Part shown: in pieces, positions 1 through 64,000 of the stretch
Layout: the number at the start of each line of letters is the position of its first letter
How positions within the stretch are numbered: position 1 is the stretch's first letter
Assembly: GCA_028714475.1 (NCBI GenBank)
Contig: JAQTNC010000005.1
Location: forward strand, 6,857 to 70,856
From: Patescibacteria group bacterium
GTDB taxonomy: Bacteria; Patescibacteriota; Patescibacteriia; SG8-24
DNA length: 64,000 nucleotides
Direction of reading: 5' to 3'
Program-made: the position numbers and the translations under genes
The notes under the pieces: model-generated
The model's database searches: none
What the model saw: only the letters and a program-made list of their open reading frames with translations
What the model was told of the DNA's origin: nothing

Positions 1-7
1 TGTTTAT

Positions 8-244
8 TTGGAGAAACGCTGGGCGAACATGGCGCTCTTCCTGATTTGGACCATTGACAAAATCTCCACGGGCGTCATGTTTCCGAAAAGCATTTTTTGG
101 CAGATTGTCGGCTGGCTGATCTTTGCCCCGTTCTTCTATCGGTCGTATCAGGTTGAAACGGCCAAGGCAAGATTAAAAGCTAAGGCGCCGGCTGTCGCGG
201 AGACTGAACCGAAGCCGGAGGGCGATTCACACCCCAAGACCTGA
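8..244 (+). CDS. hypothetical small membrane protein; frame is open to the 5' window edge so it may be the 3' end of a longer gene
   Basis: ORF with two hydrophobic helices (ALFLIWTI, IVGWLIFAPFFY) and a Lys/Ala-rich tail. The track start is a TTG; the first ATG is at 29. Confidence 0.35.
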   Translation: MEKRWANMALFLIWTIDKISTGVMFPKSIFWQIVGWLIFAPFFYRSYQVETAKARLKAKAPAVAETEPKPEGDSHPKT

Positions 245-247
245 CCC
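235..247 (+). repeat. copy 1 of the interspersed 13-mer CAAGACCTGACCC. Other copies lie at 1013-1025 (+), 3676-3688 (-), 6109-6121 (-) and 6165-6177 (+, 1 mismatch)
   Basis: Exact 13-mer read directly in the sequence five times within 6.2 kb, all intergenic or at gene ends. Confidence 0.6.
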
Positions 248-332
248 CGAAACCGGGCAACCCCAAGACTTTTTGCTTGAATAGCCGTATATATTGCGCT
301 AAAATTGAATTGCCTAGAAATGGCAACATGAT

Positions 333-815
333 ATGGAGTTGCTTAAGCTATTAAAAAACCACAGCAGGATTACTTTTGAACAGTATTTACGGATATTTGA
401 AGTATCTGCCGTTTTTGCGGGCGTCGTCTTTGCCGGCGTTCAATTAAATCACGTTCGTTTAATGCAGTCAGCCCAGCTGATGCTTTCTTTCAATGAGGAT
501 CTAAATAGTGAGAAGAACTCTAAAATTATCTACGCTGTTGAAGAGGGCCTGCCCGTCTTTCAGGAAAACGGCGGCCAGTTTAATGCAAATGACGTCGATA
601 AATATTTGAGTGTTTATGAATTACTTAATAATGCCAGGGATGCGGGGCTGATTACTGATGACATGATGTATAACGCTTTCTCTTTCAGCTTGATGAAAAC
701 GCATCAAAACAAGGAAATCGAAGACTATATTATACAACAGCGGATGAAGTATGGTGAACCATTGCTTTTTGATGGTTACGAAAGACTGGCAAAAAGCGTA
801 GAATTGATTAATTAA
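333..815 (+). CDS. hypothetical protein with an N-terminal transmembrane helix (AT-rich island gene)
   Basis: 160-aa ORF starting at ATG. It has an N-terminal hydrophobic segment VSAVFAGVVFAGVQL. Local AT content is much higher than the surrounding high-GC DNA. No recognisable catalytic motif. Confidence 0.5.
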   Translation: MELLKLLKNHSRITFEQYLRIFEVSAVFAGVVFAGVQLNHVRLMQSAQLMLSFNEDLNSEKNSKIIYAVEEGLPVFQENGGQFNANDVDKYLSVYELLNNARDAGLITDDMMYNAFSFSLMKTHQNKEIEDYIIQQRMKYGEPLLFDGYERLAKSVELIN

Positions 816-912
816 GCCTAATCGACATTTTATGCCGAAAAAGCGAGCGGCTTCGCACAAGGCGCCCAAGAGGACACACGTGCACAAGCCCAGCAAAAAG
901 AAATGACCAGAC

Positions 913-940
913 GGCCGTGGCGGGTGCCACGGCTTTTTGG
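913..940 (+). terminator. rho-independent terminator hairpin GGCCGTGGC-N4-GCCACGGC followed by TTTTT
   Basis: Perfect GC-rich stem plus a T-run about 100 bp downstream of the 333..815 ORF. A second, similar hairpin (GGCCGTGGG..CCCACGGTCC plus TTTT) lies at 1069-1098. Confidence 0.5.
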
Positions 941-1141
941 TTTTCTCGCGTTCGGCTTTGATCAGTAGTAAGCATCAGGGCCAGCTCTTGAATCCCAGCA
1001 AATGCAATAGTTCAAGACCTGACCCCGGCAATGTGTGCCGCCGACCGCCTAGGCGGAATAACCAAAAAGGCCGTGGGCAACCCCCCACGGTCCTTTTAAA
1101 AACGCGCGTCAATTATTCCGGGCAAAATTAATGGAGCCTGC

Positions 1142-1819
1142 TTGCAAGCTTTGAAATACGGTGTAGTCTTGCTAAATATGGACAAGAACAACACCCGACA
1201 CCTCAAGGGTCTATTCAATGGGCTGGTATATATCGTGTGTGTTTTAGTTGGAGTGTATTTGTGGAAACGTCTCAACACTGACGAAACGACTATTTATTAT
1301 CTTTTTAGCACAATCGCTCAAGTGGTAGCGGCACTATTTGGGCTTCTTGGAGCTGTGGTGCTTTTTCGCATACAAAATCTTGATAGAGAAATATGCGATA
1401 ATAGGGCGTGGATTTTGGGATGGTTGGATAGGTGGTGGAAATATTCGATACCAATTAGTACCCCATTTAGTGGGGTAATCAGTCTGGTTCGCGAGAAGCT
1501 TGCGTCAATCGGCGATGGGAACAGCTGTGACAAAGTAAACGCAATAAACTGCGTCGCTTTTCTTGAGGGTGGGGTGTCCCAACGGAAACGCCTTCTTGAT
1601 AGCCTCAAATGGGCGGCTTATCCGTCGTTAGTTGTCATAACAATTAGTTTTGTTGCCCTAGGTCTTACTAACTTTTTGCAGGAGCGTGGATGGGGGACAG
1701 AAGCTTGTTTGATGGGGATTATTCTGGGAACAGTTGCCGTTTGGTTTGATGTATCTATTATTAAACCAATCATCGAATTTAATTTGCACATTGACGAAGA
1801 CAAAGACGAAACGGAGTAG
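1142..1819 (+). CDS. hypothetical multi-pass membrane protein (AT-rich island gene)
   Basis: 225-aa ORF with at least four hydrophobic helices (LVYIVCVLVGVYLW, IAQVVAALFGLLGAVVLF, LVVITISFVALGL, LMGIILGTVAVWF) and an acidic C-terminal tail. The start could be the internal Met at 1181. Confidence 0.5.
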   Translation: MQALKYGVVLLNMDKNNTRHLKGLFNGLVYIVCVLVGVYLWKRLNTDETTIYYLFSTIAQVVAALFGLLGAVVLFRIQNLDREICDNRAWILGWLDRWWKYSIPISTPFSGVISLVREKLASIGDGNSCDKVNAINCVAFLEGGVSQRKRLLDSLKWAAYPSLVVITISFVALGLTNFLQERGWGTEACLMGIILGTVAVWFDVSIIKPIIEFNLHIDEDKDETE

Positions 1820-1981
1820 CTTACTAGCCGGCAAAAAACATCCTCAAAGCTCTAGACATGGGATAACGCGTCGTCGCCCGGTGCTGTTCTGCAACCAGAA
1901 CGAGATCACCGAGCCTAAGGACAACCAGCCGGTGTGGCGGGTGTTCCTGCCGGAGCCGACCGCCAAGGTGTAGAACCAAAA

Positions 1982-2004
1982 GGGCCGTGGGGTTACCCAC
2001 GGCC
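1982..2004 (-). terminator. terminator hairpin GGGCCGTGGG-TTA-CCCACGGCCC serving the minus-strand HEPN operon
   Basis: Perfect 10-bp stem. On the minus strand it is followed by UUUUGG. It lies 13 bp beyond the end of the 2017..2394 gene. Confidence 0.5.
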
Positions 2005-2016
2005 CGTTCTAAATAA

Positions 2017-2394
2017 CTATCGTTTTTTACGATTTGATGTAATCAAATAAGCTCGCTCTAACAAAATATTGTTAATGCTGCAATTTGTTATTACCGCAGA
2101 GCCATGCTCAATATTAAAAGCAGAATTGATACTTTTAACAAAGGGAACATTATCAGGAATCATCAATATTCTAGCAATAATATTAATATTACTTCCCAAA
2201 TATCTGTGTAATGTCTTTTGTATCGATACAAAGTTATCTTGATAATTCCTTTCGTTTAGCCAATCGGCGCTAACTAGCAGGTCCCATTTGTCATCTAAGT
2301 CCGAACGTTTAAATAATCCGAACAAAACAAATCTTCCCTTGGCGCGCGCCAAAGATTTTTCTGCCTCTATCAGTTTAGTAACAAAGGGTGTCAT
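2017..2394 (-). CDS. hypothetical protein, downstream partner of the HEPN protein (possibly a degenerate nucleotidyltransferase-like antitoxin or toxin partner)
   Basis: 125-aa ORF whose start overlaps the HEPN gene's stop by 4 bp (ATGA), implying translational coupling. The segment FVLFGLFKRSDLDDKWDLLV weakly resembles the hG[GS]..D.D core of minimal nucleotidyltransferases, but the Ser and the second Asp are not in canonical positions. Confidence 0.4.
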   Translation of the reverse strand: MTPFVTKLIEAEKSLARAKGRFVLFGLFKRSDLDDKWDLLVSADWLNERNYQDNFVSIQKTLHRYLGSNINIIARILMIPDNVPFVKSINSAFNIEHGSAVITNCSINNILLERAYLITSNRKKR

Positions 2395-2846
2395 ATGGTC
2401 CCCAGAAACTTTAACACACTTCTCGTGGCTCTGATCATCTCTTTGGCAACTTGGTCCTTGACGTTGCCGATTTCAACATATCTCTGTTCGGAACTCCACC
2501 CCGCCACTATGGACCAGTCCCCGAAGATGGCAGATTGTTTTATCTGCGTTTCCTTGCCTGAAACCACGAGCAGCTCTTCCAGCTTATGGGTGCACAGCGC
2601 GGTCCTAAGTCTGTCTCCAACGCCGCTTGGGGGCCAGCAGTTCCAGTTTAACGCGGAGCAGGCGGACGCTTTCAATGCAAGCTCGACCGCATAGCCGCAC
2701 AGATAGTAGGCACCTTCCCACTTCCTTTTGTTCAATAAATAATTCGCTTCGACCAAACGAGATTTGGCCAAACGTCTTAGTGCGGCTACATCCAGTTGTT
2801 TTATCGCCCCCGACATAGTCAGGCACCAGCCTATCAGGAGCTTCAT
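2391..2846 (-). CDS. HEPN domain protein
   Basis: 151-aa protein with the typical HEPN helical core (AKSRLVEANYLLNKRKWEGAYYLCGYAVELALKA) and an R-x5-H motif (RTALCTHKLEEL). Lies in the AT-rich island. Confidence 0.6.
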   Translation of the reverse strand: MKLLIGWCLTMSGAIKQLDVAALRRLAKSRLVEANYLLNKRKWEGAYYLCGYAVELALKASACSALNWNCWPPSGVGDRLRTALCTHKLEELLVVSGKETQIKQSAIFGDWSIVAGWSSEQRYVEIGNVKDQVAKEMIRATRSVLKFLGTI

Positions 2847-3213
2847 ATTATGTAAACACCGCGAAAGTCGTTGCCCACCGGGTGCCAGCAGCCCGTGCCC
2901 TGTACCAGAACGGTACTGGGCTTTACGGGCCCAAGAATTGACCGAAATGGATTATTTCTGACCACGTATAAATCCCAGCGCGACTGGGATTCACGTGGCA
3001 CGGCCACGGCTGACACGCAGTGAACATCCGTATTTTTGCTGGGTTTAGCTCATGTCTGCTAGGTTACGATGAATTTCAACTAAGCGGTGTTCCGCTTCCC
3101 GCCCTTCGGGCGGTCACCCGCAGGGTGAGAATCCCCATGGGCCCGCAACAGACCATACAAAATCTCGCCAGCCCAAGGGTGGGGCTGACGAGAGCGTCTC
3201 GAGGGCGTCTGGC

Positions 3214-3579
3214 CTAAGCGAGTTCGACGATGCGCAGGCGCGGATCGGGCCGCGGCGGGGTGGTGTCTAAGGCCACCTGTTCCTGCACCGCGTATTCGAC
3301 GCCCGGCGGAACCTCGATCTTCACGAGATGGACAGGGCGGTTGGCGACGAAGACGTCGCCCTTCGGGCCCTTGTCCCGGTAGGTTTGTCGCCACTCCTTG
3401 AACAACCGCAGGGCCATCGATTGGCTGTCCACCCCCTCGAGCGGCGTGTGGACGGTCCAGAAGAAGGGCTGGCCTTTCGGCGATTGCCCGTAGCGGGCAA
3501 CGTAGCGGATTTCGAAGACAGAACGGACTCCGGACGCGCGTTTCCGGGCGAGATATTCCTGTATGTCGATGACAGACAC
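3214..3579 (-). CDS. hypothetical protein
   Basis: 121-aa ORF with protein-like composition (MSVIDIQEYLARKRASGVRSVFEIRYV...). No recognisable domain. Confidence 0.35.
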   Translation of the reverse strand: MSVIDIQEYLARKRASGVRSVFEIRYVARYGQSPKGQPFFWTVHTPLEGVDSQSMALRLFKEWRQTYRDKGPKGDVFVANRPVHLVKIEVPPGVEYAVQEQVALDTTPPRPDPRLRIVELA

Positions 3580-3813
3580 GGCACTGACCTCCTGGGATAA
3601 TCCGAAGAAAAGCTAGCGCCTTTTCGGGCTTTTGTCAATGGCGCAACCGCAAGGGGGTTTCGTGACCGGGTGTAAGGGTCAGGTCTTGAATTATCGGTTT
3701 CTCGCAACGCATATAATTCAAGTCCCGCCCCCGCACTCCCGAAACCAAAAGACCGCCCGGGTGGGCGATCTTTGTTGTGTGCTAGAGGCGCTGCGGTTTT
3801 GCGGTGGATTCGA

Positions 3814-4020
3814 CTAGGCCAGGCGGCCTTCGAAGCGGTCGACTTTGTGGCGGAGGGCGGCGACTTCGCAGTCCAATGCCTCGTGTAGTTTCACGAAACC
3901 TTCGACATGGTTATTCAGGTTATCGATTTTGACCTCCATCGTCCCTTTCCATGCCACCAAGTCTTTGACGTTCGCGTCAATCTCGGTCAGTTTCACGATG
4001 ATTTTGTCCTGGATATCCAT
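3814..4020 (-). CDS. hypothetical small coiled-coil protein
   Basis: 68-aa ORF with a heptad-like pattern (IDANVKDLVAWKGTMEVKIDNLNNHVEGFVKLHEAL). Low GC relative to neighbours. Confidence 0.3.
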   Translation of the reverse strand: MDIQDKIIVKLTEIDANVKDLVAWKGTMEVKIDNLNNHVEGFVKLHEALDCEVAALRHKVDRFEGRLA

Positions 4021-4122
4021 ACGTTAGATAGGTTAGCAAAGTAGGGGCGGGGAGACAACAGAGGGTGGGAGGGGCATTTGTGAGGGTTTCGCACGGCCCC
4101 CTCGACCCCCTCGACTCGCTTC

Positions 4123-4242
4123 GCTCGCTCGGGGAAGAAAGGAGGGGCTCGCTCGGGGAAGAAAGGAGGGGCTCGCTCGGGGAAGAAAGGAGGGGCTCGC
4201 TCGGGGAAGAAAGGAGGGGCTCGCTCAGGGAAGAATGGGGGG
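4123..4242. repeat. tandem repeat, 5 copies of the 24-bp unit GCTCGCTCGGGGAAGAAAGGAGGG (last copy degenerate), about 100 bp upstream of the phosphate transporter gene
   Basis: Read directly: four perfect copies and one degenerate copy. Each unit contains AAGGAGG. There are no spacers, so it is not a CRISPR array. Confidence 0.85.
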
Positions 4243-4348
4243 CACTACGGCGGGGGCGCGATGATACAGGGCATCCCCAAAACACCTTAATTGACACCCC
4301 GCCAATGGTTATCTACGCTGAATTTATAACCTCATCTGACCCACCCGC

Positions 4349-6094
4349 ATGAGCATCCAGTTCATCGTTGTCGTTTTTGCGGTTTCCCTGGCCCTGGTGT
4401 TCAACTTCACGAACGGTTTTCATGATGTCGCCAATCAGGTCGCGACGGCCATAAAAACCGACGCCATCAAACCGCTGCGCGCCCTGCTCATCGCGGCCTC
4501 GTTTGATTTCATCGGCGCGTGCTTTCTCGGCAGCAAGGTCGCGGAAACCTTCGGCAAGGGAATCGTGGATCCGCACCTGATGACCAAGGGGACATCGAGT
4601 GTGCTCGTCATCATCGCGGCGCTCCTCGGGGCGATCCTCTGGAATCTTTGGACCTGGTGGACGGGCACGCCCTCGTCGTCGTCGCATGCGCTCATCGGCG
4701 GCCTGCTCGGCGCCTTCGTGGTCGGCTGGGGTTTTGCTCCGGTGAACTGGCTGAAGGTGCTGGGCGTCTTCGTCATCCTGGTCGCTTCCCCCTTGGTCGG
4801 TTTCATCGTGGCCTCGACGCTGACCCGCCTCGGCATTTATGTGAGCTCAATAATTTCTTTCCCCACGCGGACGAACAGCTTCTTCAGAAAAGCACAGTAC
4901 GTGACGCTCATCTCCCAGGCGCTTTCGCACGGGACCAACGACGCGCAAAAGGCCATGGGCGTCATCGTCTTCATTTTGGCCATTTCGGGAATGTACGCGC
5001 CGGTCTCGGGAGGATCGTTCATCCCCACGTGGGTCGTGGTCGCCTGTTCGATCGCCCTCGCGATGGGCGCCCTGTGCGGGGGCTGGAAAATCATCCGCAC
5101 TTTGGGCTGGGGGATCTACGACATCAAGCCGATCCACTCCTTCACGTCACAGTTCTCTTCGGCCGCCATCATCTACCTTTCCTCGCTCTTTGGGTATCCG
5201 ATTTCGACCACCCAGGTCATCTCGTCTTCCGTGATGGGCGCCGGCGCGGCGGAGAACCCCAAGCGCGTTCATTGGGAGGTCACAAAAGACATGGCCTTTG
5301 CCTGGCTCGTCACGATACCGGCTTCGGCCGCCGTCTCGGCGACCCTTCTCCTTCTCTTTCGGGGAAGGTGGCTCCATGTCATCGGGATAATCATTAGTGC
5401 TATATTGATATATATGATCTGGAAAAAATTGTCCGTCTCCCGTCTCTTTCCGAAGCAACTCAATTTCCTGAACATGCTCTCGGAGCAAGCCGGGATAGTG
5501 CACGAGGGATTAAAAACCGCGCAAAAATATTGCGAGCATACGAGCCCGGAAGCGGCGCAGATCGTCGACGAGGCGGAAAAAGCGGCCGACGAGGCGCATT
5601 ACAAAATCATCACGAGCATCCGGAGCACGTTCATCACCGGGAAATACGACCGACACAACATCGAGAACCTTTCCCAGAGGATCGATGACATCATGGATGA
5701 GGCCAAGAAGGCGGTCATGAGAATGGAGAAATTCGAAGTCCCGCCTGACCATTACATGATTGACATGCTCGGCAAGCTGTCGGAGGCAATCGTGCTCATC
5801 AAGGAGGCCATCGAAACACTGGGGACTGATCCGGAGCGCTGCGAAGAATGCATCAAAGCCGCGCGGAAACGCGAGAACACGATCCAGCACATCTATGAGG
5901 CGTGGTACGGCAAGACCGAGAGCGAAATCAAAGTTGATCTTGAAAATGTTTCTTCGGATCAAATGGTCGGCGTGCTCCGCGCCATGATTCGCAATCGCGA
6001 CGAGGAAAAGGTGCAAAATTCTTTCCTCAAAGCCGCTGACGCGGTGGTGATGTCGGCGACGGAGCTTGAGACCATGCTCGCGAAGATTTCGTAA
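4349..6094 (+). CDS. pit: inorganic phosphate transporter, PiT (PHO4) family, fused to a C-terminal PhoU-like/DUF47-type soluble domain
   Basis: N-terminal half is multi-TM with the PiT signature NGFHDVANQVATAI and GTNDAQKAMGVI repeats. The C-terminal roughly 190 aa is soluble, helical and charged, like the Pit-accessory DUF47/PhoU-like proteins that are normally encoded by a separate adjacent gene. Confidence 0.8.
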   Translation: MSIQFIVVVFAVSLALVFNFTNGFHDVANQVATAIKTDAIKPLRALLIAASFDFIGACFLGSKVAETFGKGIVDPHLMTKGTSSVLVIIAALLGAILWNLWTWWTGTPSSSSHALIGGLLGAFVVGWGFAPVNWLKVLGVFVILVASPLVGFIVASTLTRLGIYVSSIISFPTRTNSFFRKAQYVTLISQALSHGTNDAQKAMGVIVFILAISGMYAPVSGGSFIPTWVVVACSIALAMGALCGGWKIIRTLGWGIYDIKPIHSFTSQFSSAAIIYLSSLFGYPISTTQVISSSVMGAGAAENPKRVHWEVTKDMAFAWLVTIPASAAVSATLLLLFRGRWLHVIGIIISAILIYMIWKKLSVSRLFPKQLNFLNMLSEQAGIVHEGLKTAQKYCEHTSPEAAQIVDEAEKAADEAHYKIITSIRSTFITGKYDRHNIENLSQRIDDIMDEAKKAVMRMEKFEVPPDHYMIDMLGKLSEAIVLIKEAIETLGTDPERCEECIKAARKRENTIQHIYEAWYGKTESEIKVDLENVSSDQMVGVLRAMIRNRDEEKVQNSFLKAADAVVMSATELETMLAKIS

Positions 6095-6258
6095 GGGAGC
6101 ATTCATAAGGGTCAGGTCTTGGGATGTGGCCCACGACCTGCCATCCAAACACGAATTCACATCTCAAGACCCGACCCCCAGCCTTACAAAAACAACAAAA
6201 CGACCCGTCGAAACGGGTCGTGGCGACGAAACGCGAAAGACGCGGACGGGCGCGGCGG

Positions 6259-7077
6259 TCAGTATCCGCCGAAGTGCCCCATGCGGAACTCGATGACGAA
6301 GCTCGCCGTGACGCCCTTGGCTTGATTCTTCGGCGCGCCGTACTTGTTGAGCCCGGGATAGGGTTCGCCCCAACCGAACTCGCCGAAGACGGCGAAGGGC
6401 CCGCTCGTGAGCTTGGCCCGCGTGAACCACGACGTCTGGTTCGTGAACGAGTACGATTTCCGGCCGCCGAGGAAGCGCAGGTCCGTGTTGGGGAACCGCT
6501 TCGCCTCGTCCCGATAGCCGAGCGTGAAGGCCAGACCGGCGTCGAACAGCATGTAGTCGTACTTCGCCTTGCCTTCCGAGTGGACATCGTCCTCGGTGAA
6601 GCTGTAGTCGAGCTTCCGCCGCCCGTACTCGTAGTCTCCGACCAAGCGGAAGCCCGCGGTGCCGAGGTAGGCCGAGCCGAGGGCGCCTGCCTCGAGCATC
6701 TTGCCGGTGCCGGTGGGCCCGTAGAAGAGCCAGCCGCCGCCTCCGACGCCGAAGTTCGGGCAGGTCAGGGGCCAGAGTTCCAGCCGGGTGTTCAGTCCCA
6801 TGGTCGTGTGCTCGTAGTTCTGGCTCGACTTCGTGGCGTCGGCGTTCACGATCATCGGATACATGTTCACGGCGAAGGCGGTGTTCAGCCAGAGGAACGC
6901 GCCGAAGCTCGAATCCGTGGCCTCCAGCTTCTCGTTCAGCCTCGCGTCGGCGCGCACGGACGCGTCCGCCACCTTGTCGATCGTGTCCTTCGTTTCATCG
7001 GGGGTTGCCTGCGCCAGGGCCGCGGTCGGCCAGGTGAGGGAAGCAAGGGCCAGGGCCAGGGCTTTTATGTTTCGCAT
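6259..7077 (-). CDS. secreted beta-barrel outer-membrane-like protein (porin/OMP-like), hypothetical
   Basis: N-terminal signal peptide (ALALALASLTWPTAALA-QA). Alternating hydrophobic beta-strand patterns, Gly/aromatic-rich, with a C-terminal ...FRMGHFGGY aromatic terminus. The + strand ORF 6124..7107 is an Arg/Ala-rich shadow. Confidence 0.5.
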   Translation of the reverse strand: MRNIKALALALASLTWPTAALAQATPDETKDTIDKVADASVRADARLNEKLEATDSSFGAFLWLNTAFAVNMYPMIVNADATKSSQNYEHTTMGLNTRLELWPLTCPNFGVGGGGWLFYGPTGTGKMLEAGALGSAYLGTAGFRLVGDYEYGRRKLDYSFTEDDVHSEGKAKYDYMLFDAGLAFTLGYRDEAKRFPNTDLRFLGGRKSYSFTNQTSWFTRAKLTSGPFAVFGEFGWGEPYPGLNKYGAPKNQAKGVTASFVIEFRMGHFGGY

Positions 7078-7253
7078 GACGTCTTCCTTTGGGAAGGTGC
7101 GAGTTGATATTCGCTCCGGGATTGTCGCCTCCGGCGGCGGCCGTGTTTTGGCAAAGAGAACCTAACAGGCTTCGCCCGGATTGTCAATCAGCAACTGAAG
7201 CCGACCTTGACACTACGCGGCATTTAACCTATTAATATTGCCGTGGATGCCCA

Positions 7254-7745
7254 GTGGTGTTCATGAAAGCGCGGCACGGGGCCGCATGTCAGGAGGGTCG
7301 TTCCATGTCAAAAGGTCTCAAGCTATTGTTGGGTTCGGTCACGGCGTTGCTTCTCGGTTTGTGCAGCTTCTGGGTCGGATGGCTCAACCATACCAACATC
7401 AACCAGATTGGCGTCGCCTACAACTCTTTCGGCGGCAATGTCTGGATACAGGACCGGCCCGGCTGGTACATCACGCCGCCGACGGTCAAGGTCGCGTACA
7501 TCAGCACCCTGCCCATCAAGGTGACCGTGCCGTCCAATGCGGTCGTCATCATCACCAAGGTCGTTCGCTTCAGGCCCGAAGGCGTGGACGCGTTCATCCG
7601 CCAGCAGGGCTTCAGCTACTTCTCCTCGTCCGAGCTGGAGAACATCCTGATGGGCTATGCCTTCTCGGGAGGCACCTATCCGTTCCTGGAGATCGTGCAG
7701 GACACCGGCCAGGAGAAGGTCAACGATCGGCCCGTGCAGCGTTAG
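7254..7745 (+). CDS. hypothetical membrane-anchored protein
   Basis: 163-aa ORF with an N-terminal hydrophobic anchor LLLGSVTALLLGLCSFWVGWL followed by a beta-rich soluble part. The start may be the Met at 7305. A possible further small membrane ORF (GTG start near 7757, ending 8059) follows in another frame. Confidence 0.4.
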   Translation: MVFMKARHGAACQEGRSMSKGLKLLLGSVTALLLGLCSFWVGWLNHTNINQIGVAYNSFGGNVWIQDRPGWYITPPTVKVAYISTLPIKVTVPSNAVVIITKVVRFRPEGVDAFIRQQGFSYFSSSELENILMGYAFSGGTYPFLEIVQDTGQEKVNDRPVQR

Positions 7746-8105
7746 GTGGCATCGTGAACGTCGAACAAAAGGACAGTCAGGCGCGGCCCTTCGGCTACGG
7801 CAGGGCCTTGAGAGTCTTGGCCGCCACCGCCGCCGCCGTGACGCTCGTGCGCCTCATGTACACCTGCCAGCCGCTCATGAACTTCGTGTGGCTGAACGCC
7901 GCGGTTGCGTGTCACGCCTTCAATCGACCGCACCTGTTTCACACTTTCGGTGTGGCGGCGATGGTCTTCGTCGGCGCTTTGGGATGGGTTGCGGTCTGGG
8001 TCCTCTGTGGCCTGCTCGCCCTGACACCAGCGCGGGTCAAGAACTTGAGGCATCGTTAGCAGCGTCTCGCGGCTCAAAGCGTCTATCGCTTTGGGCCGTT
8101 TCTTA

Positions 8106-8134
8106 TTGCTTAATCTATTTACAGCCTCTATAAT
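8106..8134 (+). promoter_or_regulatory. near-consensus sigma70-type promoter TTGCTT-17-TATAAT embedded in the palindrome TAATCTATT / AATAGATTA
   Basis: -35 TTGCTT at 8106-8111, a 17-nt spacer, then -10 TATAAT at 8129-8134. The 9-bp inverted repeat arms span the -35 and -10 elements (operator-like). Confidence 0.55.
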
Positions 8135-8160
8135 AGATTAAGAGTAAGTTATTAGTGCAA

Positions 8161-8189
8161 AATAGAATAAGGCCGATTCTTATTCTATT
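8161..8189 (+). promoter_or_regulatory. perfect palindrome AATAGAATAAG-N7-CTTATTCTATT immediately upstream of the fic start, a putative operator
   Basis: 11-bp perfect inverted-repeat arms read directly, abutting the Fic start codon. Confidence 0.5.
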
Positions 8190-8198
8190 TTGAGCGTT

Positions 8199-9299
8199 AT
8201 GGCCAAACAACCGTTTATTCCGCCAAAACTACCGCCGAAATTGGACTATGAACGTCTGGTTGGCGACATTTCCAAGGCTCAAGCGGCCGTGGCCCGTCTT
8301 GACGGCCTCTTGGCCAACCTGCCCAATCCGCGCCTTTTAGCCCGTTCCCTCATTACCAAAGAGGCCGTCTTGAGCTCTAAAATAGAAGGCACCCAAGCCA
8401 CCCTTGGCGAGGTTATGGAAATGGACGCCAAGAACAACGCAGCGGAAGACACGAATCTCGGCCGGGATTTTCGTGAGATCACAAATTATCGCCGCGCGCT
8501 GGAACGCGGGCTTGTCCTGCTGGAATCAAAGCCGATTTCCGAAAACGTCATCAAGGAATTGCATGGCATCCTTTTGCAGTCGGCCCGTGGTCAAGGGCGA
8601 GCGCCCGGAGAGTTTCGGCGCGCCCAAGTCTACATCGGGACGGCGGGCGCCTCGATTGAGGAGGCCAGCTATATTCCGCCTCCGCCACAGGAAATCCCAA
8701 AGCTTTTTTCTGACCTGGAAAAATACGTCAACGTCGGCGTCGAGCGCGACGAGTTGGTGCGGATCGCCGTGGCTCACTACCAGTTCGAGGCCATTCATCC
8801 TTTTCTTGACGGCAACGGCCGCATCGGGCGCCTGCTCATCGCGCTCATGCTCCACGAGAAAAAGCTCCTGTCGCATCCCTTCGTGTACTTGAGCGAATAC
8901 TTCGAGGCGAACCGCCAGGATTACTACGCCCTGCTGCGGTCCGTGAGCGAACGCGGAAATTGGGAGGAATGGATATCGTTCTTCCTGCGCGGACTCGAGA
9001 TGCAGGCGCGCAAGACGCAGGAGACGTCACGCCGAATCATCGCCCTGAATGAGGCGATGAAGGGGAAGGCGTTCACCGTCGATTCTAAGTATGCCCTGGA
9101 ATTCTTGGACGCCATGTTCGTTAACCCTTACTTCAGCTCGCGGACCATCGGGCGTTTGGTTAAGGTCAAGAACGCACAGACCCTGTTCAATCTGATTCAC
9201 AAGTATCTAGCTGTCGGCATCATTTCCGATACCACGCCCACGGCTAAGCGCAACAAGGTTTATCGTTTCGACGCCTTGGCGAAGCTGTTGGGGGAATGA
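8199..9299 (+). CDS. fic: Fic family protein (AMPylation/adenylyltransferase family)
   Basis: Canonical Fic motif HPFLDGNGRIGRLL (HPFx[DE]GNGR) and N-terminal Fic_N-like region. The track start is TTG at 8190; the ATG at 8199 (MAKQPFIP) is preferred. Confidence 0.85.
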   Translation: MAKQPFIPPKLPPKLDYERLVGDISKAQAAVARLDGLLANLPNPRLLARSLITKEAVLSSKIEGTQATLGEVMEMDAKNNAAEDTNLGRDFREITNYRRALERGLVLLESKPISENVIKELHGILLQSARGQGRAPGEFRRAQVYIGTAGASIEEASYIPPPPQEIPKLFSDLEKYVNVGVERDELVRIAVAHYQFEAIHPFLDGNGRIGRLLIALMLHEKKLLSHPFVYLSEYFEANRQDYYALLRSVSERGNWEEWISFFLRGLEMQARKTQETSRRIIALNEAMKGKAFTVDSKYALEFLDAMFVNPYFSSRTIGRLVKVKNAQTLFNLIHKYLAVGIISDTTPTAKRNKVYRFDALAKLLGE

Positions 9300-9303
9300 A
9301 TAC

Positions 9304-10029
9304 ATGGAATCGCCGCGAAAAATCCTGCTCATCGTTTTCTCCGAAGACGACGCCACCTCCCGGGTTGTTTTGGCTGGCCTCTTGGCATCAGCCCGATTGG
9401 CGCCGGAAAACCTGCGCATCGTGAACGCCTTCGCCGCGCCGATGGGGTTCGAGGTTTTGGATGACGTGGACGGTGTCATCATCGGCGGCTCTCGGGGGTC
9501 GGTTTTTGAGCCGCTTCCGAACCTGCTCGCGACCATGGGGGTCCTGCGCGAGGCGCGCCGCCGGCGGTTGCCCATGCTCGGCATCTGTTTCGGCCATCAG
9601 CTGCTCGCCGCATCTTTGGGCGGCAAGGTCGTCCGCGATAACGAACATGAGGAATTCGGAACGTTCGACATTGAGCTGAAACCGGCCGCCATCGAATCGC
9701 CGCTGTTCGCCGGGATGCCGAAGGTTTTTGCGGCCCAATGCGCCCATCATGACCGCGTGACATTGCTGCCACCCGGCGCAGCCGTGCTCGCGTCAAGCGA
9801 ACTCTGCCCGATTCATGCCTTCGTCCTGCCCGACGAGAACATTTACGGCGTGCAGTTTCATCCCGAATACTCCCAGGAAGGCCTGGATACGATTTTGAGC
9901 TTGGCGCCGGTTGAACTTGCCAGCCATTCCGGCGGGATCTCGGCGGCCCGCGAGCGCCTGCGTGAGACGCCGGACGCCGGCCGGGTGCTAACGAATTTTA
10001 TTGGAGTGGCGTCAGGGCTAGGGATGTGA
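9304..10029 (+). CDS. class I glutamine amidotransferase-like protein
   Basis: GATase1 nucleophile elbow LPMLGICFGHQLL and the conserved His in the VQFHPE region. 241 aa. Confidence 0.75.
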   Translation: MESPRKILLIVFSEDDATSRVVLAGLLASARLAPENLRIVNAFAAPMGFEVLDDVDGVIIGGSRGSVFEPLPNLLATMGVLREARRRRLPMLGICFGHQLLAASLGGKVVRDNEHEEFGTFDIELKPAAIESPLFAGMPKVFAAQCAHHDRVTLLPPGAAVLASSELCPIHAFVLPDENIYGVQFHPEYSQEGLDTILSLAPVELASHSGGISAARERLRETPDAGRVLTNFIGVASGLGM

Positions 10030-10123
10030 AGGTGGACGCACGGCGTTTTAAGCGTGTTCGGGGACGCAAAATCATGCTATAATCATTGTATAATCCAATG
10101 CCAAAGCTATTTTTTCCCGCGTT

Positions 10124-10996
10124 ATGTCAAAAACCAGCACCGTCAAAGTCCCGCCTCAATTTGAAGAGATATTCAAAAAAAGTGAAGAAATCGTCGGCCG
10201 CTACTTCAAGGAACGGGTGGATGATCCTACTTCCGCGAAAATCGATATTTCCGGCGACCGCTACATCCTGGTTCGGGCCGCCTCAATGTCGGTGGAGTTC
10301 TTCAAGATCATATCCGAACTGTACAGTGATCGGGGGCTCGAAGAGTCAAACGCCATCGCCGCCAGCCTTCTTTTCGATTTCGCCCACGCCATCGGCAAGG
10401 CCGACGCCGAAAGCTTCCGGAAGAAGATGAATCTGATTGACCCGGTGGAAAAACTGTCCGCCGGTCCGATTCACTTCGCCTATTCCGGCTGGGCGTTCGT
10501 CGACATCTCGGAGGAAAGCAATCCGTCCCCGGACGAGAACTTCCTGCTGATTTATGACCACGTGGCCAGTTTTGAATCGGATGCCTGGATTAAAGAAGGA
10601 ATCAAGGCCGACCATCCAGTCTGCATCATGAACAGCGGTTACTCCTCCGGCTGGTGCGAGGTCAGTTTCGGCATCCCGCTGGTGTCGGTCGAACTGACCT
10701 GCCGAGCCAAAGGCGACAAGAAATGCCATTTCGTCATGGCTCCTCCGGACATGGTTGTCGGGAGGATCGCCGCGCACGTCGGCGAAGAGGGCATTCCGCA
10801 CATCGGCGAGGTTGGGAAATACGAGATTCCCGGATTTTTCGACCGCAAGATTCAGGAAGACAAGCTCCGGCAGAAGAATGTTGAATTGAAACAGCTTAAC
10901 GAAATGATGATCGGCCGCGAGGTCAAGATGGCCGAGATGAAGAAGCGGGTTGCTGATTTGGAGGCCCAACTTAAGAAACTAAGCGCAAACAAATGA
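10124..10996 (+). CDS. V4R-domain protein (putative small-molecule/hydrocarbon-binding sensor module) with a C-terminal coiled coil
   Basis: Cys pattern typical of V4R (CIMNSGYSSGWCEVSFG...ELTCRAKGDKKCHF). C-terminal roughly 60 aa are heptad-rich. The stop overlaps the start of the downstream histidine kinase (ATGA). Confidence 0.5.
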   Translation: MSKTSTVKVPPQFEEIFKKSEEIVGRYFKERVDDPTSAKIDISGDRYILVRAASMSVEFFKIISELYSDRGLEESNAIAASLLFDFAHAIGKADAESFRKKMNLIDPVEKLSAGPIHFAYSGWAFVDISEESNPSPDENFLLIYDHVASFESDAWIKEGIKADHPVCIMNSGYSSGWCEVSFGIPLVSVELTCRAKGDKKCHFVMAPPDMVVGRIAAHVGEEGIPHIGEVGKYEIPGFFDRKIQEDKLRQKNVELKQLNEMMIGREVKMAEMKKRVADLEAQLKKLSANK

Positions 10997-12582
10997 CCGG
11001 CGCGACAGCGGAAATCATCAGGCTCGCCGTCCTGGCCGCCAGCTGGGCTGTGCTGGCGTTGGCCGTCGGGATTGTGGCGCGCGATTACCTGAAAAAACGC
11101 GCTGGCGGCGGGCGGGGCGTTCGGCTTGAACGGGCCGCCATCTGGTCGTTTTCGGGCCTCGTGTTGGCGTTGGTCCTGCTGGGGGCCGTCTGGACGGCCG
11201 TCGTCCTCGTCAGTCATCTCGGCCTCGGAGTCGTCCTGCCGGTGACCGTCGCCTGGACCTCCTCGGCCCTGTTCTCCTTGTCCTGTTTGAGCCTTTGGCA
11301 TGACCGCGCCCTCCGTCTTTTCAGCGCCGCGGAAAAGGAGCTCCACCTCCAGCACGCGGACGAGCAGATGTCGAAGCGTCAGTCGATCGAGTTCGCGGAA
11401 AACGTCAAAGAAATGGAGCGGCTGAAGATTGCCCTCCTGAACCTGACGGATGACTTGCGCAGCGAGAAACAAGCGGCCCTTGAATCCAAGTCGCGCCTCC
11501 AATCGGTTTTCCGCGGCATCTCCGACGGAGTCTTCGTCGTCGGCCTTGATGGGCAAATTTCCTTGGTCAACCCGGTCATGGCCGGCTGGATCGGGGTTCC
11601 CCCGGAGTCGCTGGTCGGCCGGCCGTGGACCGATATCGTTTCATTCAGCGACGACCATGGGGAGCCGAAAAACGAATTTGTCAGGCGGCTGATGGCCGAA
11701 AAAGTCTCCCAGCCGGACTTTCATCACGACCTGATCCTGAAGACGAAGAGCGCCGACATGCCGGTTTCCGCAGCCATCTCCCCGGTCAACATCGAGGACC
11801 AGCAGTTCGGCACCGTCGTCGTCCTGCGCGACTATACCCGGGAAAAGAAGCTCGACCAGGCCAAGACCGAGTTCGTTTCCATCGCCTCCCATCAGCTGAG
11901 GACGCCCCTCACGGCCATCAACTGGTACATGGAATCCCTGCTGGCCGGCGATTTCGGGGAGCTGAAGGGCGAGGAGCGCGAGGCGCTGAACTCCATCCTG
12001 CAGTCGAGCCGGCAGATGACCAATCTGATCAGCGCCCTGCTCAATGTCGCCCGCATCGACATCGGCTATTTGCGGATACTTTCGGAGCCGGCCTCGATCA
12101 AGGAAATCTGCGAGGAGGTCATTCGGGAATCAGCCGCTCGGGTCAAGGAAAAACGGTTGAAGGTGGACTTCAGCGCCGATGACCTGCCGAAGGTGCCGCT
12201 GGACCGCAATCTCATGAAGATCGTCGCGGAGAACCTGTTCACCAACGCCGTCCGGTACACGCCGCCCGACGGCAGGATATCCGTCGAGCTTAGGCACCAG
12301 GGGGACCAGGCAATCCTGAAAGTGACTGACACCGGCTACGGCGTTCCCGCGAAACAGAAGGAGAAGATTTTTGGCAAGCTCTTTCGGGCGGACAACGTCA
12401 CCTCCCTGGTGCCGGAGGGCACTGGTCTGGGGCTGTACATCACCAAATCGATCGTCAGCCAATTCGGCGGCGACATCGGCTTCGATTCGGAGGAAGGCAA
12501 GGGGTCGACTTTTTGGGTGTCCGTGCCGCTGTCCGGTGTTGCCTCCAAGGAGGGGCGCCAAACCCTGGTCAGTATGCCGTGA
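10993..12582 (+). CDS. sensor histidine kinase (membrane, PAS, HisKA, HATPase_c)
   Basis: N-terminal TM helices, a PAS-like region, an H-box SIASHQLRTPLTAI, an N-box/G-boxes, and the ending GTGLGLYITKSIVSQFGGDIGFDSEEGKGSTFWVSVP. Confidence 0.85.
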   Translation: MTGATAEIIRLAVLAASWAVLALAVGIVARDYLKKRAGGGRGVRLERAAIWSFSGLVLALVLLGAVWTAVVLVSHLGLGVVLPVTVAWTSSALFSLSCLSLWHDRALRLFSAAEKELHLQHADEQMSKRQSIEFAENVKEMERLKIALLNLTDDLRSEKQAALESKSRLQSVFRGISDGVFVVGLDGQISLVNPVMAGWIGVPPESLVGRPWTDIVSFSDDHGEPKNEFVRRLMAEKVSQPDFHHDLILKTKSADMPVSAAISPVNIEDQQFGTVVVLRDYTREKKLDQAKTEFVSIASHQLRTPLTAINWYMESLLAGDFGELKGEEREALNSILQSSRQMTNLISALLNVARIDIGYLRILSEPASIKEICEEVIRESAARVKEKRLKVDFSADDLPKVPLDRNLMKIVAENLFTNAVRYTPPDGRISVELRHQGDQAILKVTDTGYGVPAKQKEKIFGKLFRADNVTSLVPEGTGLGLYITKSIVSQFGGDIGFDSEEGKGSTFWVSVPLSGVASKEGRQTLVSMP

Positions 12583-12607
12583 TCGGGGTCAAATACAGCC
12601 GACAAGC

Positions 12608-14920
12608 ATGACCAAAATCCGACTTTTCCTGCGGAACAACTGGAAAATTTTGGGGCCAATCATCCTGTTGGCCGGCTGTTTTGGTTTAGCCTGTTTTTTC
12701 CGCGACCGGATTCCCTTTGTCAGCGCCGAAGTTGGCTGCGCCACCCCGTCCAACGGGACAGGGACCATGCCCATCCCCAACACCACTTTCCTGAAGTCGT
12801 ACCGCCTCTTGGTGTTCACCAAAATCAACGGCGCTTGGCCGACCAAGGACGGCGGCTACATCGTTTCCGGCACCACGGACCCGAACATCATGTTCCTCCC
12901 GCCGGACGGTTTCGTGGCCAAACTCGACAAGCAGGGCAGCATCCAGTGGATGAGATTCCTGAAAACGACCAACGCGGGCGGCGTCGGGAACCCCCGCGGC
13001 GACGAGGACGTGCAGTCGATCATCGAGCTGAAGAGCGGCGGCTACCTGATGGCTGCCAAGGTCTGGGGGTTCATCACGGCCAAGGAATGGAACGCGGATG
13101 ACGTGGAGCTGAACAAGGTTCTGCTCACCAAGCTGGACAAGAACGGCAACGCGATCTGGAGCAAGTCCTTCCCCGCGTTCGTGGAGGACGCGAGAAATTC
13201 CCTGCTGGAAACGGATGACAAGGGTTTCCTGTTTCACGCCAACATCGCCGAACTGGCGCCCAACGAAAGAGGGGAGGACAGCGACGTTTACCTCGATCAG
13301 CCCTACGCGTCGCTCAAGGTTTTCAAGTTCGACCAAAACGGCGACCTCCAATGGTCAAAGAAAATCAAGAATTTCATTTCCCGCAAGAACGATTCCTACT
13401 TCATGCCGACGCCGGACGGCGGTTACGCCCTCGCGGGCAACATCGCCGAGACGAATCCGGAAAAAGACCCGCCGTATAATTACGATACTTATCCGGGTCT
13501 GGCCAAGTTCGACCAGGATTTCAATTTCTCCTGGGCGAAAAGCCTCGAAAGCACGCCTTTGGACATGGCCGCGGCCATTCCCAAACCGGAAGGGGGCTAT
13601 GAGCTGGGTTGGAAGAAGGTGCGCCAAGGGGCCAGCGTCATCCACGGCCTGGTCCGGACGCAGGACAACGGTTATCTGGTCCTGGGAAATTTGTCCGCGG
13701 GCTTGTCCCTGATAACCAACAGCCAGGATTTGAAATCCGGTCTGCCGCAAACCTATTTGATCGGCTACAAGTTTGGCCCACAGGGAAATCTGGAGTGGGT
13801 CAAGAAGATTTCCATAGGTTATTACGAGTTCACCATGCCGATGACGGATTTTTCCGTTTCCTCGACGACAGACAACAAAGTGATGGTGGTCGGCCCCATC
13901 ACTTGGGCGGATGAGGATTACCGGGCAAAAGCCAAAGCCGTTAATGACCAACGTGAATGGTATGTCGAGAAATACGGAGACGCCGAAATGTTGAAGGATG
14001 AGAAGCAAAAAACCAAACAATCGCGCGAGGATTGGAAAAAGGTCCAGGCGGTCATTACGATCGCTCAAGACGCTTTTCGTCCCGGCGTTTTCATGATGAA
14101 AACGGATCAGGAAATGAATGTCAGTTGGGCAAAGACGATCAATCCGCAACGCGGAACCACCAACTACGTCATGAAAGCGACGGCGGACAGCGGGGCCATT
14201 GTCGCCGGCGAATACGAAACCAACGTGGTCCAATCGGTCATGTTCGGTTATCTCATTACCTATTACAAGGACGGTTTCCTGATGAAACTGGACGCCAGCG
14301 GCAACGTCAACAACAGCAAATGGATCACGGATTATAACGGCAAAATCATCACGGAGCTGATGACGCCCTATGCCCTTTCCAACGATTTGGTCGCGTCAGC
14401 CGAATCCTATCCGGTTGTTTTGACGAAACGAAAACCAGAATTCTCCCTTTACAGAAAGGCGAAAACCGTCACTTACGCCCCGTTCAAGAGCGCCAAGGAA
14501 ACCCTTTGTCCCGTGACGCCCGCGGTTGCCGCCTACGACACTCCGCTCCAGAATTCAACCAGCACCTCAACCGCGACCAGAACGTGGCCGCAGATCGATT
14601 ACGAGAGGAGTGTCCCGGTTGAACCGGTCAACGACAAGAGCCGGACCATCCACAACGAGTTGCTGCCGATCTTGAATCAGCTTTACAGCAACCAGGTCAA
14701 GCTGACGGACAACATGGGCGGGGCGATGTTGAGTTACGTCTTTGATCGCGTCGTCACCGCTGACGACCTGACGGCGGTGAAAACATACCTCGAAGGCCTT
14801 GGTTACAAGACACAGGACGAGGGGACTCGCCAATTGACGATGTATAAGCCGGGGTATTTCCTGGTCATGACTTTTTCCACGGGGAACCTCAACAAGGCGT
14901 TTTTGGACGTGACTTATTAA
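12608..14920 (+). CDS. secreted/membrane-anchored repeat protein (beta-propeller-like DGGY/SGGY repeats), hypothetical
   Basis: The ATG at 12608 gives an N-terminal anchor/signal ILGPIILLAGCFGLACFF. Recurrent motifs DGGYIVSGTTDPN, SGGYLMAAKVWG, DGGYALAGNIAE, EGGYELGWKK, DNGYLVLGNLS and DSGAIVAGEYE appear. The track ORF start at 12371 overlaps the kinase and is rejected. Confidence 0.5.
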   Translation: MTKIRLFLRNNWKILGPIILLAGCFGLACFFRDRIPFVSAEVGCATPSNGTGTMPIPNTTFLKSYRLLVFTKINGAWPTKDGGYIVSGTTDPNIMFLPPDGFVAKLDKQGSIQWMRFLKTTNAGGVGNPRGDEDVQSIIELKSGGYLMAAKVWGFITAKEWNADDVELNKVLLTKLDKNGNAIWSKSFPAFVEDARNSLLETDDKGFLFHANIAELAPNERGEDSDVYLDQPYASLKVFKFDQNGDLQWSKKIKNFISRKNDSYFMPTPDGGYALAGNIAETNPEKDPPYNYDTYPGLAKFDQDFNFSWAKSLESTPLDMAAAIPKPEGGYELGWKKVRQGASVIHGLVRTQDNGYLVLGNLSAGLSLITNSQDLKSGLPQTYLIGYKFGPQGNLEWVKKISIGYYEFTMPMTDFSVSSTTDNKVMVVGPITWADEDYRAKAKAVNDQREWYVEKYGDAEMLKDEKQKTKQSREDWKKVQAVITIAQDAFRPGVFMMKTDQEMNVSWAKTINPQRGTTNYVMKATADSGAIVAGEYETNVVQSVMFGYLITYYKDGFLMKLDASGNVNNSKWITDYNGKIITELMTPYALSNDLVASAESYPVVLTKRKPEFSLYRKAKTVTYAPFKSAKETLCPVTPAVAAYDTPLQNSTSTSTATRTWPQIDYERSVPVEPVNDKSRTIHNELLPILNQLYSNQVKLTDNMGGAMLSYVFDRVVTADDLTAVKTYLEGLGYKTQDEGTRQLTMYKPGYFLVMTFSTGNLNKAFLDVTY

Positions 14921-14990
14921 AGGGGACACAAGTCAGGCTGGGGTGCGGGCCGCATCACAAGGCTCGACTCCACGAATCTAATCCGTAACC

Positions 14991-15018
14991 AAAACCGCCC
15001 CGCAATACTGCGGGGCGG
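14991..15018 (-). terminator. terminator hairpin CCGCCCCGCAATACTGCGGGGCGG followed by UUUU on the minus strand (serves cspA; possibly bidirectional)
   Basis: Perfect stem with a run of A on the + strand immediately 5' (a T-run on the minus strand). It lies 16 bp past the cspA stop. Confidence 0.6.
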
Positions 15019-15033
15019 CCGTGGTTTTTGGCG

Positions 15034-15231
15034 TTAGGCGCGGCGAACGTTCGCGGCGCGCGGACCCTTCGGGGAATCCTCCATCTCAAAGGAGACCTTG
15101 TCTCCCGTGCGGAGTTCCGTGAAGGCGACGTCGACGAGGGACGAAGAGTGGAAGAACAGATCCTGTCCTTCTCCCTCCGGGGCGATGAAGCCAAAGCCCT
15201 TGTCGGTCAGACGCTTGATGGTACCGGTCAT
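15034..15231 (-). CDS. cspA: cold-shock protein (CspA family)
   Basis: 65-aa protein with MTGTIKRLTDKGFGFIAPEGEGQDLFFH: RNP1-like KGFGFI and the FFH motif. Confidence 0.9.
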   Translation of the reverse strand: MTGTIKRLTDKGFGFIAPEGEGQDLFFHSSSLVDVAFTELRTGDKVSFEMEDSPKGPRAANVRRA

Positions 15232-15353
15232 GGTATTTGTTGGTTAATGACGTGCAAACTTACATGGTTCCGGACCGACTACTTCCATCGCCAATTTTGC
15301 TTGTTGACTATAGCACACCTCCGCTTATTTGTCCATGCCTGCGGCAAGCCGGG

Positions 15354-15734
15354 TCACGGGCGGTCCTCACGGCTCCCGTCGGCCAGCCAGTTCAGCACCG
15401 AACCGACCAGGGAGACGACGAGGCTGAACAGGAGCGCCCACCAGAAGCCGGCCACGGCAAATCCGGGGATGAGCCAGTCCACGAGCATGACCATGAGGGC
15501 GTTTATGACGAAAAGGAACAGGCCGAGCGTGAGGATGGTCGCGGGCAGGGTCAGGACGATGACGATGGGCTTCACGACGACGTTGACGACGCCGAGCACG
15601 ACGGCGACGATGAGGGCGGTGAGCGGGCCGTCCACCATGATGCCGGGCAGGATGTAGGCGGCGACCAGCACGGCGATGGTGTTTAGGATGAGTTTGAGGA
15701 TGAGGCGCATAGGTTTGTTCAGGCTTTTGTTCAC
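15354..15734 (-). CDS. PF04020/DUF360-type 4-TM membrane protein (phage holin 4_2 family-like)
   Basis: 126-aa protein with four hydrophobic helices and the family-typical segments LPGIMVDGPLTALIVAVVLGVVNVVVKPIVIVLTLPATILTLGLFLFVINALM and LIPGFAVAGFWWALLFSLVVSLV. Confidence 0.65.
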   Translation of the reverse strand: MNKSLNKPMRLILKLILNTIAVLVAAYILPGIMVDGPLTALIVAVVLGVVNVVVKPIVIVLTLPATILTLGLFLFVINALMVMLVDWLIPGFAVAGFWWALLFSLVVSLVGSVLNWLADGSREDRP

Positions 15735-15782
15735 CTCCGCCGAATACCCCGGGCGTCAGCCCGGGATTCCTGACGCGTGAAT

Positions 15783-15809
15783 CCCCCGAAGCCCGGAGGG
15801 CGAAGGGGG
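15783..15809. repeat. 27-mer CCCCCGAAGCCCGGAGGGCGAAGGGGG, identical copy at 41172-41198, embedded in GC-rich REP-like intergenic elements
   Basis: Exact 27-nt identity read at both sites. Neighbouring hairpins CCCCGGGCGTCAGCCCGGG (about 15745) and CCCCGGGCGTGAGCCCGGGG (about 15850). Confidence 0.7.
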
Positions 15810-15938
15810 CATCGGGCTGCGGTGAATGAAATATGAAGGGGTCTTAGATACCCCGGGCGTGAGCCCGGGGAGTCTTCATTACACGGTTGATTTTATCACA
15901 AAACGCTCCGACTCGGCGGAGCGTTGCGCTGGGCATCC

Positions 15939-16319
15939 TCAATCCTGTAAGAGGCCGCGCCAGGCGTTTGACAGCCGGCGGCGCAGTCTGCGCCACGCTC
16001 GGCGAAGGCGGCTCGGCGGCGGAGCCGGCGTCCAGTCCCAGCCGACGCGCGGCCGGATGGCGGCGAGGAACTTCTCGAGGAGCGGCAGCCGGTCTTCCGG
16101 CTTGGCTTTCGGGTTCCACCAGGTGACTTCGCCGTGATCGTTGATGACGAAGGCGATGTCGAGATCAATGCCGCTGAACATCCAGAAGTGTTCTTTGCCG
16201 TCTTTGGCAGTGATGGACAATTCATCGTTGATTTTCACGACGGCCGGCCAAAGTTCGGGGCGCGGGGTCAGCACTCTCGTCGCTCGGTGCAAGGCGAGGG
16301 CGGCTTCTTCGAGTTTCAT
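15939..16319 (-). CDS. hypothetical protein
   Basis: 126-aa ORF (MKLEEAALALHRATRVLTPRPELWPAVVKINDELSITAKDGKEHFWMF...). The C-terminal part is Arg-rich. No recognisable domain. Confidence 0.3.
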   Translation of the reverse strand: MKLEEAALALHRATRVLTPRPELWPAVVKINDELSITAKDGKEHFWMFSGIDLDIAFVINDHGEVTWWNPKAKPEDRLPLLEKFLAAIRPRVGWDWTPAPPPSRLRRAWRRLRRRLSNAWRGLLQD

Positions 16320-16423
16320 GAAAGACCTCCGTCGTCAGTAAATCGCGGATGGGTTCTTGTGTCAATCGGGTTTTCGGAACCGGGTATTCCCGCGAACGCA
16401 CGGGCGTGGTTCAATATGGTCGT

Positions 16424-17665
16424 ATGAAAATCGCGATTATCGGCGGGGGCGCGGCGGGGCTCATGGCCTTGGCGGCGGCGCGTGAGGCCAATCCGCAGGC
16501 CGAAATTCATCTGATTGAGCGTAACGAGGCCGTCGGCCGGAAGATACTGCTCACCGGCGGCGGGCGCTGTAACGTCACGACCGGGCTCACGGACGTCGCC
16601 GAGGTGTTGACTCGGTATCCGCGCGGCGCCGGTTTCCTGGAAGACGCGATGCGCGCGTTTCCGCCCACGGCGGTGCGGGCGTGGTTCGAGGCGCAAGGTG
16701 TGCCGCTCAAGGAAGAGGCCGACCGGCGCATTTTCCCGAAGTCCGACGACGGGCGTGACGTGGTGGCGGTCTTCGAGAGGCTTTTGCGCGAGCCGAAAGT
16801 CATCGCGCACTTGAAGGCTGTCGCTGAGGGCATCGAACGGTCGGCTGGCGGGATGTTTCAGGTCAAAATCCGCGGCCTCGCGTCGCCGCTCCAATTCGAC
16901 CGCGTCATCCTGACGACCGGAGGGCGGGCGTACCGCGAGACCGGTTCGACCGGCGACGGCTATGCTTTCGCCGCCAAGTTCGGTCACGTCATCACGCCAC
17001 TCGCGGCCAGCTTGAGTGCGCTTCACGTGCGCGAGAAATGGGCGGGCGAATTGGCCGGCGTTTCTTTCGCGCGGGCGCGCATGAGCGTCCCCAGGGGCGG
17101 CCATGAGTTCACCGGCCCATTCGTCTTTACCCATCGCGGCCTGACTGGTCCGGCGGTTTTCGCCGTCTCGTCGCTCATCGCGCACGAGCCGGTTTCCGCG
17201 ACCGAACCGCTGGAAATGGAAATTGACTTCCTGCCAGACGAAACGAAAGCGGCGGCAACCGAGCGGCTGAACCGCACTTGCCAACAGGCACCGACGCGTC
17301 ATTTCGAAAATGTGCTCACGGAGTTCGTGCCGAAGGCACTCGCGGCGGTCGTGTGCCGCGAAACCAAAATTCCTGCCGATCGCTTCGCCGGCAAGGTCAG
17401 CAAGAAGGATATGGTAGCCACGGTCGCCTGGCTCAAGGGCGCGCCCTTGCGTGTCATCGGCCGCGCGGCCGGCGAGGAGTTCGTGACGGCCGGCGGCGTT
17501 GACCTCACGGAAGTTAATCCGGCGACCATGGAGTCGCGGCTTTGTCCCGGCCTGTATTTCGCCGGCGAAATTTTGAATATTGACGCCTTTACCGGCGGTT
17601 TTAACCTTCAGTCCGCCTGGGCGACCGGGCGGTTGGCGGGTGATAGCGCGGCCAGGATATCCTGA
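16424..17665 (+). CDS. HI0933-like FAD-dependent flavoprotein (BaiN/aminoacetone oxidase family oxidoreductase)
   Basis: N-terminal Rossmann motif MKIAIIGGGAAGLMALAAA, then TGGGRCNVT, and a family-typical length (about 413 aa). The minus-strand ORF 16316..17680 is a shadow. Confidence 0.8.
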   Translation: MKIAIIGGGAAGLMALAAAREANPQAEIHLIERNEAVGRKILLTGGGRCNVTTGLTDVAEVLTRYPRGAGFLEDAMRAFPPTAVRAWFEAQGVPLKEEADRRIFPKSDDGRDVVAVFERLLREPKVIAHLKAVAEGIERSAGGMFQVKIRGLASPLQFDRVILTTGGRAYRETGSTGDGYAFAAKFGHVITPLAASLSALHVREKWAGELAGVSFARARMSVPRGGHEFTGPFVFTHRGLTGPAVFAVSSLIAHEPVSATEPLEMEIDFLPDETKAAATERLNRTCQQAPTRHFENVLTEFVPKALAAVVCRETKIPADRFAGKVSKKDMVATVAWLKGAPLRVIGRAAGEEFVTAGGVDLTEVNPATMESRLCPGLYFAGEILNIDAFTGGFNLQSAWATGRLAGDSAARIS

Positions 17666-17784
17666 CCGCGCGCTGAACAATTTGGCCGGGTTGGGCGGGG
17701 CGCAAGGGCGACACCCGCCACTATTGACAAATTAGCTAAAATATGATATTCTTCGTTAACGCTTAATTACTTGTTCAAAATCAT

Positions 17785-18459
17785 ATGGGAAATTTTGATC
17801 GCCGCCGTGAATCCGGTTCCGACCGGGGTGGCAAGAGGTTTGGAGGGGGAAGGGGAGGTTTCGGCGGCCGTGACGGCACGAGGCCGACGCAGTTGTTCAA
17901 GGCGACCTGCGAGGCCTGCAAGCGCCCTTGCGAGGTGCCGTTCCGCCCGACCGGCGAGAAGCCGGTTTACTGCCGCGATTGCTTCAAGGGAGGCAATGAC
18001 GGCCAACCGCGGAGATTTGGCGACCGGGATGCCGGACGTTCCTCCTTCGGCGAGAAACAGATGTTTTCGGCGACCTGCAGCCAATGCGGCAGCCGATGCG
18101 AGGTGCCGTTCCGCCCGACCGGCGAGAAGCCGGTTTACTGCCGCGCCTGTTTCGGCAAGGACACGCACGCGCCGAGCCGCGACGTCAGACCCGCGGTTGA
18201 CCAGTACAAGGCGCAGTTCGAGACGCTGAACTACAAGCTTGATCGCATCATGCGCGCCTTGGGTGTCGAGAGCGAGAGGAAAGTCCTGGTCGTTGACTCG
18301 ACGCCGGCTAAGGATTCGGGGACTGTCCCCGAACGGGGACTGTCCCCAGACGCAGCGGTTACAAAGAAAGAATCGGATGCCGCTCCGGCTAAGGCGGTCA
18401 AAGCGCCCAAGGCAGGCAAGGCCGCTGGCAAGAAAGCCAAGACCGCCAAGAAAAAATAA
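17785..18459 (+). CDS. RGG-box / double zinc-ribbon / Lys-rich-tail protein (putative nucleic-acid-binding)
   Basis: The N-terminal region contains a Gly/Arg-rich stretch (GGKRFGGGRGGFGGRDG) and ends in KAVKAPKAGKAAGKKAKTAKKK. It has two near-identical Cys modules, CEACKRPCEVPFRPTGEKPVYCRDCF and CSQCGSRCEVPFRPTGEKPVYCRACF. Confidence 0.5.
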   Translation: MGNFDRRRESGSDRGGKRFGGGRGGFGGRDGTRPTQLFKATCEACKRPCEVPFRPTGEKPVYCRDCFKGGNDGQPRRFGDRDAGRSSFGEKQMFSATCSQCGSRCEVPFRPTGEKPVYCRACFGKDTHAPSRDVRPAVDQYKAQFETLNYKLDRIMRALGVESERKVLVVDSTPAKDSGTVPERGLSPDAAVTKKESDAAPAKAVKAPKAGKAAGKKAKTAKKK

Positions 18460-18548
18460 TTGGATAAAAGCCAAAGGGCCGCCACGGGCGGTCCTTCGAC
18501 AGCGCGGCAAGTCGCATCGTGGTTGGAATTGAACTTCGGAGGATGTAC

Positions 18549-18932
18549 ATGGCAAAGAAGCTTGTCGATTTGTTTGATGCATGTCAGACGACTCGTGACG
18601 AGGTGGCCTTGGCAGAGCTCACCGCCGTCGGAATCGCGGTTGTCCACACCGAGCCACGCGACGACGTCAGAGGCCCGATCGTGTCCAGCGTTGCTGGTCA
18701 GCTTGGTGACATGATCATCGAGCGCAGTTACGCTGGATGGAGGGTGCCGATGCTCCAGTCGAACGTCGCACACGCCATCTTGGACGCGATGACTCTGACC
18801 GACCAACGGATGGAGGGATGCGTGACGAAGGTCGCGATGGACCGAGTGGCCGATGACACGACCATCCTGACCGACGGAGGCTTGGCTGCTCTTGCGAAGG
18901 TCTGCGCGGCCAACCCTACCGAAGGTGGGTAG
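18549..18932 (+). CDS. hypothetical protein
   Basis: About 127-aa ORF (MAKKLVDLFDACQTTRDEVALAELTAVGIAVVH...). The start is uncertain (track 18519). No domain recognised. Confidence 0.3.
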   Translation: MAKKLVDLFDACQTTRDEVALAELTAVGIAVVHTEPRDDVRGPIVSSVAGQLGDMIIERSYAGWRVPMLQSNVAHAILDAMTLTDQRMEGCVTKVAMDRVADDTTILTDGGLAALAKVCAANPTEGG

Positions 18933-19040
18933 CGCTGTTCGTTCGAAAGCCTACGTAGTGCACTGACCGGGCGTCATTCGACGCCCGGTCGCGCCGCGGG
19001 TTTGCTGGTTTTCCTTAAAACCAGTTTTCTGTTTCCCTCA

Positions 19041-19080
19041 TAATAATATTCCCCGAGCGGAGCGCAGCGGAGTCGAGGGG
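19041..19080 (+). repeat. member of the intergenic repeat family TAATATTCCCCGAGCGGAG ... GGAGTCGAGGGG (other members about 19122-19166, 41112-41150, 41476-41532, 42985-43053)
   Basis: The conserved boxes ATAATATTCCCCGAGCGGAG and GAGTCGAGGGG are read at 19041 and 42985. Variants CCCTGAGCG(A/G)AG...GAAGTCGAAGG occur at 41112 and 41476. Confidence 0.6.
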
Positions 19081-19289
19081 CAGGCCCTCCACTCGGGTCG
19101 GGCCAGAACTATTTTTTCCCGAGCGGACCCGCAATACTGCGGGGGAAGTCGAGGGGCAACCGATTTATCCCGGCGACGCTGCCGCTATCGAGGCGGCCAA
19201 GCCCTTGATTTTTCCCCTGGAATTCGCTATATTTTAAGCATGTTTAACGAACGCCGCAGGAGACTGACCAGGCTTGGCGGCAACGACAA

Positions 19290-20879
19290 ATGATAAACCG
19301 AGAGCATCCAACCGATGACCGGGTGGAGCGGCAAGAAGTTGCCGCCGGTTTCGCGCCGGTCATCGAAAGTCGCGCCTCGCTTTATCATCCGACCGTGAGT
19401 TACGAGGTCGTCGTGGGTGATCGAACCCGCCTTCAGCGCGAAGCGGCGGCAGCGCCGGACTTGCAGACTGGGGAGGCTGACCAGGATAAACGCGCCATCC
19501 AGGCGGCCGCCGCCGTCGAGACCCAGTGCGCGCCGGCCTTGTCCGAGCGGCAGATCACCGGAATCATTCGGGGCGTATCGCCAGACGAGGCGCGTGAACG
19601 CGGCGCGAGCGCGGTCGCCGGCCGTTTGGCTTCAGCGGCGGCTGCGGATGCCTTGCGCCTGTTGCCACCCGGCGCCGATGCGGAGGCGACCAGGAGGTTT
19701 CTCTCGGACACCTGTCGGCAGGCTCGCGACACGGTAGATGGCTACGCGAAAAGACGCGGCTTCAAGAACATAGATTTGGCCTTGGATTTGTTGCGCCTGG
19801 TGCAGGATGAAGCGTTGCGGCGGCGAGAGGAAGCAGACTTGGTGTTCGCCCACGCCGGTGACGGACGCATCTATGTCCTCGACGGCGAGACGGAGGAGTT
19901 CCGTTGCTTGACCGCTGACGACGCTTTGGCGAAACAGGCGCCCGGGGGAAAGGCCGACGTTAAATCAGGTCTGGCCCGCATCAGAATGGGCGACCGCGTT
20001 TTCGTCGTTTCCGCTGGCGTCCATCACAACCTTTCTGAAGAAGCGCTGGCGCGTTTGCTCGCGGAAGGTGGCGTCAGGGCAGCGGCCGAGCGCGCTGAGG
20101 CCGTGGCGTTCGGCGGAAGCACGGAGCGCGGCCGACCCGGTGACATCACGGCCGTTGAGATCCCCTTCGGCGCGGTCCAGGCCGAGACGGCGGTCGCCCC
20201 GGCCGATGAGAAAGGCGATGCAGAAAGGCTGGCGCAGTTGGAAGAGAAGATCGTCCGGGTGTCGGGCGAAGTGGCGCGCCTCGCGAGGTTGCGTACGGCC
20301 GCTTTGGCCATCAAGGATCCGAAACTCGTCGCTCCGGGTTATGACGTCGCTTTCGCCAAAGCAAGGCTGGCGCGCGATGTCGAAACCGAAGGCGGCTTGG
20401 CGGAGATTGAAAGCAAGTTGCGTCCCGTTCGCATCCAATCCTTGTCGTTGCGGCAGGAAGCGCTGACTATCAGGGCTGGGACCGCCGCGACCGCCGCTGA
20501 CCAGTTGCGGCAGGCACACGATCGGGCCATGAGAATGCGGATAGCGGCTGGGGTGATCGCGGCCGAACAAGCACACCGACCGGTCGCCGGTATCATGGTT
20601 GACCCCGGCGCGGGCGCGGCGGTGCGGCAAATGCTTTCAGCAGGTGGCGACGCGCGGGGTTTGCACGATCGGTTTAAGGTTGAAGTTGACGAGACCGAGC
20701 GCCGGCTTAAGGCGCTCGAAGCGACCAATCCCGTTTTGGTGGAGTTGGACAGGACGACGCGCGAACTGCGGAAGCTCCAGCAGGAGGAAATTCTGGCGAG
20801 ACCGACGGCGAGGCCGAAACCCGACAGCGGTTCCATAAAAAAACCTGGCGCCGTTCTTCCGGAACGCCGGGCGGGGTGA
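19290..20879 (+). CDS. hypothetical Ala-rich protein with a degenerate PP2C-phosphatase-like segment and a coiled-coil C-terminus
   Basis: Segments VFAHAGDGRIYVL and GDRVFVVSAGVHHNLSEEALARLLAEGG resemble PP2C motifs (xVGDSRxY, GDRLLLCSDGL..VSDEEI). The C-terminal roughly 250 aa is a helical Ala/Arg/Glu-rich coiled coil. Confidence 0.35.
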   Translation: MINREHPTDDRVERQEVAAGFAPVIESRASLYHPTVSYEVVVGDRTRLQREAAAAPDLQTGEADQDKRAIQAAAAVETQCAPALSERQITGIIRGVSPDEARERGASAVAGRLASAAAADALRLLPPGADAEATRRFLSDTCRQARDTVDGYAKRRGFKNIDLALDLLRLVQDEALRRREEADLVFAHAGDGRIYVLDGETEEFRCLTADDALAKQAPGGKADVKSGLARIRMGDRVFVVSAGVHHNLSEEALARLLAEGGVRAAAERAEAVAFGGSTERGRPGDITAVEIPFGAVQAETAVAPADEKGDAERLAQLEEKIVRVSGEVARLARLRTAALAIKDPKLVAPGYDVAFAKARLARDVETEGGLAEIESKLRPVRIQSLSLRQEALTIRAGTAATAADQLRQAHDRAMRMRIAAGVIAAEQAHRPVAGIMVDPGAGAAVRQMLSAGGDARGLHDRFKVEVDETERRLKALEATNPVLVELDRTTRELRKLQQEEILARPTARPKPDSGSIKKPGAVLPERRAG

Positions 20880-21066
20880 AGATATTTTGAATTGCCGCAC
20901 GATTTTCGCCCCGGTGGGCGTTTTTTTGTTATGGGCGGCGCGGCAGCGGTGACGCCAGATTCCGTCAGCCCAACGCCGGCCACTGCCATCTGCCATTTAC
21001 TGCCTCCTTGCGCTTTTTTTGCGGTTCCGCTAAAACCCCTAAAATGAAAAACTAACCGTTTCGCCT

Positions 21067-22314
21067 ATGCGCGATCAGCCCAGTTTGTCTGCAGGCGCGG
21101 ACGCATCGCCCCTGTGGCCGTGTCAAACGCTTCAGCCCGTCGAGCCGGAATACCACGAACTGTTTCCCGGGGCCGTTCTCCGGCGCTATGCCGCTGATTT
21201 TCCCGCTCACGGCTTGGCCGATGCGGTCCGGACCAATGTTTTCGAAGCCATCTTCGATGACGGAACGTGCCGTTTCGGCCTGCGCCATTCCGTCAAACCG
21301 AAATCGCCATGGGATTTCCTGTCGTCTGGCGAGTCGGCGGTCGTCATGAACGCCGGCTTTTGTTTTGTCGCCGATCACTCGCCGATGAAGCCGGTGAACC
21401 ACTCATATCATTTTCAGGCCTTGGGACGGCGGCTCATGAGCCTGCCGACGAAGACGAAGACAGCGCTCGTCTGTCGCGACGGGCGGTTTAGTCCGGCCAG
21501 GGTCGAGGCACGCGGCCGCTTGCGGATCGGCGCGACGGAAATGGTATGGGTCGGCAGTCACGAGGCGGACGGAGAAGCGGGGGAGAAGGCGATTGTCTTC
21601 GGCTTGGCTAACCAGACCCTGCGCAAGGACGAGCGCGGCATCGCGGCGATGCCAGACGACGGCATCATCGGGTGCCCACGAGGTTGTCGGCAGGTTCTCA
21701 TGCGTAACGGTCTGGACGGCAACCTCGTGGTCGCGGAAATTACCGGCGCAAGCGTGCCCGTTTTGACGGCGACGGTCATCCTCCAGGTGCCGGAAGCGAT
21801 GGCCGGACGATTACGTGTCGGCGATGCCGTTGAGGATTGGGTCGTCGGCGGGTTTTCCGCCCGTGATTTCGACGCGGCCGTCACGACGAGCGTTGAGCTG
21901 GGCTCGAATCCGGACGACCTTGCCGCCGCTGTCGAGGCCGAGCGCGTCATCATGGCGCGGCATCCGGACGGCTCGCCGTTCTATCGCAATCTCGATTCGC
22001 CCAAGGGCCGCGCCGCGGTTTTCGAGACGCAAGACGGTCGAGTTCACTTCCTCATCATCGATGCCCGTCCGGATGACCAGAACCAGAAAGGCGTCACGCT
22101 CGGCCAGCTCGCCCGATGGCTTCGGCGAGGCGGCGAGCCGCGCTGGGCCGTTTCCGTTGACGGCGGCCAATCCGCCAAGATCGGCTGGTCGGTGGGCGGT
22201 CGTCGGGATGTCGTCGGTAACCTTCATTACGTGAATTACGACCGCCCCAGGCCGTTCTGGGACGGATGGCGCGGCCGGCCAGTCACGTCCTGCGTGGCCG
22301 CTTGGCCGGTTTAG
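21067..22314 (+). CDS. phosphodiester glycosidase family protein (NAGPA/DUF2233-like), tentative
   Basis: C-terminal DGG(Q)S motif (VSVDGGQSAKIGW) and overall beta-rich composition typical of the family. Assignment rests on motif memory only. Confidence 0.4.
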   Translation: MRDQPSLSAGADASPLWPCQTLQPVEPEYHELFPGAVLRRYAADFPAHGLADAVRTNVFEAIFDDGTCRFGLRHSVKPKSPWDFLSSGESAVVMNAGFCFVADHSPMKPVNHSYHFQALGRRLMSLPTKTKTALVCRDGRFSPARVEARGRLRIGATEMVWVGSHEADGEAGEKAIVFGLANQTLRKDERGIAAMPDDGIIGCPRGCRQVLMRNGLDGNLVVAEITGASVPVLTATVILQVPEAMAGRLRVGDAVEDWVVGGFSARDFDAAVTTSVELGSNPDDLAAAVEAERVIMARHPDGSPFYRNLDSPKGRAAVFETQDGRVHFLIIDARPDDQNQKGVTLGQLARWLRRGGEPRWAVSVDGGQSAKIGWSVGGRRDVVGNLHYVNYDRPRPFWDGWRGRPVTSCVAAWPV

Positions 22315-22336
22315 AGCCTATCCAAAACGCATCAAT

Positions 22337-23230
22337 ATGAAAAAAGTCGAACTCGTCGAATCCGTCCGCCGCCAAACCACCATCGCCAGTCCGGCGACGA
22401 TACGCGGTTACTCACTAACAGGTTTCCAGCCGTGTACAGCGGAGCTTCTTCCCGCTCCGGCCGATCACGGCATCGTTTTCGAGGTTGCCGGCCAGCCGGT
22501 GGCGGTTAGCTTGGAAAATTTGGTGGTCGGCGGCCCGACGCACACGACCGCCTTGACGAACGGCAATGCGCAAGTCATCACAGTGGAACATTTTCTCGCC
22601 GCCGTGAGCGCCATGAACGTTGACAACCTTCTCGTCCGCTTCGGCAAGCTCGGCCTGCCCTTGCCGGATTTTTCGGCCGCCGCCTACGCTGACGCGCTGG
22701 CGGAAGCCGGCTGCGTTGAGTTGTCCGCCTTTCGCCGCGAGTACGTTGTTCGCGCGCCCTTTCGCGTTGAGGAACCGGATGACGGACGATACGCGGAAAT
22801 CAAGCCGCTCGACGGCCGCGATGGCTTCGTCGCCGAAACCGTCACCGTCTTTGATGACCCAATCGGCGAGATGTCGGCGCACTTCGTGAGCGGCGAAACC
22901 GATTTTCGACGCGACCTCGCTTGGGCGCGGAGCTTCGTGCCGCGGCCGCTCGACGACGCGGGCGAAAGGTGGGTGAAGGTGCGCGCACGATACCCCATCC
23001 TGCCCGAAGACCCGAAGGAGTCGCCGCTCGTCGTCTTCGGCAAGGACGGCTTCATCACGCCGCTCCGTGGACCCGACGAACCAGGTCGGCACAAGCTGGT
23101 GGATTTACTCGGCGACCTGACGCTCGCCGGGCATCGCCTCGTCGGCGAAATGAAGGTCTTCAAGCCAGGACACAGCTTCAACGCCACTGTCGCAAGAAGG
23201 ATTCGTGAGGAAGCGGGCGGGGGTAGCTAG
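22337..23230 (+). CDS. lpxC: UDP-3-O-acyl-N-acetylglucosamine deacetylase
   Basis: N-terminal region TIASPATIRGYSLTGFQPCTAELLPAPADHGIVFEV matches the LpxC N-terminus (..G.GLHTG....L.L.PAPA..GI.F). Length is 297 aa, as for LpxC. Confidence 0.7.
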   Translation: MKKVELVESVRRQTTIASPATIRGYSLTGFQPCTAELLPAPADHGIVFEVAGQPVAVSLENLVVGGPTHTTALTNGNAQVITVEHFLAAVSAMNVDNLLVRFGKLGLPLPDFSAAAYADALAEAGCVELSAFRREYVVRAPFRVEEPDDGRYAEIKPLDGRDGFVAETVTVFDDPIGEMSAHFVSGETDFRRDLAWARSFVPRPLDDAGERWVKVRARYPILPEDPKESPLVVFGKDGFITPLRGPDEPGRHKLVDLLGDLTLAGHRLVGEMKVFKPGHSFNATVARRIREEAGGGS

Positions 23231-23299
23231 TAGCTATTCTCGACGCAAGACAGCGGCTGGTTTAAGGAAACCAGCCGCTTTACGAAACGCCCCGAACCC

Positions 23300-23998
23300 T
23301 CAAGGAAGATTAACGGCCAGCCGGAAGCCGACCGTCGGGGCGCGGCCGGCGACATCCATGAGCCCGCGTCGCGCGACGCCGACGGAAAACGCGCAATGCC
23401 GCCAATCGCCGCCTTTGACGATGCAGTACATCCCGTCCGTCTCCGCCCCGTCAGAACCAAGCGCGTAGTGCGTGCCGAGCATCATCTGCTGGACGTTGCC
23501 CGTGACGTGATGGAGCCCAAGATGATTGGCGGCGAAATTCGGATCATCGACGTCCGTAGGGCCGATCACGCCGTCGCCGCGCGAACGGGCGCGGCTAGTA
23601 TCCGGCGCGTCGCCCCAGGGGAACTCCAGGCCGAACGGCGCGGCCGCCGCCGTCCATTGCGCCTCGGTCGGTAGGGTCAACTCAAAACCGTGTCGCCGCG
23701 ACAGCCAGCGGGCATAACGGATCGCCTCAAGATACGTCACGTCGGTCACCGGTTGGCGGTCGCGCGGCGAGGTGAGCGGCCGTTGGTACTGCGGACGGAA
23801 CCGCTCGAATTCAGCGTTGGTCACGCAACACCGCGCGATCCAGAACGGCCTGGTGTCAGCGAAACGCACCGGGGTCTCGTTGCGCCGATGCCCTTCGAGT
23901 CGGCAGGGGAGCGGCTTGTTCGTGCCGAGGCGCACGTCACCGCCCGGCACGCGGACAAAACCCAGTTCGACGAGTGGCAAACACGATGAAGCAGTCAT
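23300..23998 (-). CDS. formylglycine-generating enzyme (FGE/SUMF1) family protein
   Basis: C-terminal FGE-sulfatase signature: IVKGGDWRHCAF (RGGSW-like) and ...PTVGFRLAVN (GFRCA-like). Also VRLPTEAEWE-like TLPTEAQWTAAA. Confidence 0.7.
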   Translation of the reverse strand: MTASSCLPLVELGFVRVPGGDVRLGTNKPLPCRLEGHRRNETPVRFADTRPFWIARCCVTNAEFERFRPQYQRPLTSPRDRQPVTDVTYLEAIRYARWLSRRHGFELTLPTEAQWTAAAAPFGLEFPWGDAPDTSRARSRGDGVIGPTDVDDPNFAANHLGLHHVTGNVQQMMLGTHYALGSDGAETDGMYCIVKGGDWRHCAFSVGVARRGLMDVAGRAPTVGFRLAVNLP

Positions 23999-24335
23999 GG
24001 CGAATCTCCTATTGTAGGGTTGCGGGTTGAGAATGAACCTTGAAACGCGCCATTTTTACGTCCGCCCTCGGCCTTTGTCAACAGCATATTTTTTTGCTGT
24101 GTTGACACTAATTATTTTTATCTCGAAGCCGTCCGCGTGATGCCAATTGAACCAACGGGCAAGGCCATAATCTATTTCGGTTGGTTGCCGCCGCGCGAGC
24201 TACAAAATAATTGGCTCACCAAGTCAAAAAAGACTATAATAGGTATAGTTTTCGCCTCGACGACATTCGTTCGAAATGACGAGCAGTAATTATATTATTC
24301 AGCGGCCCAGCCGCTTAAGCGTCAGCATTCACCTT

Positions 24336-25379
24336 ATGAAAAAAACATTTTTTGCCCTCATGGCCTGTTTGGTTCTGGCCGGAGCCGGTTGTGTCGGTGG
24401 CACCGCGCCGACCACGACGCCCGTCACCGCGGAGCCCAAGGAAACCCCGGTGTTCATCGGCCTTTCCCTCGGGACGCTACGCGAGGAGCGGTGGGCGACC
24501 GATCGCGATTTTATCATCGAGCGCGCCAAACAGCTCGGCGCGGTCGTCAACGTGGAGAACGCCAATTCCGACGCGGACAAGCAGATGGAACAGGCGGAGA
24601 AGCTCATAAACCAGGGTGTCCAAGTGCTGATTGTCGTCCCTCATGACGGGGAAAAGGCGGCCGCCATCGTCGAGCGTGCGCACAAGGCCGGCGTCAAGGT
24701 CATCGCTTACGATCGCCTCATCAAGAACAGCGACCTCGATCTCTACGTCTCTTTCGATAGCGTGAAGGTCGGTCGCATGGAAGCGGAGGCCGTCGTGGCC
24801 GTGGCTCCGAAAGGCGACTATGCCTATGTTGGCGGCGCGGAGACCGACAACAACGCGACCTTGCTCAAGAACGGCACGATGCAGATCCTGCAGCCGAAGG
24901 TCGACAGTGGCGACATCAAGCTGGTTGTGGACGAGTTCACCCCCAACTGGCAGCCGGACTTGGCGTACAAGACCGTCAAGAATTATCTCGCGACCGGCAA
25001 GAAGCTTGACGGCGTAATCGCGGCCAACGACGGCACGGCCTTCGGTGCCATTCAGGCACTCAAGGAAAAGGGCTTGGCCGGTAAGGTGCCGGTTTCCGGC
25101 CAGGACGCGGAACTGTCGGCTTGCCAGCGCCTGGTGGACGGCACCCAAACCGTGACGGTGTATAAGCCGATAAGATCGCTGGCTGATCAGGCCGTCAACT
25201 TGGCCATTGCCCTCGCGAAAGACCGGGCACCAACCGTGAACAGCGTGACCAACAACGGCAAGATCGACGTCCCGTCCTTCATGATCGATCCGGTGGCCGT
25301 GACCAAGGACAACCTCATGGACACCGTCGTCAAGGACGGATTCCATTCCTACGACGAGATTTACGGCGCCAGCCGCTAG
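24336..25379 (+). CDS. periplasmic sugar-binding protein (ABC-type/periplasmic-binding-protein type I, xylose/ribose family), lipoprotein
   Basis: Lipoprotein signal MKKTFFALMACLVLAGAGCVGG. The PBP type I fold signature follows (VFIGLSLGTLREERWATDRDFIIERAKQLGAVVNVENANSDADKQMEQAEKLINQGVQVLIVVPHD). It is followed directly by a histidine kinase. Confidence 0.7.
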   Translation: MKKTFFALMACLVLAGAGCVGGTAPTTTPVTAEPKETPVFIGLSLGTLREERWATDRDFIIERAKQLGAVVNVENANSDADKQMEQAEKLINQGVQVLIVVPHDGEKAAAIVERAHKAGVKVIAYDRLIKNSDLDLYVSFDSVKVGRMEAEAVVAVAPKGDYAYVGGAETDNNATLLKNGTMQILQPKVDSGDIKLVVDEFTPNWQPDLAYKTVKNYLATGKKLDGVIAANDGTAFGAIQALKEKGLAGKVPVSGQDAELSACQRLVDGTQTVTVYKPIRSLADQAVNLAIALAKDRAPTVNSVTNNGKIDVPSFMIDPVAVTKDNLMDTVVKDGFHSYDEIYGASR

Positions 25380-25463
25380 GTCGGCACCGTCATGCCGTGG
25401 AGGCGGGGTTCGGCGATCAGCGCCGCCCCGTCTCCGCGGCAGCAGCACCAGGCACCAACGCCC

Positions 25464-27629
25464 ATGCAGAGCGCCAGAACCAAGCTTTTGATCGCTTTTC
25501 TGTCGGCCATCGCCGTTTTTCTGGCGGTGGAAGTCGTTTTGTTCATATTTTACGCCCGCGTCGTAGGGCAATATCAGGATGTGACGAGCAACGTGCTCGT
25601 TGAGTACCGGCTGGTCGAGGCGGCTGGCGAGTTGCCGGAAGACTACAACGGTGTCCTCAAGAACCTCAACAGCCTTGAACGACGCCAGAAATATACCAGC
25701 TTGCGCGACGAGATCATCGCCACGCTGGGTACCCTCGACCAGACCATCATTTACGGCGACAGCCGCATCGCCTTCTTGAGCGTGCGCAACACGATGTTGA
25801 GTCTCATCAGCGAATGTGACGCCGGCATCGAGGAGGTCGTGCGCGGCGACTTCACGAAGATGTCGGCCCATTACGACGAGTCCTTGCGTCTGGCGGGGTT
25901 CGTCAGGGAGAGCAGCACCGCCTTGCTGCTCAAGGAGATCGAATACACCAAAAGCCTGCAGCAGGATATCGCCAAGAGCCAGAACGACGTCAGCGCGATG
26001 GCGATGGTGCTGTTCCTGTTTTTGGCGGCGGGCGGCGTGATTTTCTCGGTGGTGTTGGCGCACATGATCGTTTGGCCGGTGACGCGTTTGGCGGTCGTCG
26101 CCAAGTCATTGGCCGCCGGTTCCTTTGACGTCAAGGTCGATGATTGGCTGGCTCGGCGTGATGATGATTACGGGCGGGCTGGCCGAGACTTGGGCGTCGT
26201 GGCGGCGGAACGGAAGCGCACCGTGGAGCGGCTAAAGGAAACGGAGAGCCGGGTGGAAACAGCCAATGCGGAGTTGAAGAATGATGTTCGGCAGTTGAAT
26301 GAACTGGCGACGTCGGCGGCCGAGGCGAATGCCCGGCTGGTGATGCGGACAAGCCACGAGGAATCAGCGGGCCGGATCATCCAGGGGCTCGTGAAGTTGC
26401 CGGACGTGTCGGCAGCCAGCGAGGACGCGTTGGCCGAGATCTGGCGCCTGCTGGGCGCCGACTTGGTTCAGCTCGCGATTTTTTCCGGGGATGAGGTTCG
26501 GGAGATGGCCGTTTGGCCGCCGCTCGGCGAGAGCGAGCGATTGCGCTTGACGTCCGAAGCAGGCGGCTTTGTCGCGTATGTTGCCAAGTCGGAACAGCCA
26601 GTGGTTTCTGACCTGACTGACGAGAAAAGGTTCAGCCTTGATCCGTCGTGGGCGCATCTCGGTTACCATCGCGTCATTGGCGTGGCCGTGCCTGGGGCCG
26701 GTGGCAACGCGATCGGCTTGCTGACGGTCTGCTTTCGCAAGTCGGGTGACGGTGATGGCGTCTTGGTCGGCTTCTTGAAGACAGTCAGCGGCGCGCTCGG
26801 CCTGGCCTTGGATCGCGCCCGGGAGGTCGAGCAGGGTGCTGGTCGTGAGGCCATTCGCGACTGGCTTACGTTGGCCGTCACGCGGGATTTGCGGACGCCG
26901 CTCGCCGCCGTGCATTGGAACCTGCAGGCCGTCATGGAGGGCCGAGCGGGACACCTGGAAAAACAGCCGCTGGAATTCCTGCGCGCGACAGCAGAAACGA
27001 TGGCGATGGTTTATGGGCGGCTGGATGACATGATGACCGCCTTGGATATCGCGGAAGGGCGATTGACGATTGTCGCCGAACCGTTCCGTCCGGAAGACGT
27101 CTGGTCGCCCGTTCAGGAATCCCTCAAGGATCGGTTCGAGGCGAAGCACATCCATCTGGAATACAATCCGCCGCCGGCGCCTTTGGCGACCATCACGGCT
27201 GACCGCACGAAGACGCAAGCGGTCATGAGCAAGCTGCTCATGAATGCGCTTTCCGGCTCGCTTCCGGGCGGCACGGTTCGCGTGCGTTTGGCGCTTGAGA
27301 AAGAACGTTTCCGTTTTGAGGTGAGCGATGACGGCGTCGGTATTCCCCGCGCCGACCAAGCGGGAATTTTCCGGCTGCTCCGGCCCGGGCCAAACGCCAC
27401 CCATGAGCCGGACGCCGCCGGGTTGGAACTGTTCATCGTCAAGAGCCTCATCGAGCGACAGGGCGGCAGCGTCGGTTTCCGCAGCGAAGAGGCGCGCGGC
27501 AGCGTTTTCTGGTTTGAATTGCCGCTCGCGTACGACAAAGCCGGCGAGGCTGGCAAGAGTCCGGCCAAAACCGCCAAAGGAGAAGAACCGGGCGCCACTG
27601 GATTACGTGACGGCCAACGAACCCCCTAA
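25464..27629 (+). CDS. sensor histidine kinase (TM, HAMP, GAF-like, HisKA, HATPase_c)
   Basis: TM helix and HAMP (MIVWPVTRLAVVAKSLAAGSFDVKV). H-box region LAVTRDLRTPLAAVHWNL. HATPase ending GLELFIVKSLIERQGGSVGFRSEEARGSVFWFELP. Start chosen at Met25 of the track ORF. Confidence 0.8.
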   Translation: MQSARTKLLIAFLSAIAVFLAVEVVLFIFYARVVGQYQDVTSNVLVEYRLVEAAGELPEDYNGVLKNLNSLERRQKYTSLRDEIIATLGTLDQTIIYGDSRIAFLSVRNTMLSLISECDAGIEEVVRGDFTKMSAHYDESLRLAGFVRESSTALLLKEIEYTKSLQQDIAKSQNDVSAMAMVLFLFLAAGGVIFSVVLAHMIVWPVTRLAVVAKSLAAGSFDVKVDDWLARRDDDYGRAGRDLGVVAAERKRTVERLKETESRVETANAELKNDVRQLNELATSAAEANARLVMRTSHEESAGRIIQGLVKLPDVSAASEDALAEIWRLLGADLVQLAIFSGDEVREMAVWPPLGESERLRLTSEAGGFVAYVAKSEQPVVSDLTDEKRFSLDPSWAHLGYHRVIGVAVPGAGGNAIGLLTVCFRKSGDGDGVLVGFLKTVSGALGLALDRAREVEQGAGREAIRDWLTLAVTRDLRTPLAAVHWNLQAVMEGRAGHLEKQPLEFLRATAETMAMVYGRLDDMMTALDIAEGRLTIVAEPFRPEDVWSPVQESLKDRFEAKHIHLEYNPPPAPLATITADRTKTQAVMSKLLMNALSGSLPGGTVRVRLALEKERFRFEVSDDGVGIPRADQAGIFRLLRPGPNATHEPDAAGLELFIVKSLIERQGGSVGFRSEEARGSVFWFELPLAYDKAGEAGKSPAKTAKGEEPGATGLRDGQRTP

Positions 27630-27673
27630 TGTTTTTGGTCGGGTTGGTTCACGACCGACCCGCCAACGCCCAT

Positions 27674-28675
27674 ATGAGAAAAAGCGTCATCATCCTGTTG
27701 GTTTGTGTGCTGATTCTGGCCATCGGCTGCTGGTTGGCTGCAGTGCGGCTTTCCGACCGGAAAACGGACAATCTGATTTCGCCGACCGTGACGATGGAAC
27801 CGGTGAAGGTTGGCCTGGTCGGTTCCCCGTCCGCGCGCTTTGCCGGGGAATATTTCGCGAGTCAAGGCGGGCTTTACGCCCAGCGCGGCTTGGACGTCAG
27901 TTTCGGCTCCAGTACCAGCCAGGAAATATTGGCCAAGGTGATTTCCGGCGAATATCAGTTTGGCTTGTTGTCGGCTGACGCCCTGATTAAGGCGAAGGCG
28001 GGAGGGCGGCCTTTGACGGCCGTGTTCGTGACCTATCGGGTTTGTCCCGTAGCGTTTTTCATTCGGCCCGGTTCGGGCATCGCGACAGCGGCGGATTTCG
28101 TCAACCGGAAAATCGGGGTCAATGACGACGAACGCCTGCCGTTTCGGTCGGCCATGCGTCGGGCTGGCGTCGCGGCCGGTGCTTGGCAGGAGGTGCCGCG
28201 CGGTGACAGCTTCGCGCCCTTCCTGAACGGCGACTATGACGTGCTGGTCGGCTGGGTTTCGGACGCCTACCGTCTGGGGCAAGCCGACGGCAGCCCGTAC
28301 GTGACGATAACGGCGGCGGATTTGGGTGTCCAGAACATGACTGACGTCATCGTGACCACCGAGGATTTCCTGAAGCGACAGCCGGAAATCATTCGCGGTT
28401 TCGTGGTGGCCACGCAGGAAGGGTGGCAGAAGTCCTTTGAGGAAACGAACCAGGCCGTTCAGTATGTCCATCATTTCCAAGCCGACGCGACCGCGGAAGG
28501 GACGACGACTGAACTGCAGGCCCTACATCCCTTCATCCAGCCCAACGTCGGTTCGGTCATCGGCGAATCCTCGTTTGTCGATTGGCGCCGCAGTGTCGAG
28601 GCACTGGACGAGCTGGATCATTTTCGTCAAGGCATTGACGTCGCCAGCCTGTATGACATGTCGTTCCTGCCCTGA
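27674..28675 (+). CDS. ABC-type substrate-binding protein, NMT1/THI5/SsuA-like (nitrate/sulfonate/bicarbonate family)
   Basis: N-terminal anchor MRKSVIILLVCVLILAIGCW, then KVGLVGSPSARFAGEYFASQGGLYAQRGLDVSFGSSTSQEILAKVISGEYQFGLLSADALIKAKAGGRPLTAV, typical of this periplasmic binding fold. Confidence 0.6.
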   Translation: MRKSVIILLVCVLILAIGCWLAAVRLSDRKTDNLISPTVTMEPVKVGLVGSPSARFAGEYFASQGGLYAQRGLDVSFGSSTSQEILAKVISGEYQFGLLSADALIKAKAGGRPLTAVFVTYRVCPVAFFIRPGSGIATAADFVNRKIGVNDDERLPFRSAMRRAGVAAGAWQEVPRGDSFAPFLNGDYDVLVGWVSDAYRLGQADGSPYVTITAADLGVQNMTDVIVTTEDFLKRQPEIIRGFVVATQEGWQKSFEETNQAVQYVHHFQADATAEGTTTELQALHPFIQPNVGSVIGESSFVDWRRSVEALDELDHFRQGIDVASLYDMSFLP

Positions 28676-28686
28676 ATGACGAAAAC

Positions 28687-31095
28687 ATGAAACTGAATTG
28701 GAAAATTTCCCTCATTTTCGTGGGTAGCGCGGTTCTTTCCACGGCCGCGGCCGCGGTTTTTTCCGGTTCTTTCGCCGCCAAACTCCTGCAGGATCGGACG
28801 GGGCAGGAAAACCAGCGCATGGCGGTCAGCGCCTTGCGCGAAATTGACACCTTGATGGACGCTGGCGCTACCGATGTCCGGGTGGTGGCCTCTGACATCA
28901 AGCTCACCGAATTCGTGTTGGGCAAGTCGACGCAAGAAATGGCTAACGCGCAGATGGCGGAATTCATTGAGCTGTGGGGTCGCTGGAACTCACTTTCCGT
29001 CGTCGGTGTTGACGGGGTGGTTTTGGCCTCTGACGACGAAAGCATAGTTGGGCATCGTTATGGCGCCGGTACCGCGGACTTCCTGTCTTTACGGCAGGCG
29101 TTGGTTTCGCCCCGCGTTTATTGCTCCGGCGCGGTTTCGAATGAACACGGTTACGGCCGTGAGTTGGTTTTTGCCTATCGGATGGTTGATGTCAACAGGC
29201 TGGGCCATCCGATCATCGCTGTTGTCGTCGGCCATCTGGCCATGGGTGCCATAGACGACGTCTTGGCCGCGACTGACGCCAACACCTATTTGGTGAGCAG
29301 CAGCGGTGAAACTGTTTCCCGCAACCTGCGTGACTACGGCCAACATCCGGTGCCGAGCCGCCTCGCGGCCTCGACGGCCGCCATTTCGCTTGAAGGCTTC
29401 CGGTTGGTCTCGTCTGATGGCGCTCTTTCCGGGACACAGGTCATCGCCGGTTACGCGAAGGAGAAGGGGTTGGGCGAATACGGCGGCAGCGGCTGGACGG
29501 CGGTGGTGGAAACGCCTGTAGCTGATCTCTCCGAGGCGGTCCGCAGCCTGACCATCTCCATGACCGTCATCCTGCTGCCGCTGTTCGTGCTGGTTTCCGG
29601 CCTGGCGATGCTGTTCGTGGCCTTTTTCGCCATCCGGCCGGCCCTGTCGCTCACCCAGACGGTGCGCTTCTTCTCCGCCGGCGACATGAGCCGGCGCTCG
29701 ACCATCGCGAGTGGCGACGAGTTCGGCGTCCTGGCCAACGCCTTCAACGAGATGGCGGAACGCGTCCAGTCTCTGCAGGGTCGCTTGTCGAATGAGGTGG
29801 GACGCAAGTCGCGCGAGCTGAAGAGGAAGATTGTCGAGTTAGCCACGCGGAACGTCGAAAAGGAAGCGACGGAGGAGCGTCTGCGCGAACAGCTTGATCG
29901 CCAGGAGGCGCTCACCAACATCGGGCGGAATCTCATCACGGCGGCAGACATCAAGACGGCCCTGGGCGTGGCCGCCGCCTCGGCCCAGCGGCTGCTCAAG
30001 GCCGACGGGGCGCACGTTATCTTGGTGGCCAGCGATGGCCATACCATAACCGACTTCGGACGAAGCGGATGCCATTGTGACCTGTCTGTTTTGGTGCCGG
30101 ATTCCGTCGAGACCGTGGCCATGAAGACCGTCGAGCCAGTCGTTTCCCTTGATTTGTCCAGGGAAAAACGGTTCAAGCTGCCCGCGAATCAGGAGGGTGT
30201 TGATTACAGCAGCATTTTGGCGGTTTCGGTGCGTGGCGAGGCCGGCAGTCCCATCGGCGCGTTTTTGGCCGCCACGCAGCGCTTGAACGGCTTCACCGCA
30301 TCCGACGCCAGCTTCATCCGTTCATTGGCCGATCTCATTGGCTTGGCCGTGGAGCGGCGGGCGGCGGCGGAGCGCATCAGCGAGTTGGGTCGGTTGCGCT
30401 CCCGCATCATCCAGATCATCTCCCGCGACTTCCGCAACCCGCTGTCCGTGGCTCGGTGGAACCTGTCCGTCCTGCTGGGCGGTCGGGCCGGACGCCTGCC
30501 TGACGAACAGCGGGATCTGGTGCGCGTCACCGAGGAGGCCGTGAGTTCGGCCAGGAATTACGTGAACGACCTGCTGGCCGCGCTGGACATTGAGGAACAC
30601 CGGGTCGTTTTTGCGCCGACGCGGTTCCGCTTGGAGGACGCTTGGCTGGCCGTGCGGGCGCACTACCTTGGTCAGTTCCAATCCAAGCACATCGCCTTGG
30701 AGTACGAGCCGCCGAAGGAACCTTTGCCGGAGGTCATCGCGGATGAGGAAAAGATCCGCGACGTCATCGGAAAGTTCACGGATAATGCCTTGTCGTACAC
30801 GCGTTTCGCCGGCACGGTCAAGGTCCGCCTGTCGTCCGTCGCCGATCGGGTTCGCTTCGAGATACAGGACACCGGCATCGGCATCCCGGCGGCTGACCAG
30901 CCGGAAATCTATCGCCGCTTCTATCGGGCATCGAACGCCGTTTATGGCCGCACCGAAGCGCCTGGCCTGGGGTTGTTCATCGCCAAGCATTTCATCGAGG
31001 AACAGGGCGGCGAGGTCGGCTTCCGAAGCGAGGAGGGGAAGGGAAGCGTGTTCTGGTTTGAGTTGCCGACCGTGAAAAGAGAAAAGTCAAAATAA
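28687..31095 (+). CDS. sensor histidine kinase (periplasmic Cache-like domain, HAMP, GAF, HisKA, HATPase_c)
   Basis: Signal/TM, a large periplasmic region, a second TM plus HAMP, a GAF-like region, an H-box (SRDFRNPLSVARWNL), and the HATPase ending GLGLFIAKHFIEEQGGEVGFRSEEGKGSVFWFELP. Confidence 0.8.
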   Translation: MKLNWKISLIFVGSAVLSTAAAAVFSGSFAAKLLQDRTGQENQRMAVSALREIDTLMDAGATDVRVVASDIKLTEFVLGKSTQEMANAQMAEFIELWGRWNSLSVVGVDGVVLASDDESIVGHRYGAGTADFLSLRQALVSPRVYCSGAVSNEHGYGRELVFAYRMVDVNRLGHPIIAVVVGHLAMGAIDDVLAATDANTYLVSSSGETVSRNLRDYGQHPVPSRLAASTAAISLEGFRLVSSDGALSGTQVIAGYAKEKGLGEYGGSGWTAVVETPVADLSEAVRSLTISMTVILLPLFVLVSGLAMLFVAFFAIRPALSLTQTVRFFSAGDMSRRSTIASGDEFGVLANAFNEMAERVQSLQGRLSNEVGRKSRELKRKIVELATRNVEKEATEERLREQLDRQEALTNIGRNLITAADIKTALGVAAASAQRLLKADGAHVILVASDGHTITDFGRSGCHCDLSVLVPDSVETVAMKTVEPVVSLDLSREKRFKLPANQEGVDYSSILAVSVRGEAGSPIGAFLAATQRLNGFTASDASFIRSLADLIGLAVERRAAAERISELGRLRSRIIQIISRDFRNPLSVARWNLSVLLGGRAGRLPDEQRDLVRVTEEAVSSARNYVNDLLAALDIEEHRVVFAPTRFRLEDAWLAVRAHYLGQFQSKHIALEYEPPKEPLPEVIADEEKIRDVIGKFTDNALSYTRFAGTVKVRLSSVADRVRFEIQDTGIGIPAADQPEIYRRFYRASNAVYGRTEAPGLGLFIAKHFIEEQGGEVGFRSEEGKGSVFWFELPTVKREKSK

Positions 31096-31104
31096 TCTGC
31101 CAGC

Positions 31105-32355
31105 ATGGGGCCGAACTTCCTGCCTACAACTAAGCGCGCTTGGCTCGGGGCGGCTTGTGGCGCGGTCGTTTTTTCGGGCGTTGCGGCCGTGGCTTGGAAT
31201 CGCCCAGCGCCGGTGTTGCCGCTCACCGTGGTTTCCGGCGGAGCAGCCCAAACGGACTCATCGGCGATTCCTGATGCGTCTGCGTTTGATGATTCGTCGG
31301 CAGCCGCTTCCGCGCCCGACGCCTTAAGCGCGGCTGCCGATTTCCCTTCGCCGAGACTGACAGTCGCGGCGGCCAAACCGGAAATCACGATTCTCGCGGT
31401 CGGCGACATCATGCTTTCGCGTACGGTGGCCGAACGCATCCGCCAAAACGGCGCCGCTTACCCTTATGCCCGCTTGGCCGGTTGGATCGCTTCGGCTGAA
31501 GTGGCTTTCGCCAATTTGGAAACGCCGCTCGTCGTCGGTCGGCCCGTGCGCTCCGGCGAGATGTCTTTTCATTCCGATCCGGGTCAGGCCAAGGAGTTGC
31601 GGCAGGCCGGATTTGACGTCGTTTCCTTGGCGAACAACCATACGCCGAACGCTGGCAGCGCCGGCTTGGCTTCCACCTTCCAGGCGCTTGCTGACGCTGG
31701 CGTCATGTTTTCCGGCGCCGGCAAGGATCTCGCCTCCGCCTCCGCGCCCGCCGTCGTCGAGGCCCAAGGCGTCCGGTTCGCCTTCCTTTCTTATAATGAC
31801 CCGTCCGTGGTGCCGGTGTCTTATGGCGCGACGGCCAGCCGGGGAGGGACGAACATGATGGATGCCAAAAGGCTGACCGCGGACGTGGCAGCGGCCCGAC
31901 AGCAGGCCGACGTCGTGATCGTTTCCATGCACGCCGGCGACGAGTATGTCGCCAGGCCGAACCGGCGTCAGGTCGAATTCGCGCATGCGGCCATTGATGC
32001 GGGCGCGGACGCGGTGATTGGCCACCATCCGCACGTCGTGCAGACGGCCGAGATATATAAGGAAAAGCTCATCCTCTACAGCCTCGGCAATTTCATCTTT
32101 GACCAGGATTGGTCACGCGCCACGCAGGATGGCCTGGCGGCGCGGCTCGTCTGGCGCGACGGGCGGTTCAGGCGCGTCGAGTTCACGCCGATTGACGTCA
32201 ACCTTTCCCAGCCGCGGACAGCGGACGCCGCCGGTGCCGAGCGCATCCTGAAAAGATTGGAACAGCCGCTTGTTCACCAGTCGTGCGCAAGCCCGGAAGA
32301 AGGCGATTGCCCATACATGGTTTTGTCGGCGGGAGCGGCGGCGAACGGGGAATGA
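31105..32355 (+). CDS. capA: CapA family protein (PGA_cap metallophosphatase-like; poly-gamma-glutamate capsule synthesis family)
   Basis: The core ILAVGDIMLSRTV...AFANLETPL...FDVVSLANNHT...SMHAGDEY...IGHHPHVVQ matches PGA_cap. Signal/anchor and a low-complexity Ala/Ser-rich N-terminus. Confidence 0.75.
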   Translation: MGPNFLPTTKRAWLGAACGAVVFSGVAAVAWNRPAPVLPLTVVSGGAAQTDSSAIPDASAFDDSSAAASAPDALSAAADFPSPRLTVAAAKPEITILAVGDIMLSRTVAERIRQNGAAYPYARLAGWIASAEVAFANLETPLVVGRPVRSGEMSFHSDPGQAKELRQAGFDVVSLANNHTPNAGSAGLASTFQALADAGVMFSGAGKDLASASAPAVVEAQGVRFAFLSYNDPSVVPVSYGATASRGGTNMMDAKRLTADVAAARQQADVVIVSMHAGDEYVARPNRRQVEFAHAAIDAGADAVIGHHPHVVQTAEIYKEKLILYSLGNFIFDQDWSRATQDGLAARLVWRDGRFRRVEFTPIDVNLSQPRTADAAGAERILKRLEQPLVHQSCASPEEGDCPYMVLSAGAAANGE

Positions 32356-32435
32356 GCGCCGGTCTTGCGGCCGAGGGTTTGGCTTGACCATGGGCAATCT
32401 TTTGTTTAAAATAAGCTATTTTTTAGGTTCCGCCG

Positions 32436-32464
32436 TTGTCCAAAACAGCCAGATAGCCTATACT
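32436..32464 (+). promoter_or_regulatory. sigma70-like promoter TTGTCC-17-TATACT upstream of the 6-TM transporter gene
   Basis: Hexamers and 17-nt spacing read directly. Placed 10 bp before the ATG at 32475. Confidence 0.4.
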
Positions 32465-32474
32465 TTCTTACGCC

Positions 32475-33113
32475 ATGAACATCCGCGAATACTTCCGCTT
32501 CAACCCCGTCATCTGGGTGCTCATCTATTCGGATTTCCTCATCATCGCGGCGACCGGTTTCCTGTCGCCGATTCTGGCCGTGTATCTGACCGACCAGATT
32601 CGCGGCGGCTCTCTCACCGTCGTCGGCATCGCCACCGCGATTTACTGGATCGTGAAGTCAGTCCTGCAGGTGCCCGTGTCCCTGTACGTGGACCGGTCGC
32701 GCAGCAACCTCACGGCTTACTCGGTCATGGTCGTGGGCTCGTTCGTGAGTAGCGTCGTGCCGCTCCTGTATTTCTTCTTCGCGCGCGAGGTCTGGCATGT
32801 GTACATGATTCAAGCGATGGCCGGCGTGGCGGACGCGTTCATGGTTCCGACTTGGTTGGCGCTGTTCACGAAGCACGTTGACCGACACAAGGAGGCATCC
32901 GAATGGGCGGCCTACAGCAACGCGAGCGGCATCGGCTTCGCGCTCGCGGCCGCGATTGGCGGCACCATCGCCGAGCGGTTCGGCTTCCGCATCATCTTCC
33001 TGCTCGTGTCGGCCTGCGCGTTTGTCGGTACCCTGTTGCTTTTCGTCATCCGGCACCGCCTGGTCGTCGGGGAACACCGACAGGCGCTCGCTCGGCTGGC
33101 GAAATCCGCCTGA
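32475..33113 (+). CDS. 6-TM MFS-like half transporter (N-terminal MFS half; truncated gene or genuine half-size MFS protein)
   Basis: 212 aa with about 6 hydrophobic helices and an MFS motif-A-like loop (SLYVDRSRSNL). A full MFS transporter has 12 TMs and about 400 aa. Confidence 0.4.
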   Translation: MNIREYFRFNPVIWVLIYSDFLIIAATGFLSPILAVYLTDQIRGGSLTVVGIATAIYWIVKSVLQVPVSLYVDRSRSNLTAYSVMVVGSFVSSVVPLLYFFFAREVWHVYMIQAMAGVADAFMVPTWLALFTKHVDRHKEASEWAAYSNASGIGFALAAAIGGTIAERFGFRIIFLLVSACAFVGTLLLFVIRHRLVVGEHRQALARLAKSA

Positions 33114-33117
33114 ACCT

Positions 33118-33819
33118 ATGCTTGAATTCTGGCAGAACTACCTTTTCCGTCCGCTCCTCAACCTGCTGCTTTATCTTTATAGCGGGCCGGCTTTCGGCAA
33201 CATGGGTTTCGCCATCATCGAGCTGACGGTGCTGCTCCGCATCGCGCTTTTGCCGCTCACCCTTCTCGACGAGCGCAACCGCTCCCTTTACGAAAGGTTG
33301 AGCCGCAAGATGGAGTCGCTCGCGCGCGACTTCAAGGGCGACCACGTCAAGCGCAAGGAGATGATCCGCGAGCTGCTCAAGCAACATCGCGTCAACTACT
33401 GGGCCAAGGTGCTGGTGCTCGGCGTCCAGGGCCTGGTGCTCGTTCTTCTCTATCAGGTCTTCATGGGCGGCTTGAAGTTCGACCGGCCGGAGGCGCTGTA
33501 TTCGTGGGTCAACAGGCCCGAGGCCGTCAACACCCTCTTTCTCGGCTTCGACCTGGCCAAGCACAGCACGTTCTGGCCTTTGCTGGTGGCGGTCGTCCTG
33601 TTCCTGGAGATATATTCCGTCCAGAAGAAGCACGTCCATCTCGTCACCCGCTCGGACGTCATGTACCTGATTTTCTTTCCGCTGTTCACGGCCGTCGCGC
33701 TCCTGCTTTTGCCCATGGTCAAGTCGCTCTTCATCTTGACCTCGATGGTCTTCTCGATGCTCGTGTTTTGGATCAGGCAGGTGGTTTTTGGCCACAAGGT
33801 GTCCGAAGATGACGATTAA
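33118..33819 (+). CDS. yidC: membrane protein insertase YidC/Oxa1 family (short form)
   Basis: MLEFWQNYLFRPLLNLLLYLY...GNMGFAIIELTVLLRIALLPLT matches the YidC core (G.WGLAIILLTILVR.LLLPL), followed by the amphipathic and TM segments typical of short YidC. The ATG is at Met81 of the track ORF 32878..33819. Confidence 0.65.
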   Translation: MLEFWQNYLFRPLLNLLLYLYSGPAFGNMGFAIIELTVLLRIALLPLTLLDERNRSLYERLSRKMESLARDFKGDHVKRKEMIRELLKQHRVNYWAKVLVLGVQGLVLVLLYQVFMGGLKFDRPEALYSWVNRPEAVNTLFLGFDLAKHSTFWPLLVAVVLFLEIYSVQKKHVHLVTRSDVMYLIFFPLFTAVALLLLPMVKSLFILTSMVFSMLVFWIRQVVFGHKVSEDDD

Positions 33820-33941
33820 AAGCTTCAATTAAGCCAAAAAACAATTGCCGTCCTTGCCGGGACGGCGGTTTTTTGGTTTACTGTATTGGTCTAAAGCCGG
33901 CTTTGTTGCGGACGGATCGCCGGCAGTTATCTATCGACGTT

Positions 33942-34538
33942 ATGGCCGACAGCCTGGATAAGATAATGTATTCCTTCGTCGTCGAGGACGTGCTGAAGGG
34001 ACTTTTCATTCACGTCCCGCCGGGATACGTCGCCTGCGTCTATGACCTCGGGCAGGGCGTGCTCAAGAAAGTCCTCACGCCGGGACTGCATCTCAAGATT
34101 CCGTTCTGGCAGAAGGCGAAGCTTTTCAACACGCAGACGCTTGAGTATTCCGTGAGCCGCCGTTTCAATCCAGAGAATGAGCAGGCGCTCGGCGACGGCC
34201 CGATCATCGCGCAGACCTTCGACAGCAAGCGCATCTCGGTCGAGGGCACGGTGCTGCTGCGGCTCGACGTGAACCAGGTGCCGACCATCTGGCAGACCAT
34301 TGGCGAGGATTTCGTCTCCAAGATCGTGCGGCCGACGATCCGCAGCCGCATGCGCATGATCACCAGTCGCTACAATTATCAGGACATCGTTTCCCTCCGC
34401 CGCGACGCGGTCGAGGTGGACTGCAAGAACGAGCTCGAGCGCATCTTCTATCCGCGCGGCATCTTCGTCGAGAACGTCCTGCTCTCGGAAATCTGCCACG
34501 TCGGCAACGCCAAGGCGCCGGAGGAGTGCGTGGAGTAG
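33942..34538 (+). CDS. SPFH/Band-7 domain protein (stomatin/prohibitin-like)
   Basis: About 198 aa; VPPGYVACVYDLGQGV..LTPGLHLKIPFWQKAKLFNTQTLEY...EGTVLLRLDV is typical of SPFH domain starts. Start at Met24 of the track ORF. Confidence 0.5.
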   Translation: MADSLDKIMYSFVVEDVLKGLFIHVPPGYVACVYDLGQGVLKKVLTPGLHLKIPFWQKAKLFNTQTLEYSVSRRFNPENEQALGDGPIIAQTFDSKRISVEGTVLLRLDVNQVPTIWQTIGEDFVSKIVRPTIRSRMRMITSRYNYQDIVSLRRDAVEVDCKNELERIFYPRGIFVENVLLSEICHVGNAKAPEECVE

Positions 34539-34619
34539 CGGTCGGGCTTGTCCCGACCTCACCAAATCGGACGCAAAAAACGTCGGGCGTACCGCGCCCG
34601 ACGTTTCGTTTTGGTGTCC

Positions 34620-35033
34620 CTAGTGCGCCGCATCACCCGTGGCCTCGATAATCATCATTTTGTAGAAGTTCACGATGTAAACCTCCGTCCAGGTTGCTTG
34701 GGTGTCGGGCTGCATACCCGGAAAAACGTCCTTCATCACCCTCTCGATTTCGCCCCGAATCCTGTCCAAAAAGGCGTCCCTGGCCTCCGCGTCCATGCCT
34801 TGCAGGGCGACCAGCGCCTCGCTGGCCATGGTCTCGAAAATCCGCTGCTTAGCTCCAGGTGGCTTGTCTTCCTTCAATTCCTGCTCATGACTATGGAATA
34901 TTTCCGTGGCCGCCGCCAAGGCGCGCTCCTTCGGGCTTGCTTCCGTTTCGTCGTGGTGATCTCGTTCCGAAAACATAAGTTTATGGTTATTTTCTATAAT
35001 AATTATATCACGCTCTTTAAACGCGGGCCACAC
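34620..35033 (-). CDS. hypothetical protein
   Basis: 137-aa acidic helical ORF. No domain recognised. Confidence 0.3.
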   Translation of the reverse strand: MWPAFKERDIIIIENNHKLMFSERDHHDETEASPKERALAAATEIFHSHEQELKEDKPPGAKQRIFETMASEALVALQGMDAEARDAFLDRIRGEIERVMKDVFPGMQPDTQATWTEVYIVNFYKMMIIEATGDAAH

Positions 35034-35114
35034 CTGGACTTGGTGCGGGTTGCTATATAGGGCACCAGCAAGCCGTTGCTGGTGCCCTTCTTCGCGTTGG
35101 GTTTCGAGACCCTT

Positions 35115-35654
35115 CTAGTTGTCGCCGGCGTAGAGGTTGTAGCCCAGGCCGTCCGGCGTGACCGTGCCGTCGGGGTCCTTGGTGAACTCGACGACACAGT
35201 TGCCCTCGGCGTAGCAGGTCAGCCACTTCGCGTCGTCCGGCGCGAAGGTCCGGACGTCGCGGATCGTGAGAGAGTCGATCGGCGCGATGGTGTGGCTGCC
35301 GTCGTCCCTGGTGACCGTCATGAACCGGCCCATGTATTGGCCCGGCCTGAAGTGGGACAGGGACAGGTCCAGGTAGTAGTTCCCGCTCACCTCGAACACC
35401 ACTTCCATCCCCAGGCCGTCCGGACCAGCGTAGTGGAACTCCGCGGCGGGATTGCCGTCGAAGTACTCGCCATTCACGACCATCATGCCTACGCAGTTGT
35501 CGCAGGCGTCCGGCGCGGCTCGGACGAGCCACTGGGGCGTCGCGAAGTCCACGAACTCGACGGTGGCGACCTCCTCGTCGTCCGGCGTGGCGGTTTGGTT
35601 GGCGCAGCCAGCGCCGACGATGGAGGATAAAAAGGCCAGGACGTACCAAAACAT
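35115..35654 (-). CDS. hypothetical lipoprotein
   Basis: Internal Met gives MFWYVLAFLSSIVGAGCANQTA (signal peptide plus lipobox-like AGC). The remainder is beta-rich and secreted. Confidence 0.45.
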   Translation of the reverse strand: MFWYVLAFLSSIVGAGCANQTATPDDEEVATVEFVDFATPQWLVRAAPDACDNCVGMMVVNGEYFDGNPAAEFHYAGPDGLGMEVVFEVSGNYYLDLSLSHFRPGQYMGRFMTVTRDDGSHTIAPIDSLTIRDVRTFAPDDAKWLTCYAEGNCVVEFTKDPDGTVTPDGLGYNLYAGDN

Positions 35655-35844
35655 CTCTTTGCTTGTGTTCACTGTCTGCTCCGTTTCTGTTTGGGCGCCA
35701 AACGAGCGCCGAAGTTGAGGGAAATATAACAAAAAACGCCCCTTTTGTCAAGGGGTGGCCGACCGGCGATTAGGGCGATAATAAGAACGAGACCGCAAGG
35801 GCGGTCTCGGGATACCCGGACAAAACCGGGCTAAGGCTCGACTT

Positions 35845-36456
35845 TCAGCGACGTCGGCGGAGCTGGAGAACGCGACCCTTCTGGTGCAACAGGGTGAGAA
35901 CCTCGCGCGCCTCATCGAAGGTCGTCACGATGACGCCGCCGGAATCATGGATGAAGTATTCGACCTGCAAGTTGACGAGGCTGCCCTCGTTGTCGGCCGC
36001 CAAGCGGAAGTCGCCGCGGTAGCCGACGATTGTCTTTCCGGCCGCCGAGCCGTAGCCGATTTCTGCCGCCGTGCCGCTGTCCACGTCCGTGCCGTCGAGC
36101 ACCGCGAACATGCTGTGACAGCCAAGAATGGCGCCGGCGTTGTTTTCGCCGAAAACGCGATTCAACTTTGCCCAGGCACGCTTCCGACGCACGCCGTATG
36201 GCATGGCCAGTACCGAGTTGACTTGAGCCTGCGGTGTCAGCGTCCATGGGTCAATTGGTTCGTAGCCGATCCGCGTCACCATCTGGACGATTTTTTCGTG
36301 GAAAGCCCGTCCGACTTCGGAAAAGCCGAGCGGTCCCGCCAGGTACAGTCTGTGTTTGTGGCTTAGCAGGTTGTTCAAGGCTTGCCTCCTTTGACGGTAA
36401 ATTACGCCCTGGTCTCGGAAAAAACAAGAGGCGTCCGACGGATGGTCGGACACCAA
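35845..36456 (-). CDS. nucleoside 2-deoxyribosyltransferase family protein
   Basis: RLYLAGPLGFSEVGRAFHEKIVQMVTRIGYEPIDPW matches the family N-terminal signature (YLAGP.F). The start codon is uncertain. Confidence 0.6.
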   Translation of the reverse strand: MVSDHPSDASCFFRDQGVIYRQRRQALNNLLSHKHRLYLAGPLGFSEVGRAFHEKIVQMVTRIGYEPIDPWTLTPQAQVNSVLAMPYGVRRKRAWAKLNRVFGENNAGAILGCHSMFAVLDGTDVDSGTAAEIGYGSAAGKTIVGYRGDFRLAADNEGSLVNLQVEYFIHDSGGVIVTTFDEAREVLTLLHQKGRVLQLRRRR

Positions 36457-36489
36457 CAGGCTTGCGGTCGACGCAGCGGAGCGCCGGCA

Positions 36490-36771
36490 TCACCGAAACC
36501 GGATGATGCGGTAGAAATGAATGGCCCGTGCGGTATTGAGCCAAAGGCCGATGTAGGAGTGTTCGGTCACCACACCGACGGCGCCGATACCGGGAGCGCT
36601 CACGGCAGCCACGGCCTCGCGCAAAGTCATGGTCTTGCCATTGAGTGTGGCGGCAACCTTCACGATTTCATGGGGCAGGGGAGCGGCGGCTCCCAGCTGT
36701 CCAGGATGCGGATCGTAGAAAAACCGTGTTTCGCCGAGCAGGGCGGGATCACAGTCAGCGGGTTGGATCAT
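36490..36771 (-). CDS. hypothetical small protein
   Basis: 93-aa ORF between divergently oriented genes. No recognisable motif; may be non-coding. Confidence 0.2.
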   Translation of the reverse strand: MIQPADCDPALLGETRFFYDPHPGQLGAAAPLPHEIVKVAATLNGKTMTLREAVAAVSAPGIGAVGVVTEHSYIGLWLNTARAIHFYRIIRFR

Positions 36772-37031
36772 GGCGTTTTCCTCGTTGTCGCGGAAAGAGC
36801 TTCTTGCGATATGTTACAGCGCGGTTGCCGGAGGGTCAAAACGTTTGCCTCAAGACTGATCATATCCCCAGTTTTTTCGGGGACAGTCCCCATGAAAATT
36901 GGGGATAGGTCGGTTTTTTGTACGGAATGGGCGGATGAATTGAAATCGCCGTCTCCTCAAGGGCAGGGGACGGCGCTTCGGCAAGAAGGCAAGCGGTTTT
37001 TGCGTCGTTGGCTAGGTAAGCGACGCGGCTA

Positions 37032-37059
37032 TTGACACCCCCTTTTGACCATATATAAT
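37032..37059 (+). promoter_or_regulatory. sigma70-type promoter TTGACA-16-TATAAT for the hrcA operon
   Basis: Consensus -35 TTGACA and -10 TATAAT read directly. The -10 abuts the CIRCE left arm. Confidence 0.6.
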
Positions 37060-37085
37060 TAGCACTCGGAGGGGTGGAGTGCTAA
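37059..37085 (+). promoter_or_regulatory. CIRCE operator TTAGCACTC-N9-GAGTGCTAA (HrcA binding site)
   Basis: Perfect match to the CIRCE consensus inverted repeat with a 9-nt spacer, 20 bp upstream of the hrcA start. Confidence 0.9.
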
Positions 37086-37104
37086 AACCCCAGTCGAGCG
37101 ATTT

Positions 37105-37824
37105 ATGCCTCAATCACCGGAAAAACGCCGCAAGCAGGTTTTCCGCGCCGTGGTCCGCGAGTACGTGGATTCGGCCGAGCCGGTCGGGTCGGAAACGATC
37201 CTGGCCAAGTATGCTTTTGGCGTTTCCTCGGCCACGCTCCGCCACGACCTCGCTGATTTGGTCGAGCAGGGCTTGCTCGTCCAGCCGCACACTTCGGCCG
37301 GGCGCGTTCCGACTGAAAGCGGCTACCGCTCCTATGTCGAGCAATTTGTCCGCGAGGCGGTGCTGGCCGAACGTCAGCGTCAGGCCATTGTTGCGGCGAT
37401 GTCGGCCTTCGAGGCGCAACGCGAAACCGCCGCGCGATCCTTCGCGCGCATGGTGGCGGAGATGACCGGCGATGCGGTCGTATTGCGCCTGAATCCGGAG
37501 GAAACGCTTTTCTCCGGCCTCTCGAACCTCGCGGCCAAACCGGAATCGCAACTGACGCCGCTCATGCTGGAGTTGTCGCGCGCCCTCGACGAGATTGAGG
37601 CGACGATGGAGGAAGTGCGCCGGCGCCTGTCGCAGGACGTCGCGGTCTTCATCGGCCACGACAATCCATTCGGCCAGGAATTTGCCGGCGTCTTCACCGA
37701 GCTGGCCGTGCCCGGCGTCGGCGCCACGACCATCGGCGTCGTCGGCCCGAAGCGCATGGACTACGACCGCAACGTCGCGCTCCTCCGGTTCCTGAAGGAA
37801 AGCGGCGGAGAAGATAATGAATAA
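37105..37824 (+). CDS. hrcA: heat-inducible transcription repressor HrcA (short form, 239 aa)
   Basis: N-terminal wHTH region RKQVFRAVVREYVDSAEPVGSETILAKY..GVSSATLRHDLADLVEQGLLVQPHTSAGRVPTESGYRSYV matches HrcA. A CIRCE element lies immediately upstream. Confidence 0.8.
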   Translation: MPQSPEKRRKQVFRAVVREYVDSAEPVGSETILAKYAFGVSSATLRHDLADLVEQGLLVQPHTSAGRVPTESGYRSYVEQFVREAVLAERQRQAIVAAMSAFEAQRETAARSFARMVAEMTGDAVVLRLNPEETLFSGLSNLAAKPESQLTPLMLELSRALDEIEATMEEVRRRLSQDVAVFIGHDNPFGQEFAGVFTELAVPGVGATTIGVVGPKRMDYDRNVALLRFLKESGGEDNE

Positions 37825-37859
37825 TATGTAGCGGGCGGGCTTGCCCCGCCACCACCGAC

Positions 37860-38519
37860 ATGCCAGACGAAACCAACAACCCAAACGAGTGCGAGTTCAA
37901 GGAAGAGTGTTGCAGCGGCGGCGCCTGTGATTGCATGAGTGGCGTGTGCAGCAACGATTGTCGTTGCACCGACGCTCAGGGATCCGCCGCTCCGGCGAAA
38001 TCCGGAATTCAGAATAAGGATGAACCGCAGGCTTCCGCGCCAGCCGACGAACTCGCCGCGGCCAAAGCCCAGGCCGCCGAATATCTCGATGGCTGGAAGC
38101 GCGCCATGGCCGATTATGCCAACCTCAAGAAGGAATCCGAGCGCGAAAAGGCGGAAATGGCCAAGTTCGCCGCCGCGATTCTTGTGAGGGAAATCTTGCC
38201 CGCGCTCGACAGCCTCAAGCAGGCGTCAGCGGAGAATCCGTTCGCATCCGTGGGCGGGGAGACGCCGGACGCGGCCAAGGTGATGGCGTGGGCCGCTGGC
38301 GTCGGCAACGTCGCGGCGCAGCTCCAAGCCGCGCTCAAGAAGGCCGGCGTCGAAGCCATCGAGGAACCCGGCGCCCCATTTGACCCGCACATTCACGAAG
38401 CCGTGACCACGCGCAAGGAAGAGGGGAAAGCCTCTGGCTTGGTTCTGGAAGTCCTGCAGCCCGGTTACCGCATGAGCGACCGCATCATCCGCGCCGCGAA
38501 GGTGGTTGTGAGTGAATGA
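37860..38519 (+). CDS. grpE: nucleotide exchange factor GrpE with an unusual Cys-rich N-terminal extension
   Basis: The GrpE core (AEYLDGWKRAMADYANLKKESEREK ... PGYRMSDRIIRAAKVVVSE) is preceded by NPNECEFKEECCSGGACDCMSGVCSNDCRC, which carries 9 Cys in about 30 residues. Confidence 0.85.
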   Translation: MPDETNNPNECEFKEECCSGGACDCMSGVCSNDCRCTDAQGSAAPAKSGIQNKDEPQASAPADELAAAKAQAAEYLDGWKRAMADYANLKKESEREKAEMAKFAAAILVREILPALDSLKQASAENPFASVGGETPDAAKVMAWAAGVGNVAAQLQAALKKAGVEAIEEPGAPFDPHIHEAVTTRKEEGKASGLVLEVLQPGYRMSDRIIRAAKVVVSE

Positions 38520-39066
38520 TATGGCCGTGAACATCACCTATTTCGTCCACGGCACGACTACGGACAACGAGAAAGAGATTTCTTCCGGCTGGTCCGACGT
38601 CGAATTATCCGAAACGGGCATCATGCAGTCGGTGGGACTAAAGGAGAAAATCAAAGGGGAAAAATTCGACGTCGTCTTCTGTTCTGACCTGAAACGCGCT
38701 GTGGCATCCGCAAAACTGACTTTCGAAGGGGGAATCGAAATCATCCCCGACCAAAGACTGCGCGAATGCAATTATGGCGATTACAATGGCCGACCATCAG
38801 CCATCGTCGAACCGTTGCAGGAAAAAAGCGTTTTCGAGCGTCTGCCTAATGGCGAAAGTTACGAAGACGTCAAAAATCGCGTCGCCGAGTTCCTCAAATA
38901 CCTGAAAGAAAATTACGACGGCAAACACGTTGCCATTGTCGCCCACAAGGGGCCGCAACTCGCCCTCGATGTCCTGCTGAAAGGAAAAACTTGGGAGCAG
39001 GCCTTCGCGGAAGACTGGCGGAAACGTCATGCCTGGCAACCCGGCTGGGAATATCAAATCAATTAA
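38512..39066 (+). CDS. histidine phosphatase superfamily protein (phosphoglycerate-mutase-like) inserted in the hrcA-grpE-dnaK operon
   Basis: NITYFVHGTTTDNE...DVELSETGIMQS...VVFCSDLKRAVASA...AIVAHKGPQ follows the branch-1 histidine phosphatase layout. The catalytic Arg of the RHG motif is replaced (VHG). Overlaps the grpE end by 8 nt. Lower GC than its neighbours. Confidence 0.55.
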   Translation: MNDMAVNITYFVHGTTTDNEKEISSGWSDVELSETGIMQSVGLKEKIKGEKFDVVFCSDLKRAVASAKLTFEGGIEIIPDQRLRECNYGDYNGRPSAIVEPLQEKSVFERLPNGESYEDVKNRVAEFLKYLKENYDGKHVAIVAHKGPQLALDVLLKGKTWEQAFAEDWRKRHAWQPGWEYQIN

Positions 39067-39107
39067 TAACTAGCACCTAGAACCTAGCACCTAGAACCTA
39101 ATCTCAT

Positions 39108-41036
39108 ATGCCAAAAATCCTCGGTATCGATCTCGGTACAACCAATTCCTGCATGGCCGTCATCGAGGGCGGTCAGCCGAAAGTGTTAGAGAACAAGGAA
39201 GGCGCGCGCACCACGCCGTCCGTCATCGCCGTCACCAAGACCGGCGAGCGGCTCGTCGGCCAGGTCGCCAAGCGTCAGTCGGTCGTGAACCCGGAGAACA
39301 CGCTCTATTCCATCAAGCGGCTCATCGGCCGCCGCTGGAGCGACCCGGAAACCCAGCACGAGGCCCAGCTCCTGCCGTTCAAGCTCGTGCAGTCCGGCGA
39401 CGGCGTGAAGGTCACGATGGCCGGCAAGGAATACAGCCCGCAGGAGATTTCCGCCATGGTGCTCCAGAAGCTCAAGGCCGACGCGGAAGAGAAGCTCGGC
39501 GAAGCGATCACCGAGGCGGTCATCACCGTGCCGGCGTACTTCGACGACGCCCAGCGCCAGGCGACGAAAGTCGCGGGCGAGATTGCCGGCCTCAACGTCA
39601 AGCGCATCATCAACGAGCCGACCGCGGCCGCCCTCGCCTACGGTTTCGACAAGAAGACCGGCGGCAAGATCGTCGTCTATGACCTCGGCGGCGGCACCTT
39701 CGACGTGTCGGTGCTCGACATCGCCAGCGACACGGTGGAAGTGAAGGCGACCAACGGCGACACGCATCTCGGCGGCGACGACTTCGACCAGCGCCTCATC
39801 AAGTGGGTGATTGACGAGTTCCGCCGCGACCAGGGCATTGACCTCTCGAAGGACGTGCTCGCGGTCCAGCGCATCAAGGAGGCCGTGGAAAAGGCCAAGA
39901 TTGAGCTTTCGACCACGGCCGACACGGAAATCAACCAGCCGTTCATCACTTCCGACGCCGCTGGGCCGAAGCATTTATTGATGAAACTCTCGCGCGCCAA
40001 GCTGGAAGAGTTGGTCGGCGATTTGGTCGAGAAGACTTTGGAACCGTGCCGCAAGGCGCTCGCTGACGCCAAGATGACGGTTGCTGACGTGTCCGAAGTG
40101 GTCATGGTCGGCGGCATGACGCGCATGCCTTTGGTGCTTCAGACGGTCGAGAAATTCTTCAACAAGAAACCGAACGTCACCGTGAATCCGGACGAGGTCG
40201 TGGCCATGGGCGCGGCCGTGCAGGCTGGCGTGCTTCAGGGCGAGGTGCGCGACGTGCTCCTGCTCGACGTGACCCCGCTGTCTTTGGGCCTCGAGACTCT
40301 CGGCGGCGTGATGACGCGGCTCATCGAGCGCAACACCACCATTCCGACTTCCAAGACCCAGACTTTCTCGACTGCCGCCGACAACCAGTCGTCGGTGGAA
40401 ATCCACGTCCTCCAGGGCGAGCGCGATTTCTCCGCGGACAACAAGACGCTCGGCCGGTTCATTTTGGACGGCATTCCGCCAGCGCCACGCGGTATCCCGC
40501 AGGTGGAGGTGAAGTTCGACATTGACGCGAACGGCATCCTGTCTGTCTCCGCGAAGGAGAAGGTGACGGGCAAGGAACAGAAGATCGTCATCACGGCTTC
40601 GACTGGTTTGTCCAAGGACGAGGTGGAGCGGATGAAGAAGGATGCGGAGATGCACGCGGCCGAGGACAAGGCGAAGAAGGAGCTGGTCGAGCTCAAGAAC
40701 AACGCCGAGACGATGATCTACACGACCGAGAAGATGATGAAGGAATACGGCGACAAGGTTCCGGCCGACCAGAAGTCTGGCATCGAGGAAAAGCTCGCGG
40801 CCCTGAAGGCGGTGAAGGATGGCACGGACGCCGAGGCGATCAAGAAGGCGGCTTCGGACCTAACCGACCTAGCCACCAAAGTCGGCGGCGAGATGTACCA
40901 GAAGGAAATGGAAGAAAAGAACAAGGCGTCTGGCGCAGCCCCAGCCGGTGACCAACCGCCTGCTGGTGGTGAGTCGGGCGGCGATAAACCGTCTGGCGAC
41001 GGCCCCATCGATGCTGACTTCACGGAGAAAAAGTGA
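39108..41036 (+). CDS. dnaK: molecular chaperone DnaK (Hsp70)
   Basis: 642 aa. Signatures: [33 protein letters not shown], and a C-terminal Gly/Ala-rich tail. Confidence 0.97.
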
Positions 41037-41056
41037 CGCGCAATTCCTTAATGCGC

Positions 41057-41103
41057 GTCATCCCGGGCGACCCCGGCTAAATGCCGGGGGAGACCCGGGA
41101 ACC
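41057..41103. repeat. 47-bp GC-rich REP/MITE-like element; an exact inverted copy is at 61027-61073
   Basis: GTCATCCCGGGCGACCCCGGCTAAATGCCGGGGGAGACCCGGGAACC at 41057 equals the reverse complement of 61027-61073. The flanks are also related (CGCGCAATTCC..AATG). Confidence 0.8.
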
Positions 41104-41635
41104 ATTCCGCTTAATATTCCCCTGAGCGAAGTCGAAGGACATTCCTAATATCCACCACCCCCGCGACCTGTCCCCCGAAGCCCGGAGGGCGAAGGGGGAA
41201 AGCGGGAATCCAGAAAAAAGCAGCTCCCGCCGGGCGGACCCGCTTCCGTCGACAGCGCTCGCGCTGGATGCGTAATTGCGCGAGCGATTGTCTCCGGAAC
41301 CGGCTCCGCCCGGCGGTCGCCTCGGAAGCACCTTCCACCAACCAAATAAAAGCATGCGCTCGGCCTGCGGAGGCGACACATTAGGCGTCGCCTGGCCTCG
41401 CGAGCAGACGACAAGTTGTCCGCAAGGAAAGTTATATAACCGTAGCGGCGGGGCTTGCCCCCGCACCACCACAAATATTCCCTGAGCGGAGTCTCCCGAA
41501 GGGAGACGAAGTCGAAGGGCATTCCTTAATTCACATGCTCATCTCAGTCATCATCGTCGTCGTCGTAATCGTCGGCGTCACACTGTATTTCGCTACCAGA
41601 CATGAAGGCTAGGCCAATTTGTTATTTCCTGAAGT

Positions 41636-42004
41636 ATGAAATACATCGTAAAAAAATTTGAGCTTGACTTACTTGATCCAAAAATCAGAAAGTCACCAGA
41701 GAGCTTGAGCGAACTTTTGGCTGATGATTTTTTCGAATTTACCCAGAGTGGCACGGCCTGCACAAAAAAGGACATCATCGAGGTTCTACCAACTCTTCCG
41801 GAAGAAAATATTTCGGTGCGTGATTATCAGGAAAAGTTATTAGCGCCGAATTTAATATTAGTTCATTACATCGCAGACCGACTTGTTCCGTCGAGCGGCC
41901 TGAAACGAACCACCTTATGTAGTTCTATTTGGAAAAACATCAGAGGTCGTTGGCAAATGGTGTTTTTCCAGGGAACCCCAGCCTTAATGTCTAGCAGCGG
42001 CTAA
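41636..42004 (+). CDS. DUF4440/NTF2-like (SnoaL-like) small protein, tentative
   Basis: 122 aa; AT-rich. The segment LLADDFFEFTQSGTACTKKDII resembles the DUF4440 core. Low-confidence family assignment. Confidence 0.35.
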   Translation: MKYIVKKFELDLLDPKIRKSPESLSELLADDFFEFTQSGTACTKKDIIEVLPTLPEENISVRDYQEKLLAPNLILVHYIADRLVPSSGLKRTTLCSSIWKNIRGRWQMVFFQGTPALMSSSG

Positions 42005-42046
42005 GCGCCCCTAGGCAACAACGCTCCTAGCATATATCCTCCCGCC

Positions 42047-42571
42047 ATGAAATCCACCCCCAACAACCTTGCCTTCATCGATGGCCAGAATCTCTACATG
42101 GGCACGACGTCGCCGGACGGCGGCTCGTGGCGGGTTGATTTGACCAAGTTTCGCGTCTACCTGAATCAGAAGTATGGCGTGAGCAAGGCCCTGTATTTTC
42201 TGGGTTACGTCAACGAGAATTTCCAGGAGCTTTACGAGGAAATTCAGGCGGCCGGATTCATTCTCGTCTTCAAACAGCACACTGCCGCCATGATGGGGCA
42301 GAAGAAGGGCAACGTCGATACCGATATCGTCTTCAATATCATGCGGCGGCTGTATAAGAAGGACGATTTTGAGAAGATCGTTCTGGTGTCTGGGGACGGT
42401 GACTACAAGAACTTGGTCGATTTCCTGATTGAAGAGGGTCGGCTGGAAAAAGTCCTGGCACCGTGCCGCAAGAGAGCGTCCTCATTATACAAGCAGATCG
42501 GGTCAGAATATTTCGACTGTCTCGACAGCGATGACATCAAACGCAAGATTGAAAAAGTTAAACAAAAATAA
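42047..42571 (+). CDS. NYN domain (LabA-like/PIN-like) protein
   Basis: LAFIDGQNLYMG at the N-terminus and KIVLVSGDGDYKNLVDFL match the NYN/LabA signature (FIDG.NL ... LVSGD.D). Confidence 0.7.
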   Translation: MKSTPNNLAFIDGQNLYMGTTSPDGGSWRVDLTKFRVYLNQKYGVSKALYFLGYVNENFQELYEEIQAAGFILVFKQHTAAMMGQKKGNVDTDIVFNIMRRLYKKDDFEKIVLVSGDGDYKNLVDFLIEEGRLEKVLAPCRKRASSLYKQIGSEYFDCLDSDDIKRKIEKVKQK

Positions 42572-42684
42572 GAGGGGCTCCTTAGGCAGTTAGCCGTTCG
42601 GATCCCCCCTCGTCGTGATGACTAAAGCATACTACATAACGTATACCCCGTCAAGACCATAAAGACCGTCAAATATACAATAAT

Positions 42685-42981
42685 ATGACCCAACCCATCC
42701 AACCCCAGCAAAATCAGCTTCAGATAAAGGCTGACGACAAGATCCTCCAAGGCGTCTATTCGAACGCGATGCAGGTTCAGCACTCCAAGGAGGAATTCGT
42801 GATAGACTTCATGAACCTGTTCCCGCCGGCGGGGACGCTGAATGCGCGGGTCATTGTTTCGCCGGGACACCTCAAGCGGATGATCGCCGCGCTCGCCGAG
42901 AACCTCGCGAAGTACGAAGGGAACTTCGGCAAGATCGACACGGCGCAGGAACCGGCGGAGATCGGCTTCGCGGCGAAATAG
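42685..42981 (+). CDS. DUF3467 family protein
   Basis: 98 aa. Pattern IKADDKILQGVYSNAMQVQHSKEEFVIDFMNLFPP...ARVIVSPGHLKRMIAALAENLAKYEGNFG matches the DUF3467 consensus as remembered. Confidence 0.5.
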   Translation: MTQPIQPQQNQLQIKADDKILQGVYSNAMQVQHSKEEFVIDFMNLFPPAGTLNARVIVSPGHLKRMIAALAENLAKYEGNFGKIDTAQEPAEIGFAAK

Positions 42982-43060
42982 CCACAATAATATTCCCCGA
43001 GCGGAGCCCTGCACCGGAGCGGAGCGACTGGTGCGGGGCGGAGTCGAGGGGGGCTTCCTT

Positions 43061-43753
43061 ATGGGCTTGATGGAAAATTACCAGCAATCGGAAAGTCCGA
43101 AAGCAAAAAGGGGAATGCCAAAGGGCGTCAAAGCGGCGCTCCTGTTGGGCGCGCTCGCCGCGATCGCGCTGGCCTACGTTTACGGCTACGGACAGTTGAC
43201 CAAGCGGTTGCAGACATCAAAGCCGCCCGCCGAGGCCAACCAACCGAACCAACAGACCGACAATGAATTGAAGGCGCAGACCATCATCTATGTCGGCGCG
43301 GTGGCGGATACGGTCGCGCCGACCATCCGCGACCTGTACGACTTCGGCATGAAGATTCAGAACGCCCATGAACTCAAGGACACAGCCACGGCCGAGGACA
43401 TGGCGAAGCTCGTCAGGAGAACCTGCACCACCGCCCTGAACGCGGATGTCGCCGCCCAACTGGCCATGGTTCAGAGCCAGCCGGTCAGCGTCACGCGCTT
43501 TTCCGCCACCACCGCCAAGCTGACCACGGCTATCGGGAACTTCCAAAAGTTCTGCGCCAACGCCGCGCTGACGTCCTACGACGCCGACGTCGTGAACCTC
43601 GGCAAGGACGAATACCTGCCCTACGTCGCATCGCTAATTGAAGTCGGCACCACCCTCGACACCGACTATGCGGCTCTCACCGCCGCCACGCCGAAGATAG
43701 ATTGGAAGGACGTTGAGCCGTGGTACGAAAACGCGTCGCGGTTGATGAAATAA
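43061..43753 (+). CDS. hypothetical membrane-anchored protein
   Basis: About 230 aa with an N-terminal anchor AALLLGALAAIALAYVYGY and a helical Ala/Thr-rich body. Preceded by the TAATATTCCCCGAGCGGAG...GAGTCGAGGGG repeat module. Confidence 0.4.
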   Translation: MGLMENYQQSESPKAKRGMPKGVKAALLLGALAAIALAYVYGYGQLTKRLQTSKPPAEANQPNQQTDNELKAQTIIYVGAVADTVAPTIRDLYDFGMKIQNAHELKDTATAEDMAKLVRRTCTTALNADVAAQLAMVQSQPVSVTRFSATTAKLTTAIGNFQKFCANAALTSYDADVVNLGKDEYLPYVASLIEVGTTLDTDYAALTAATPKIDWKDVEPWYENASRLMK

Positions 43754-43767
43754 GTAATTCGGAAAAA

Positions 43768-43803
43768 CAGGAACCGGCGGAAATCGGCTTCGCCGCTAAG
43801 TAA
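43768..43803 (+). pseudogene. orphan duplicate of the DUF3467 gene 3' end (encodes QEPAEIGFAAK plus stop) with no upstream start
   Basis: CAGGAACCGGCGGAAATCGGCTTCGCCGCTAAGTAA at 43768-43803 versus CAGGAACCGGCGGAGATCGGCTTCGCGGCGAAATAG at 42946-42981. There are 5 differences, all synonymous. The upstream frame hits a stop at about 43714. Confidence 0.5.
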
Positions 43804-43870
43804 AGTTTGTCCTGCACGTGGATTCCCGCTTTCGCGGGAATGACATGATCGGGAAGCGCGTTCAAATTCC

Positions 43871-44983
43871 ATGCCCAAAGACCTCTACCAAATCCTCGGC
43901 GTCTCGAAATCCGCCTCGGCGGACGAGATTAAGGCTGCCTTCCGCAAACTCGCGCACGAGCACCACCCGGACAAGACGGGCGGCGACGACAAGAAATTCA
44001 AGGAAATCAACGGCGCCTACCAGGTGCTCGGTGACGCGGAAAAGCGCAAGAAATACGACCAATTTGGGCCGGATTTTGAGCGCATGGGCGGATTCCCTGG
44101 CGGACAGCCGGGCGGCGGCTTCGATTTCTCACAGGGGTTCGGTGGATTTGGCGGCCAGCAAGGTGGAGTAAAGTTCGATCTCGGCGATCTCGGCGACCTC
44201 TCCGACATGTTCGGCGGAATCTTCGGCGGTAGCGCCGGAGGCGGCGGACCGCGCGGTCCATCGAGAGGAAGACACATTGAGATGGACGTCAAACTCACCT
44301 TCAGCGAGGCCGTCTTCGGCACGGAAAAGGAAATCACCCTCCACCGCAACGTCCTCTGCGAGACCTGTCATGGCACCGGTGCCGAGCCGGGCGCAAAGAT
44401 TGTCGAGTGCGGCAACTGCGGCGGCAAGGGCAAGGTGCTCACCTACCAAAGAACCATCCTCGGCACCATGCAGACCGTAGGCACCTGTCCCAAATGCATG
44501 GGCGAAGGGCGCATCCCGGAAAAACCCTGTCACCATTGTTCCGGCACCGGTCGCATCAAAGGCCAACGCACCCTCACCGTGAAAGTCCCGGCCGGCATCG
44601 CGGACGGAGAAGTCCTCCGCGTCTCCGGCGAAGGCGAACCAGGGGAGCGGGGAGCGCGCCCCGGCGACCTCTATCTCAATCTGCGTGTCGCCGCCGACAA
44701 GCGCTTCGTGAGGAACGGCTTCGACATCGTGAGCCATCTGGAAATCCCGATTAACATCGCCGCCCTCGGCGGCAACATGACCGTCGAGACCGTGGACGGC
44801 GAGGTCGAATTGAAGCTCCCCGCCGGCACCCAGCCCGGCCAACTTTTCCGCCTGCGCAACAAGGGCGTGCCGATGCTCAAGAAAACCGGCTGCGGCGACC
44901 ACATCGTTGAGGTCAGCGTCGCCGTGCCGAAGAAACTTTCCAGAGGTCAGAAAAAGGCGTTGGAGAAATGGGATGAGCTATAA
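43871..44983 (+). CDS. dnaJ: molecular chaperone DnaJ
   Basis: J domain with HPD (YQILGVSKSASADEIKAAFRKLAHEHHPDK). G/F-rich region. Four CxxCxGxG zinc-finger repeats (CETCHGTG, CGNCGGKG, CPKCMGEG, CHHCSGTG). Confidence 0.95.
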   Translation: MPKDLYQILGVSKSASADEIKAAFRKLAHEHHPDKTGGDDKKFKEINGAYQVLGDAEKRKKYDQFGPDFERMGGFPGGQPGGGFDFSQGFGGFGGQQGGVKFDLGDLGDLSDMFGGIFGGSAGGGGPRGPSRGRHIEMDVKLTFSEAVFGTEKEITLHRNVLCETCHGTGAEPGAKIVECGNCGGKGKVLTYQRTILGTMQTVGTCPKCMGEGRIPEKPCHHCSGTGRIKGQRTLTVKVPAGIADGEVLRVSGEGEPGERGARPGDLYLNLRVAADKRFVRNGFDIVSHLEIPINIAALGGNMTVETVDGEVELKLPAGTQPGQLFRLRNKGVPMLKKTGCGDHIVEVSVAVPKKLSRGQKKALEKWDEL

Positions 44984-45000
44984 TCATGAATCATAGAAAG

Positions 45001-45032
45001 ACCGCCCCGCAGTACTGCGGGGCGGTTTTGAT
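45001..45032 (+). terminator. rho-independent terminator ACCGCCCCGCAGTACTGCGGGGCGGT plus TTTT after dnaJ
   Basis: Perfect stem with a T-run 18 bp after the dnaJ stop. The same CCCCGCAGTACTGCGGGG core is reused at 46403-46428 and (with AATACTG) at 14995-15018. Confidence 0.7.
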
Positions 45033-45277
45033 TTGGTGTGACAGCCTTTAGTCACCGAACACAAATATTGTTCAGTGATTGAGCTTAACATTTCTGGATC
45101 CCCGCTGCTGCGGGGATGGTGAAAATGTTTATGTATTCTTACCACCCCCGCGGAGGCGGGGTCCAGAAACAAGTGTGACATTCATTTATCAGAAACGGTA
45201 CTTGCGTCGAAACCACTCCAATGTTAACCTCGCGCCCTAATTATCAAACTACCTGCCTTGAAGCACTCTAACTAACC

Positions 45278-45651
45278 TTTACCACCCCCGCGGAAGCGGG
45301 GGTCAAGACATGCGGTGGCAAAAATACAGTCGCTATTTCGTCTATATCCTAGCCAGTGGAAAAAACGGCACCCTGTATGTTGGCGTTACGTTGAATCTGG
45401 CGAAGCGGGTGGAGGACCACAAGGCGGGCGCCATCCCGGGCTTTACTGCCAAATACAATGTAAAGCAACTAGTCTATTTTGAAATAGTCGATAATTTCGA
45501 TGCCGCTCTTGCCCGCGAGAAGGCCATCAAAAAATGGAATCGAGCGTGGAAAAATAGAGCTGATTGAGAAAGGGAATCCGTGGTGGAATGACTTGACCAA
45601 CACGGTCGAGTGAGTCTTTCTGGACCCCCGCTTTCGCGGGGGTGGTAAGAG
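45278..45651. mobile_element. MITE-like unit: GIY-YIG nuclease gene bracketed by about 30-bp inverted repeats (45278-45308 and 45620-45651); an additional solo copy of the repeat lies at 45138-45166
   Basis: CTTTACCACCCCCGCGGAAGCGGGGGTCAAG (45278) and the reverse complement of CTGGACCCCCGCTTTCGCGGGGGTGGTAAGAG (45620) are near-identical. The solo copy CTTACCACCCCCGCGGAGGCGGGGTCCAG lies 140 bp upstream. Confidence 0.5.
45310..45567 (+). CDS. GIY-YIG nuclease family protein (YhbQ/UPF0213-like single-domain)
   Basis: 85 aa: YFVYILASGKNGTLYVGVTLNLAKRVEDHKAG...KQLVYFEIVDNFDAALAREKAIKKWNRAWK. GIY...YVG motif, Arg, and the Glu in EIV; typical of the 85-100 aa family. Confidence 0.8.
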   Translation: MRWQKYSRYFVYILASGKNGTLYVGVTLNLAKRVEDHKAGAIPGFTAKYNVKQLVYFEIVDNFDAALAREKAIKKWNRAWKNRAD

Positions 45652-45797
45652 TTTTAGATGACAATATTCAAGTGCCAGGGGGTCTTCCATTTGTCCCTCC
45701 ACCTAGCGAAATGCTATAATTACGATATCCACAGGCGAGCCCCGCCTGTCAGACAGGGCAAAAGCCCCAAGCTAACCTCGGTTCGCCGAATACCGCC

Positions 45798-46379
45798 ATG
45801 TTCCTGATTCCTGCCGCTCAAGCCGCCGAAGCCGCCCCGGATGTCGCGTCCGGTGCCGTTCAGGTTGGCCACAATCTCGCGAACTGGGTATCTGCCATCA
45901 ACTGGGCCGCCCCGACTTGGGACCTGTTCATCGTCCTGTTTTTCATCGTTACCGTCTTCCTCTACGGCATGTCGCTCGGCCGCGACCGCATCGTCGTCAT
46001 CCTCGTCTCTATCTACATGGCTCTCGCGGTCGTCTCGAACGCCCCGTACATCGGCAGCTTGAGGAACGGCGGCGAGCAATATGCCGCCTTCCGCATCGCC
46101 ATCTTCGTCGGCATCTTCATCACCCTGTTTTTCCTGCTTTCTCGATCGGCTCTGCTACGCAACATCGGCAACCTGGCCAACGGCAGCTGGTTCCAGGTGC
46201 TGGCGTTTTCCATCATGCATGTCGGTCTCCTCGTGAGCATCACCTTGTCGCTTCTGCCGCCGGAGGCGCTCGGCAGCCTGGCGCCGGCAACGCGCACCAT
46301 CTTCGTCTCCGACAACGGCCGCTTCTTCTGGATCGTGGCGCCCATAATCAGCATGGCGATGCTCAAGGGAGGGGAGTGA
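45798..46379 (+). CDS. hypothetical multi-pass membrane protein
   Basis: 193 aa with about 5 hydrophobic helices (LFIVLFFIVTVFLYG, IVVILVSIYMALAVV, IAIFVGIFITLFFLL, LAFSIMHVGLLVSITLSLL, FWIVAPIISMAML). Confidence 0.5.
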   Translation: MFLIPAAQAAEAAPDVASGAVQVGHNLANWVSAINWAAPTWDLFIVLFFIVTVFLYGMSLGRDRIVVILVSIYMALAVVSNAPYIGSLRNGGEQYAAFRIAIFVGIFITLFFLLSRSALLRNIGNLANGSWFQVLAFSIMHVGLLVSITLSLLPPEALGSLAPATRTIFVSDNGRFFWIVAPIISMAMLKGGE

Positions 46380-46402
46380 GGCGGATCAAAATGGATATAC
46401 AG

Positions 46403-46428
46403 CCCCCGCAGTACTGCGGGGGTTTTTG
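46403..46428 (+). terminator. rho-independent terminator CCCCCGCAGTACTGCGGGGG plus TTTTT
   Basis: Perfect 9-bp stem and T-run 24 bp after the 45798..46379 gene. Confidence 0.7.
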
Positions 46429-46622
46429 TCGGCAGCCGCTGGTCCGGGCGCGCTGCGCCCGGCTTCCCTCGTTCGACCACTCATCGCACAGCTAAGTGCG
46501 CCTCGTGGTCTCTCTCGGTCCAGCCGAGCACATCGCATCCCGTCCAGCGGCTGCCAAAACCCCGGGCTAACGCCCGGGGTTCGTTGGATGATAATCGTCA
46601 ACTGTCCGCTGTCCACCGACGT

Positions 46623-47309
46623 CTACTCCGCCGGCTCCGTCGGCGCTGGGACTTTCGCCCCGTTGCCAGCCGGCGCCGGCGAGAGGGTCACATCAATCTC
46701 GTCAGCCGTGAAGGAGGCGGCGCGAAGGATATCCTCCTTGGCTACCATAACCGTGAGCGTCTGTCCCGCCCGAAGGTCAGACAACTTGATCTCCGTTTGA
46801 CGGGTGCGGCTCGGCGGCGTCGGTCGCACAGGGGTTTTCCCGGCAGCCAAGTCAGCCGCGTATTGGCGTTGCGCCGCGTTGAATTCCTCGGCCGCCTTGG
46901 CGAGCTCTGCCGACGTCAGCGCCTCGGCCCTGTACAGCTTGGTGTCAGGGCCGACCTTGATTGTGCGTTGGGTGGGAGCCTGCTCGTCAAGCGGATTGCG
47001 GACGGTTTGGTTGGCCTCGATGACCAAAGAATCCGTGCCCACGGTCACGACCTTTCCGGCGAGTCGATGAATGGCCACGTTTTCAGGAAAGATGCGGGAA
47101 TCCGCAATCTTTTTCTGGGCCGACGCATAACCGGCTGCGAAACCGCCGTCAGTGGGATGGGTGCTGCCGACGGCGTAACCAGTGGCGTAAGCCACGGCCA
47201 CAACCACGGCCGCCGCGAGCCACGGCACGTATTTCCTTTTGAGGTGCGGCTTCAGGCCGGCCAAAGCCTTGCCGACGACCGGGGGAATATTTTTTTCTTC
47301 CATAGGCAT
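46623..47309 (-). CDS. hypothetical membrane-anchored Ala/Pro-rich protein
   Basis: Start at an internal Met (MPMEEKNIPP). N-terminal anchor LAAAVVVAVAYATGYAVG, then an extracytoplasmic low-complexity region. No domain recognised. Confidence 0.4.
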   Translation of the reverse strand: MPMEEKNIPPVVGKALAGLKPHLKRKYVPWLAAAVVVAVAYATGYAVGSTHPTDGGFAAGYASAQKKIADSRIFPENVAIHRLAGKVVTVGTDSLVIEANQTVRNPLDEQAPTQRTIKVGPDTKLYRAEALTSAELAKAAEEFNAAQRQYAADLAAGKTPVRPTPPSRTRQTEIKLSDLRAGQTLTVMVAKEDILRAASFTADEIDVTLSPAPAGNGAKVPAPTEPAE

Positions 47310-47448
47310 ATGGTTAATGTCGGTGGTATCATAGCATATTTTTGCCCAAAAAATCATGTCTAAATCCTTGGCTTGTGGACAAGCCGGACAGGGTCGCTAA
47401 CTGGGCGGTTTTGTGTTATAGTTAAAGCGCATTAATATTGAATACGAT

Positions 47449-48351
47449 ATGTCCTTAACGGAAGGGCCAAAAGAGCCAAAAACGGAAAAAACGAGCCGTT
47501 TGGTCAGGCGGATTCACGCCCTCATGCTCGCCGTGGCGGTTTTTGCGTTGTCCGCATTGGCGGGCGGCTCCGTGACGAAGGTCGTGCTGGCTGCCCAGTA
47601 CCAGGAGCCAAGCGGCCAGCCGCCGACCGGCAACATCCCGGTCACGGTCTGGAACGCCTTGGATCTGCCGACCGGCACCGAGGCGCAGGCGGCGGCGATT
47701 TTCGTGAGCGGCGGCGGTCCGCCACCTGCCCGCGTCGGCCTACAGGTCGGCACCAAGGATTTGGACATGGGGGCGAGCGCCGACGGCCAGAACCTGGTAT
47801 ACGGCGTGACTGATTTCGACAAGATGAGTGCCGGCGATCGGCTGATGCTGCTCCAGACGGTGAAGGACAACACCTACACCGACCGGATGGTCGTGAACAA
47901 GACCGGCGACCTTTACGCTTCGGGAGCCATTGTTTCCGGAGGCAACCTCAACACCGACAGCTGTTTCGGTCCGACTTTCCAGGGACTCACGACGACGACC
48001 TACACCGGCAACCTCAACAGCGGAACCCAGGGGTATTATGCCGCTTCGACGGTGTGCGCGGAGATTTTCGGCGCGGGTGCGCACGTTTGTTCCTCCGCGG
48101 AGATGATGAGTAGCCTGAAATGCTCCACGGCTTTTCCGCCGCACAAGATTCGCGACGCGGCCTTGAGCGGCTCCGACGGCTGGATTCAGGATGGCCCGCC
48201 GGGCTACACCGCGCCGGCCCAGGATTGCATGGGTTGGCGGTCCAACGCGCCTGGCAACCTCGGTCGCATGTGGCGTTTTGACGCCGCGACCGGCGGACAG
48301 GGTTACCTAACGACTTGTAATCAGGCGGTCCGTTTTGCCTGTTGCCGCTGA
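47449..48351 (+). CDS. secreted/anchored protein carrying the Cys-rich C-terminal domain shared with the 990-aa fibre protein
   Basis: N-terminal anchor IHALMLAVAVFALSALAGGSV. The C-terminal roughly 110 aa (GPPGYTAPAQDCMGWRSNAPGNLGRMWRFDAATGGQGYLTTCNQAVRFACCR) aligns with the C-terminus of 48368..51346 (GAPGFTKPASNDCAGWTSEAANTYGDFWEFQGDNGGTGYATSCNAKYPIACCR). Confidence 0.55.
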   Translation: MSLTEGPKEPKTEKTSRLVRRIHALMLAVAVFALSALAGGSVTKVVLAAQYQEPSGQPPTGNIPVTVWNALDLPTGTEAQAAAIFVSGGGPPPARVGLQVGTKDLDMGASADGQNLVYGVTDFDKMSAGDRLMLLQTVKDNTYTDRMVVNKTGDLYASGAIVSGGNLNTDSCFGPTFQGLTTTTYTGNLNSGTQGYYAASTVCAEIFGAGAHVCSSAEMMSSLKCSTAFPPHKIRDAALSGSDGWIQDGPPGYTAPAQDCMGWRSNAPGNLGRMWRFDAATGGQGYLTTCNQAVRFACCR

Positions 48352-48367
48352 CGACGGCATTGGCCAT

Positions 48368-51346
48368 ATGCATATGAACCAGAGGTCAGCTACCAAGAGG
48401 ACGATTCTTGCCGCGGCCACGGCATTCATCGCGACGTTCGCGGGAACGACGGCGGCGGTTGCCGCAGTGTGTCCGGACCACAACCCCAACTACTCCATCA
48501 TGTGCACCGGCGGCAATTCCTGGTGCGGCAACACCTGTCAGTCGGAACCGGTTTGCGTCGGCGAAAAATCCAAGGTTGACTGTTCGGGTTGCGGTTGCGT
48601 CTGTCCTGACGCACGGCCGAACGACTGCACGGGCGTGAACGGCCTGTGTCAGGAGACCAACGCCACCTGTGCCGCCCTGCACAAGCAGTCCGTCTGCGAC
48701 GCGACGCCGGGAGCCACCATCCAGCGCTGCGGCAACTGCGTTTCCGGCTATTCGCTCTGCGCGCCGGACACCTGTGTCGTCTCCACCAACCCCGCCTGTC
48801 CGCCGCCGGCCATCTGGGATCCCTGTGCCGGAACGTGTTCAGAAAAATATGTCCTCGCCAATCCGACGCCGGCTCAGTCGCCGCAATCGGTCAACCTGAA
48901 GATGAGCGGCAACATGTCGCTCGTCGGCGGCGACGTCTACCTGGCGAGCAACAAGGCGCTCCGTTTGGACGGCGCCGGACCGACCCTCCTCAACATCGGC
49001 AACTGGGATCTGGCCGGAACATCGGGGAACGTCATGGTTTGGGGCAGTCTGGGCGCCAACGATGGGCTGTTTGCCAACGCCATCTCGACCTTGCCGACGC
49101 CTGTCGGTCAGACGTTCGCCGACCTGCCGCCGAACAACACCGTCTGGACCGACAACATCTGCTTCAACGGCGGCACGAGATGTCGCAACTCCTGGCCGAT
49201 TGGCTTGCCGGAAATCGCCATTGCCGGCCAGACCGTGCGTTATACGGGTTCGGACTGGGTGGCGACATCCTTCCTGACCAACACGGGCACGGCCATCGGC
49301 ATCGGCACGGATACGCCCGGCTGGCCGCTCGACGTGCGCGTGAACGCGAGCACGGCCATGCTGAACCTGGACGACCAACTCGGCACGCTCTGGACCGGCG
49401 TCCGCCTGGCGCGCGTGACCGGCGTTGACCTCAACAAGGAGAAGTGGTTCGTGGGCATGAACAACGCCAATGAGCGGTTGAGCTTCATCCGCGACGGCGT
49501 AGCAACCTCCATGACGCTCGACACCAACGGCCGCGTCGGCATTGGCATCGCCGCGCCATCACAGCTCCTGAACGTCTACGGTGGAAACATCCGGGCGGAA
49601 CGGGGCAATGACGGCCTGAACGTGATGTATCAGCTGGCGAGCGAAACCGTCGGCAAAAGCTGGAGCTTCGGGATGGACGTCGAGGCGGCGGGGGTCGGCG
49701 ATTTCCGCCTCTCGCGCGGCAACTCCCTGAACAGCACCTATCTCTCGGTGTTGGCTGATTCCGGCCGCGTCGGCCTGAAGAACGCCGATCCCGGATTCGC
49801 TTTGGATGTCTCTGCCCAGCCGCCGGCGGATACCACGGCCATCGTTCGGATCGACCAGGGGAGCGGCGCGCCCAAGGTCTGGACCGGCTATCGAATGGAT
49901 CGCGTCCGCGGCGCGGAGCAATGGTTCCTCGGCATGAACGACACGGATGAAACGCTGCGCATTCGGTCTTCGAGCAGCGATGACCGCGTCGTCATTGACT
50001 CGGCGAACGGCAACGTCGGCATCGGCGACAGTACGCCGGCGGCGCTTTTGACGGTCGGCAACAACGAGCGGTTCACGGTTTCTTCGGCAGGCGATGTCGC
50101 GGCGGTCGGCAATTTGGCCGTCGGCGGCGGCCAGCTGACAACCACCTCGGTCGGCACGGCCAACGTCTTCAACACCAGTGCCACGGGGCTGAACATCGGC
50201 GGTGCCGCCTCGAACATGTCCATCGGACCGGGTGGCGCCACCGCCACGTCCATCAACCTCGCGGGCGGCGATACGGCCACCGGCTGCACCTTGAACGGCG
50301 CAACCGGAGATTTGGCCTGCTCGGGCAACATCACCGGCGGCAACGTTGGCAACCAGGGCTATTGGTCGCGCTCCGGCACCACCCTTCAGCCGAAAACCGC
50401 GGGTGACAACATCACCACCTCCGGCAACATCTCGACCACCGGCACCGGCGCTTTGAATATCGCCGGCAACGCGATTTTAGGGGACGGCCCGGGCCACAAC
50501 GTTATTTTCGGCGCCGGCGAAGCCATCCTGCAGGGTGGGCACCTGAACTTCGACTACAATACCTTTTATATTGACGCCGTGAACAACCGCTTGGGCTTCG
50601 GCACCAACGTCCCGGGCTACAAGATCGACGTCAGCTCGTCCTCCGACACCTCGATGATTCGTCTGGATAACGATACCGGCGCGTCGCGGCTGTGGACCGG
50701 CTTGCGGATGGATCGCGTCCGCGGCACGGAGAAATGGTTTCTCGGCATGAATGCCACTGACGAGAGTTTCCGGTTGCGTCGCGACGGCGGGACTGACGAC
50801 GTAATCGTGGATTCGACCGGCAAGGTCGGCATTGGCAGCACCCCATCATACAAGCTGGACGTGGCCGGCACGGTTCGGTCCACCGGCATTCGCATGGAAA
50901 CCGGCGCGGTCAACAACTACGTGCTCACGAGCGACGTGAACGGTCAGGCAAGCTGGCGGCCCATGCAGTACGCCGACGAATGCACGGGCGGCAAGTTCCA
51001 TCACCTGACGGCCGGAACCTACGACGGCAACGACCTCGGCAACTACAAGAACGTCGACAACGTCTGCGACGCCGGGAACCACATCTGCACCCCGGACGAG
51101 ATTCTGCGCACGGTGTACTGTTCGGCGTCCGGCACGCTGCCGGCCAGCGGTAACGCATGGGTCGCTAACGGCGCGCCGGGTTTCACCAAGCCAGCCTCCA
51201 ACGACTGCGCCGGCTGGACATCCGAAGCGGCCAACACCTACGGTGACTTCTGGGAATTCCAGGGCGACAACGGCGGCACGGGTTATGCCACCAGCTGCAA
51301 CGCCAAATACCCGATTGCGTGTTGTCGCGCGTACTGGTGGCTGTGA
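48368..51346 (+). CDS. giant secreted fibre/adhesin-like protein (about 990 aa): Cys-rich N-terminal module, about 130-aa repeat modules, Cys-rich C-terminal lectin-like domain
   Basis: Signal peptide (TILAAATAFIATFAGTTAAVAA). About 20 Cys in residues 30-180. Repeated modules WTGxRLxRVxGxExWFxGMNxxDExxRxRxxGxxxxVxDSxGxVGIG (four or more copies). C-terminal domain ends ...IACCRAYWWL. The start is the internal Met of the track ORF. Confidence 0.7.
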   Translation: MHMNQRSATKRTILAAATAFIATFAGTTAAVAAVCPDHNPNYSIMCTGGNSWCGNTCQSEPVCVGEKSKVDCSGCGCVCPDARPNDCTGVNGLCQETNATCAALHKQSVCDATPGATIQRCGNCVSGYSLCAPDTCVVSTNPACPPPAIWDPCAGTCSEKYVLANPTPAQSPQSVNLKMSGNMSLVGGDVYLASNKALRLDGAGPTLLNIGNWDLAGTSGNVMVWGSLGANDGLFANAISTLPTPVGQTFADLPPNNTVWTDNICFNGGTRCRNSWPIGLPEIAIAGQTVRYTGSDWVATSFLTNTGTAIGIGTDTPGWPLDVRVNASTAMLNLDDQLGTLWTGVRLARVTGVDLNKEKWFVGMNNANERLSFIRDGVATSMTLDTNGRVGIGIAAPSQLLNVYGGNIRAERGNDGLNVMYQLASETVGKSWSFGMDVEAAGVGDFRLSRGNSLNSTYLSVLADSGRVGLKNADPGFALDVSAQPPADTTAIVRIDQGSGAPKVWTGYRMDRVRGAEQWFLGMNDTDETLRIRSSSSDDRVVIDSANGNVGIGDSTPAALLTVGNNERFTVSSAGDVAAVGNLAVGGGQLTTTSVGTANVFNTSATGLNIGGAASNMSIGPGGATATSINLAGGDTATGCTLNGATGDLACSGNITGGNVGNQGYWSRSGTTLQPKTAGDNITTSGNISTTGTGALNIAGNAILGDGPGHNVIFGAGEAILQGGHLNFDYNTFYIDAVNNRLGFGTNVPGYKIDVSSSSDTSMIRLDNDTGASRLWTGLRMDRVRGTEKWFLGMNATDESFRLRRDGGTDDVIVDSTGKVGIGSTPSYKLDVAGTVRSTGIRMETGAVNNYVLTSDVNGQASWRPMQYADECTGGKFHHLTAGTYDGNDLGNYKNVDNVCDAGNHICTPDEILRTVYCSASGTLPASGNAWVANGAPGFTKPASNDCAGWTSEAANTYGDFWEFQGDNGGTGYATSCNAKYPIACCRAYWWL

Positions 51347-51395
51347 CCGCTATCCGCAATCCTCCTAATTTCGCCAACAATTTTTTGGAAAAATT

Positions 51396-54300
51396 ATGAA
51401 CAGGCACAACAACTTCGCGGCGCGGCTCGGGGATTGGTCGATTTCCCTGGTCGGTCCGGCGGTCATCGTAGGCGTTTTAGGTTGGATGGTCGGCGTGCAA
51501 CCGGTGCTCGCGGTTGACAAGTGCAAGGATTTTGGCCTGCCGTCCTTTAAATGTCCCGCGACCGCGACCCACGACGTCTGCGGAACGTCCCCGTTTTTCT
51601 ACTGTTTTTCCGGGGCTGATGACGCCTGCACCGGCGGCACTCCGGCACCGAACTACATTTTTGACTGTGAGAGCTGCTCCTGCAAATGTGATACCGCCAA
51701 TTTTCCCTGCGCCGGCTGTGCGGCCACGTCCGTGACGCCGGGGGGGAACTGTTCCCCGCCCAACAACGGTAAATACGCGAACGGCTGTCCGGAATCCTGC
51801 ACCTGTCCTTCCGGCACGACTAGGTGCATCAGCACCAACACCTGCGTCACCAATCAGTCCTGCCCGACCGGCATGACCTTCGACCCCTGCCTTCCTGGCT
51901 GCGTCACCCCGTACATCCTGCGCAGCCCAGCCACCGTGCAGGCCAACGCTTTCATTAATATAGACGGCAACGTCAAGACCGGCGGCGACCTGTATATGGC
52001 GGACGGCAAGGCCGTGCGTCTGGACAGCGCTGGGGCGACGGTGCTCAACATCGGCAATTGGGGCGGCGGCTCGTTCGCGGTCCGCGCTTTCGGTGCCTTG
52101 ACCGCTGACGGACGGATCGGTTCCGGAGCCCCTTCGCCGGCGTATCGGTTGGACATCGTGAGTGGCACCGACACCCAGGACATCCTTAATCTCAACGATC
52201 AGGACGGCAACGCCGCCAGCCGCGTCTGGACCGGCACCCGCTTGGCGCGTGAGTCCACGGAAAAGTGGTACATCGGCATGAACGCCACTTCTGACGATTT
52301 GCTCATGTCACGTAACGGCGGCGGCGTCGGCAACACCTCAATCTTCGTGAGCAACGCGACTGGCGATGTCGGTGTCGGCACGACCAACCCGACCGGCACT
52401 CTCTCCGTCGGCAACGGCGCCGTGACCCTTTTCTCGGTGGATGGCGCGACCGGCGACGTGGTGACGGCCGGCAACCTGGCCGTGAACGGCGGCAACCTCA
52501 CGACGACCGCCGGAATCTTCAACATCGCCGGCACGGCCTCGACCGTGAACCTCGGTGGCGGCGCGGCAAGCACCGGCTGTACCTTGGATGCCGACGGCAA
52601 TTTGGTCTGTGCCGGCACCATTACCTCATCCGGTTCCGGCGGCGGCGGCGCGGTCGGCTATTGGCAGCGCGGCGGCACGACCCTTTCGCCGGCGACAACC
52701 GACGATACCATCAGTACCGGCGGCAACATCATGACCACGGGCTCGGGGAGCATCACCTCGAACGGAAACCTGACGGTCAAGGGCGTCACCGTCTTGGGCG
52801 ACAATCCGGCGACGGACACGCTGACCCTGAACCTGCTGGACGTTCTCGTGCCGGGTGGCTTGAGTATCGACGCCGGCACGCTTTACGTTGATCCGGTCAA
52901 CAATCGCGTCGGCATCAGCCAAACCATCCCCGGTTACCGGTTCGACGTCAGCGCGGACAACGATTCGACCGCCATCGTACGCATTAATGACGACCGGGAC
53001 GGCAACACCGCCACGCGGCTTTGGACCGGCACGACGCTGTCGCGAGAAAGCCTGGAAAAATGGTTCCTCGGCATGAACGGCACCGATGACGACTTCACGC
53101 TCAACCGCAACGGCGGCGGGAGCGCGCTGACCGTGCTTAACAGCAACGGCTACGTTGGCATCGGCACGGACGACCCCGCGTCCCGTCTCGACGTCAATGG
53201 AACGGTCACATCGACCGGCATCGCGCTGGCTGGCGACTACACGCAGACCTCGGGCAATTTCACCTTCTCCGGCGGTGGCACGTTCTCGACCAGCGCGGCG
53301 AACACCACCCTCGGCACGACCAACATCGTGGCTGGCAAGACCATTACCCTCGGCGCCGCGGCCGGCGACCCGGCTGGCGCGAACGGCGCGATGTACTACA
53401 ACACCACCACCAACAACTTTCGCTGTTTCCAGGGCGGTGGCTGGACGGACTGTTATTCCGACGGCGCGGCAGTCGGGAGCGGCGTGAACGGGCAGGTCGT
53501 CTTCTGGACCGGCACGCGGTCCGTGGCCGGCGACAACGGTTTCTTCTGGGACAACATCACCAAACGCCTCGGCCTCGGCACGGTTAGCCCCGCATACCCC
53601 CTGGACATCCGCAACGACGGCGCCACGGGCACGACCGAGATGCGCCTCAATAACGACAACGCGACGAGGCTCTGGACCGGTACGGCGCTGTCGCGCCAGT
53701 CGAGCGAGAAATGGTTCATCGGCATGAACAGTAGCAACGATGACTTAAGCATCACGAGGAACGGCGATACCACCTCGATGCTGTCCGTCAGCAACGCGAC
53801 CGGCGACGTGACCGTGACGAACAACCTGGCCGTGAACGGCGGCACCATCTCCACGACGGCCGCAACGTTCAACCTGGCGCCGTCGGCAACGACCGTGAAC
53901 ATCGGCGGCGGCAGCGGCTCCACCGGCTGTTCCGTGGACGTGAACGGCAACCTCATCTGTTCAGGAACCATTTCGTCTGGCGGCGGCGGCGCGGTCGGCT
54001 ATTGGCAACGCGCTGGGACGACGCTCTCGCCGGCGACGGCGGGCGACGTCATCGCCACTTCCGGTGACATCCAGACGACGGGGGCGGGCAACATCCAGAC
54101 GACGGGCACCGGCGGCATCACGTCTAACGGCAACCTCTCCGTCAAGGGCAATACGACCTTGGGCGACGCTTTCGGCGACACCTTGACCATTAGCGGCCAG
54201 GCCGTCAACATCCCGAGCGGCCTCCTTTTCGGCGGCAACGCGCTGTTTTTGAGCAACAACACCAAGCGCGTCGCCATCGGCGCCGCTTCGGCCAGCTACC

Positions 54301-57140
54301 GTCTCGACATCGTCTCGGCCAACGACTCGCAAGTCATCATGCGGCTTAATGACGACAAGAACTACCCGACGTCACGGCTCTATACCGGCACGACTCTTTC
54401 GAGGGCCGGCACCGAGAAGTGGTTCCTCGGCATGAACTCCACGGACGACGACTTCACACTCAACCGCAACGCCGGTGCCAGCTCATCGTTCACCGTCCTA
54501 AACAGCAACGGCAACGTCGGCATCGGCACGGACAACCCTGCCCAGCCGCTCGACGTGAACGGCACGGCTCAAGTGGCCGGTTTCAAGATGCCGACCGGTG
54601 CGGCGGCCGGAAAGGTACTGATGTCGGACGCCAACGGCGTCGGCACTTGGCAACCCGTGGGGGTTGGTTCTGGTGTCGTGGCTGGTTCCGGCACGGCCGG
54701 ACAGGTGACATTCTGGGACGGTTCTTCTTCCATCACCGGCGACAACGCCCTTTACTGGGACAACGCCAGTAAACAGCTCGGCGTCGGCACCAACAGTCTC
54801 GTCGCCAGGCTGACCGTGGATGCGAGCGCCGGTGGCGAGGGCTTGAGCATCGCCACTTCAGCCGCGAGCAGTCCGCTCGACATCACTTCCGGCGGGCTGT
54901 CTGTCTTCAACGTTTCTCCGAGCGGCGGCGTGACGGCCGCGGAATCAGTGACCGCACCCTACGTCGGTGGCGCTTGGGTGGACGGCTCTTACCTAAGCGT
55001 CACGGGCGACGGCACGGTCGCCCGCATCACGACCGGGCACAATGATGCGGCGGAATTCTCCCAAATCATTTATAATTCAGCGAACGGCAGTGGCATCTCG
55101 GCTTACTCTAACGGCGGGACGGCGGCTTCTTTCGGCACCGGTAACGGCGTCGGGGGCGGCGCCTTGCCTCTCCGGTTGAGCACGAATTCCGGCAACGGCA
55201 TGAAGGAAATCTTGCGTCTGACGCGCGGCATATTCGGTGCTGGCGCCAATGGTGACGGCGGCAAGATCGTGTTTGAGAACGAGAAGTCCGACCAGACTTA
55301 CGGCGAGGTGGCAGGCATCGCTGGCATCACCGCTAACGCGAACCCCCTTCAGTGGCGCGGCGCGATGGCTTTCTACACGGTTCAAGACGGCGTTGAGCGC
55401 GAACGCGTCCGCATCGCGGAAAGCGGGGCGGTCGGCATCAATACAGATTCGCCGACCGAGATGCTGGAGGTGAATGGCGGCTACATCAAGTCCAACTGGG
55501 GTTTCTGCATCAACGCATCCTGCATCACCAGCTGGCCGACGGGCGGCGGCGGAACGGTCACGGGCAGCGGGACGCCCAGCTACGTGCCGAAATGGACGGG
55601 CGCCTCGGCCTTGTCGAACTCCCTGATTTATGATACCGGCTCTAATGTCGGCATCAGCGTCACCTCGCCCCAGAGCAAATTGGACGTGCAGGGAAATTTC
55701 CGGGTCGGTGGCGGCGATGGCATCCTTAACGTCGAAGCCCGAGGCTCCACGTACGGCTCCGAGACGCTGGCCATGCAGACGACCATCGACAACCGCAAGA
55801 TCAGCGACGGCTTTCCGTATGGGGGAGATGACCGGTACGTTCTCGCCCTGCAGCCCGACTATGGCCGCGTTGGCATCGGCACGGCGAGTCCGCGCAACAA
55901 GCTGGACGTGTGGGGCGGGGAAATCAACGTTACCGGCGCCGACATCAACGGCACCGCAGTCATTACTTCGAACGCCGGCACCGCCTATTACGGGAACAAC
56001 GCCTACGACAACGGCATCGCCATCGATCCCAGCGGCAATGTCGGCATCGGCGTGGCGCCGGGAGCCAAACTGCAGGTGCAGGGCGCCGGTGGCGTCAACG
56101 TTGATATGGTGGTCAACGGCCGCATCATGACCGGCGACGCCGGGGCTTCGGGCGGCATGTGGATCGATTCGGGCATGACCCGGTTCGTGGGCGACGACGG
56201 GGCCGGGGGCGTGGGCATCTGGAACAACGGTTGGCAGTTAGGGGTTTACCCCACTTACGTTAACGTTGCCCAGGGCCTGTCGATTTGGGGCTACACCGAC
56301 CTAACCGGGTTTACCGATTGGGGCGATGCTACGGTGACAGGATACCTGACGGTCAATGGCGGACCCGGCAACGCGGCCTTTAGTGTCGCGTCTCCGGCCG
56401 ATGTCACCATGCAGGCCATCCGCGCCGACGGCACCGGCAACTATACAGCCTTGTTCAACAATAGTGGTGCCACGAATGTCGCGACGATTGGGGTCAACAG
56501 CACCAACGGTTCCGCAGCCGCTTTCTCTACGGGAAATGCGGCTAAACCCGCAGTTACCATCTCCGCATCGGACAATAATTCGCAGGCCCTGCATGTCCAT
56601 CAAGGTCGCATTGGCATTATGGTCGATTCGCCTTCTTACCCCTTGGACATAGCCGGATCAGCGCACGCCACTGGTAGCTGGTTGACGTCAGATGTCCGTT
56701 GGAAGAAGGACGTACGGACCATCGATGACGCCCTCGAAAAGGTCAATGAGTTGCGCGGCGTCACGTTCTACTGGAAGACCGTCGAGTATCCGAACAAGGG
56801 ATTTGACGATCGGCAACACCTGGGCCTGATTGCCCAGGAGGTCGAGCCGGTTCTGCCGCAGGTCGTCAGCACCGACAATCAGGGCTATAAGTCGGTCGCG
56901 TATGATACGCTGGCCGCCCTGCTCGTCGAGGCCGTCAAGGAAGTCGACCAACAGGCAGTCAAGCTGGCTCCCGATGGCAGCGTGGTGCTGACCGGTGATT
57001 TGCAGGCCAACGAAAACCGATGGGGCGCGGCCAGCAACTGGATAGCCTGCCCCGAAAAAGGCGAGTGCGCCTGCCCGAACGGCTCCTACGTGACGCAGAT
57101 AAAGGATCGTGGCACTTGGATTCAATGTCATAAGCTCTAG
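51396..57140 (+). CDS. giant secreted fibre-like protein (1914 aa) with a Cys-rich N-terminal module, many repeat modules and a C-terminal phage tail-fibre S74 intramolecular-chaperone domain
   Basis: N-terminal anchor/signal. A Cys-rich module homologous to those of 48368 and 58818. Repeats RLWTGTxLSRESxEKWFLGMNxTDDDFTLNRNGG...NSNGxVGIGTDxP. A C-terminal SDVRWKKDVRTIDDALEKVNELRGVTFYWK...QHLGLIAQEVEPVLPQVV..GYKSVAYDTLAALLVEAVKE matches the Peptidase_S74 chaperone-of-endosialidase domain. Confidence 0.75.
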   Translation: MNRHNNFAARLGDWSISLVGPAVIVGVLGWMVGVQPVLAVDKCKDFGLPSFKCPATATHDVCGTSPFFYCFSGADDACTGGTPAPNYIFDCESCSCKCDTANFPCAGCAATSVTPGGNCSPPNNGKYANGCPESCTCPSGTTRCISTNTCVTNQSCPTGMTFDPCLPGCVTPYILRSPATVQANAFINIDGNVKTGGDLYMADGKAVRLDSAGATVLNIGNWGGGSFAVRAFGALTADGRIGSGAPSPAYRLDIVSGTDTQDILNLNDQDGNAASRVWTGTRLARESTEKWYIGMNATSDDLLMSRNGGGVGNTSIFVSNATGDVGVGTTNPTGTLSVGNGAVTLFSVDGATGDVVTAGNLAVNGGNLTTTAGIFNIAGTASTVNLGGGAASTGCTLDADGNLVCAGTITSSGSGGGGAVGYWQRGGTTLSPATTDDTISTGGNIMTTGSGSITSNGNLTVKGVTVLGDNPATDTLTLNLLDVLVPGGLSIDAGTLYVDPVNNRVGISQTIPGYRFDVSADNDSTAIVRINDDRDGNTATRLWTGTTLSRESLEKWFLGMNGTDDDFTLNRNGGGSALTVLNSNGYVGIGTDDPASRLDVNGTVTSTGIALAGDYTQTSGNFTFSGGGTFSTSAANTTLGTTNIVAGKTITLGAAAGDPAGANGAMYYNTTTNNFRCFQGGGWTDCYSDGAAVGSGVNGQVVFWTGTRSVAGDNGFFWDNITKRLGLGTVSPAYPLDIRNDGATGTTEMRLNNDNATRLWTGTALSRQSSEKWFIGMNSSNDDLSITRNGDTTSMLSVSNATGDVTVTNNLAVNGGTISTTAATFNLAPSATTVNIGGGSGSTGCSVDVNGNLICSGTISSGGGGAVGYWQRAGTTLSPATAGDVIATSGDIQTTGAGNIQTTGTGGITSNGNLSVKGNTTLGDAFGDTLTISGQAVNIPSGLLFGGNALFLSNNTKRVAIGAASASYRLDIVSANDSQVIMRLNDDKNYPTSRLYTGTTLSRAGTEKWFLGMNSTDDDFTLNRNAGASSSFTVLNSNGNVGIGTDNPAQPLDVNGTAQVAGFKMPTGAAAGKVLMSDANGVGTWQPVGVGSGVVAGSGTAGQVTFWDGSSSITGDNALYWDNASKQLGVGTNSLVARLTVDASAGGEGLSIATSAASSPLDITSGGLSVFNVSPSGGVTAAESVTAPYVGGAWVDGSYLSVTGDGTVARITTGHNDAAEFSQIIYNSANGSGISAYSNGGTAASFGTGNGVGGGALPLRLSTNSGNGMKEILRLTRGIFGAGANGDGGKIVFENEKSDQTYGEVAGIAGITANANPLQWRGAMAFYTVQDGVERERVRIAESGAVGINTDSPTEMLEVNGGYIKSNWGFCINASCITSWPTGGGGTVTGSGTPSYVPKWTGASALSNSLIYDTGSNVGISVTSPQSKLDVQGNFRVGGGDGILNVEARGSTYGSETLAMQTTIDNRKISDGFPYGGDDRYVLALQPDYGRVGIGTASPRNKLDVWGGEINVTGADINGTAVITSNAGTAYYGNNAYDNGIAIDPSGNVGIGVAPGAKLQVQGAGGVNVDMVVNGRIMTGDAGASGGMWIDSGMTRFVGDDGAGGVGIWNNGWQLGVYPTYVNVAQGLSIWGYTDLTGFTDWGDATVTGYLTVNGGPGNAAFSVASPADVTMQAIRADGTGNYTALFNNSGATNVATIGVNSTNGSAAAFSTGNAAKPAVTISASDNNSQALHVHQGRIGIMVDSPSYPLDIAGSAHATGSWLTSDVRWKKDVRTIDDALEKVNELRGVTFYWKTVEYPNKGFDDRQHLGLIAQEVEPVLPQVVSTDNQGYKSVAYDTLAALLVEAVKEVDQQAVKLAPDGSVVLTGDLQANENRWGAASNWIACPEKGECACPNGSYVTQIKDRGTWIQCHKL

Positions 57141-57145
57141 AGCAA

Positions 57146-57180
57146 AAAGCCGTCTGGCCAAGCCAGACGGCTTTTTTAGC
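57146..57180 (+). terminator. rho-independent terminator AAAAAGCCGTCTGGCCAAGCCAGACGGCTTTTTT after the 1914-aa gene
   Basis: Perfect 11-bp stem, a 4-nt loop and a T-run starting 6 bp after the stop. Confidence 0.8.
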
Positions 57181-57345
57181 GCTGAAGTACTGGAGTACTG
57201 AAGAGCTGAAGAAATTGCTGGAATCTTTTTTTGCCAAGTTTTTCCTCTTCAGCACTTCAGTACTTCTGCACTCCTGCACTGACTTCTCCAGCACCCCGGC
57301 ACTTCCCAACTCCGCCCTTTTCGGCTATATTTATTGCTGGACCAT

Positions 57346-58779
57346 ATGCTAAAATTATTCGATAGTTTAGCCAAGAAAAAGCGCGTGTTCAAGCCGCTTC
57401 AGGCCGGACGGGTGACGATGTATAACTGCGGGCCGACGGTGTACGACTACGTCCATATCGGCAACCTGCGGTCTTTCCTGCTGGCCGACCTCGTGCGCCG
57501 CTTCCTTGATCACCGCGGTTTTGAGGTGCGGCAAGTGATGAACATCACCGACGTCGGCCACATGCTGGCGGACGCGGATGTCGGCGAGGACAAGCTCGAG
57601 GTTTCGGCCGCCAAGGCCGGCAAGACGCCCGCCGAAGTGGCCAGGTTCTTCACCGAGGCTTTTTTTCGTGACATTGATCGGCTCGGCGTGCGGCGCGCCG
57701 CCATGTATCCGCGGGCGAGCGAGCACGTGCCGGAGATGATCGCCATGATCGGCCGGCTCCTGGAGAAGGGCTGCGCCTACAAGGTTCAGGAAACCGACGG
57801 CGGCGCCAGCATATATTTTGACGTCTCGACTTTTCCGGAATACGGCCGGCTTTCCGGCAACGTCATCGAGGGGCTGAATCCCGGCGCCCGCGTTGACGTG
57901 CGCTCCGAGAAGAAACATCCGGCTGATTTCGCCCTCTGGATCCACAATCCGAAGCACCTCATGCAATGGGAAACGCCGTGGGGCAAAGGCTATCCCGGCT
58001 GGCACATCGAGTGCTCGGCCATGTCCACCAAATACCTGGGTGACACCATCGACATCCATACCGGCGGCGAGGACAACAAGTTTCCTCATCACGAGTGCGA
58101 GATCGCGCAGGCTGAGTGCGCCACTGGCCAGAAGTTCGTCCGTTATTGGCTGCACGGCACCCACCTTCTGGTGGATGGCGAGAAGATGTCAAAATCCAAA
58201 GGCAACTTTTATACGCTCGACGACCTCACGGCCAAAGGTTACGAGCCGCGCCATGTCCGCTACCTCCTCCTCTCCTCGCATTATCGGGCGCCGCTCAATT
58301 TCACCTTGGCGGGTCTCGATGCGGCCAAGTCCGCCTTGGCCCGTCTCGACAATTTCGCGGATCTGTTGCGGGATTATGCGCCGAAGAAAAACGGCCGGAG
58401 CGATCGGGTCGGGATGACGGCGATGAAAGGCCTGAATCAGGCCCTGGATGACGATCTGAACGTGGCCGAAGCGCTGGCCGCGGCCTTTGAGCATGTCCAC
58501 GCGATCAATGAGCGCTTGGCTTCCGGCGAACTGACGGCCCGCGAAAAGGCCGGCGCCGAGGCTTTTATGAAGGCCCTAGGCGATGTTTTCGGTTTCGTTT
58601 TCGGCCGCGCCGCCGATGAGGCCGACGTGCCAGCCTCGGTCCGGGAACTCATGGAGAAACGCGAAACGGCGCGCCGTGAAAAGCGTTTCGTCGAATCGGA
58701 CCGCGTGCGCGACGAGATCAAGGCGCTCGGCTGGATGGTCGAGGATACGCCGGAAGGCTGTCGCGTCAAGCGGCTGTAA
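57346..58779 (+). CDS. cysS: cysteine--tRNA ligase
   Basis: [20 protein letters not shown] (HIGH-type motif HIGN). The Zn-binding Cys residues (C at NCGPT, HIECSAM). KMSKS at [10 protein letters not shown]. The alternative start at 57334 is in frame. Confidence 0.9.
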
Positions 58780-58817
58780 GTCGCCGCCAGTGTCGGTCAT
58801 CATCCTAGACATCGATT

Positions 58818-59897
58818 ATGATCAATAGTCGCCAACTGATCGCCGCCAGTGCCGTGACCCTCGCGCTGCTTGTGGCCGCGCCGGCGTTGGCCAAGGACCG
58901 CTGTCGCGATTGGGGACAGCCGTCGTTCAAGTGTCCGACCACGGCCACGCGCGCGGTCTGCGGCAAGGAGCCTAACTTGTACTGCTTTGACGATCGCGGC
59001 AACCCGAACGCCGACCTTTGTTCCGGCGTCACTCCCGCGCCTCGCTTCAAGTTCGATTGCGAGACCTGCACCTGTCGGTGCGACGAGGAAAAATATCCCT
59101 GTGACGGTTGTTCTTCCGCCAAGAACGCCTTAGGCGCCACGTGCAACGGCGTCGTCGGCGGCGCCTACGTTGACCGTTGCGGCACCTGCGGCTGCGGCGC
59201 CGGCACGGCCATCTGCGTATCCACGAATACCTGCGTGACGATTGTGGACTGCCCGACTGGTTTCGGTTTCGAACCGTGTTCGGCCGCCTGTATCCCTGGT
59301 TTCGTCACCCCGACCGCGACTGTTGAGCCGCCAGTGCCGCCGTCAGGAGAAACGTCGACCGCGCCGAGTTCGGCAGCTGACCAGATTGCCGCCGCGCCTG
59401 CCGCGCCAGCCGACGGCCGTCCGGAAGAGCTTCCGGCTGGCGAGATGGGGGAGCGGCAGGCTGAAACGGCGGACGGTTCGGCTTTCGGTTGGACATTGGT
59501 CCTCCTCGCGGCCTTCGTGGCTGGCCTCGGGTTAGGCAGTTATTTCTCCGGCCGTTTCGGCCGTCCCGGGCGCGTCGAAACCCCGTTTCACGGCGTCGTG
59601 GAAAAAATCAGCGGCCGCGAATTGAGCCTGACCGTTGGGCAAGGGCGTGATCGTCGACGTCTCTCGGTGAGCGTCGGGCCAGCCGCGGAAATCAACGCCT
59701 TGACCCTGCCGGAAGAAGGCGAAGGCCGTCTTGAACGCCATCATATACCGCTTGCGTGCCTGCGGCCTCATGACACGGTGGAGGTCGCGATGACGCAAAC
59801 CAAGCCCGACAAGAAGCTGATTGCCGACTCGGTCGCGCTCATGACCACCGACGCGACGCTGGCCAGAAGGCGGGCGTGCCTGAAGGAAGATGCGTAG
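58818..59897 (+). CDS. single-pass membrane protein with an extracytoplasmic Cys-rich module homologous to the N-termini of the two giant fibre proteins, plus a cytoplasmic C-terminal domain
   Basis: Signal peptide. DRCRDWGQPSFKCPTTATRAVCGKEPNLYCF...FDCETCTCRCD aligns with DKCKDFGLPSFKCPATATHDVCGTSPFFYCF...FDCESCSCKCD of 51396. An Ala/Pro/Ser linker, TM FGWTLVLLAAFVAGLGLGSYF, then about 120 cytoplasmic residues. Confidence 0.55.
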   Translation: MINSRQLIAASAVTLALLVAAPALAKDRCRDWGQPSFKCPTTATRAVCGKEPNLYCFDDRGNPNADLCSGVTPAPRFKFDCETCTCRCDEEKYPCDGCSSAKNALGATCNGVVGGAYVDRCGTCGCGAGTAICVSTNTCVTIVDCPTGFGFEPCSAACIPGFVTPTATVEPPVPPSGETSTAPSSAADQIAAAPAAPADGRPEELPAGEMGERQAETADGSAFGWTLVLLAAFVAGLGLGSYFSGRFGRPGRVETPFHGVVEKISGRELSLTVGQGRDRRRLSVSVGPAAEINALTLPEEGEGRLERHHIPLACLRPHDTVEVAMTQTKPDKKLIADSVALMTTDATLARRRACLKEDA

Positions 59898-59976
59898 ATT
59901 CGTAGTTGCGGGGACACAATAATGCGGAGGGCTTTCGCTCTCCGCATCTTTGAATCTTCGAATTATTGCGTCATGC

Positions 59977-60933
59977 CTACAGCCATTTCCGGCTCTTGAG
60001 GTAACCCATTGTCGCGACCATGACCAAGAAGACGATGCCGAGCATGAACCAGAAGTCGCCCGGCACCCCCAGGAGCGGCATATTCTCCGCGCGCATCGAG
60101 AAGATGGCGGCGGCGAGATTCATCGGAAAGACGATGAAGGCCAGGGCCGTCAGCGTCTTGGTCGCCTGGCCGGTCTCATAGGTGACGAGCGAAAGGTAGG
60201 ACTCGTACACGGCGTCAATCGTGTTGCGGTCGTTATCGAGGAAATCCCATATCTCCTGCGTGTGGCCGACCAGGTCCTCGTAATAGACGTGCAGATCCTG
60301 GAAATGGAGGATGCGCGGCGCGACGGCGATGAATTTCTCCAGGACGTGCTTGTGGGCCTGCATGATGCGCCGGAAGTCCACGATGTTGGACTTGACCCGC
60401 AGGATTTCCTTGACTGAGCTGTTCTGGGCGTCAGTGAACATGCGCGACTCCAGGGTGTTGATGTCGTTGGAGACGTGCGTGAGCATCGGAAAGCAGCCGA
60501 TGTACAGCTGGTTTAGCATGGCATGCAACCAATCGGCCGGACGTTCCACCTCCTGCGCCATCGTCACGCTGCGATCGCCGCGGAACAACTCGGCCATGCT
60601 CTGGAGCGGCGGCAGGACGCCGAAATGGTTGGTGACGATGAAATTTGGGCCGATGAAGATGTCCAGTTCCGTTGATCGGATGGCTCGCTTGTCCCGATCA
60701 AAATACGGGAACAGCATGACCATGAACAGGTACTGTCCGCGTTCCAGGAGCTTCGGGCGCTGGTAAGGCGGCAAACAGTCCCGCAGGTCCATTTCGAGGA
60801 AGAACGGGAAAAGCTCCTTGAGCTTGGCGCTGGCCTCGGCCGACGGCTTCCTGACGTCCACCCAGGTCATTTCCGGATGGCGATAGACGTCGAGGAGCGG
60901 CTGACCGTCGTATTTTGGCATTTTTTCGTGCAT
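59977..60933 (-). CDS. CorA-family divalent cation transporter homologue lacking the canonical GMN motif
   Basis: The C-terminus TLTALAFIVFPMNLAAAIFSMRAENMPLLGV...LKSRKWL aligns with the CorA pore region (LT..ATIF.PLTFIAGIYGMNFE.MPEL...KKKKWL). SMR occupies the GMN position. Confidence 0.6.
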   Translation of the reverse strand: MHEKMPKYDGQPLLDVYRHPEMTWVDVRKPSAEASAKLKELFPFFLEMDLRDCLPPYQRPKLLERGQYLFMVMLFPYFDRDKRAIRSTELDIFIGPNFIVTNHFGVLPPLQSMAELFRGDRSVTMAQEVERPADWLHAMLNQLYIGCFPMLTHVSNDINTLESRMFTDAQNSSVKEILRVKSNIVDFRRIMQAHKHVLEKFIAVAPRILHFQDLHVYYEDLVGHTQEIWDFLDNDRNTIDAVYESYLSLVTYETGQATKTLTALAFIVFPMNLAAAIFSMRAENMPLLGVPGDFWFMLGIVFLVMVATMGYLKSRKWL

Positions 60934-61185
60934 ATTTTGCGGTTAGCCGTTTATTCGTCCCGATAACGTTATTTTACCATTTTTCAAGCCCTGGCGGAAT
61001 GGCTAAAACGAAGTCATTCGGCGCGTGGTTCCCGGGTCTCCCCCGGCATTTAGCCGGGGTCGCCCGGGATGACACACCGTGGATCCCGGCTCGCGCGGGA
61101 AGGCATTCCCGCTTGGCCGGGACGACGCGCTCATTGGAATTGCGCGTCGATTGCGTGTCATTTCTTCTTAAAATGGCCAAATTGA

Positions 61186-61193
61186 TGTATAAT
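61186..61193 (+). promoter_or_regulatory. extended -10 element TGTATAAT positioned 9 nt upstream of the ATG at 61203 (near-leaderless transcript)
   Basis: TGnTATAAT read directly. No good -35 element. The distance to the ATG is consistent with a leaderless or 2-3-nt-leader mRNA. Confidence 0.35.
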
Positions 61194-61202
61194 GTTAATA
61201 TC

Positions 61203-61706
61203 ATGAATTTTGCGGAAAAACCGGAAGCGCAACCGGCCGCCGCGCCGCCTGAAACCCAGGCGGAGCAGTTGGCGTCCCCGGAAAGCGGCCCGCGGCCGGA
61301 AGGGACACCGGCCCAGGAGAGAAAACAGCCCGTTCCCGTCGCGCCGATGCCGCAAATCGTCCTGCCGGACGTCGCCCCAAGCGCGGCCGCGCCGGCCAAG
61401 GACCCACAACTCATGAGGGTTGAGCGCGTGCTTGAGGACGGCTTGCTCGAGGCCTATTTGGCCATGCCGGCCAAGGAGCGCGCGCGCTTCAGGGCCGTCG
61501 GCGAGGAAACGGCCGCCAAGATTAACGTCCTGATCGAGCAGTCAAAGGCCACGGCCAAGGCCGTGTTGAAGCTCATCCGCGACTGGCTGAGGATGATTCC
61601 CGGCGTCAACCGTTTTTTCCTGGAACAGGAAGCGAAGCTGAAGACTGACCGCGTCATGCTCCTCAACGAACAGCGCCGCCGTGACAAGGAAGGGGGAACC
61701 GTATGA
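61203..61706 (+). CDS. hypothetical Pro/Ala-rich protein, translationally coupled (ATGA) to the downstream ATPase
   Basis: Start at internal Met MNFAEKPEAQP. Low-complexity N-terminus, helical C-terminus. The stop overlaps the start of the 61703 ORF. Confidence 0.35.
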   Translation: MNFAEKPEAQPAAAPPETQAEQLASPESGPRPEGTPAQERKQPVPVAPMPQIVLPDVAPSAAAPAKDPQLMRVERVLEDGLLEAYLAMPAKERARFRAVGEETAAKINVLIEQSKATAKAVLKLIRDWLRMIPGVNRFFLEQEAKLKTDRVMLLNEQRRRDKEGGTV

Positions 61707-64000
61707 CGCCGATTTTTGTCGTTTCCCCGGTGACTGCCTTGCCGGTCGAGCCAGTCGCCGCCGTACCCATCGTCTCGACGAGCGGAAGCGTTCTCTTGAC
61801 GCTGGTTTTGGTTTTTGTCGGCTTGGCCTTGGGCATCGTCGTCATCTTGAACGTCATCCGTCATTTCATGCGCCGACGCTTCCAGACCGGCGCGGCTTTC
61901 CGGCGCGTGGTCATTCTTGTGACCGTGCCGAAGGAAACGCAGGAGAAAGGCGAGTCCGGCATGAAGGAAAAGGAACTGCGCGAGATTCAGGAGGACATCG
62001 GGGTCATGGAGAGCGTTTTCGCGAGCATCGGCGGTTTGCCCGCGGAGAAGGGCATCACGTCCTGGTTTGTTGGCCGCCAGGACGCCTTTTCGTTCGAGAT
62101 TGTCTCGCAACAAGGGCTGGTCTCCTTTTATATCGCCGTCCCGGAATCGCGCAAGGATTTCATCGAACAGCAGGTTCACGCCCATTTCCCGCACGCGCAG
62201 ATCGAGGAAGTCGAGGATTACAACGTTTTCGTCCCGAACGGGGCCGTGGTGGCCGCTCGATTGCTGTTCCGTCGGATGCCGGCCTTCCCGCTCAAGACCT
62301 TCCGCAAGCTGGAGCACGATCCGCTGAACGCGCTCGCGAACGCGCTCGCCAAGGTGGACAAGGCGGATGGCGCGGCCATTCAGGTCGTCGTCCGCTCGTC
62401 GCGGCGGCGCTGGCGGCGGCGCGGCGCCAGGTTCACGAGCGCCATGCAGCAGGGCAAGACCATGAATCAGGCCTTGGCGGAGACGACTTGGCGCGGGCAG
62501 GTTCTCAAGGCGTTCATGTTGGCCAAGCCGAAGACCGTCGAACAGGGCGGCAAGGAGCACAAGCTTTCACCGCTCGAGGAAGAGATGGTCAAGTCAATGG
62601 AGGAGAAGATCTCCAAGTTCGGGCTCGATGCGAACGTGCGGGTGGTGGCGTCGGCCGCGACCGCCGAGCGCGCCAGCCTTTACGTCAACAACATCATCGG
62701 CGCTTTCAGCCAATTCAACAGCCCGCAGTACGGCAATTCCCTGGTGCGCAGCAACCCCAGCCAAAAGCGGCTCATTCATGATTTCATCTACCGTCATTTC
62801 CGCGAACGTGGCCATTTGGTGCTGAACGGCGAGGAGCTGGCGAGCATGTACCATTTTCCGCTGCCTTCGACCGAAACGCCGAACATCCGCTGGCTGACCG
62901 CGCGCAAGGCCGCGCCGCCGTCCAACCTGCCGAAGGAGGGCCTGTATCTCGGTGAAGTCGAGTATCGCGGCATCACCACGCCGGTGTTCATCAAGCCGGG
63001 CGACCGCCTGCGCCATATGTACTGCATCGGCAAGTCCGGTGCCGGCAAGTCGGAGTTCATCGCCAACCTCGCCGCGCAGGACGTGAAAAACGGCGACGGC
63101 CTCTGCATCATCGATCCGCACGGCGACCTCGTGGAAACCGTGCTCGGTTGCGTGCCGCGGGAACGGGCCGACGACGTGGTCGTGTTCGACCCATCGGACA
63201 TGGACCGGCCAATCGGTCTCAACATGCTCGAGGCCCCGAGCGAGGAGATGAAGGATTTCGTCTGCGGCGAGATGATCGCCATCTTCTACAAGCTCTTCCC
63301 GCCGGAGATGATCGGCCCGATGTTCGAGCACAACATGCGCAACTTCATGTTGACGCTCATGTCGGACCGCGACAACCCGGGTACCATCGCCGAGGTGCCG
63401 CGCCTCATCGTTGATCCGGAATACCAGAAGCAGTGGGTGAAGAAGGTCCGCGATCCGGTCGTGCTCAATTTTTGGGAGAAGGAAATCGCCAAGACCTCGG
63501 ACTTCCACAAGTCGGAGATGTTCGGCTACCTCATCTCCAAGGTCGGCCGCTTCGTCGAGAACGCGATGATGCGCAACATCATCGGCCAGCAGAAATCGGC
63601 CTTCGACTTCCGCAAGATCATGGATGAGCGGAAAATCTTCCTCGTGAACCTGTCGAAAGGCAAGATCGGCGACATCAACGCGAACCTGCTCGGTCTCATC
63701 ATCGTCACCAAGCTGCAGATGGCGGCCATGGGCCGCGCCGACATGCCGGCCAGCGAGCGCAAGCCATTCTACCTTTACATCGACGAGTTCCAGAATTTCA
63801 TCACGCCGTCCGTCGCGACGATTCTCTCCGAGGCGCGCAAATACGCCTTGAGCCTCTACTTGAGCCATCAGTACCTCGGTCAGCTTTCGCCTAAGGGCGA
63901 CAACGAGATTCGCGACGCCGTGCTCGGCAACGCCGGCACGATCATGTGCGGGCGCATCGGCGTCGAGGACGCGCAGTACCTGGAAAAAGAGTTCGCGCCG
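61703..64000 (+). CDS. membrane-anchored P-loop ATPase of the VirB4/TrbE-HerA/FtsK (DUF87-like) superfamily; 3' end beyond the window. Not present in the supplied ORF track
   Basis: Hand translation from the ATG at 61703 is open to the window end (766 codons). N-terminal TM (LLTLVLVFVGLALGIVVILNVI). Walker A at about residue 445 (MYCIGKSGAGKSEF), followed by LCIIDPHGDL. Walker B at FYLYIDEFQNF. The track lists only antisense and off-frame shadows here. Confidence 0.6.
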   Translation, partial: MTPIFVVSPVTALPVEPVAAVPIVSTSGSVLLTLVLVFVGLALGIVVILNVIRHFMRRRFQTGAAFRRVVILVTVPKETQEKGESGMKEKELREIQEDIGVMESVFASIGGLPAEKGITSWFVGRQDAFSFEIVSQQGLVSFYIAVPESRKDFIEQQVHAHFPHAQIEEVEDYNVFVPNGAVVAARLLFRRMPAFPLKTFRKLEHDPLNALANALAKVDKADGAAIQVVVRSSRRRWRRRGARFTSAMQQGKTMNQALAETTWRGQVLKAFMLAKPKTVEQGGKEHKLSPLEEEMVKSMEEKISKFGLDANVRVVASAATAERASLYVNNIIGAFSQFNSPQYGNSLVRSNPSQKRLIHDFIYRHFRERGHLVLNGEELASMYHFPLPSTETPNIRWLTARKAAPPSNLPKEGLYLGEVEYRGITTPVFIKPGDRLRHMYCIGKSGAGKSEFIANLAAQDVKNGDGLCIIDPHGDLVETVLGCVPRERADDVVVFDPSDMDRPIGLNMLEAPSEEMKDFVCGEMIAIFYKLFPPEMIGPMFEHNMRNFMLTLMSDRDNPGTIAEVPRLIVDPEYQKQWVKKVRDPVVLNFWEKEIAKTSDFHKSEMFGYLISKVGRFVENAMMRNIIGQQKSAFDFRKIMDERKIFLVNLSKGKIGDINANLLGLIIVTKLQMAAMGRADMPASERKPFYLYIDEFQNFITPSVATILSEARKYALSLYLSHQYLGQLSPKGDNEIRDAVLGNAGTIMCGRIGVEDAQYLEKEFAP

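Follow-up and report, generated by a model that had tools for sequence, protein, structure and literature searches.

The open reading frame (ORF) at positions 58818-59897 (+) of the window (the whole stretch of DNA analysed, 64,000 nucleotides of a Patescibacteria group bacterium) is very probably a real, lineage-specific fusion of two neighbouring genes and not a conserved component, since relatives with the same fibre locus have a complete short fibre and a separate small membrane protein, here called TM-β. An in-frame loss of roughly 0.5-0.7 kb in the window genome would have joined the two adjacent genes, attaching the signal peptide and N-terminal module (N-module) of the first to the transmembrane (TM) helix and β-domain of the second. 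With little more than even confidence, we also lean towards the full explanation, in which the fusion product has an inverted topology and serves as a membrane-tethered base stub.

In the ORF list of the window, the target gene started with ATG and encoded 359 aa; its product was identical to the NCBI entry 'MAG: hypothetical protein PHT12_02675 [Patescibacteria group bacterium]'. The first-pass annotation had described the protein as a fibre N-module, a single TM helix and a C-terminal domain, an architecture confirmed by the ORF, hydropathy and homology, and had placed the gene right after cysS, itself behind the giant fibre genes, which is indeed where it lies, separated from cysS by 38 bp (Table 1). 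The signal peptide carried Pro at -4 and A-L-A at -3 to -1, ending in ALA before KD, a pattern from which cleavage is predicted. Residues 26-172 held 20 of the 22 Cys residues. Apart from the signal peptide, residues 223-244 were the sole hydrophobic segment of the protein, with an acidic stretch before them and RFGRPGR after, and Met210 in the spacer may be the ancestral start codon of the downstream gene.

Table 1. Positions of features of the fusion gene and of its surroundings in the window.
Feature	Position	Strand	Evidence or remark
1003-aa fibre, divergent N-module	48335..51346	+	46% identical to the 1026-aa protein of L004
1914-aa fibre, N-module and C-terminal Peptidase_S74 intramolecular chaperone	51396..57140	+	PF13884, E 2.8e-17
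Intrinsic terminator immediately 3' of the 1914-aa fibre gene	57144..57177	+	10-bp perfect GC-rich stem GCCGTCTGGC/GCCAGACGGC, 3-nt loop, T6 run
Promoter-like site TTCCCA-17-TATATT immediately 5' of cysS	57303..57331	+	consensus scan, pattern match only
cysS	57334..58779	+	tRNA-synt_1e E 3.6e-103, DALR_2, CysS_C (Pfam)
Target: Sec-type signal peptide, residues 1-25 (MINSRQLIAASAVTLALLVAAPALA then KD)	58818..58892	+	hydropathy peak 2.27 at residues 7-25
Target: Cys-rich fibre N-module, residues 26-172 (147 aa)	58893..59333	+	homology and Cys count
Target: Ala/Pro/Glu-rich spacer, residues 173-222, holding the fusion junction	59334..59483	+	composition
Target: TM helix, residues 223-244 (FGWTLVLLAAFVAGLGLGSYFS), GxxxG (G236, G240)	59484..59549	+	hydropathy 1.95
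Target: C-terminal domain, residues 245-359 (115 aa), and stop codon	59550..59897	+	OB-like β-barrel then basic helix; predicted cytoplasmic
GC-rich hairpin between target and convergent corA, probable bidirectional terminator	59922..59947		fold energy
corA, convergent, ending the syntenic slot	59977..60933	-	Pfam CorA, E 9.9e-40

The fibre locus, flanked by the dnaK operon and cysS, lay on the chromosome and kept its synteny in different genomes. The listed TTG of its 1003-aa fibre is probably not the true start, which would be an ATG some 30 nt further downstream; its 1914-aa fibre matched PHROG tail-fibre families at up to E 8.6e-26. Given the terminator after the 1914-aa fibre gene (fold energy of the region 57141-57260, -52.5 kcal/mol, z -6.4) and the promoter-like site before cysS, the target is predicted to share a transcript with cysS but not with the giant fibre genes; the independent expression that the first-pass annotation had named as counting against a tether or receptor is thus what these elements predict. 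Rfam gave no T-box in the cysS leader, only a chance miRNA-like hairpin. Downstream of the target, the region with the probable bidirectional terminator (59895-59976) had a fold energy of -34.5 kcal/mol (z -5.4).

Within the window, tblastn matched the target to the N-terminus of the 1914-aa fibre (E 3e-38, 46% identity in 156 aa) and gave a weaker match to that of the 1003-aa fibre (E 0.001). By sequence comparison, the sharing of the module between target and fibres is far beyond chance; the Cys framework was preserved in a three-way alignment, and the locus contains three copies of the module. Searched exhaustively, a set of 1.84 billion representative proteins yielded 34 module-bearing clusters including the target, every match running through the module, and in phmmer comparisons the target matched the 33 other clusters at E 3e-49 to 2e-5, always via residues ~10-180. 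A core of C-x-C-x-C-D-x-x-x-[YF]-P-C-x-G-C was common to the family including the target, whose module had all of the near-invariant Cys columns and deviated from the consensus once, where the near-invariant Thr of CDT was replaced by Glu (CDEEKYPC). The module was without counterpart in Pfam, NCBIfam, PHROGs and PDB, and its AlphaFold2 (AF2) model, with pLDDT 84-95 in the C-terminal half, had no significant match in a fold search. In a word-index protein search the full-length target matched itself only, and queries with the module or the C-half alone returned no match, missing even the query itself. One family member was named 'tail fiber domain-containing protein [Candidatus Uhrbacteria bacterium]' (MBN1585539.1); in the literature on Patescibacteria fibres and DUF5666 we found nothing on the module, these fibres or TM-β proteins.

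Proteins of this family combine a constant N-module with variable shafts and tips: the module is normally followed by a neck, a long Gly/Thr/Ser-rich shaft and then a knob, an S74 domain or a Cys-rich tip. In the target, the alignment stopped at about residue 172, and the family neck (GD.Y...GKA[IV]R[VI]D..G...LN.GN[WY]G) and everything beyond it were absent; tblastn with the neck and knob of P0002/P0004 left no trace in any frame of 58818-59897, and the knob HMM did not match the target ORF. A C-terminal TM helix was found in only 2 of the 34 module-bearing clusters; P0030 is a second and independent membrane-tethered N-module. The middle region of P0030 had been suspected to be the same β-domain from the string 'RLSV..AAE..GRLE..HH.P', a candidate rejected on BLASTP (E 0.42) and hhalign (0.1%). 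The fibres themselves had no C-terminal TM anchor, and LPXTG-like motifs, sought by regular expression in the two fibres, the target and the 300-aa protein, were absent. Since fibres that differ widely in shaft and tip have only the module in common, and are themselves devoid of anchor motifs, the module most likely forms their cell-proximal attachment or assembly end. The target module was 51-55% identical to the short-fibre modules of relatives (58-60% between those of L004 and L006/L008) and grouped with the L004, L006 and L008 short-fibre modules in a neighbour-joining tree, apart from the big-fibre modules, a placement that marks it as the ortholog of the relatives' short-fibre N-module.

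In the loci of the closest syntenic relatives, L004, L006/L007 and L008, the slot between cysS and corA, the latter on the opposite strand, held two overlapping genes, a short N-module fibre and a TM-β protein. The first encoded a secreted protein with signal peptide, Cys-rich N-module, neck, shaft and C-terminal knob, and the second a bitopic protein of 210-218 aa with a GxxxG-containing TM helix, a Pro/Ala linker and an acidic β-domain; the start of the second overlapped the stop of the first by 28 nt in L004, L006 and L008. The same slot in the window genome was occupied by one ORF, and the fibre neck, shaft and knob were gone, while the flanking genes were conserved with relatives (identities to L004 and L006 of 68-75% for cysS and 60-63% for corA, and 73% for a VirD4-like gene). 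No second protein combining the N-module with a TM-β unit was found among the 1.84 billion representative proteins. A search with a five-sequence alignment recovered 3 loci in genome contigs and none in metagenome contigs, and a single-protein search for related loci in genome contigs found none. Mapping of the deletion junction against relatives at the DNA level gave no position, as the sequences were too divergent.

Homology of the C-half to the TM-β proteins was supported by several comparisons. BLASTP matched it to the 218-aa protein of L006 (E 5e-5), hhalign aligned it with the relatives' TM-β proteins at 78-90% probability (E 1.8e-5 to 1.7e-6), and the TM-β family profile covered residues 245-359 over 95 columns (78% probability, E 1.8e-5). 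In a shuffle control, the real score of 36.9 compared with 10.6±2.0 and a maximum of 22.9 for the shuffled sequences (n=200; z ~13), of which 0/200 reached the real score, and reciprocal HMM and phmmer searches made the target C-half and the TM-β proteins each other's top match. HMMER support was marginal (E 0.003-0.024 among the 672 ORFs of the window), and BLASTP against the 210-aa protein of L004 gave E 0.14 in the wrong register, so the homology is clear only through L006 and the profiles. The target's TM helix aligned with that of the relatives' proteins, and its G236 and G240 with G38 and G42, the GxxxG pair that is invariant in the TM-β family alignment. β-domain identity was 29-34% between target and relatives, against 27% between L004 and L006. 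Members of the TM-β family (210 aa in L004, 218 aa in L006, 222 and 191 aa in L010, 209 aa in L011) belonged to no Pfam family. Fibre and TM-β genes were again paired in L010 and L011, and a TM-β gene lay directly 3' of every knob-type fibre for which downstream sequence was available (L004, L006/7, L008, L010 and L011); unlike the big fibres, these knob-type fibres lacked the S74 intramolecular chaperone. As for paralogy with a further ORF of the window, 46623-47357(-), hhalign gave 17% but the HMM an E-value of 1.3e-4, an ambiguous outcome that was not used as evidence.

Topology was assigned from hydropathy and the positive-inside rule. The target had 1 K/R and 4 D/E before its TM helix and 3 K/R and 1 D/E after it, whereas its three closest relatives had 4 K/R before the helix and 0-1 after; the part behind the helix had a pI of 9.2 in the target and 4.3-5.1 in relatives. 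Because both the flank charge bias and the pI are reversed in this way, the TM-β unit of the target is probably inverted with respect to the closest relatives. An ancestral β-domain outside the cell is a secure prediction for those three relatives only, as the TM-β proteins of L010 and L011 had an ambiguous charge bias. We predict the target to be a type I membrane protein whose signal peptide is cleaved and whose TM helix acts as a stop-transfer sequence. The disulfide-rich fibre-base module would then stand outside the cell on a flexible spacer of ~50 residues, and the OB-like β-barrel, now basic, would lie in the cytoplasm, across the membrane from where it is predicted to be in the closest relatives.

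The first-pass annotation had proposed a cytoplasmic domain of about 120 aa and of unknown fold; a domain of nearly that length is present and cytoplasmic by prediction, but it models as an OB-like β-barrel, with a resemblance at the level of fold class only. Its single-sequence AF2 model (pLDDT 76, pTM 0.69) comprised a six-strand barrel followed by a helix, and the best Foldseek matches were cold-shock (CSD), S1 and RPA OB folds, all at E >= 3e-3 and with TM-scores of up to 0.69 on the target. The sole Pfam hint was DUF5666 (PF18914), at 13.3 bits and E 0.1 against a gathering threshold of 27 bits, and this family matched 0/6 relatives. A PDB sequence search with the target gave no match at E <= 1, and Pfam and NCBIfam returned no kinase, HTH, cyclase, anti-sigma or other signalling family. 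The C-half was basic and Arg-rich, and its GC3 of 0.70, against 0.77-0.85 in neighbouring genes, constituted a weaker codon-position GC signal; relaxed constraint in a GC-rich genome could equally explain both properties.

An artefact or mis-call, meaning either the assembly collapse of two genes or the production of two proteins, a truncated secreted module and a TM-β protein started at Met210, is very unlikely. Met210 does lie 13 residues before the TM helix, near the start of the relatives' TM-β proteins, and the threefold occurrence of the N-module matters as MAG assemblies can collapse repeats. However, no stop codon separates the two halves, no remnant of neck or knob was found in any frame, there is no convincing Shine-Dalgarno sequence before Met210, and the identical 359-aa product was present in the MAG and on contigs of two separate, independently assembled sequencing runs, with cysS upstream and corA downstream in both. 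A product from Met210 would, moreover, keep the acidic N-flank and basic C-flank and with them the same orientation. A more serious alternative, although one that we consider doubtful, is a loss-of-function remnant, in which a deletion destroyed the short fibre and incidentally fused its 5' leftover to the downstream gene, leaving a product that, whether made or not, has no selected role and whose β-domain is stranded on the wrong side of the membrane. The TM-β protein may ordinarily help to assemble the short fibre from outside the cytoplasm, much as phage tail-fibre chaperones with genes just 3' of the fibre gene do; in that case it would have become useless once the fibre body was lost. Consistent with a remnant, TM-β genes follow every knob-type fibre with downstream sequence, and such fibres lack an S74 chaperone. 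The uniqueness of the target among all representatives searched, the loss of the whole fibre body and the Arg-rich C-half with its weaker codon-position signature also fit a remnant. Against it, all 359 codons are open and neither half is frameshifted relative to relatives, every framework Cys is kept, and both halves diverge no more than relatives do (54-55% against 58-60% for the module, and the β-domain identities given above). The TM flanks and the charge of the whole domain also appear to have changed coherently, as would fit a new topology, and the C-domain still yields a confident single-sequence fold.

The functional proposals of the first-pass annotation, an anchor for the fibres or a receptor, are weakened by the evidence above. 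A signalling receptor, whose outer N-module would sense fibre status or a ligand and whose cytoplasmic domain would relay it, is highly improbable. It would suit the bitopic architecture, with an ectodomain outside and a folded domain inside, and the basic, OB-like character of the latter, as OB-like folds can bind nucleic acids or proteins. Yet the idea is without support given the OB-like fold, the descent of the domain from one that prediction places outside the cell in the closest relatives and the lack of any signalling match in Pfam, NCBIfam or PDB sequences; nor is there an adjacent regulator gene, the neighbours being cysS and corA. Anchoring is possible but not a general mechanism, because a tethered module is missing from relatives whose big fibres are equivalent; in its favour are the absence of LPXTG motifs and of TM anchors from the fibres themselves and the second tethered module, P0030. 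Under the fusion and base-stub explanation, the target would be a fibre-less, membrane-tethered base that might offer the N-modules of the secreted fibres a docking or nucleation site by module-module contact, its TM helices associating via GxxxG; we put this docking role forward tentatively, as possible rather than probable. The fusion modestly hints that fibre and TM-β protein work together. A bolder interpretation, which we regard as unlikely, is that the target is a natural Rosetta stone for an unrecognised anchoring or assembly system, made up of the N-module of secreted trimeric fibres and a GxxxG TM-β protein, which became covalent in this lineage as the β-barrel moved across the membrane and was re-adapted (pI 4.5 to 9.2). 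If so, the protein would be a direct link between fibre and cytoplasm.

Phage fibres are one of the nearest known parallels. K1F endosialidase and T5 pb1 are reportedly examples of phage fibres or tailspikes with a C-terminal intramolecular chaperone (Peptidase_S74), and the neighbouring 1914-aa fibre resembles these in its PF13884 and PHROG tail-fibre matches, whereas the target lacks both shaft and S74 domain and has no match in Pfam or PHROGs. The principle of a constant attachment end and a variable binding end in phage fibres is mirrored by the constant N-module and variable shafts and tips of the patescibacterial family, but the N-module differs in being Sec-secreted and Cys-rich, and its locus is chromosomal. 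With that family the target shares the signal peptide and a module with the full Cys framework, and departs from it in that a spacer, TM helix and β-barrel replace everything from the neck onward. With the separate TM-β proteins of relatives it shares the GxxxG TM helix, the β-domain and the position before corA; it differs in that the unit is fused behind a secreted part of 222 residues instead of standing alone with an N-terminal TM helix, and in that the charge bias is reversed and the Pro-rich linker and acidic tail are lost. Unlike sortase-anchored surface proteins, it has no LPXTG-like sorting signal. Genes for tail-fibre assembly chaperones of the Tfa/gp38 type sit just downstream of phage fibre genes, and the TM-β gene is likewise immediately 3' of a fibre gene, but TM-β proteins resemble no known chaperone in sequence or fold. 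In Rosetta-stone fusions adjacent genes are joined in one polypeptide, as the relatives' two adjacent, translationally coupled genes are in the target; fusion of overlapping neighbours can also come from a simple deletion, without implying physical interaction.

Patescibacteria (CPR) live attached to other cells, and to our knowledge little has been established on how they build and hold surface fibres. By itself the target is a single-lineage oddity, and more is gained from the comparison to which it led: this defines a rare, uncharacterised fibre family with a disulfide-rich constant module and no known anchor motif, and reveals that genes for small TM-β proteins lie time and again directly beside those of the fibres. 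The fusion thereby offers a concrete pair for testing, the N-module against the TM-β protein. Should the topology really be inverted, the target would also show how, in nature, a domain can adapt anew to the opposite membrane side once two genes have fused.

The ORF following cysS was as the first-pass annotation had described it, encoding from an ATG start a protein of 359 aa with a single TM helix, after a gap of 38 bp. An identical protein is listed at NCBI as 'MAG: hypothetical protein PHT12_02675 [Patescibacteria group bacterium]', and two sequencing runs, assembled independently, each yielded the identical protein between an upstream cysS fragment and a downstream corA. The window was chromosomal, with hrcA-grpE-dnaK-dnaJ upstream and corA downstream in a genome of ~60% GC. 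Anatomy was read from hydropathy and composition (see table). The positive-inside rule predicts an extracellular Cys-rich module and an intracellular C-terminal domain, in agreement with an external location of the disulfide-rich part. The protein is strongly supported as a predicted type I membrane protein, with a spacer of ~50 residues presenting the fibre-base module.

Features of the 359-aa protein and its locus (window positions unless given as residues)
Feature	Position	Setting or composition
244-aa protein	46623-47357 (-)	Divergent at head of fibre locus
300-aa protein	47449-48351 (+)	Opens fibre operon
1003-aa fibre	48335-51346 (+)	
Intrinsic terminator	57144-57177	Four bases after stop codon of 1914-aa fibre gene; 10-bp perfect GC-rich stem, T6 tail
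Second hairpin, long and imperfect	57189-57260	In cysS leader
Promoter-like -35/-10 pair	57303-57331	Just before cysS
cysS	57334-58779	
359-aa protein	58818-59897 (+)	
Strong hairpin	59922-59947	Between 359-aa protein gene and convergent corA
Small conserved gene	61395-61694 (+)	Downstream of corA
VirD4/TraG-like coupling ATPase	61859-64000 (+)	Downstream of corA
Signal peptide	Residues 1-25	Ends at ALA|KD
Cys-rich module	Residues 26-172	20/22 Cys
Spacer	Residues 173-222	Ala/Pro/Glu-rich
Sole TM segment	Residues 223-244	Acidic residues before, RFGRPGR after
C-terminal domain	Residues 245-359	115 aa

The earlier claim that this protein and the fibres have the same Cys-rich module was borne out. 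In tblastn searches of the window the module matched the N-terminus of the 1914-aa fibre (46% identity, E = 3e-38) and, more weakly, the 1003-aa protein (E = 0.001), a sequence similarity well beyond chance. An exhaustive phmmer search of 1.84 billion representative proteins found 34 module proteins of 193-3434 aa, with every match running through residues ~10-180 of the 359-aa protein. Their layout was an N-terminal signal peptide, the module and a conserved neck, then widely differing shafts and tips; one was titled 'tail fiber domain-containing protein [Candidatus Uhrbacteria bacterium]'. The 1914-aa fibre contained a Peptidase_S74 intramolecular chaperone domain and its C-terminal part matched phage tail-fibre PHROG families, which, going by known S74 fibres, implies a trimer. 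No LPXTG motif was found in the fibres. The module had no match in Pfam, NCBIfam, PHROG or PDB sequences, and its AF2 model (33 sequences) was confident only in the C-terminal half (pLDDT 84-95), and no structure matched its fold significantly; the best of the non-significant matches were elongated disulfide-rich repeats of TNFR-CRD, EGF and furin types. In the short fibre P0004 (L006 4661-5917) and its L008 counterpart (4321-5829) the module stopped at CGHC, its last third replaced by a Pro/Ser/Gln-rich linker, so this best-modelled part is dispensable in some members.

A second hydrophobic segment occurred in only two of the 34 module proteins, the 359-aa protein and P0030 (297 aa; L003 621-1514), a second, independent membrane-tethered module. 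In P0030 a signal peptide led into the first two-thirds of the module; ~120 unrelated residues came next, then a TM helix at the C-terminus with a strongly basic tail. Both proteins had a CD.EK[FY]PC variant of the CDTANYPC conserved elsewhere. The 300-aa protein lacked the module. Its C-terminal Cys-containing domain (…GPPGYT.P..DC.GW…FACC[RK]), compared by eye, was shared with the C-terminal end of the 1003-aa fibre and with the ends of the module proteins P0014, P0016, P0020 and P0023, and appears to be a tip domain that recurs. Mechanical ORF calling set the start of the 1003-aa fibre at a TTG (48335) that probably lies too far upstream; the residues MHMNQRSATKR… and the hydrophobic signal peptide after them point to an ATG some 30-36 nt further on.

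The origin of the protein was apparent from synteny. The closest module match, P0002, lay in a locus (L004) ordered as ~300-aa protein, ~1000-aa fibre, large S74 fibre, cysS, P0002 (327 aa), 210-aa protein and corA on the opposite strand; L006/L007 (P0004, 418 aa, then a 218-aa protein) and L008 had the same gene order. Identity to the window was 68-75% for cysS, 60-63% for corA, 53% for the 300-aa protein and 46% for the ~1000-aa fibre, and a 166-aa gene and the VirD4-like ATPase (73%) were also kept downstream; these flanking genes are clearly orthologous. In all three relatives the gene after cysS was a complete short fibre (module, neck, short shaft, C-terminal knob), and 28 nt ahead of its stop codon lay the start of a gene encoding a TM helix, Pro/Ala linker, β-rich domain and acidic tail (hereafter the TM-β protein). 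The window had one ORF instead of two in this slot, with a cysS-corA interval of 1197 bp compared to 1677 bp (L004) and 1936 bp (L006). The N-half of the 359-aa protein was 54-55% identical to the short-fibre modules and grouped with them in an NJ tree, big-fibre modules forming a separate clade, which marks it by sequence as their ortholog; neither the neck nor the knob had left a coding remnant in any frame of the ORF.

The C-half matched the L006 TM-β protein by BLASTP (E = 5e-5) and, with its TM helix, the TM-β protein by hhalign (90% probability, E = 1.7e-6), as did the β-domain alone against six relatives (78%, E = 1.8e-5). The real hhalign score of 36.9 compared to 10.6±2.0 (maximum 22.9) for 200 shuffles and 11.6 for the reversed sequence. 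HMMER support was weaker (E = 0.003-0.024 among 672 window ORFs), though top hits were reciprocal, and the GxxxG invariant in the TM-β family was kept as G236/G240. Alignment therefore identifies the C-half as homologous to the TM-β protein, and a fusion chimera of two neighbouring genes is strongly supported. Fusion is the derived condition, since the rest of the family consists of fibres and the genes are separate in each of the three close relatives. The 244-aa protein combined a TM helix at its N-terminus with a split β-domain and had clear homologs in the same position in L009 (8072-8785 (-), Uhrbacteria) and L012 (6306-6974 (-)); it matched the TM-β family by HMM (E = 1.3e-4) but by hhalign at 17% only, and may represent a distant, free-standing paralog of the C-half. 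L007 (JBAIWZ010000015.1) and L008 (JBAIXY010000031.1) were ~6-kb contigs from MAGs labelled Acutalibacteraceae and Vicinamibacterales, and are probably mis-binned, as they carry Patescibacteria-type cysS, short fibre and TM-β locus. The window ATPase was 73% identical to an 843-aa protein of L006 with DUF87, T4SS-DNA_transf and TrwB hits; minus-strand ORFs listed near 61395-64000 are probably spurious.

In L004, L006 and L008, four Lys/Arg before the TM helix, none or one after, and a Pro-rich, acidic post-TM part (pI 4.3-4.6) predict an N-in, C-out TM-β protein with its β-domain outside the cell; charge bias was ambiguous in the more distant L010 and L011. In the chimera, one Lys/Arg and four Asp/Glu preceded the helix, three Arg followed, and the post-TM domain had a pI of 9.2 and no Pro-rich linker. 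Because a signal peptide and ectodomain come first, the helix has to serve as a stop-transfer sequence, so that the β-domain is predicted to have moved to the cytoplasm, its sequence changing coherently with the move. Alternatively, the Arg enrichment could stem from drift in a GC-rich genome; the C-half had a weaker codon-position GC pattern. The first-pass annotation had described a roughly 120-aa cytoplasmic domain of unknown fold: at 115 aa its cytoplasmic placement holds by prediction, and structure prediction, a check it had suggested, now points to a fold class. The best single-sequence AF2 model (pLDDT 76, pTM 0.69; five models ranged from pLDDT 47 to 76) had six strands, then a C-terminal helix, and Foldseek against PDB returned OB folds of cold-shock, S1, RPA and exosome-cap types (best E = 3.3e-3, none reaching 1e-3); the domain thus models as an OB-like small β-barrel. 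The sole Pfam hint, DUF5666 (13.3 bits against a cut-off of 27), matched none of the relatives. No signalling domain was detectable, leaving the suggested signalling receptor with no positive evidence.

The terminator after the 1914-aa fibre gene, in a region folding with z -6.4 and overlooked by the pattern scan, together with the promoter-like pair before cysS and the hairpin before corA, predicts a cysS-chimera transcription unit separate from the giant fibre genes. Short fibre genes of relatives were equally tightly coupled to cysS, overlapping by 4 bp in L004 and separated by 9 bp in L006. An Rfam search of the cysS leader gave nothing beyond a miRNA-like match ascribed to chance, with neither a T-box nor any other known family. 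In each of the five loci examined (window, L004, L006, L010, L012) cysS was linked to the unusually Cys-rich fibre genes, and it was often coupled in translation with the short fibre gene, a striking pairing given a module of 13.6% Cys, though it may simply be inherited synteny.

The fibre/TM-β pairing extended further. L010 encoded a 191-aa TM-β protein, the knob-type fibre P0007 and a 222-aa TM-β protein, all upstream of cysS, and L011 the knob-type fibre P0024, then a 209-aa TM-β protein (HMM E = 4.7e-17, 1e-11 and 2e-5 for the three TM-β genes). Wherever downstream sequence was available, a TM-β gene came next after a knob-type fibre; L012 had only two non-knob fibres before cysS, and neither the pair nor corA. 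This conserved adjacency supports a functional link, compatible with a route via the module (anchoring) or via the knob (assembly factor). Phages encode chaperones downstream of fibre genes, an analogue for a TM-β protein acting through the knob.

The module would be the constant end of fibres otherwise lacking any anchor, and the tethered copy would most plausibly be a fibre-less base stub associating with modules of secreted fibres, perhaps helped by GxxxG-mediated association of TM helices. As a general role, the anchor proposed earlier is opposed by the uniqueness of the chimera and by relatives without a tethered module; docking in this lineage is the favoured but tentative proposal, to which we give a fairly low probability. 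Its main rival, about as probable, makes the protein a by-product left when a deletion did away with the short fibre; against pure decay stand an uninterrupted ORF, a complete Cys framework, divergence no greater than among the relatives themselves, coherent charge re-adaptation and a C-domain that still yields a confident fold.

Neither the module nor the TM-β protein falls in a described family, and our literature search found no account of either. The 359-aa protein is a single-lineage variant in an uncharacterised, phage-fibre-like surface system, belonging with surface fibre/adhesin systems and gene-fusion chimeras. Nature may here have moved a domain to the other side of the membrane, but the main value of the protein is that it marks the fibres and the TM-β protein as candidate partners, a pairing open to test.

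Follow-up and report, generated by a model that had tools for sequence, protein, structure and literature searches.

Canonical type IV coupling proteins are anchored by two membrane helices and are without a DUF8128 domain. VirB4 is without a membrane helix of its own, and its gene adjoins virB3. Small motor-bound proteins have precedents in the pairs TrwA-TrwB, TraM-TraD and CagZ-Cag-beta.

Patescibacteria rely on other cells, and epibiotic growth requires their type IV secretion genes (PMC12102498). A set of 2,918 Patescibacteria genomes holds 5,713 VirD4-type homologues, just 148 of them near virB4; roughly two coupling-protein homologues occur per genome, unexplained (PMC12102498). Relaxases are rare in Patescibacteria, and in ABY1-class genomes the virB4 loci lie elsewhere (PMC12102498). 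Southlakia epibionticum is reported to need the other T4SS genes for epibiotic growth, but not its coupling-protein homologue (PMC12102498).

The locus described here lies at the end of the window, that is, the whole 64,000-nucleotide stretch of Patescibacteria DNA that was analysed. Its ATPase is a typical example of the commonest Patescibacteria coupling-protein homologue. With a likelihood put slightly above even, the gene pair encodes a chromosomal, vertically inherited translocation motor of the coupling-protein type and its dedicated small partner. Added here are the co-translated partner, the predicted VirB4-like fold of DUF8128 and a stand-alone DUF8128 paralogue near sec genes. In practical terms, the window gene had an annotation before, and a secretion cluster very probably does not begin with it; its downstream context was obtained from relatives.

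Description of the ATPase gene and protein

Ordinary, real, annotated member of a catalogued but uncharacterised family. Open on the forward strand for 766 codons from the ATG at 61703, as far as base 64000, the last of the window, as the earlier note had stated. The full protein has 851 aa and is 100% identical to the NCBI Patescibacteria MAG protein P0001, annotated as "DUF87 domain-containing protein", so that the gene stops 85 codons (258 nt) beyond the window. This identical protein, together with more than 2,280 homologues found by protein search, shows that the frame is not a chance one. The same note had called the ORF unlisted; it is absent from the ORF list, because such lists omit frames running off an end, but at NCBI the gene had already been annotated. 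The ORFs that are listed (antisense, 61454-62560 and 62594-63868; off-frame, 61681-62781) are all shadows, as claimed, in DNA of roughly 60% GC. The GC content of the gene is unremarkable and equal to that of its neighbours.

The membrane helix, Walker A, the IIDPHGD motif (residues 469-475) and Walker B are where they had been placed before (Table 1). Short outside tail, single membrane helix, remainder cytoplasmic. A single hydrophobic segment is present in 103 of 115 family members, with a K+R count of 0.15 preceding the helix and 3.19 following it. The AF2 model of the whole ATPase has a pLDDT of 90.1. Residues K449, D694, E695, H722 and Q723 are all invariant in the 115-sequence family alignment, the mean column identity of which is 59%; the catalytic residues of the family being invariant, catalytic competence is predicted. 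The TrwB counterpart of the HQ motif reads 'glQstsQL'. The helix run 514-641 sits between strands 492-495 and 645-649 of the model, is aligned by hhalign through the TrwB all-alpha region and is the equivalent of the coupling-protein all-alpha domain.

Table 1. Coordinates of the features of the locus, in positions of the window.
Feature	Position	Strand	Basis
TATAAT hexamer, 9 nt 5' of the partner ATG; may be a near-leaderless promoter	61188..61193	+	sequence
Partner gene, 167 aa; disordered Pro/Ala/Glu-rich N-half, conserved C-terminal domain	61203..61706	+	100% identical to P0121
Most conserved partner motif IPGVNRFFLEQEAKLKTD, residues 132-149	61596..61649	+	49 sequences
Shine-Dalgarno-like GGAAGGGGGA, 6 nt 5' of ATG 61703	61688..61697	+	read from sequence
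ATGA overlap, translational coupling	61703..61706	+	sequence; relatives' gap
ATPase gene, first 766 of 851 codons (DUF8128 and coupling-protein-type ATPase)	61703..64000	+	open frame; P0001 identity
N-terminal membrane helix, single, N-out/C-in; hydrophobic core residues 29-52, model helix 30-66	61787..61900	+	AF2 model
DUF8128 cytoplasmic N-terminal domain, residues ~68-405; predicted VirB4-NTD-like fold	61904..62917	+	PF26449; model of domain alone
Nucleotide-binding domain of coupling-protein type, from residue 414, truncated at window end	62942..64000	+	Pfam, hhalign, Foldseek
Walker A GKSGAGKS, residues 443-450	63029..63052	+	G443, G446, G448, K449 invariant (115 sequences)
All-alpha insertion in ATPase domain, residues ~514-641	63242..63625	+	model helices; hhalign to TrwB
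Walker B LYIDEFQNF, residues 691-699	63773..63799	+	D694, E695, F696 invariant (115 sequences)
HQ motif, H722 and Q723, aligned with the Gln-containing post-Walker-B motif of TrwB	63866..63871	+	invariant

Description of the partner gene

Recorded at NCBI as 'hypothetical protein PHT12_02685' (P0121). Co-translated with the ATPase and conserved alongside it. The overlap of start and stop noticed earlier is real (partner TGA, 61704-61706; ATPase ATG, 61703-61705), and the coupling of the two genes, likewise proposed at that time, is borne out by the ATGA overlap, by the Shine-Dalgarno-like site and by relatives, in 78 of 80 of whose loci the partner lies directly 5' of the ATPase. The distance from partner stop to ATPase start in relatives is mostly -4 to +12 nt. 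Within the conserved motif P133, F139, Q142, E143, K145 and D149 are invariant (49 sequences). No Pfam, NCBIfam or PDB match to the partner was obtained, the best PDB profile score (0.076) belonging to an unrelated protein. As with partner and ATPase, trwA of R388 is directly 5' of trwB; TrwA, TraM and CagZ have no sequence relation to the partner.

The promoter in front of the partner had been taken for an extended -10. The hexamer is a perfect TATAAT, but the TG is directly adjacent to it (ATGTATAAT), a difference of one base from the canonical TGnTATAAT. A weak -35 goes with it, and a consensus scan did not find a full sigma-70 site. An exact TATAAT 4-12 nt before an in-frame start occurs in 7 of 77 relatives, versus 1-4 in out-of-frame controls.

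Genomic neighbourhood and inheritance

Relatives carry, in this order, cysS, corA, the partner gene, the ATPase gene, a small uncharacterised gene, a SWIB protein gene and dnaX. The order cysS-corA-partner-ATPase-dnaX is kept in Uhr-, Magasanik-, Falkow- and Buchananbacteria, and in the window. The closest long contig likewise carries the small uncharacterised gene, the SWIB protein gene and dnaX 3' of the ATPase. Because the cysS-to-dnaX order is conserved across candidate phyla and the GC content is unremarkable, the pair is most likely chromosomal and vertically inherited.

VirB3, VirB4, VirB6, pilin, relaxase and T4SS channel genes were not found within 10 kb in 80 relatives, nor were relaxase, T4SS channel, virB3/virB6/virB8-type or pilin genes among the 20 largest ORFs of the window; the link of the ATPase to type IV secretion is thus only indirect. 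The suggestion that a secretion, DNA-uptake or pilus cluster starts with it is not supported: its frame closes 258 nt beyond the window, and the downstream genes of relatives encode a small uncharacterised protein, a SWIB protein and DnaX. VirB6, VirB4, VirB3 or pilin genes were absent within 10 kb in the closest long contig also. An exact 60-mer from the window end had no match in JGI metagenomes, and the Logan contigs matching corA (2.5-3 kb) all end before the ATPase.

Relatives of full architecture are carried by 295 plasmids and also by the Bacillus phages G (gp156), SPO1 (gp27.4) and JL, and PHROG 5156 matches the ATPase at 2.5e-67. Such matches would suit a gene left behind by an integrated conjugative element, a plasmid or a prophage and devoid of a cellular role. 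This origin is very improbable: the corA-to-dnaX position is kept across several candidate phyla, the catalytic residues are invariant in a family as conserved as stated above, the GC content is that of the neighbours, and no integrase, relaxase or repeat boundary is found nearby.

The distant full-length relatives on Bacillus plasmids (e.g. pBM69, B. subtilis MH-1 plasmid) head Tcp-like conjugation modules. They are of the same family as the window ATPase from the N-terminal domain through the ATPase to the C-terminal region (hhalign 99.9%, E 1.9e-36, 642 columns), at ~23% identity. Unlike it, they have no obvious N-terminal membrane helix; a partner-like ORF was not found 5' of the Bacillus plasmid relative. 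The modules continue with Replic_Relax, TcpC, TcpE and an AAA_10 VirB4-like ATPase, and so adjoin relaxase and/or mating-pair-formation genes, whereas the window gene has none of these. To judge by these relatives, the ancestral role of the family may have been conjugation.

Affiliation of the ATPase domain

The earlier note had described a membrane-anchored P-loop ATPase, and membership of the FtsK/HerA/VirB4/VirD4 superfamily is borne out. By its sequence, the ATPase half belongs to the type IV coupling protein branch (VirD4/TrwB/TraD) and not to VirB4/TrbE. Among the profiles named before, DUF87 (PF01935) is above its Pfam threshold (29.7 bits, cut-off 23.2) and VirB4/CagE gave nothing, with no Pfam match to CagE_TrbE_VirB or AAA_10 at E<=0.1. 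Also above threshold are PF02534, T4SS-DNA_transf (31.6 bits, cut-off 20.1), and PF12696, TraG-D_C (25.6 bits, cut-off 22); PF10412, TrwB_AAD_bind (20.1 bits), is just below its cut-off of 20.5. The best NCBIfam matches are VirD4-like CD1115 and TraD, all coupling-protein models being far below their own cut-offs; matches to NCBIfam VirB4 and TraC (~2e-3) are also far below cut-offs, and the HerA score is 0.059. A profile search against PDB sequences retrieved TrwB (2.8e-6) and DotL (1e-4). In hhalign the ATPase aligns with TrwB at 95% probability (E 3.7e-8, 260 columns), versus 11% with TrwK/VirB4 and 1.6% with a Gram-positive (Bacillus AAA_10) VirB4-like ATPase, both over the P-loop only. 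Foldseek with the ATPase model matched Cag-beta, TrwB and DotL at TMt 0.5-0.63.

Shared with coupling proteins (TrwB, VirD4, TraD, Cag-beta, DotL) are Walker A and B, the Gln motif, the inserted all-alpha domain and the N-terminal membrane anchor. The window ATPase differs in having one helix instead of two, in the 340-residue cytoplasmic DUF8128 domain between anchor and ATPase, in its identity of just 14-16%, and in its fixed chromosomal position amid housekeeping genes, without relaxase or mating-pair genes nearby. The single helix, the extra DUF8128 and the NCBIfam models below cut-offs speak against a coupling motor, as do the neighbourhood without T4SS channel, relaxase or pilin genes and the homologue of Southlakia epibionticum that epibiotic growth did not require.

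Possible, but rather unlikely, is a housekeeping DNA translocase independent of type IV secretion: an FtsK/HerA-like membrane pump for chromosomal or incoming DNA, serving in division or repair, or in DNA uptake together with the competence machinery, and with the partner as its DNA-binding or regulatory subunit. The strict gene order among core genes, adjoining dnaX, and the absence of relaxase and T4SS neighbours are in its favour, as are the DUF87/HerA Pfam match above threshold, Foldseek matches to HerA 4d2i and 9x1m, weak matches to the archaeal DNA-import ATPases CedD (3.9e-5) and CedB (0.04), and the exaptation of Patescibacteria coupling-protein homologues deemed possible in the literature (PMC12102498). 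However, the DUF87 match is confined to the P-loop stretch (residues 426-519; profile positions 12-100 of 220), and similarity in sequence and profile is clearly highest to coupling proteins, the likeness to HerA/FtsK otherwise consisting in the common P-loop superfamily. Lacking are an FtsK_SpoIIIE Pfam match, the FtsK gamma domain and the HAS-barrel; a NurA-like neighbour, or a NurA- or MinD-type partner, is not present, so that of the HerA feature set (DUF87, HAS-barrel, NurA/nuclease partner) only DUF87 is found. The Bacillus plasmid relatives, moreover, sit in conjugation modules, and gene order kept among related lineages is weak functional evidence.

The DUF8128 domain and its predicted likeness to VirB4

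PF26449 (DUF8128) follows the N-terminal membrane helix; the assignment is the precomputed annotation on P0001 and on all listed homologues. This 340-residue domain has no sequence relatives among known families. A phmmer search with it gave 2,225 cluster representatives, the domain being N-terminal in all. Modelled alone (pLDDT 90.7), it is predicted to have a fold like that of the VirB4 N-terminal domain: in a PDB structure search the top 11 matches are all TrwK/VirB4 (best E 9.8e-6, TMq 0.45), and TrwB or HerA was not matched.

The likeness to VirB4/TrbE noted earlier has some basis in the modelled N-terminal domain, but does not extend to the ATPase domain, which by sequence is of the coupling-protein branch. 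VirB4 (TrwK, R388) has the same two-domain layout, alpha/beta in the N-terminal part and then a RecA-like ATPase, and TrwK/VirB4 chains are the best Foldseek matches of the whole ATPase model, collinear over ~930 columns. These matches, the Walker A near residue 445 and the VirB4-only matches of the N-terminal domain would fit a VirB4/TrbE-type assembly ATPase opening a secretion or pilus cluster beyond the window. Such an identity is very unlikely. TM-scores are low (0.30 whole model, 0.45 N-terminal domain), the VirB4 Pfam families are unmatched, sequence similarity in hhalign is restricted to the P-loop, and the gene ends shortly beyond the window, followed in relatives by the small uncharacterised protein, the SWIB protein and dnaX.

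A DUF8128-only paralogue of Patescibacteria (470-490 aa) shares membrane helix and DUF8128 with the window ATPase (hhalign 99.6%, E 8e-24) and differs by the absence of the ATPase domain. Its context is conserved: secA, secD, secF, a 53-55 aa two-helix mini-protein, the DUF8128 gene, dus. The paralogue was not found in the window. The mini-ORF 5' of it was considered as an equivalent of the partner and rejected, being a two-helix membrane peptide and not partner-like.

Proposed function

As a coupling-protein-type motor with a dedicated partner, the pair may be pictured as follows. By analogy with other coupling proteins, the ATPase would form a membrane-anchored hexameric ring, in which NTP hydrolysis would recruit a macromolecular substrate (DNA or protein) and drive it towards a membrane channel. 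The partner may be a motor-bound adaptor or regulator. Since relaxases are almost absent in Patescibacteria and virB4 does not adjoin the ATPase gene, the channel is most likely the Patescibacteria type IV secretion system, with its genes at another place in the genome. The pair would serve a purpose other than plasmid conjugation.

A wider proposal, doubtful and offered as speculation, is that DUF8128 coupling proteins keep the ancestral two-domain architecture common to VirB4, and that in Patescibacteria the ATPase makes up, with its lineage-specific partner and with the DUF8128-only paralogue beside secA/secDF, a domesticated, relaxase-independent machine for DNA or protein between epibiont and host. 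If true, the two signature ATPases of type IV secretion would be joined by a living link, the DUF8128 coupling proteins. For the 221-aa family encoded downstream a marginal match to DotY (E 0.03) was obtained, to be taken as a lead only.

Gene extent and motifs

The ATPase gene at the end of the window is an open frame whose translation holds the N-terminal helix, Walker A, IIDPHGD and Walker B motifs, all as first read. It is absent from the ORF lists because these omit frames leaving the window; the long antisense and off-frame ORFs over it are shadows in DNA of about 60% GC. An NCBI-annotated protein of 851 aa on an 81-kb contig (P0001) matches at 100% identity, and database search gives >2,280 homologues of 830–860 aa; its natural end thus lies 85 codons beyond the window. 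Catalytic motifs are intact: Lys of Walker A, Asp-Glu of Walker B and His-Gln 722–723 are invariant in a 115-sequence alignment. As an already annotated protein of a widespread family, the ATPase is unexceptional.

Location of the features described (residues are those of the ATPase; L-numbers are records of relatives)
Feature	Location	Strand	Basis or remark
Fic protein	window 8190–9299		
Sensor histidine kinases (three)	window 10993–12582, 25392–27629, 28687–31095		
1,914-aa protein	window 51396–57140		
359-aa protein	window 58818–59897		
TATAAT	window 61188–61193		perfect
Partner, 167 aa	window 61203–61706	+	identical to NCBI hypothetical protein PHT12_02685
ATPase, 766 stop-free codons	window 61703–64000	+	translation
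N-terminal domain (DUF8128) as modelled alone	window 61892–62932		
Hydrophobic helix	residues ~29–52	+	translation
GKSGAGKS (Walker A)	residues 443–450	+	translation
IIDPHGD	residues 469–475	+	translation
LYIDEFQNF (Walker B)	residues 691–699	+	translation
Long single membrane helix	residues 30–66		AlphaFold2 model
Alpha/beta domain	residues 68–~405		AlphaFold2 model
RecA-like domain	from residue 414		AlphaFold2 model
Helical insertion in RecA-like domain	residues 514–641		AlphaFold2 model
Two helices	C-terminus		AlphaFold2 model
~220-aa downstream gene (example)	L038 12547–13209		
SPO1 gp27.4	L086 4770–7490		
Tcp-like modules	L084 7863–17974, L085 2258–12369		
DUF8128-only paralogue	L046 19135–20601	-	
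DUF8128-only paralogue	L087/L088/L089 10001–11455		

Domain structure and family

The AlphaFold2 model has a pLDDT of 90.1; the bulk of the protein is cytoplasmic by charge distribution (115 members). Homologues carry the N-terminal domain DUF8128 (PF26449), the Pfam assignment being taken from them; a literature search found no paper naming it. With residues 60–420 as query, phmmer gives 2,225 cluster representatives, in which the domain always lies at ~40–420.

By sequence, the C-terminal half is assigned to the coupling-protein branch. T4SS-DNA_transf, TraG-D_C and DUF87 score above the Pfam cut-offs, the last in agreement with the P-loop superfamily proposed earlier, and TrwB_AAD_bind just below. 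Top NCBIfam matches are VirD4-like CD1115 and TraD, those to VirB4 and TraC having E-values about seven orders of magnitude weaker. Sequence and profile search of the PDB gives TrwB and DotL only. In hhalign the 115-sequence profile aligns with TrwB at 95% probability over 260 columns, spanning Walker A, the all-alpha region, Walker B and the Gln motif; R388 VirB4 aligns with the same profile at the P-loop only (11%). The VirB4-like subfamily of the earlier note is wrong by sequence, although the modelled N-terminal domain is VirB4-like in fold; a VirB4 identity is unlikely. In Foldseek, the whole model matches R388 TrwK/VirB4 first (6e-13, ~930 aligned columns), ahead of Cag-beta, TrwB, DotL and HerA; the TM-score to TrwK/VirB4 is only 0.30, consistent with a differing domain orientation in the model. 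DUF8128 modelled alone (pLDDT 90.7) has TrwK/VirB4 chains as its top eleven PDB matches (best E 9.8e-6, probability 1.0, TMq 0.45; identity 7–9%). The C-terminal domain of VirB4 resembles TrwB, yet TrwB, HerA and FtsK structures are absent from this match list, which argues that the modelled DUF8128 matches the N-terminal domain specific to VirB4. The next match is 6umm_A, an ESX-3 (type VII secretion) core-complex chain (E 8.9e-4); 6sgz_D and 6sgw_D match more weakly.

Partner gene

The partner, directly upstream, is translationally coupled to the ATPase, as proposed earlier: its TGA shares bases with the ATPase ATG (ATGA), and it immediately precedes the ATPase in 78 of 80 loci (tblastn), usually with a gap of -4 to +12 nt. 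GGAAGGGGGA sits 6 nt 5' of the ATPase ATG. The N-terminal half varies and is Pro/Ala/Glu-rich; conservation lies in the last 100 residues, where IPGVNRFFLEQEAKIKTD holds an invariant core. No match to a known family or structure is obtained in Pfam, NCBIfam or PDB profile search. The supposed extended -10 promoter stands in part: a perfect TATAAT lies 9 nt 5' of the partner ATG, but TG directly abuts it without the one-base spacer, the -35 is poor, and a consensus promoter scan reports no site.

Gene neighbourhood and proposed function

A one-genome-per-species scan gave 548 relatives, from which 80 loci were kept, all in Patescibacteria MAGs. Clustering of neighbour ORFs gives the conserved chromosomal order cysS, corA (opposite strand), partner, ATPase, a ~220-aa gene, sometimes SWIB, and dnaX. 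The window repeats the upstream part; the closest long-contig relative (73% identity) has the order on both sides. In 59 of 80 loci the gene directly after the ATPase is this ~220-aa gene, which has no Pfam match; profile search of the PDB gives it a single, marginal match (E 0.03–0.04), to DotY from the coupling complex of Legionella. Many contigs with the Patescibacteria-type pair bear the titles 'uncultured Gammaproteobacteria', 'Candidatus Binatia' or 'Udaeobacter' (L004, L007, L009, L002, L003, L077, others); they probably come from MAGs that were mislabelled or mis-binned.

VirB4, VirB6, VirB3, pilin and relaxase genes are found neither in the flanks of the relatives' loci nor among the window's 20 largest ORFs; the earlier proposal that the ATPase opens a secretion cluster is not supported. 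The ATPase is probably a membrane-anchored hexameric NTP-driven motor that recruits and pushes DNA or protein, and would work with a type IV secretion system (T4SS) whose genes lie in another part of the genome. The partner would serve this motor as adaptor or regulator, the model pairs being TrwA-TrwB, TraM-TraD and CagZ-Cag-beta (8dol); the gene arrangement of R388 TrwA-TrwB is the same. The strongest competing reading is a DNA translocase that acts independently of the T4SS; these flanks favour it, and the conjugation context of distant relatives counts against it. Patescibacteria hold 5,713 VirD4-type homologues in 2,918 genomes, only 148 near virB4, and very few relaxases; ABY1-class T4SS loci lie near comF, recG and radA, the Southlakia epibionticum coupling-protein homologue is non-essential, and exaptation of such homologues cannot be excluded according to the authors (Quinonero-Coronel et al. 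2025, PMC12102498). The family is therefore already catalogued but uncharacterised.

Phage and plasmid relatives and paralogue

Full-architecture relatives occur in 44 phage records (tblastn), including the large Bacillus phages G (gp156), SPO1 (gp27.4), JL and CP-51; BFVD bears out their fold (E 3e-45 and 7e-38, TM up to 0.66). No function is annotated for the Bacillus phage relatives; the match to PHROG 5156 is at 2.5e-67. A further 295 plasmids carry such relatives (tblastn), in Bacillus, Streptomyces, Staphylococcus, Clostridium, haloarchaea and Sulfolobus. With these relatives on one side and the conserved chromosomal order and intact motifs on the other, a mobile-element remnant is unlikely. 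The Bacillus plasmid relative aligns with the family in hhalign at 99.9% over 642 columns. On two Bacillus plasmids the DUF8128/DUF87 relative heads a Tcp-like conjugation module in which Replic_Relax, TcpC, TcpE and an AAA_10 VirB4-like ATPase come after it; this is the place expected of a coupling protein. The modules look complete; MOB-suite types the plasmids as 'non-mobilizable'.

Patescibacteria also have a DUF8128-only paralogue of 470–490 aa, with membrane helix and N-terminal domain and without ATPase (hhalign to the family 99.6%); the window holds no copy. Its conserved context is secA, secD, secF, a two-helix mini-protein of 53–55 aa, the DUF8128 gene and dus; the tiny membrane protein preceding a VirB4-NTD-like protein recalls VirB3-VirB4. 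The VirB4-like DUF8128, the obligate partner and this paralogue beside sec genes are perhaps worth follow-up at family level.

Other window content

An Rfam scan of the whole 64 kb gives no family at gathering score, so tRNAs, riboswitches and other catalogued RNAs went undetected. Three sensor histidine kinases and a Fic protein are encoded. The 1,914-aa protein has a C-terminal Peptidase_S74 (endosialidase chaperone) domain, and its Cys-rich N-terminal module (…C[KR]D[FW]G.PSFKCP.TAT..VCG…) recurs in the 359-aa protein adjoining cysS; a 1,003-aa ORF without Pfam match precedes both. Because of these features, the products are probably surface proteins.
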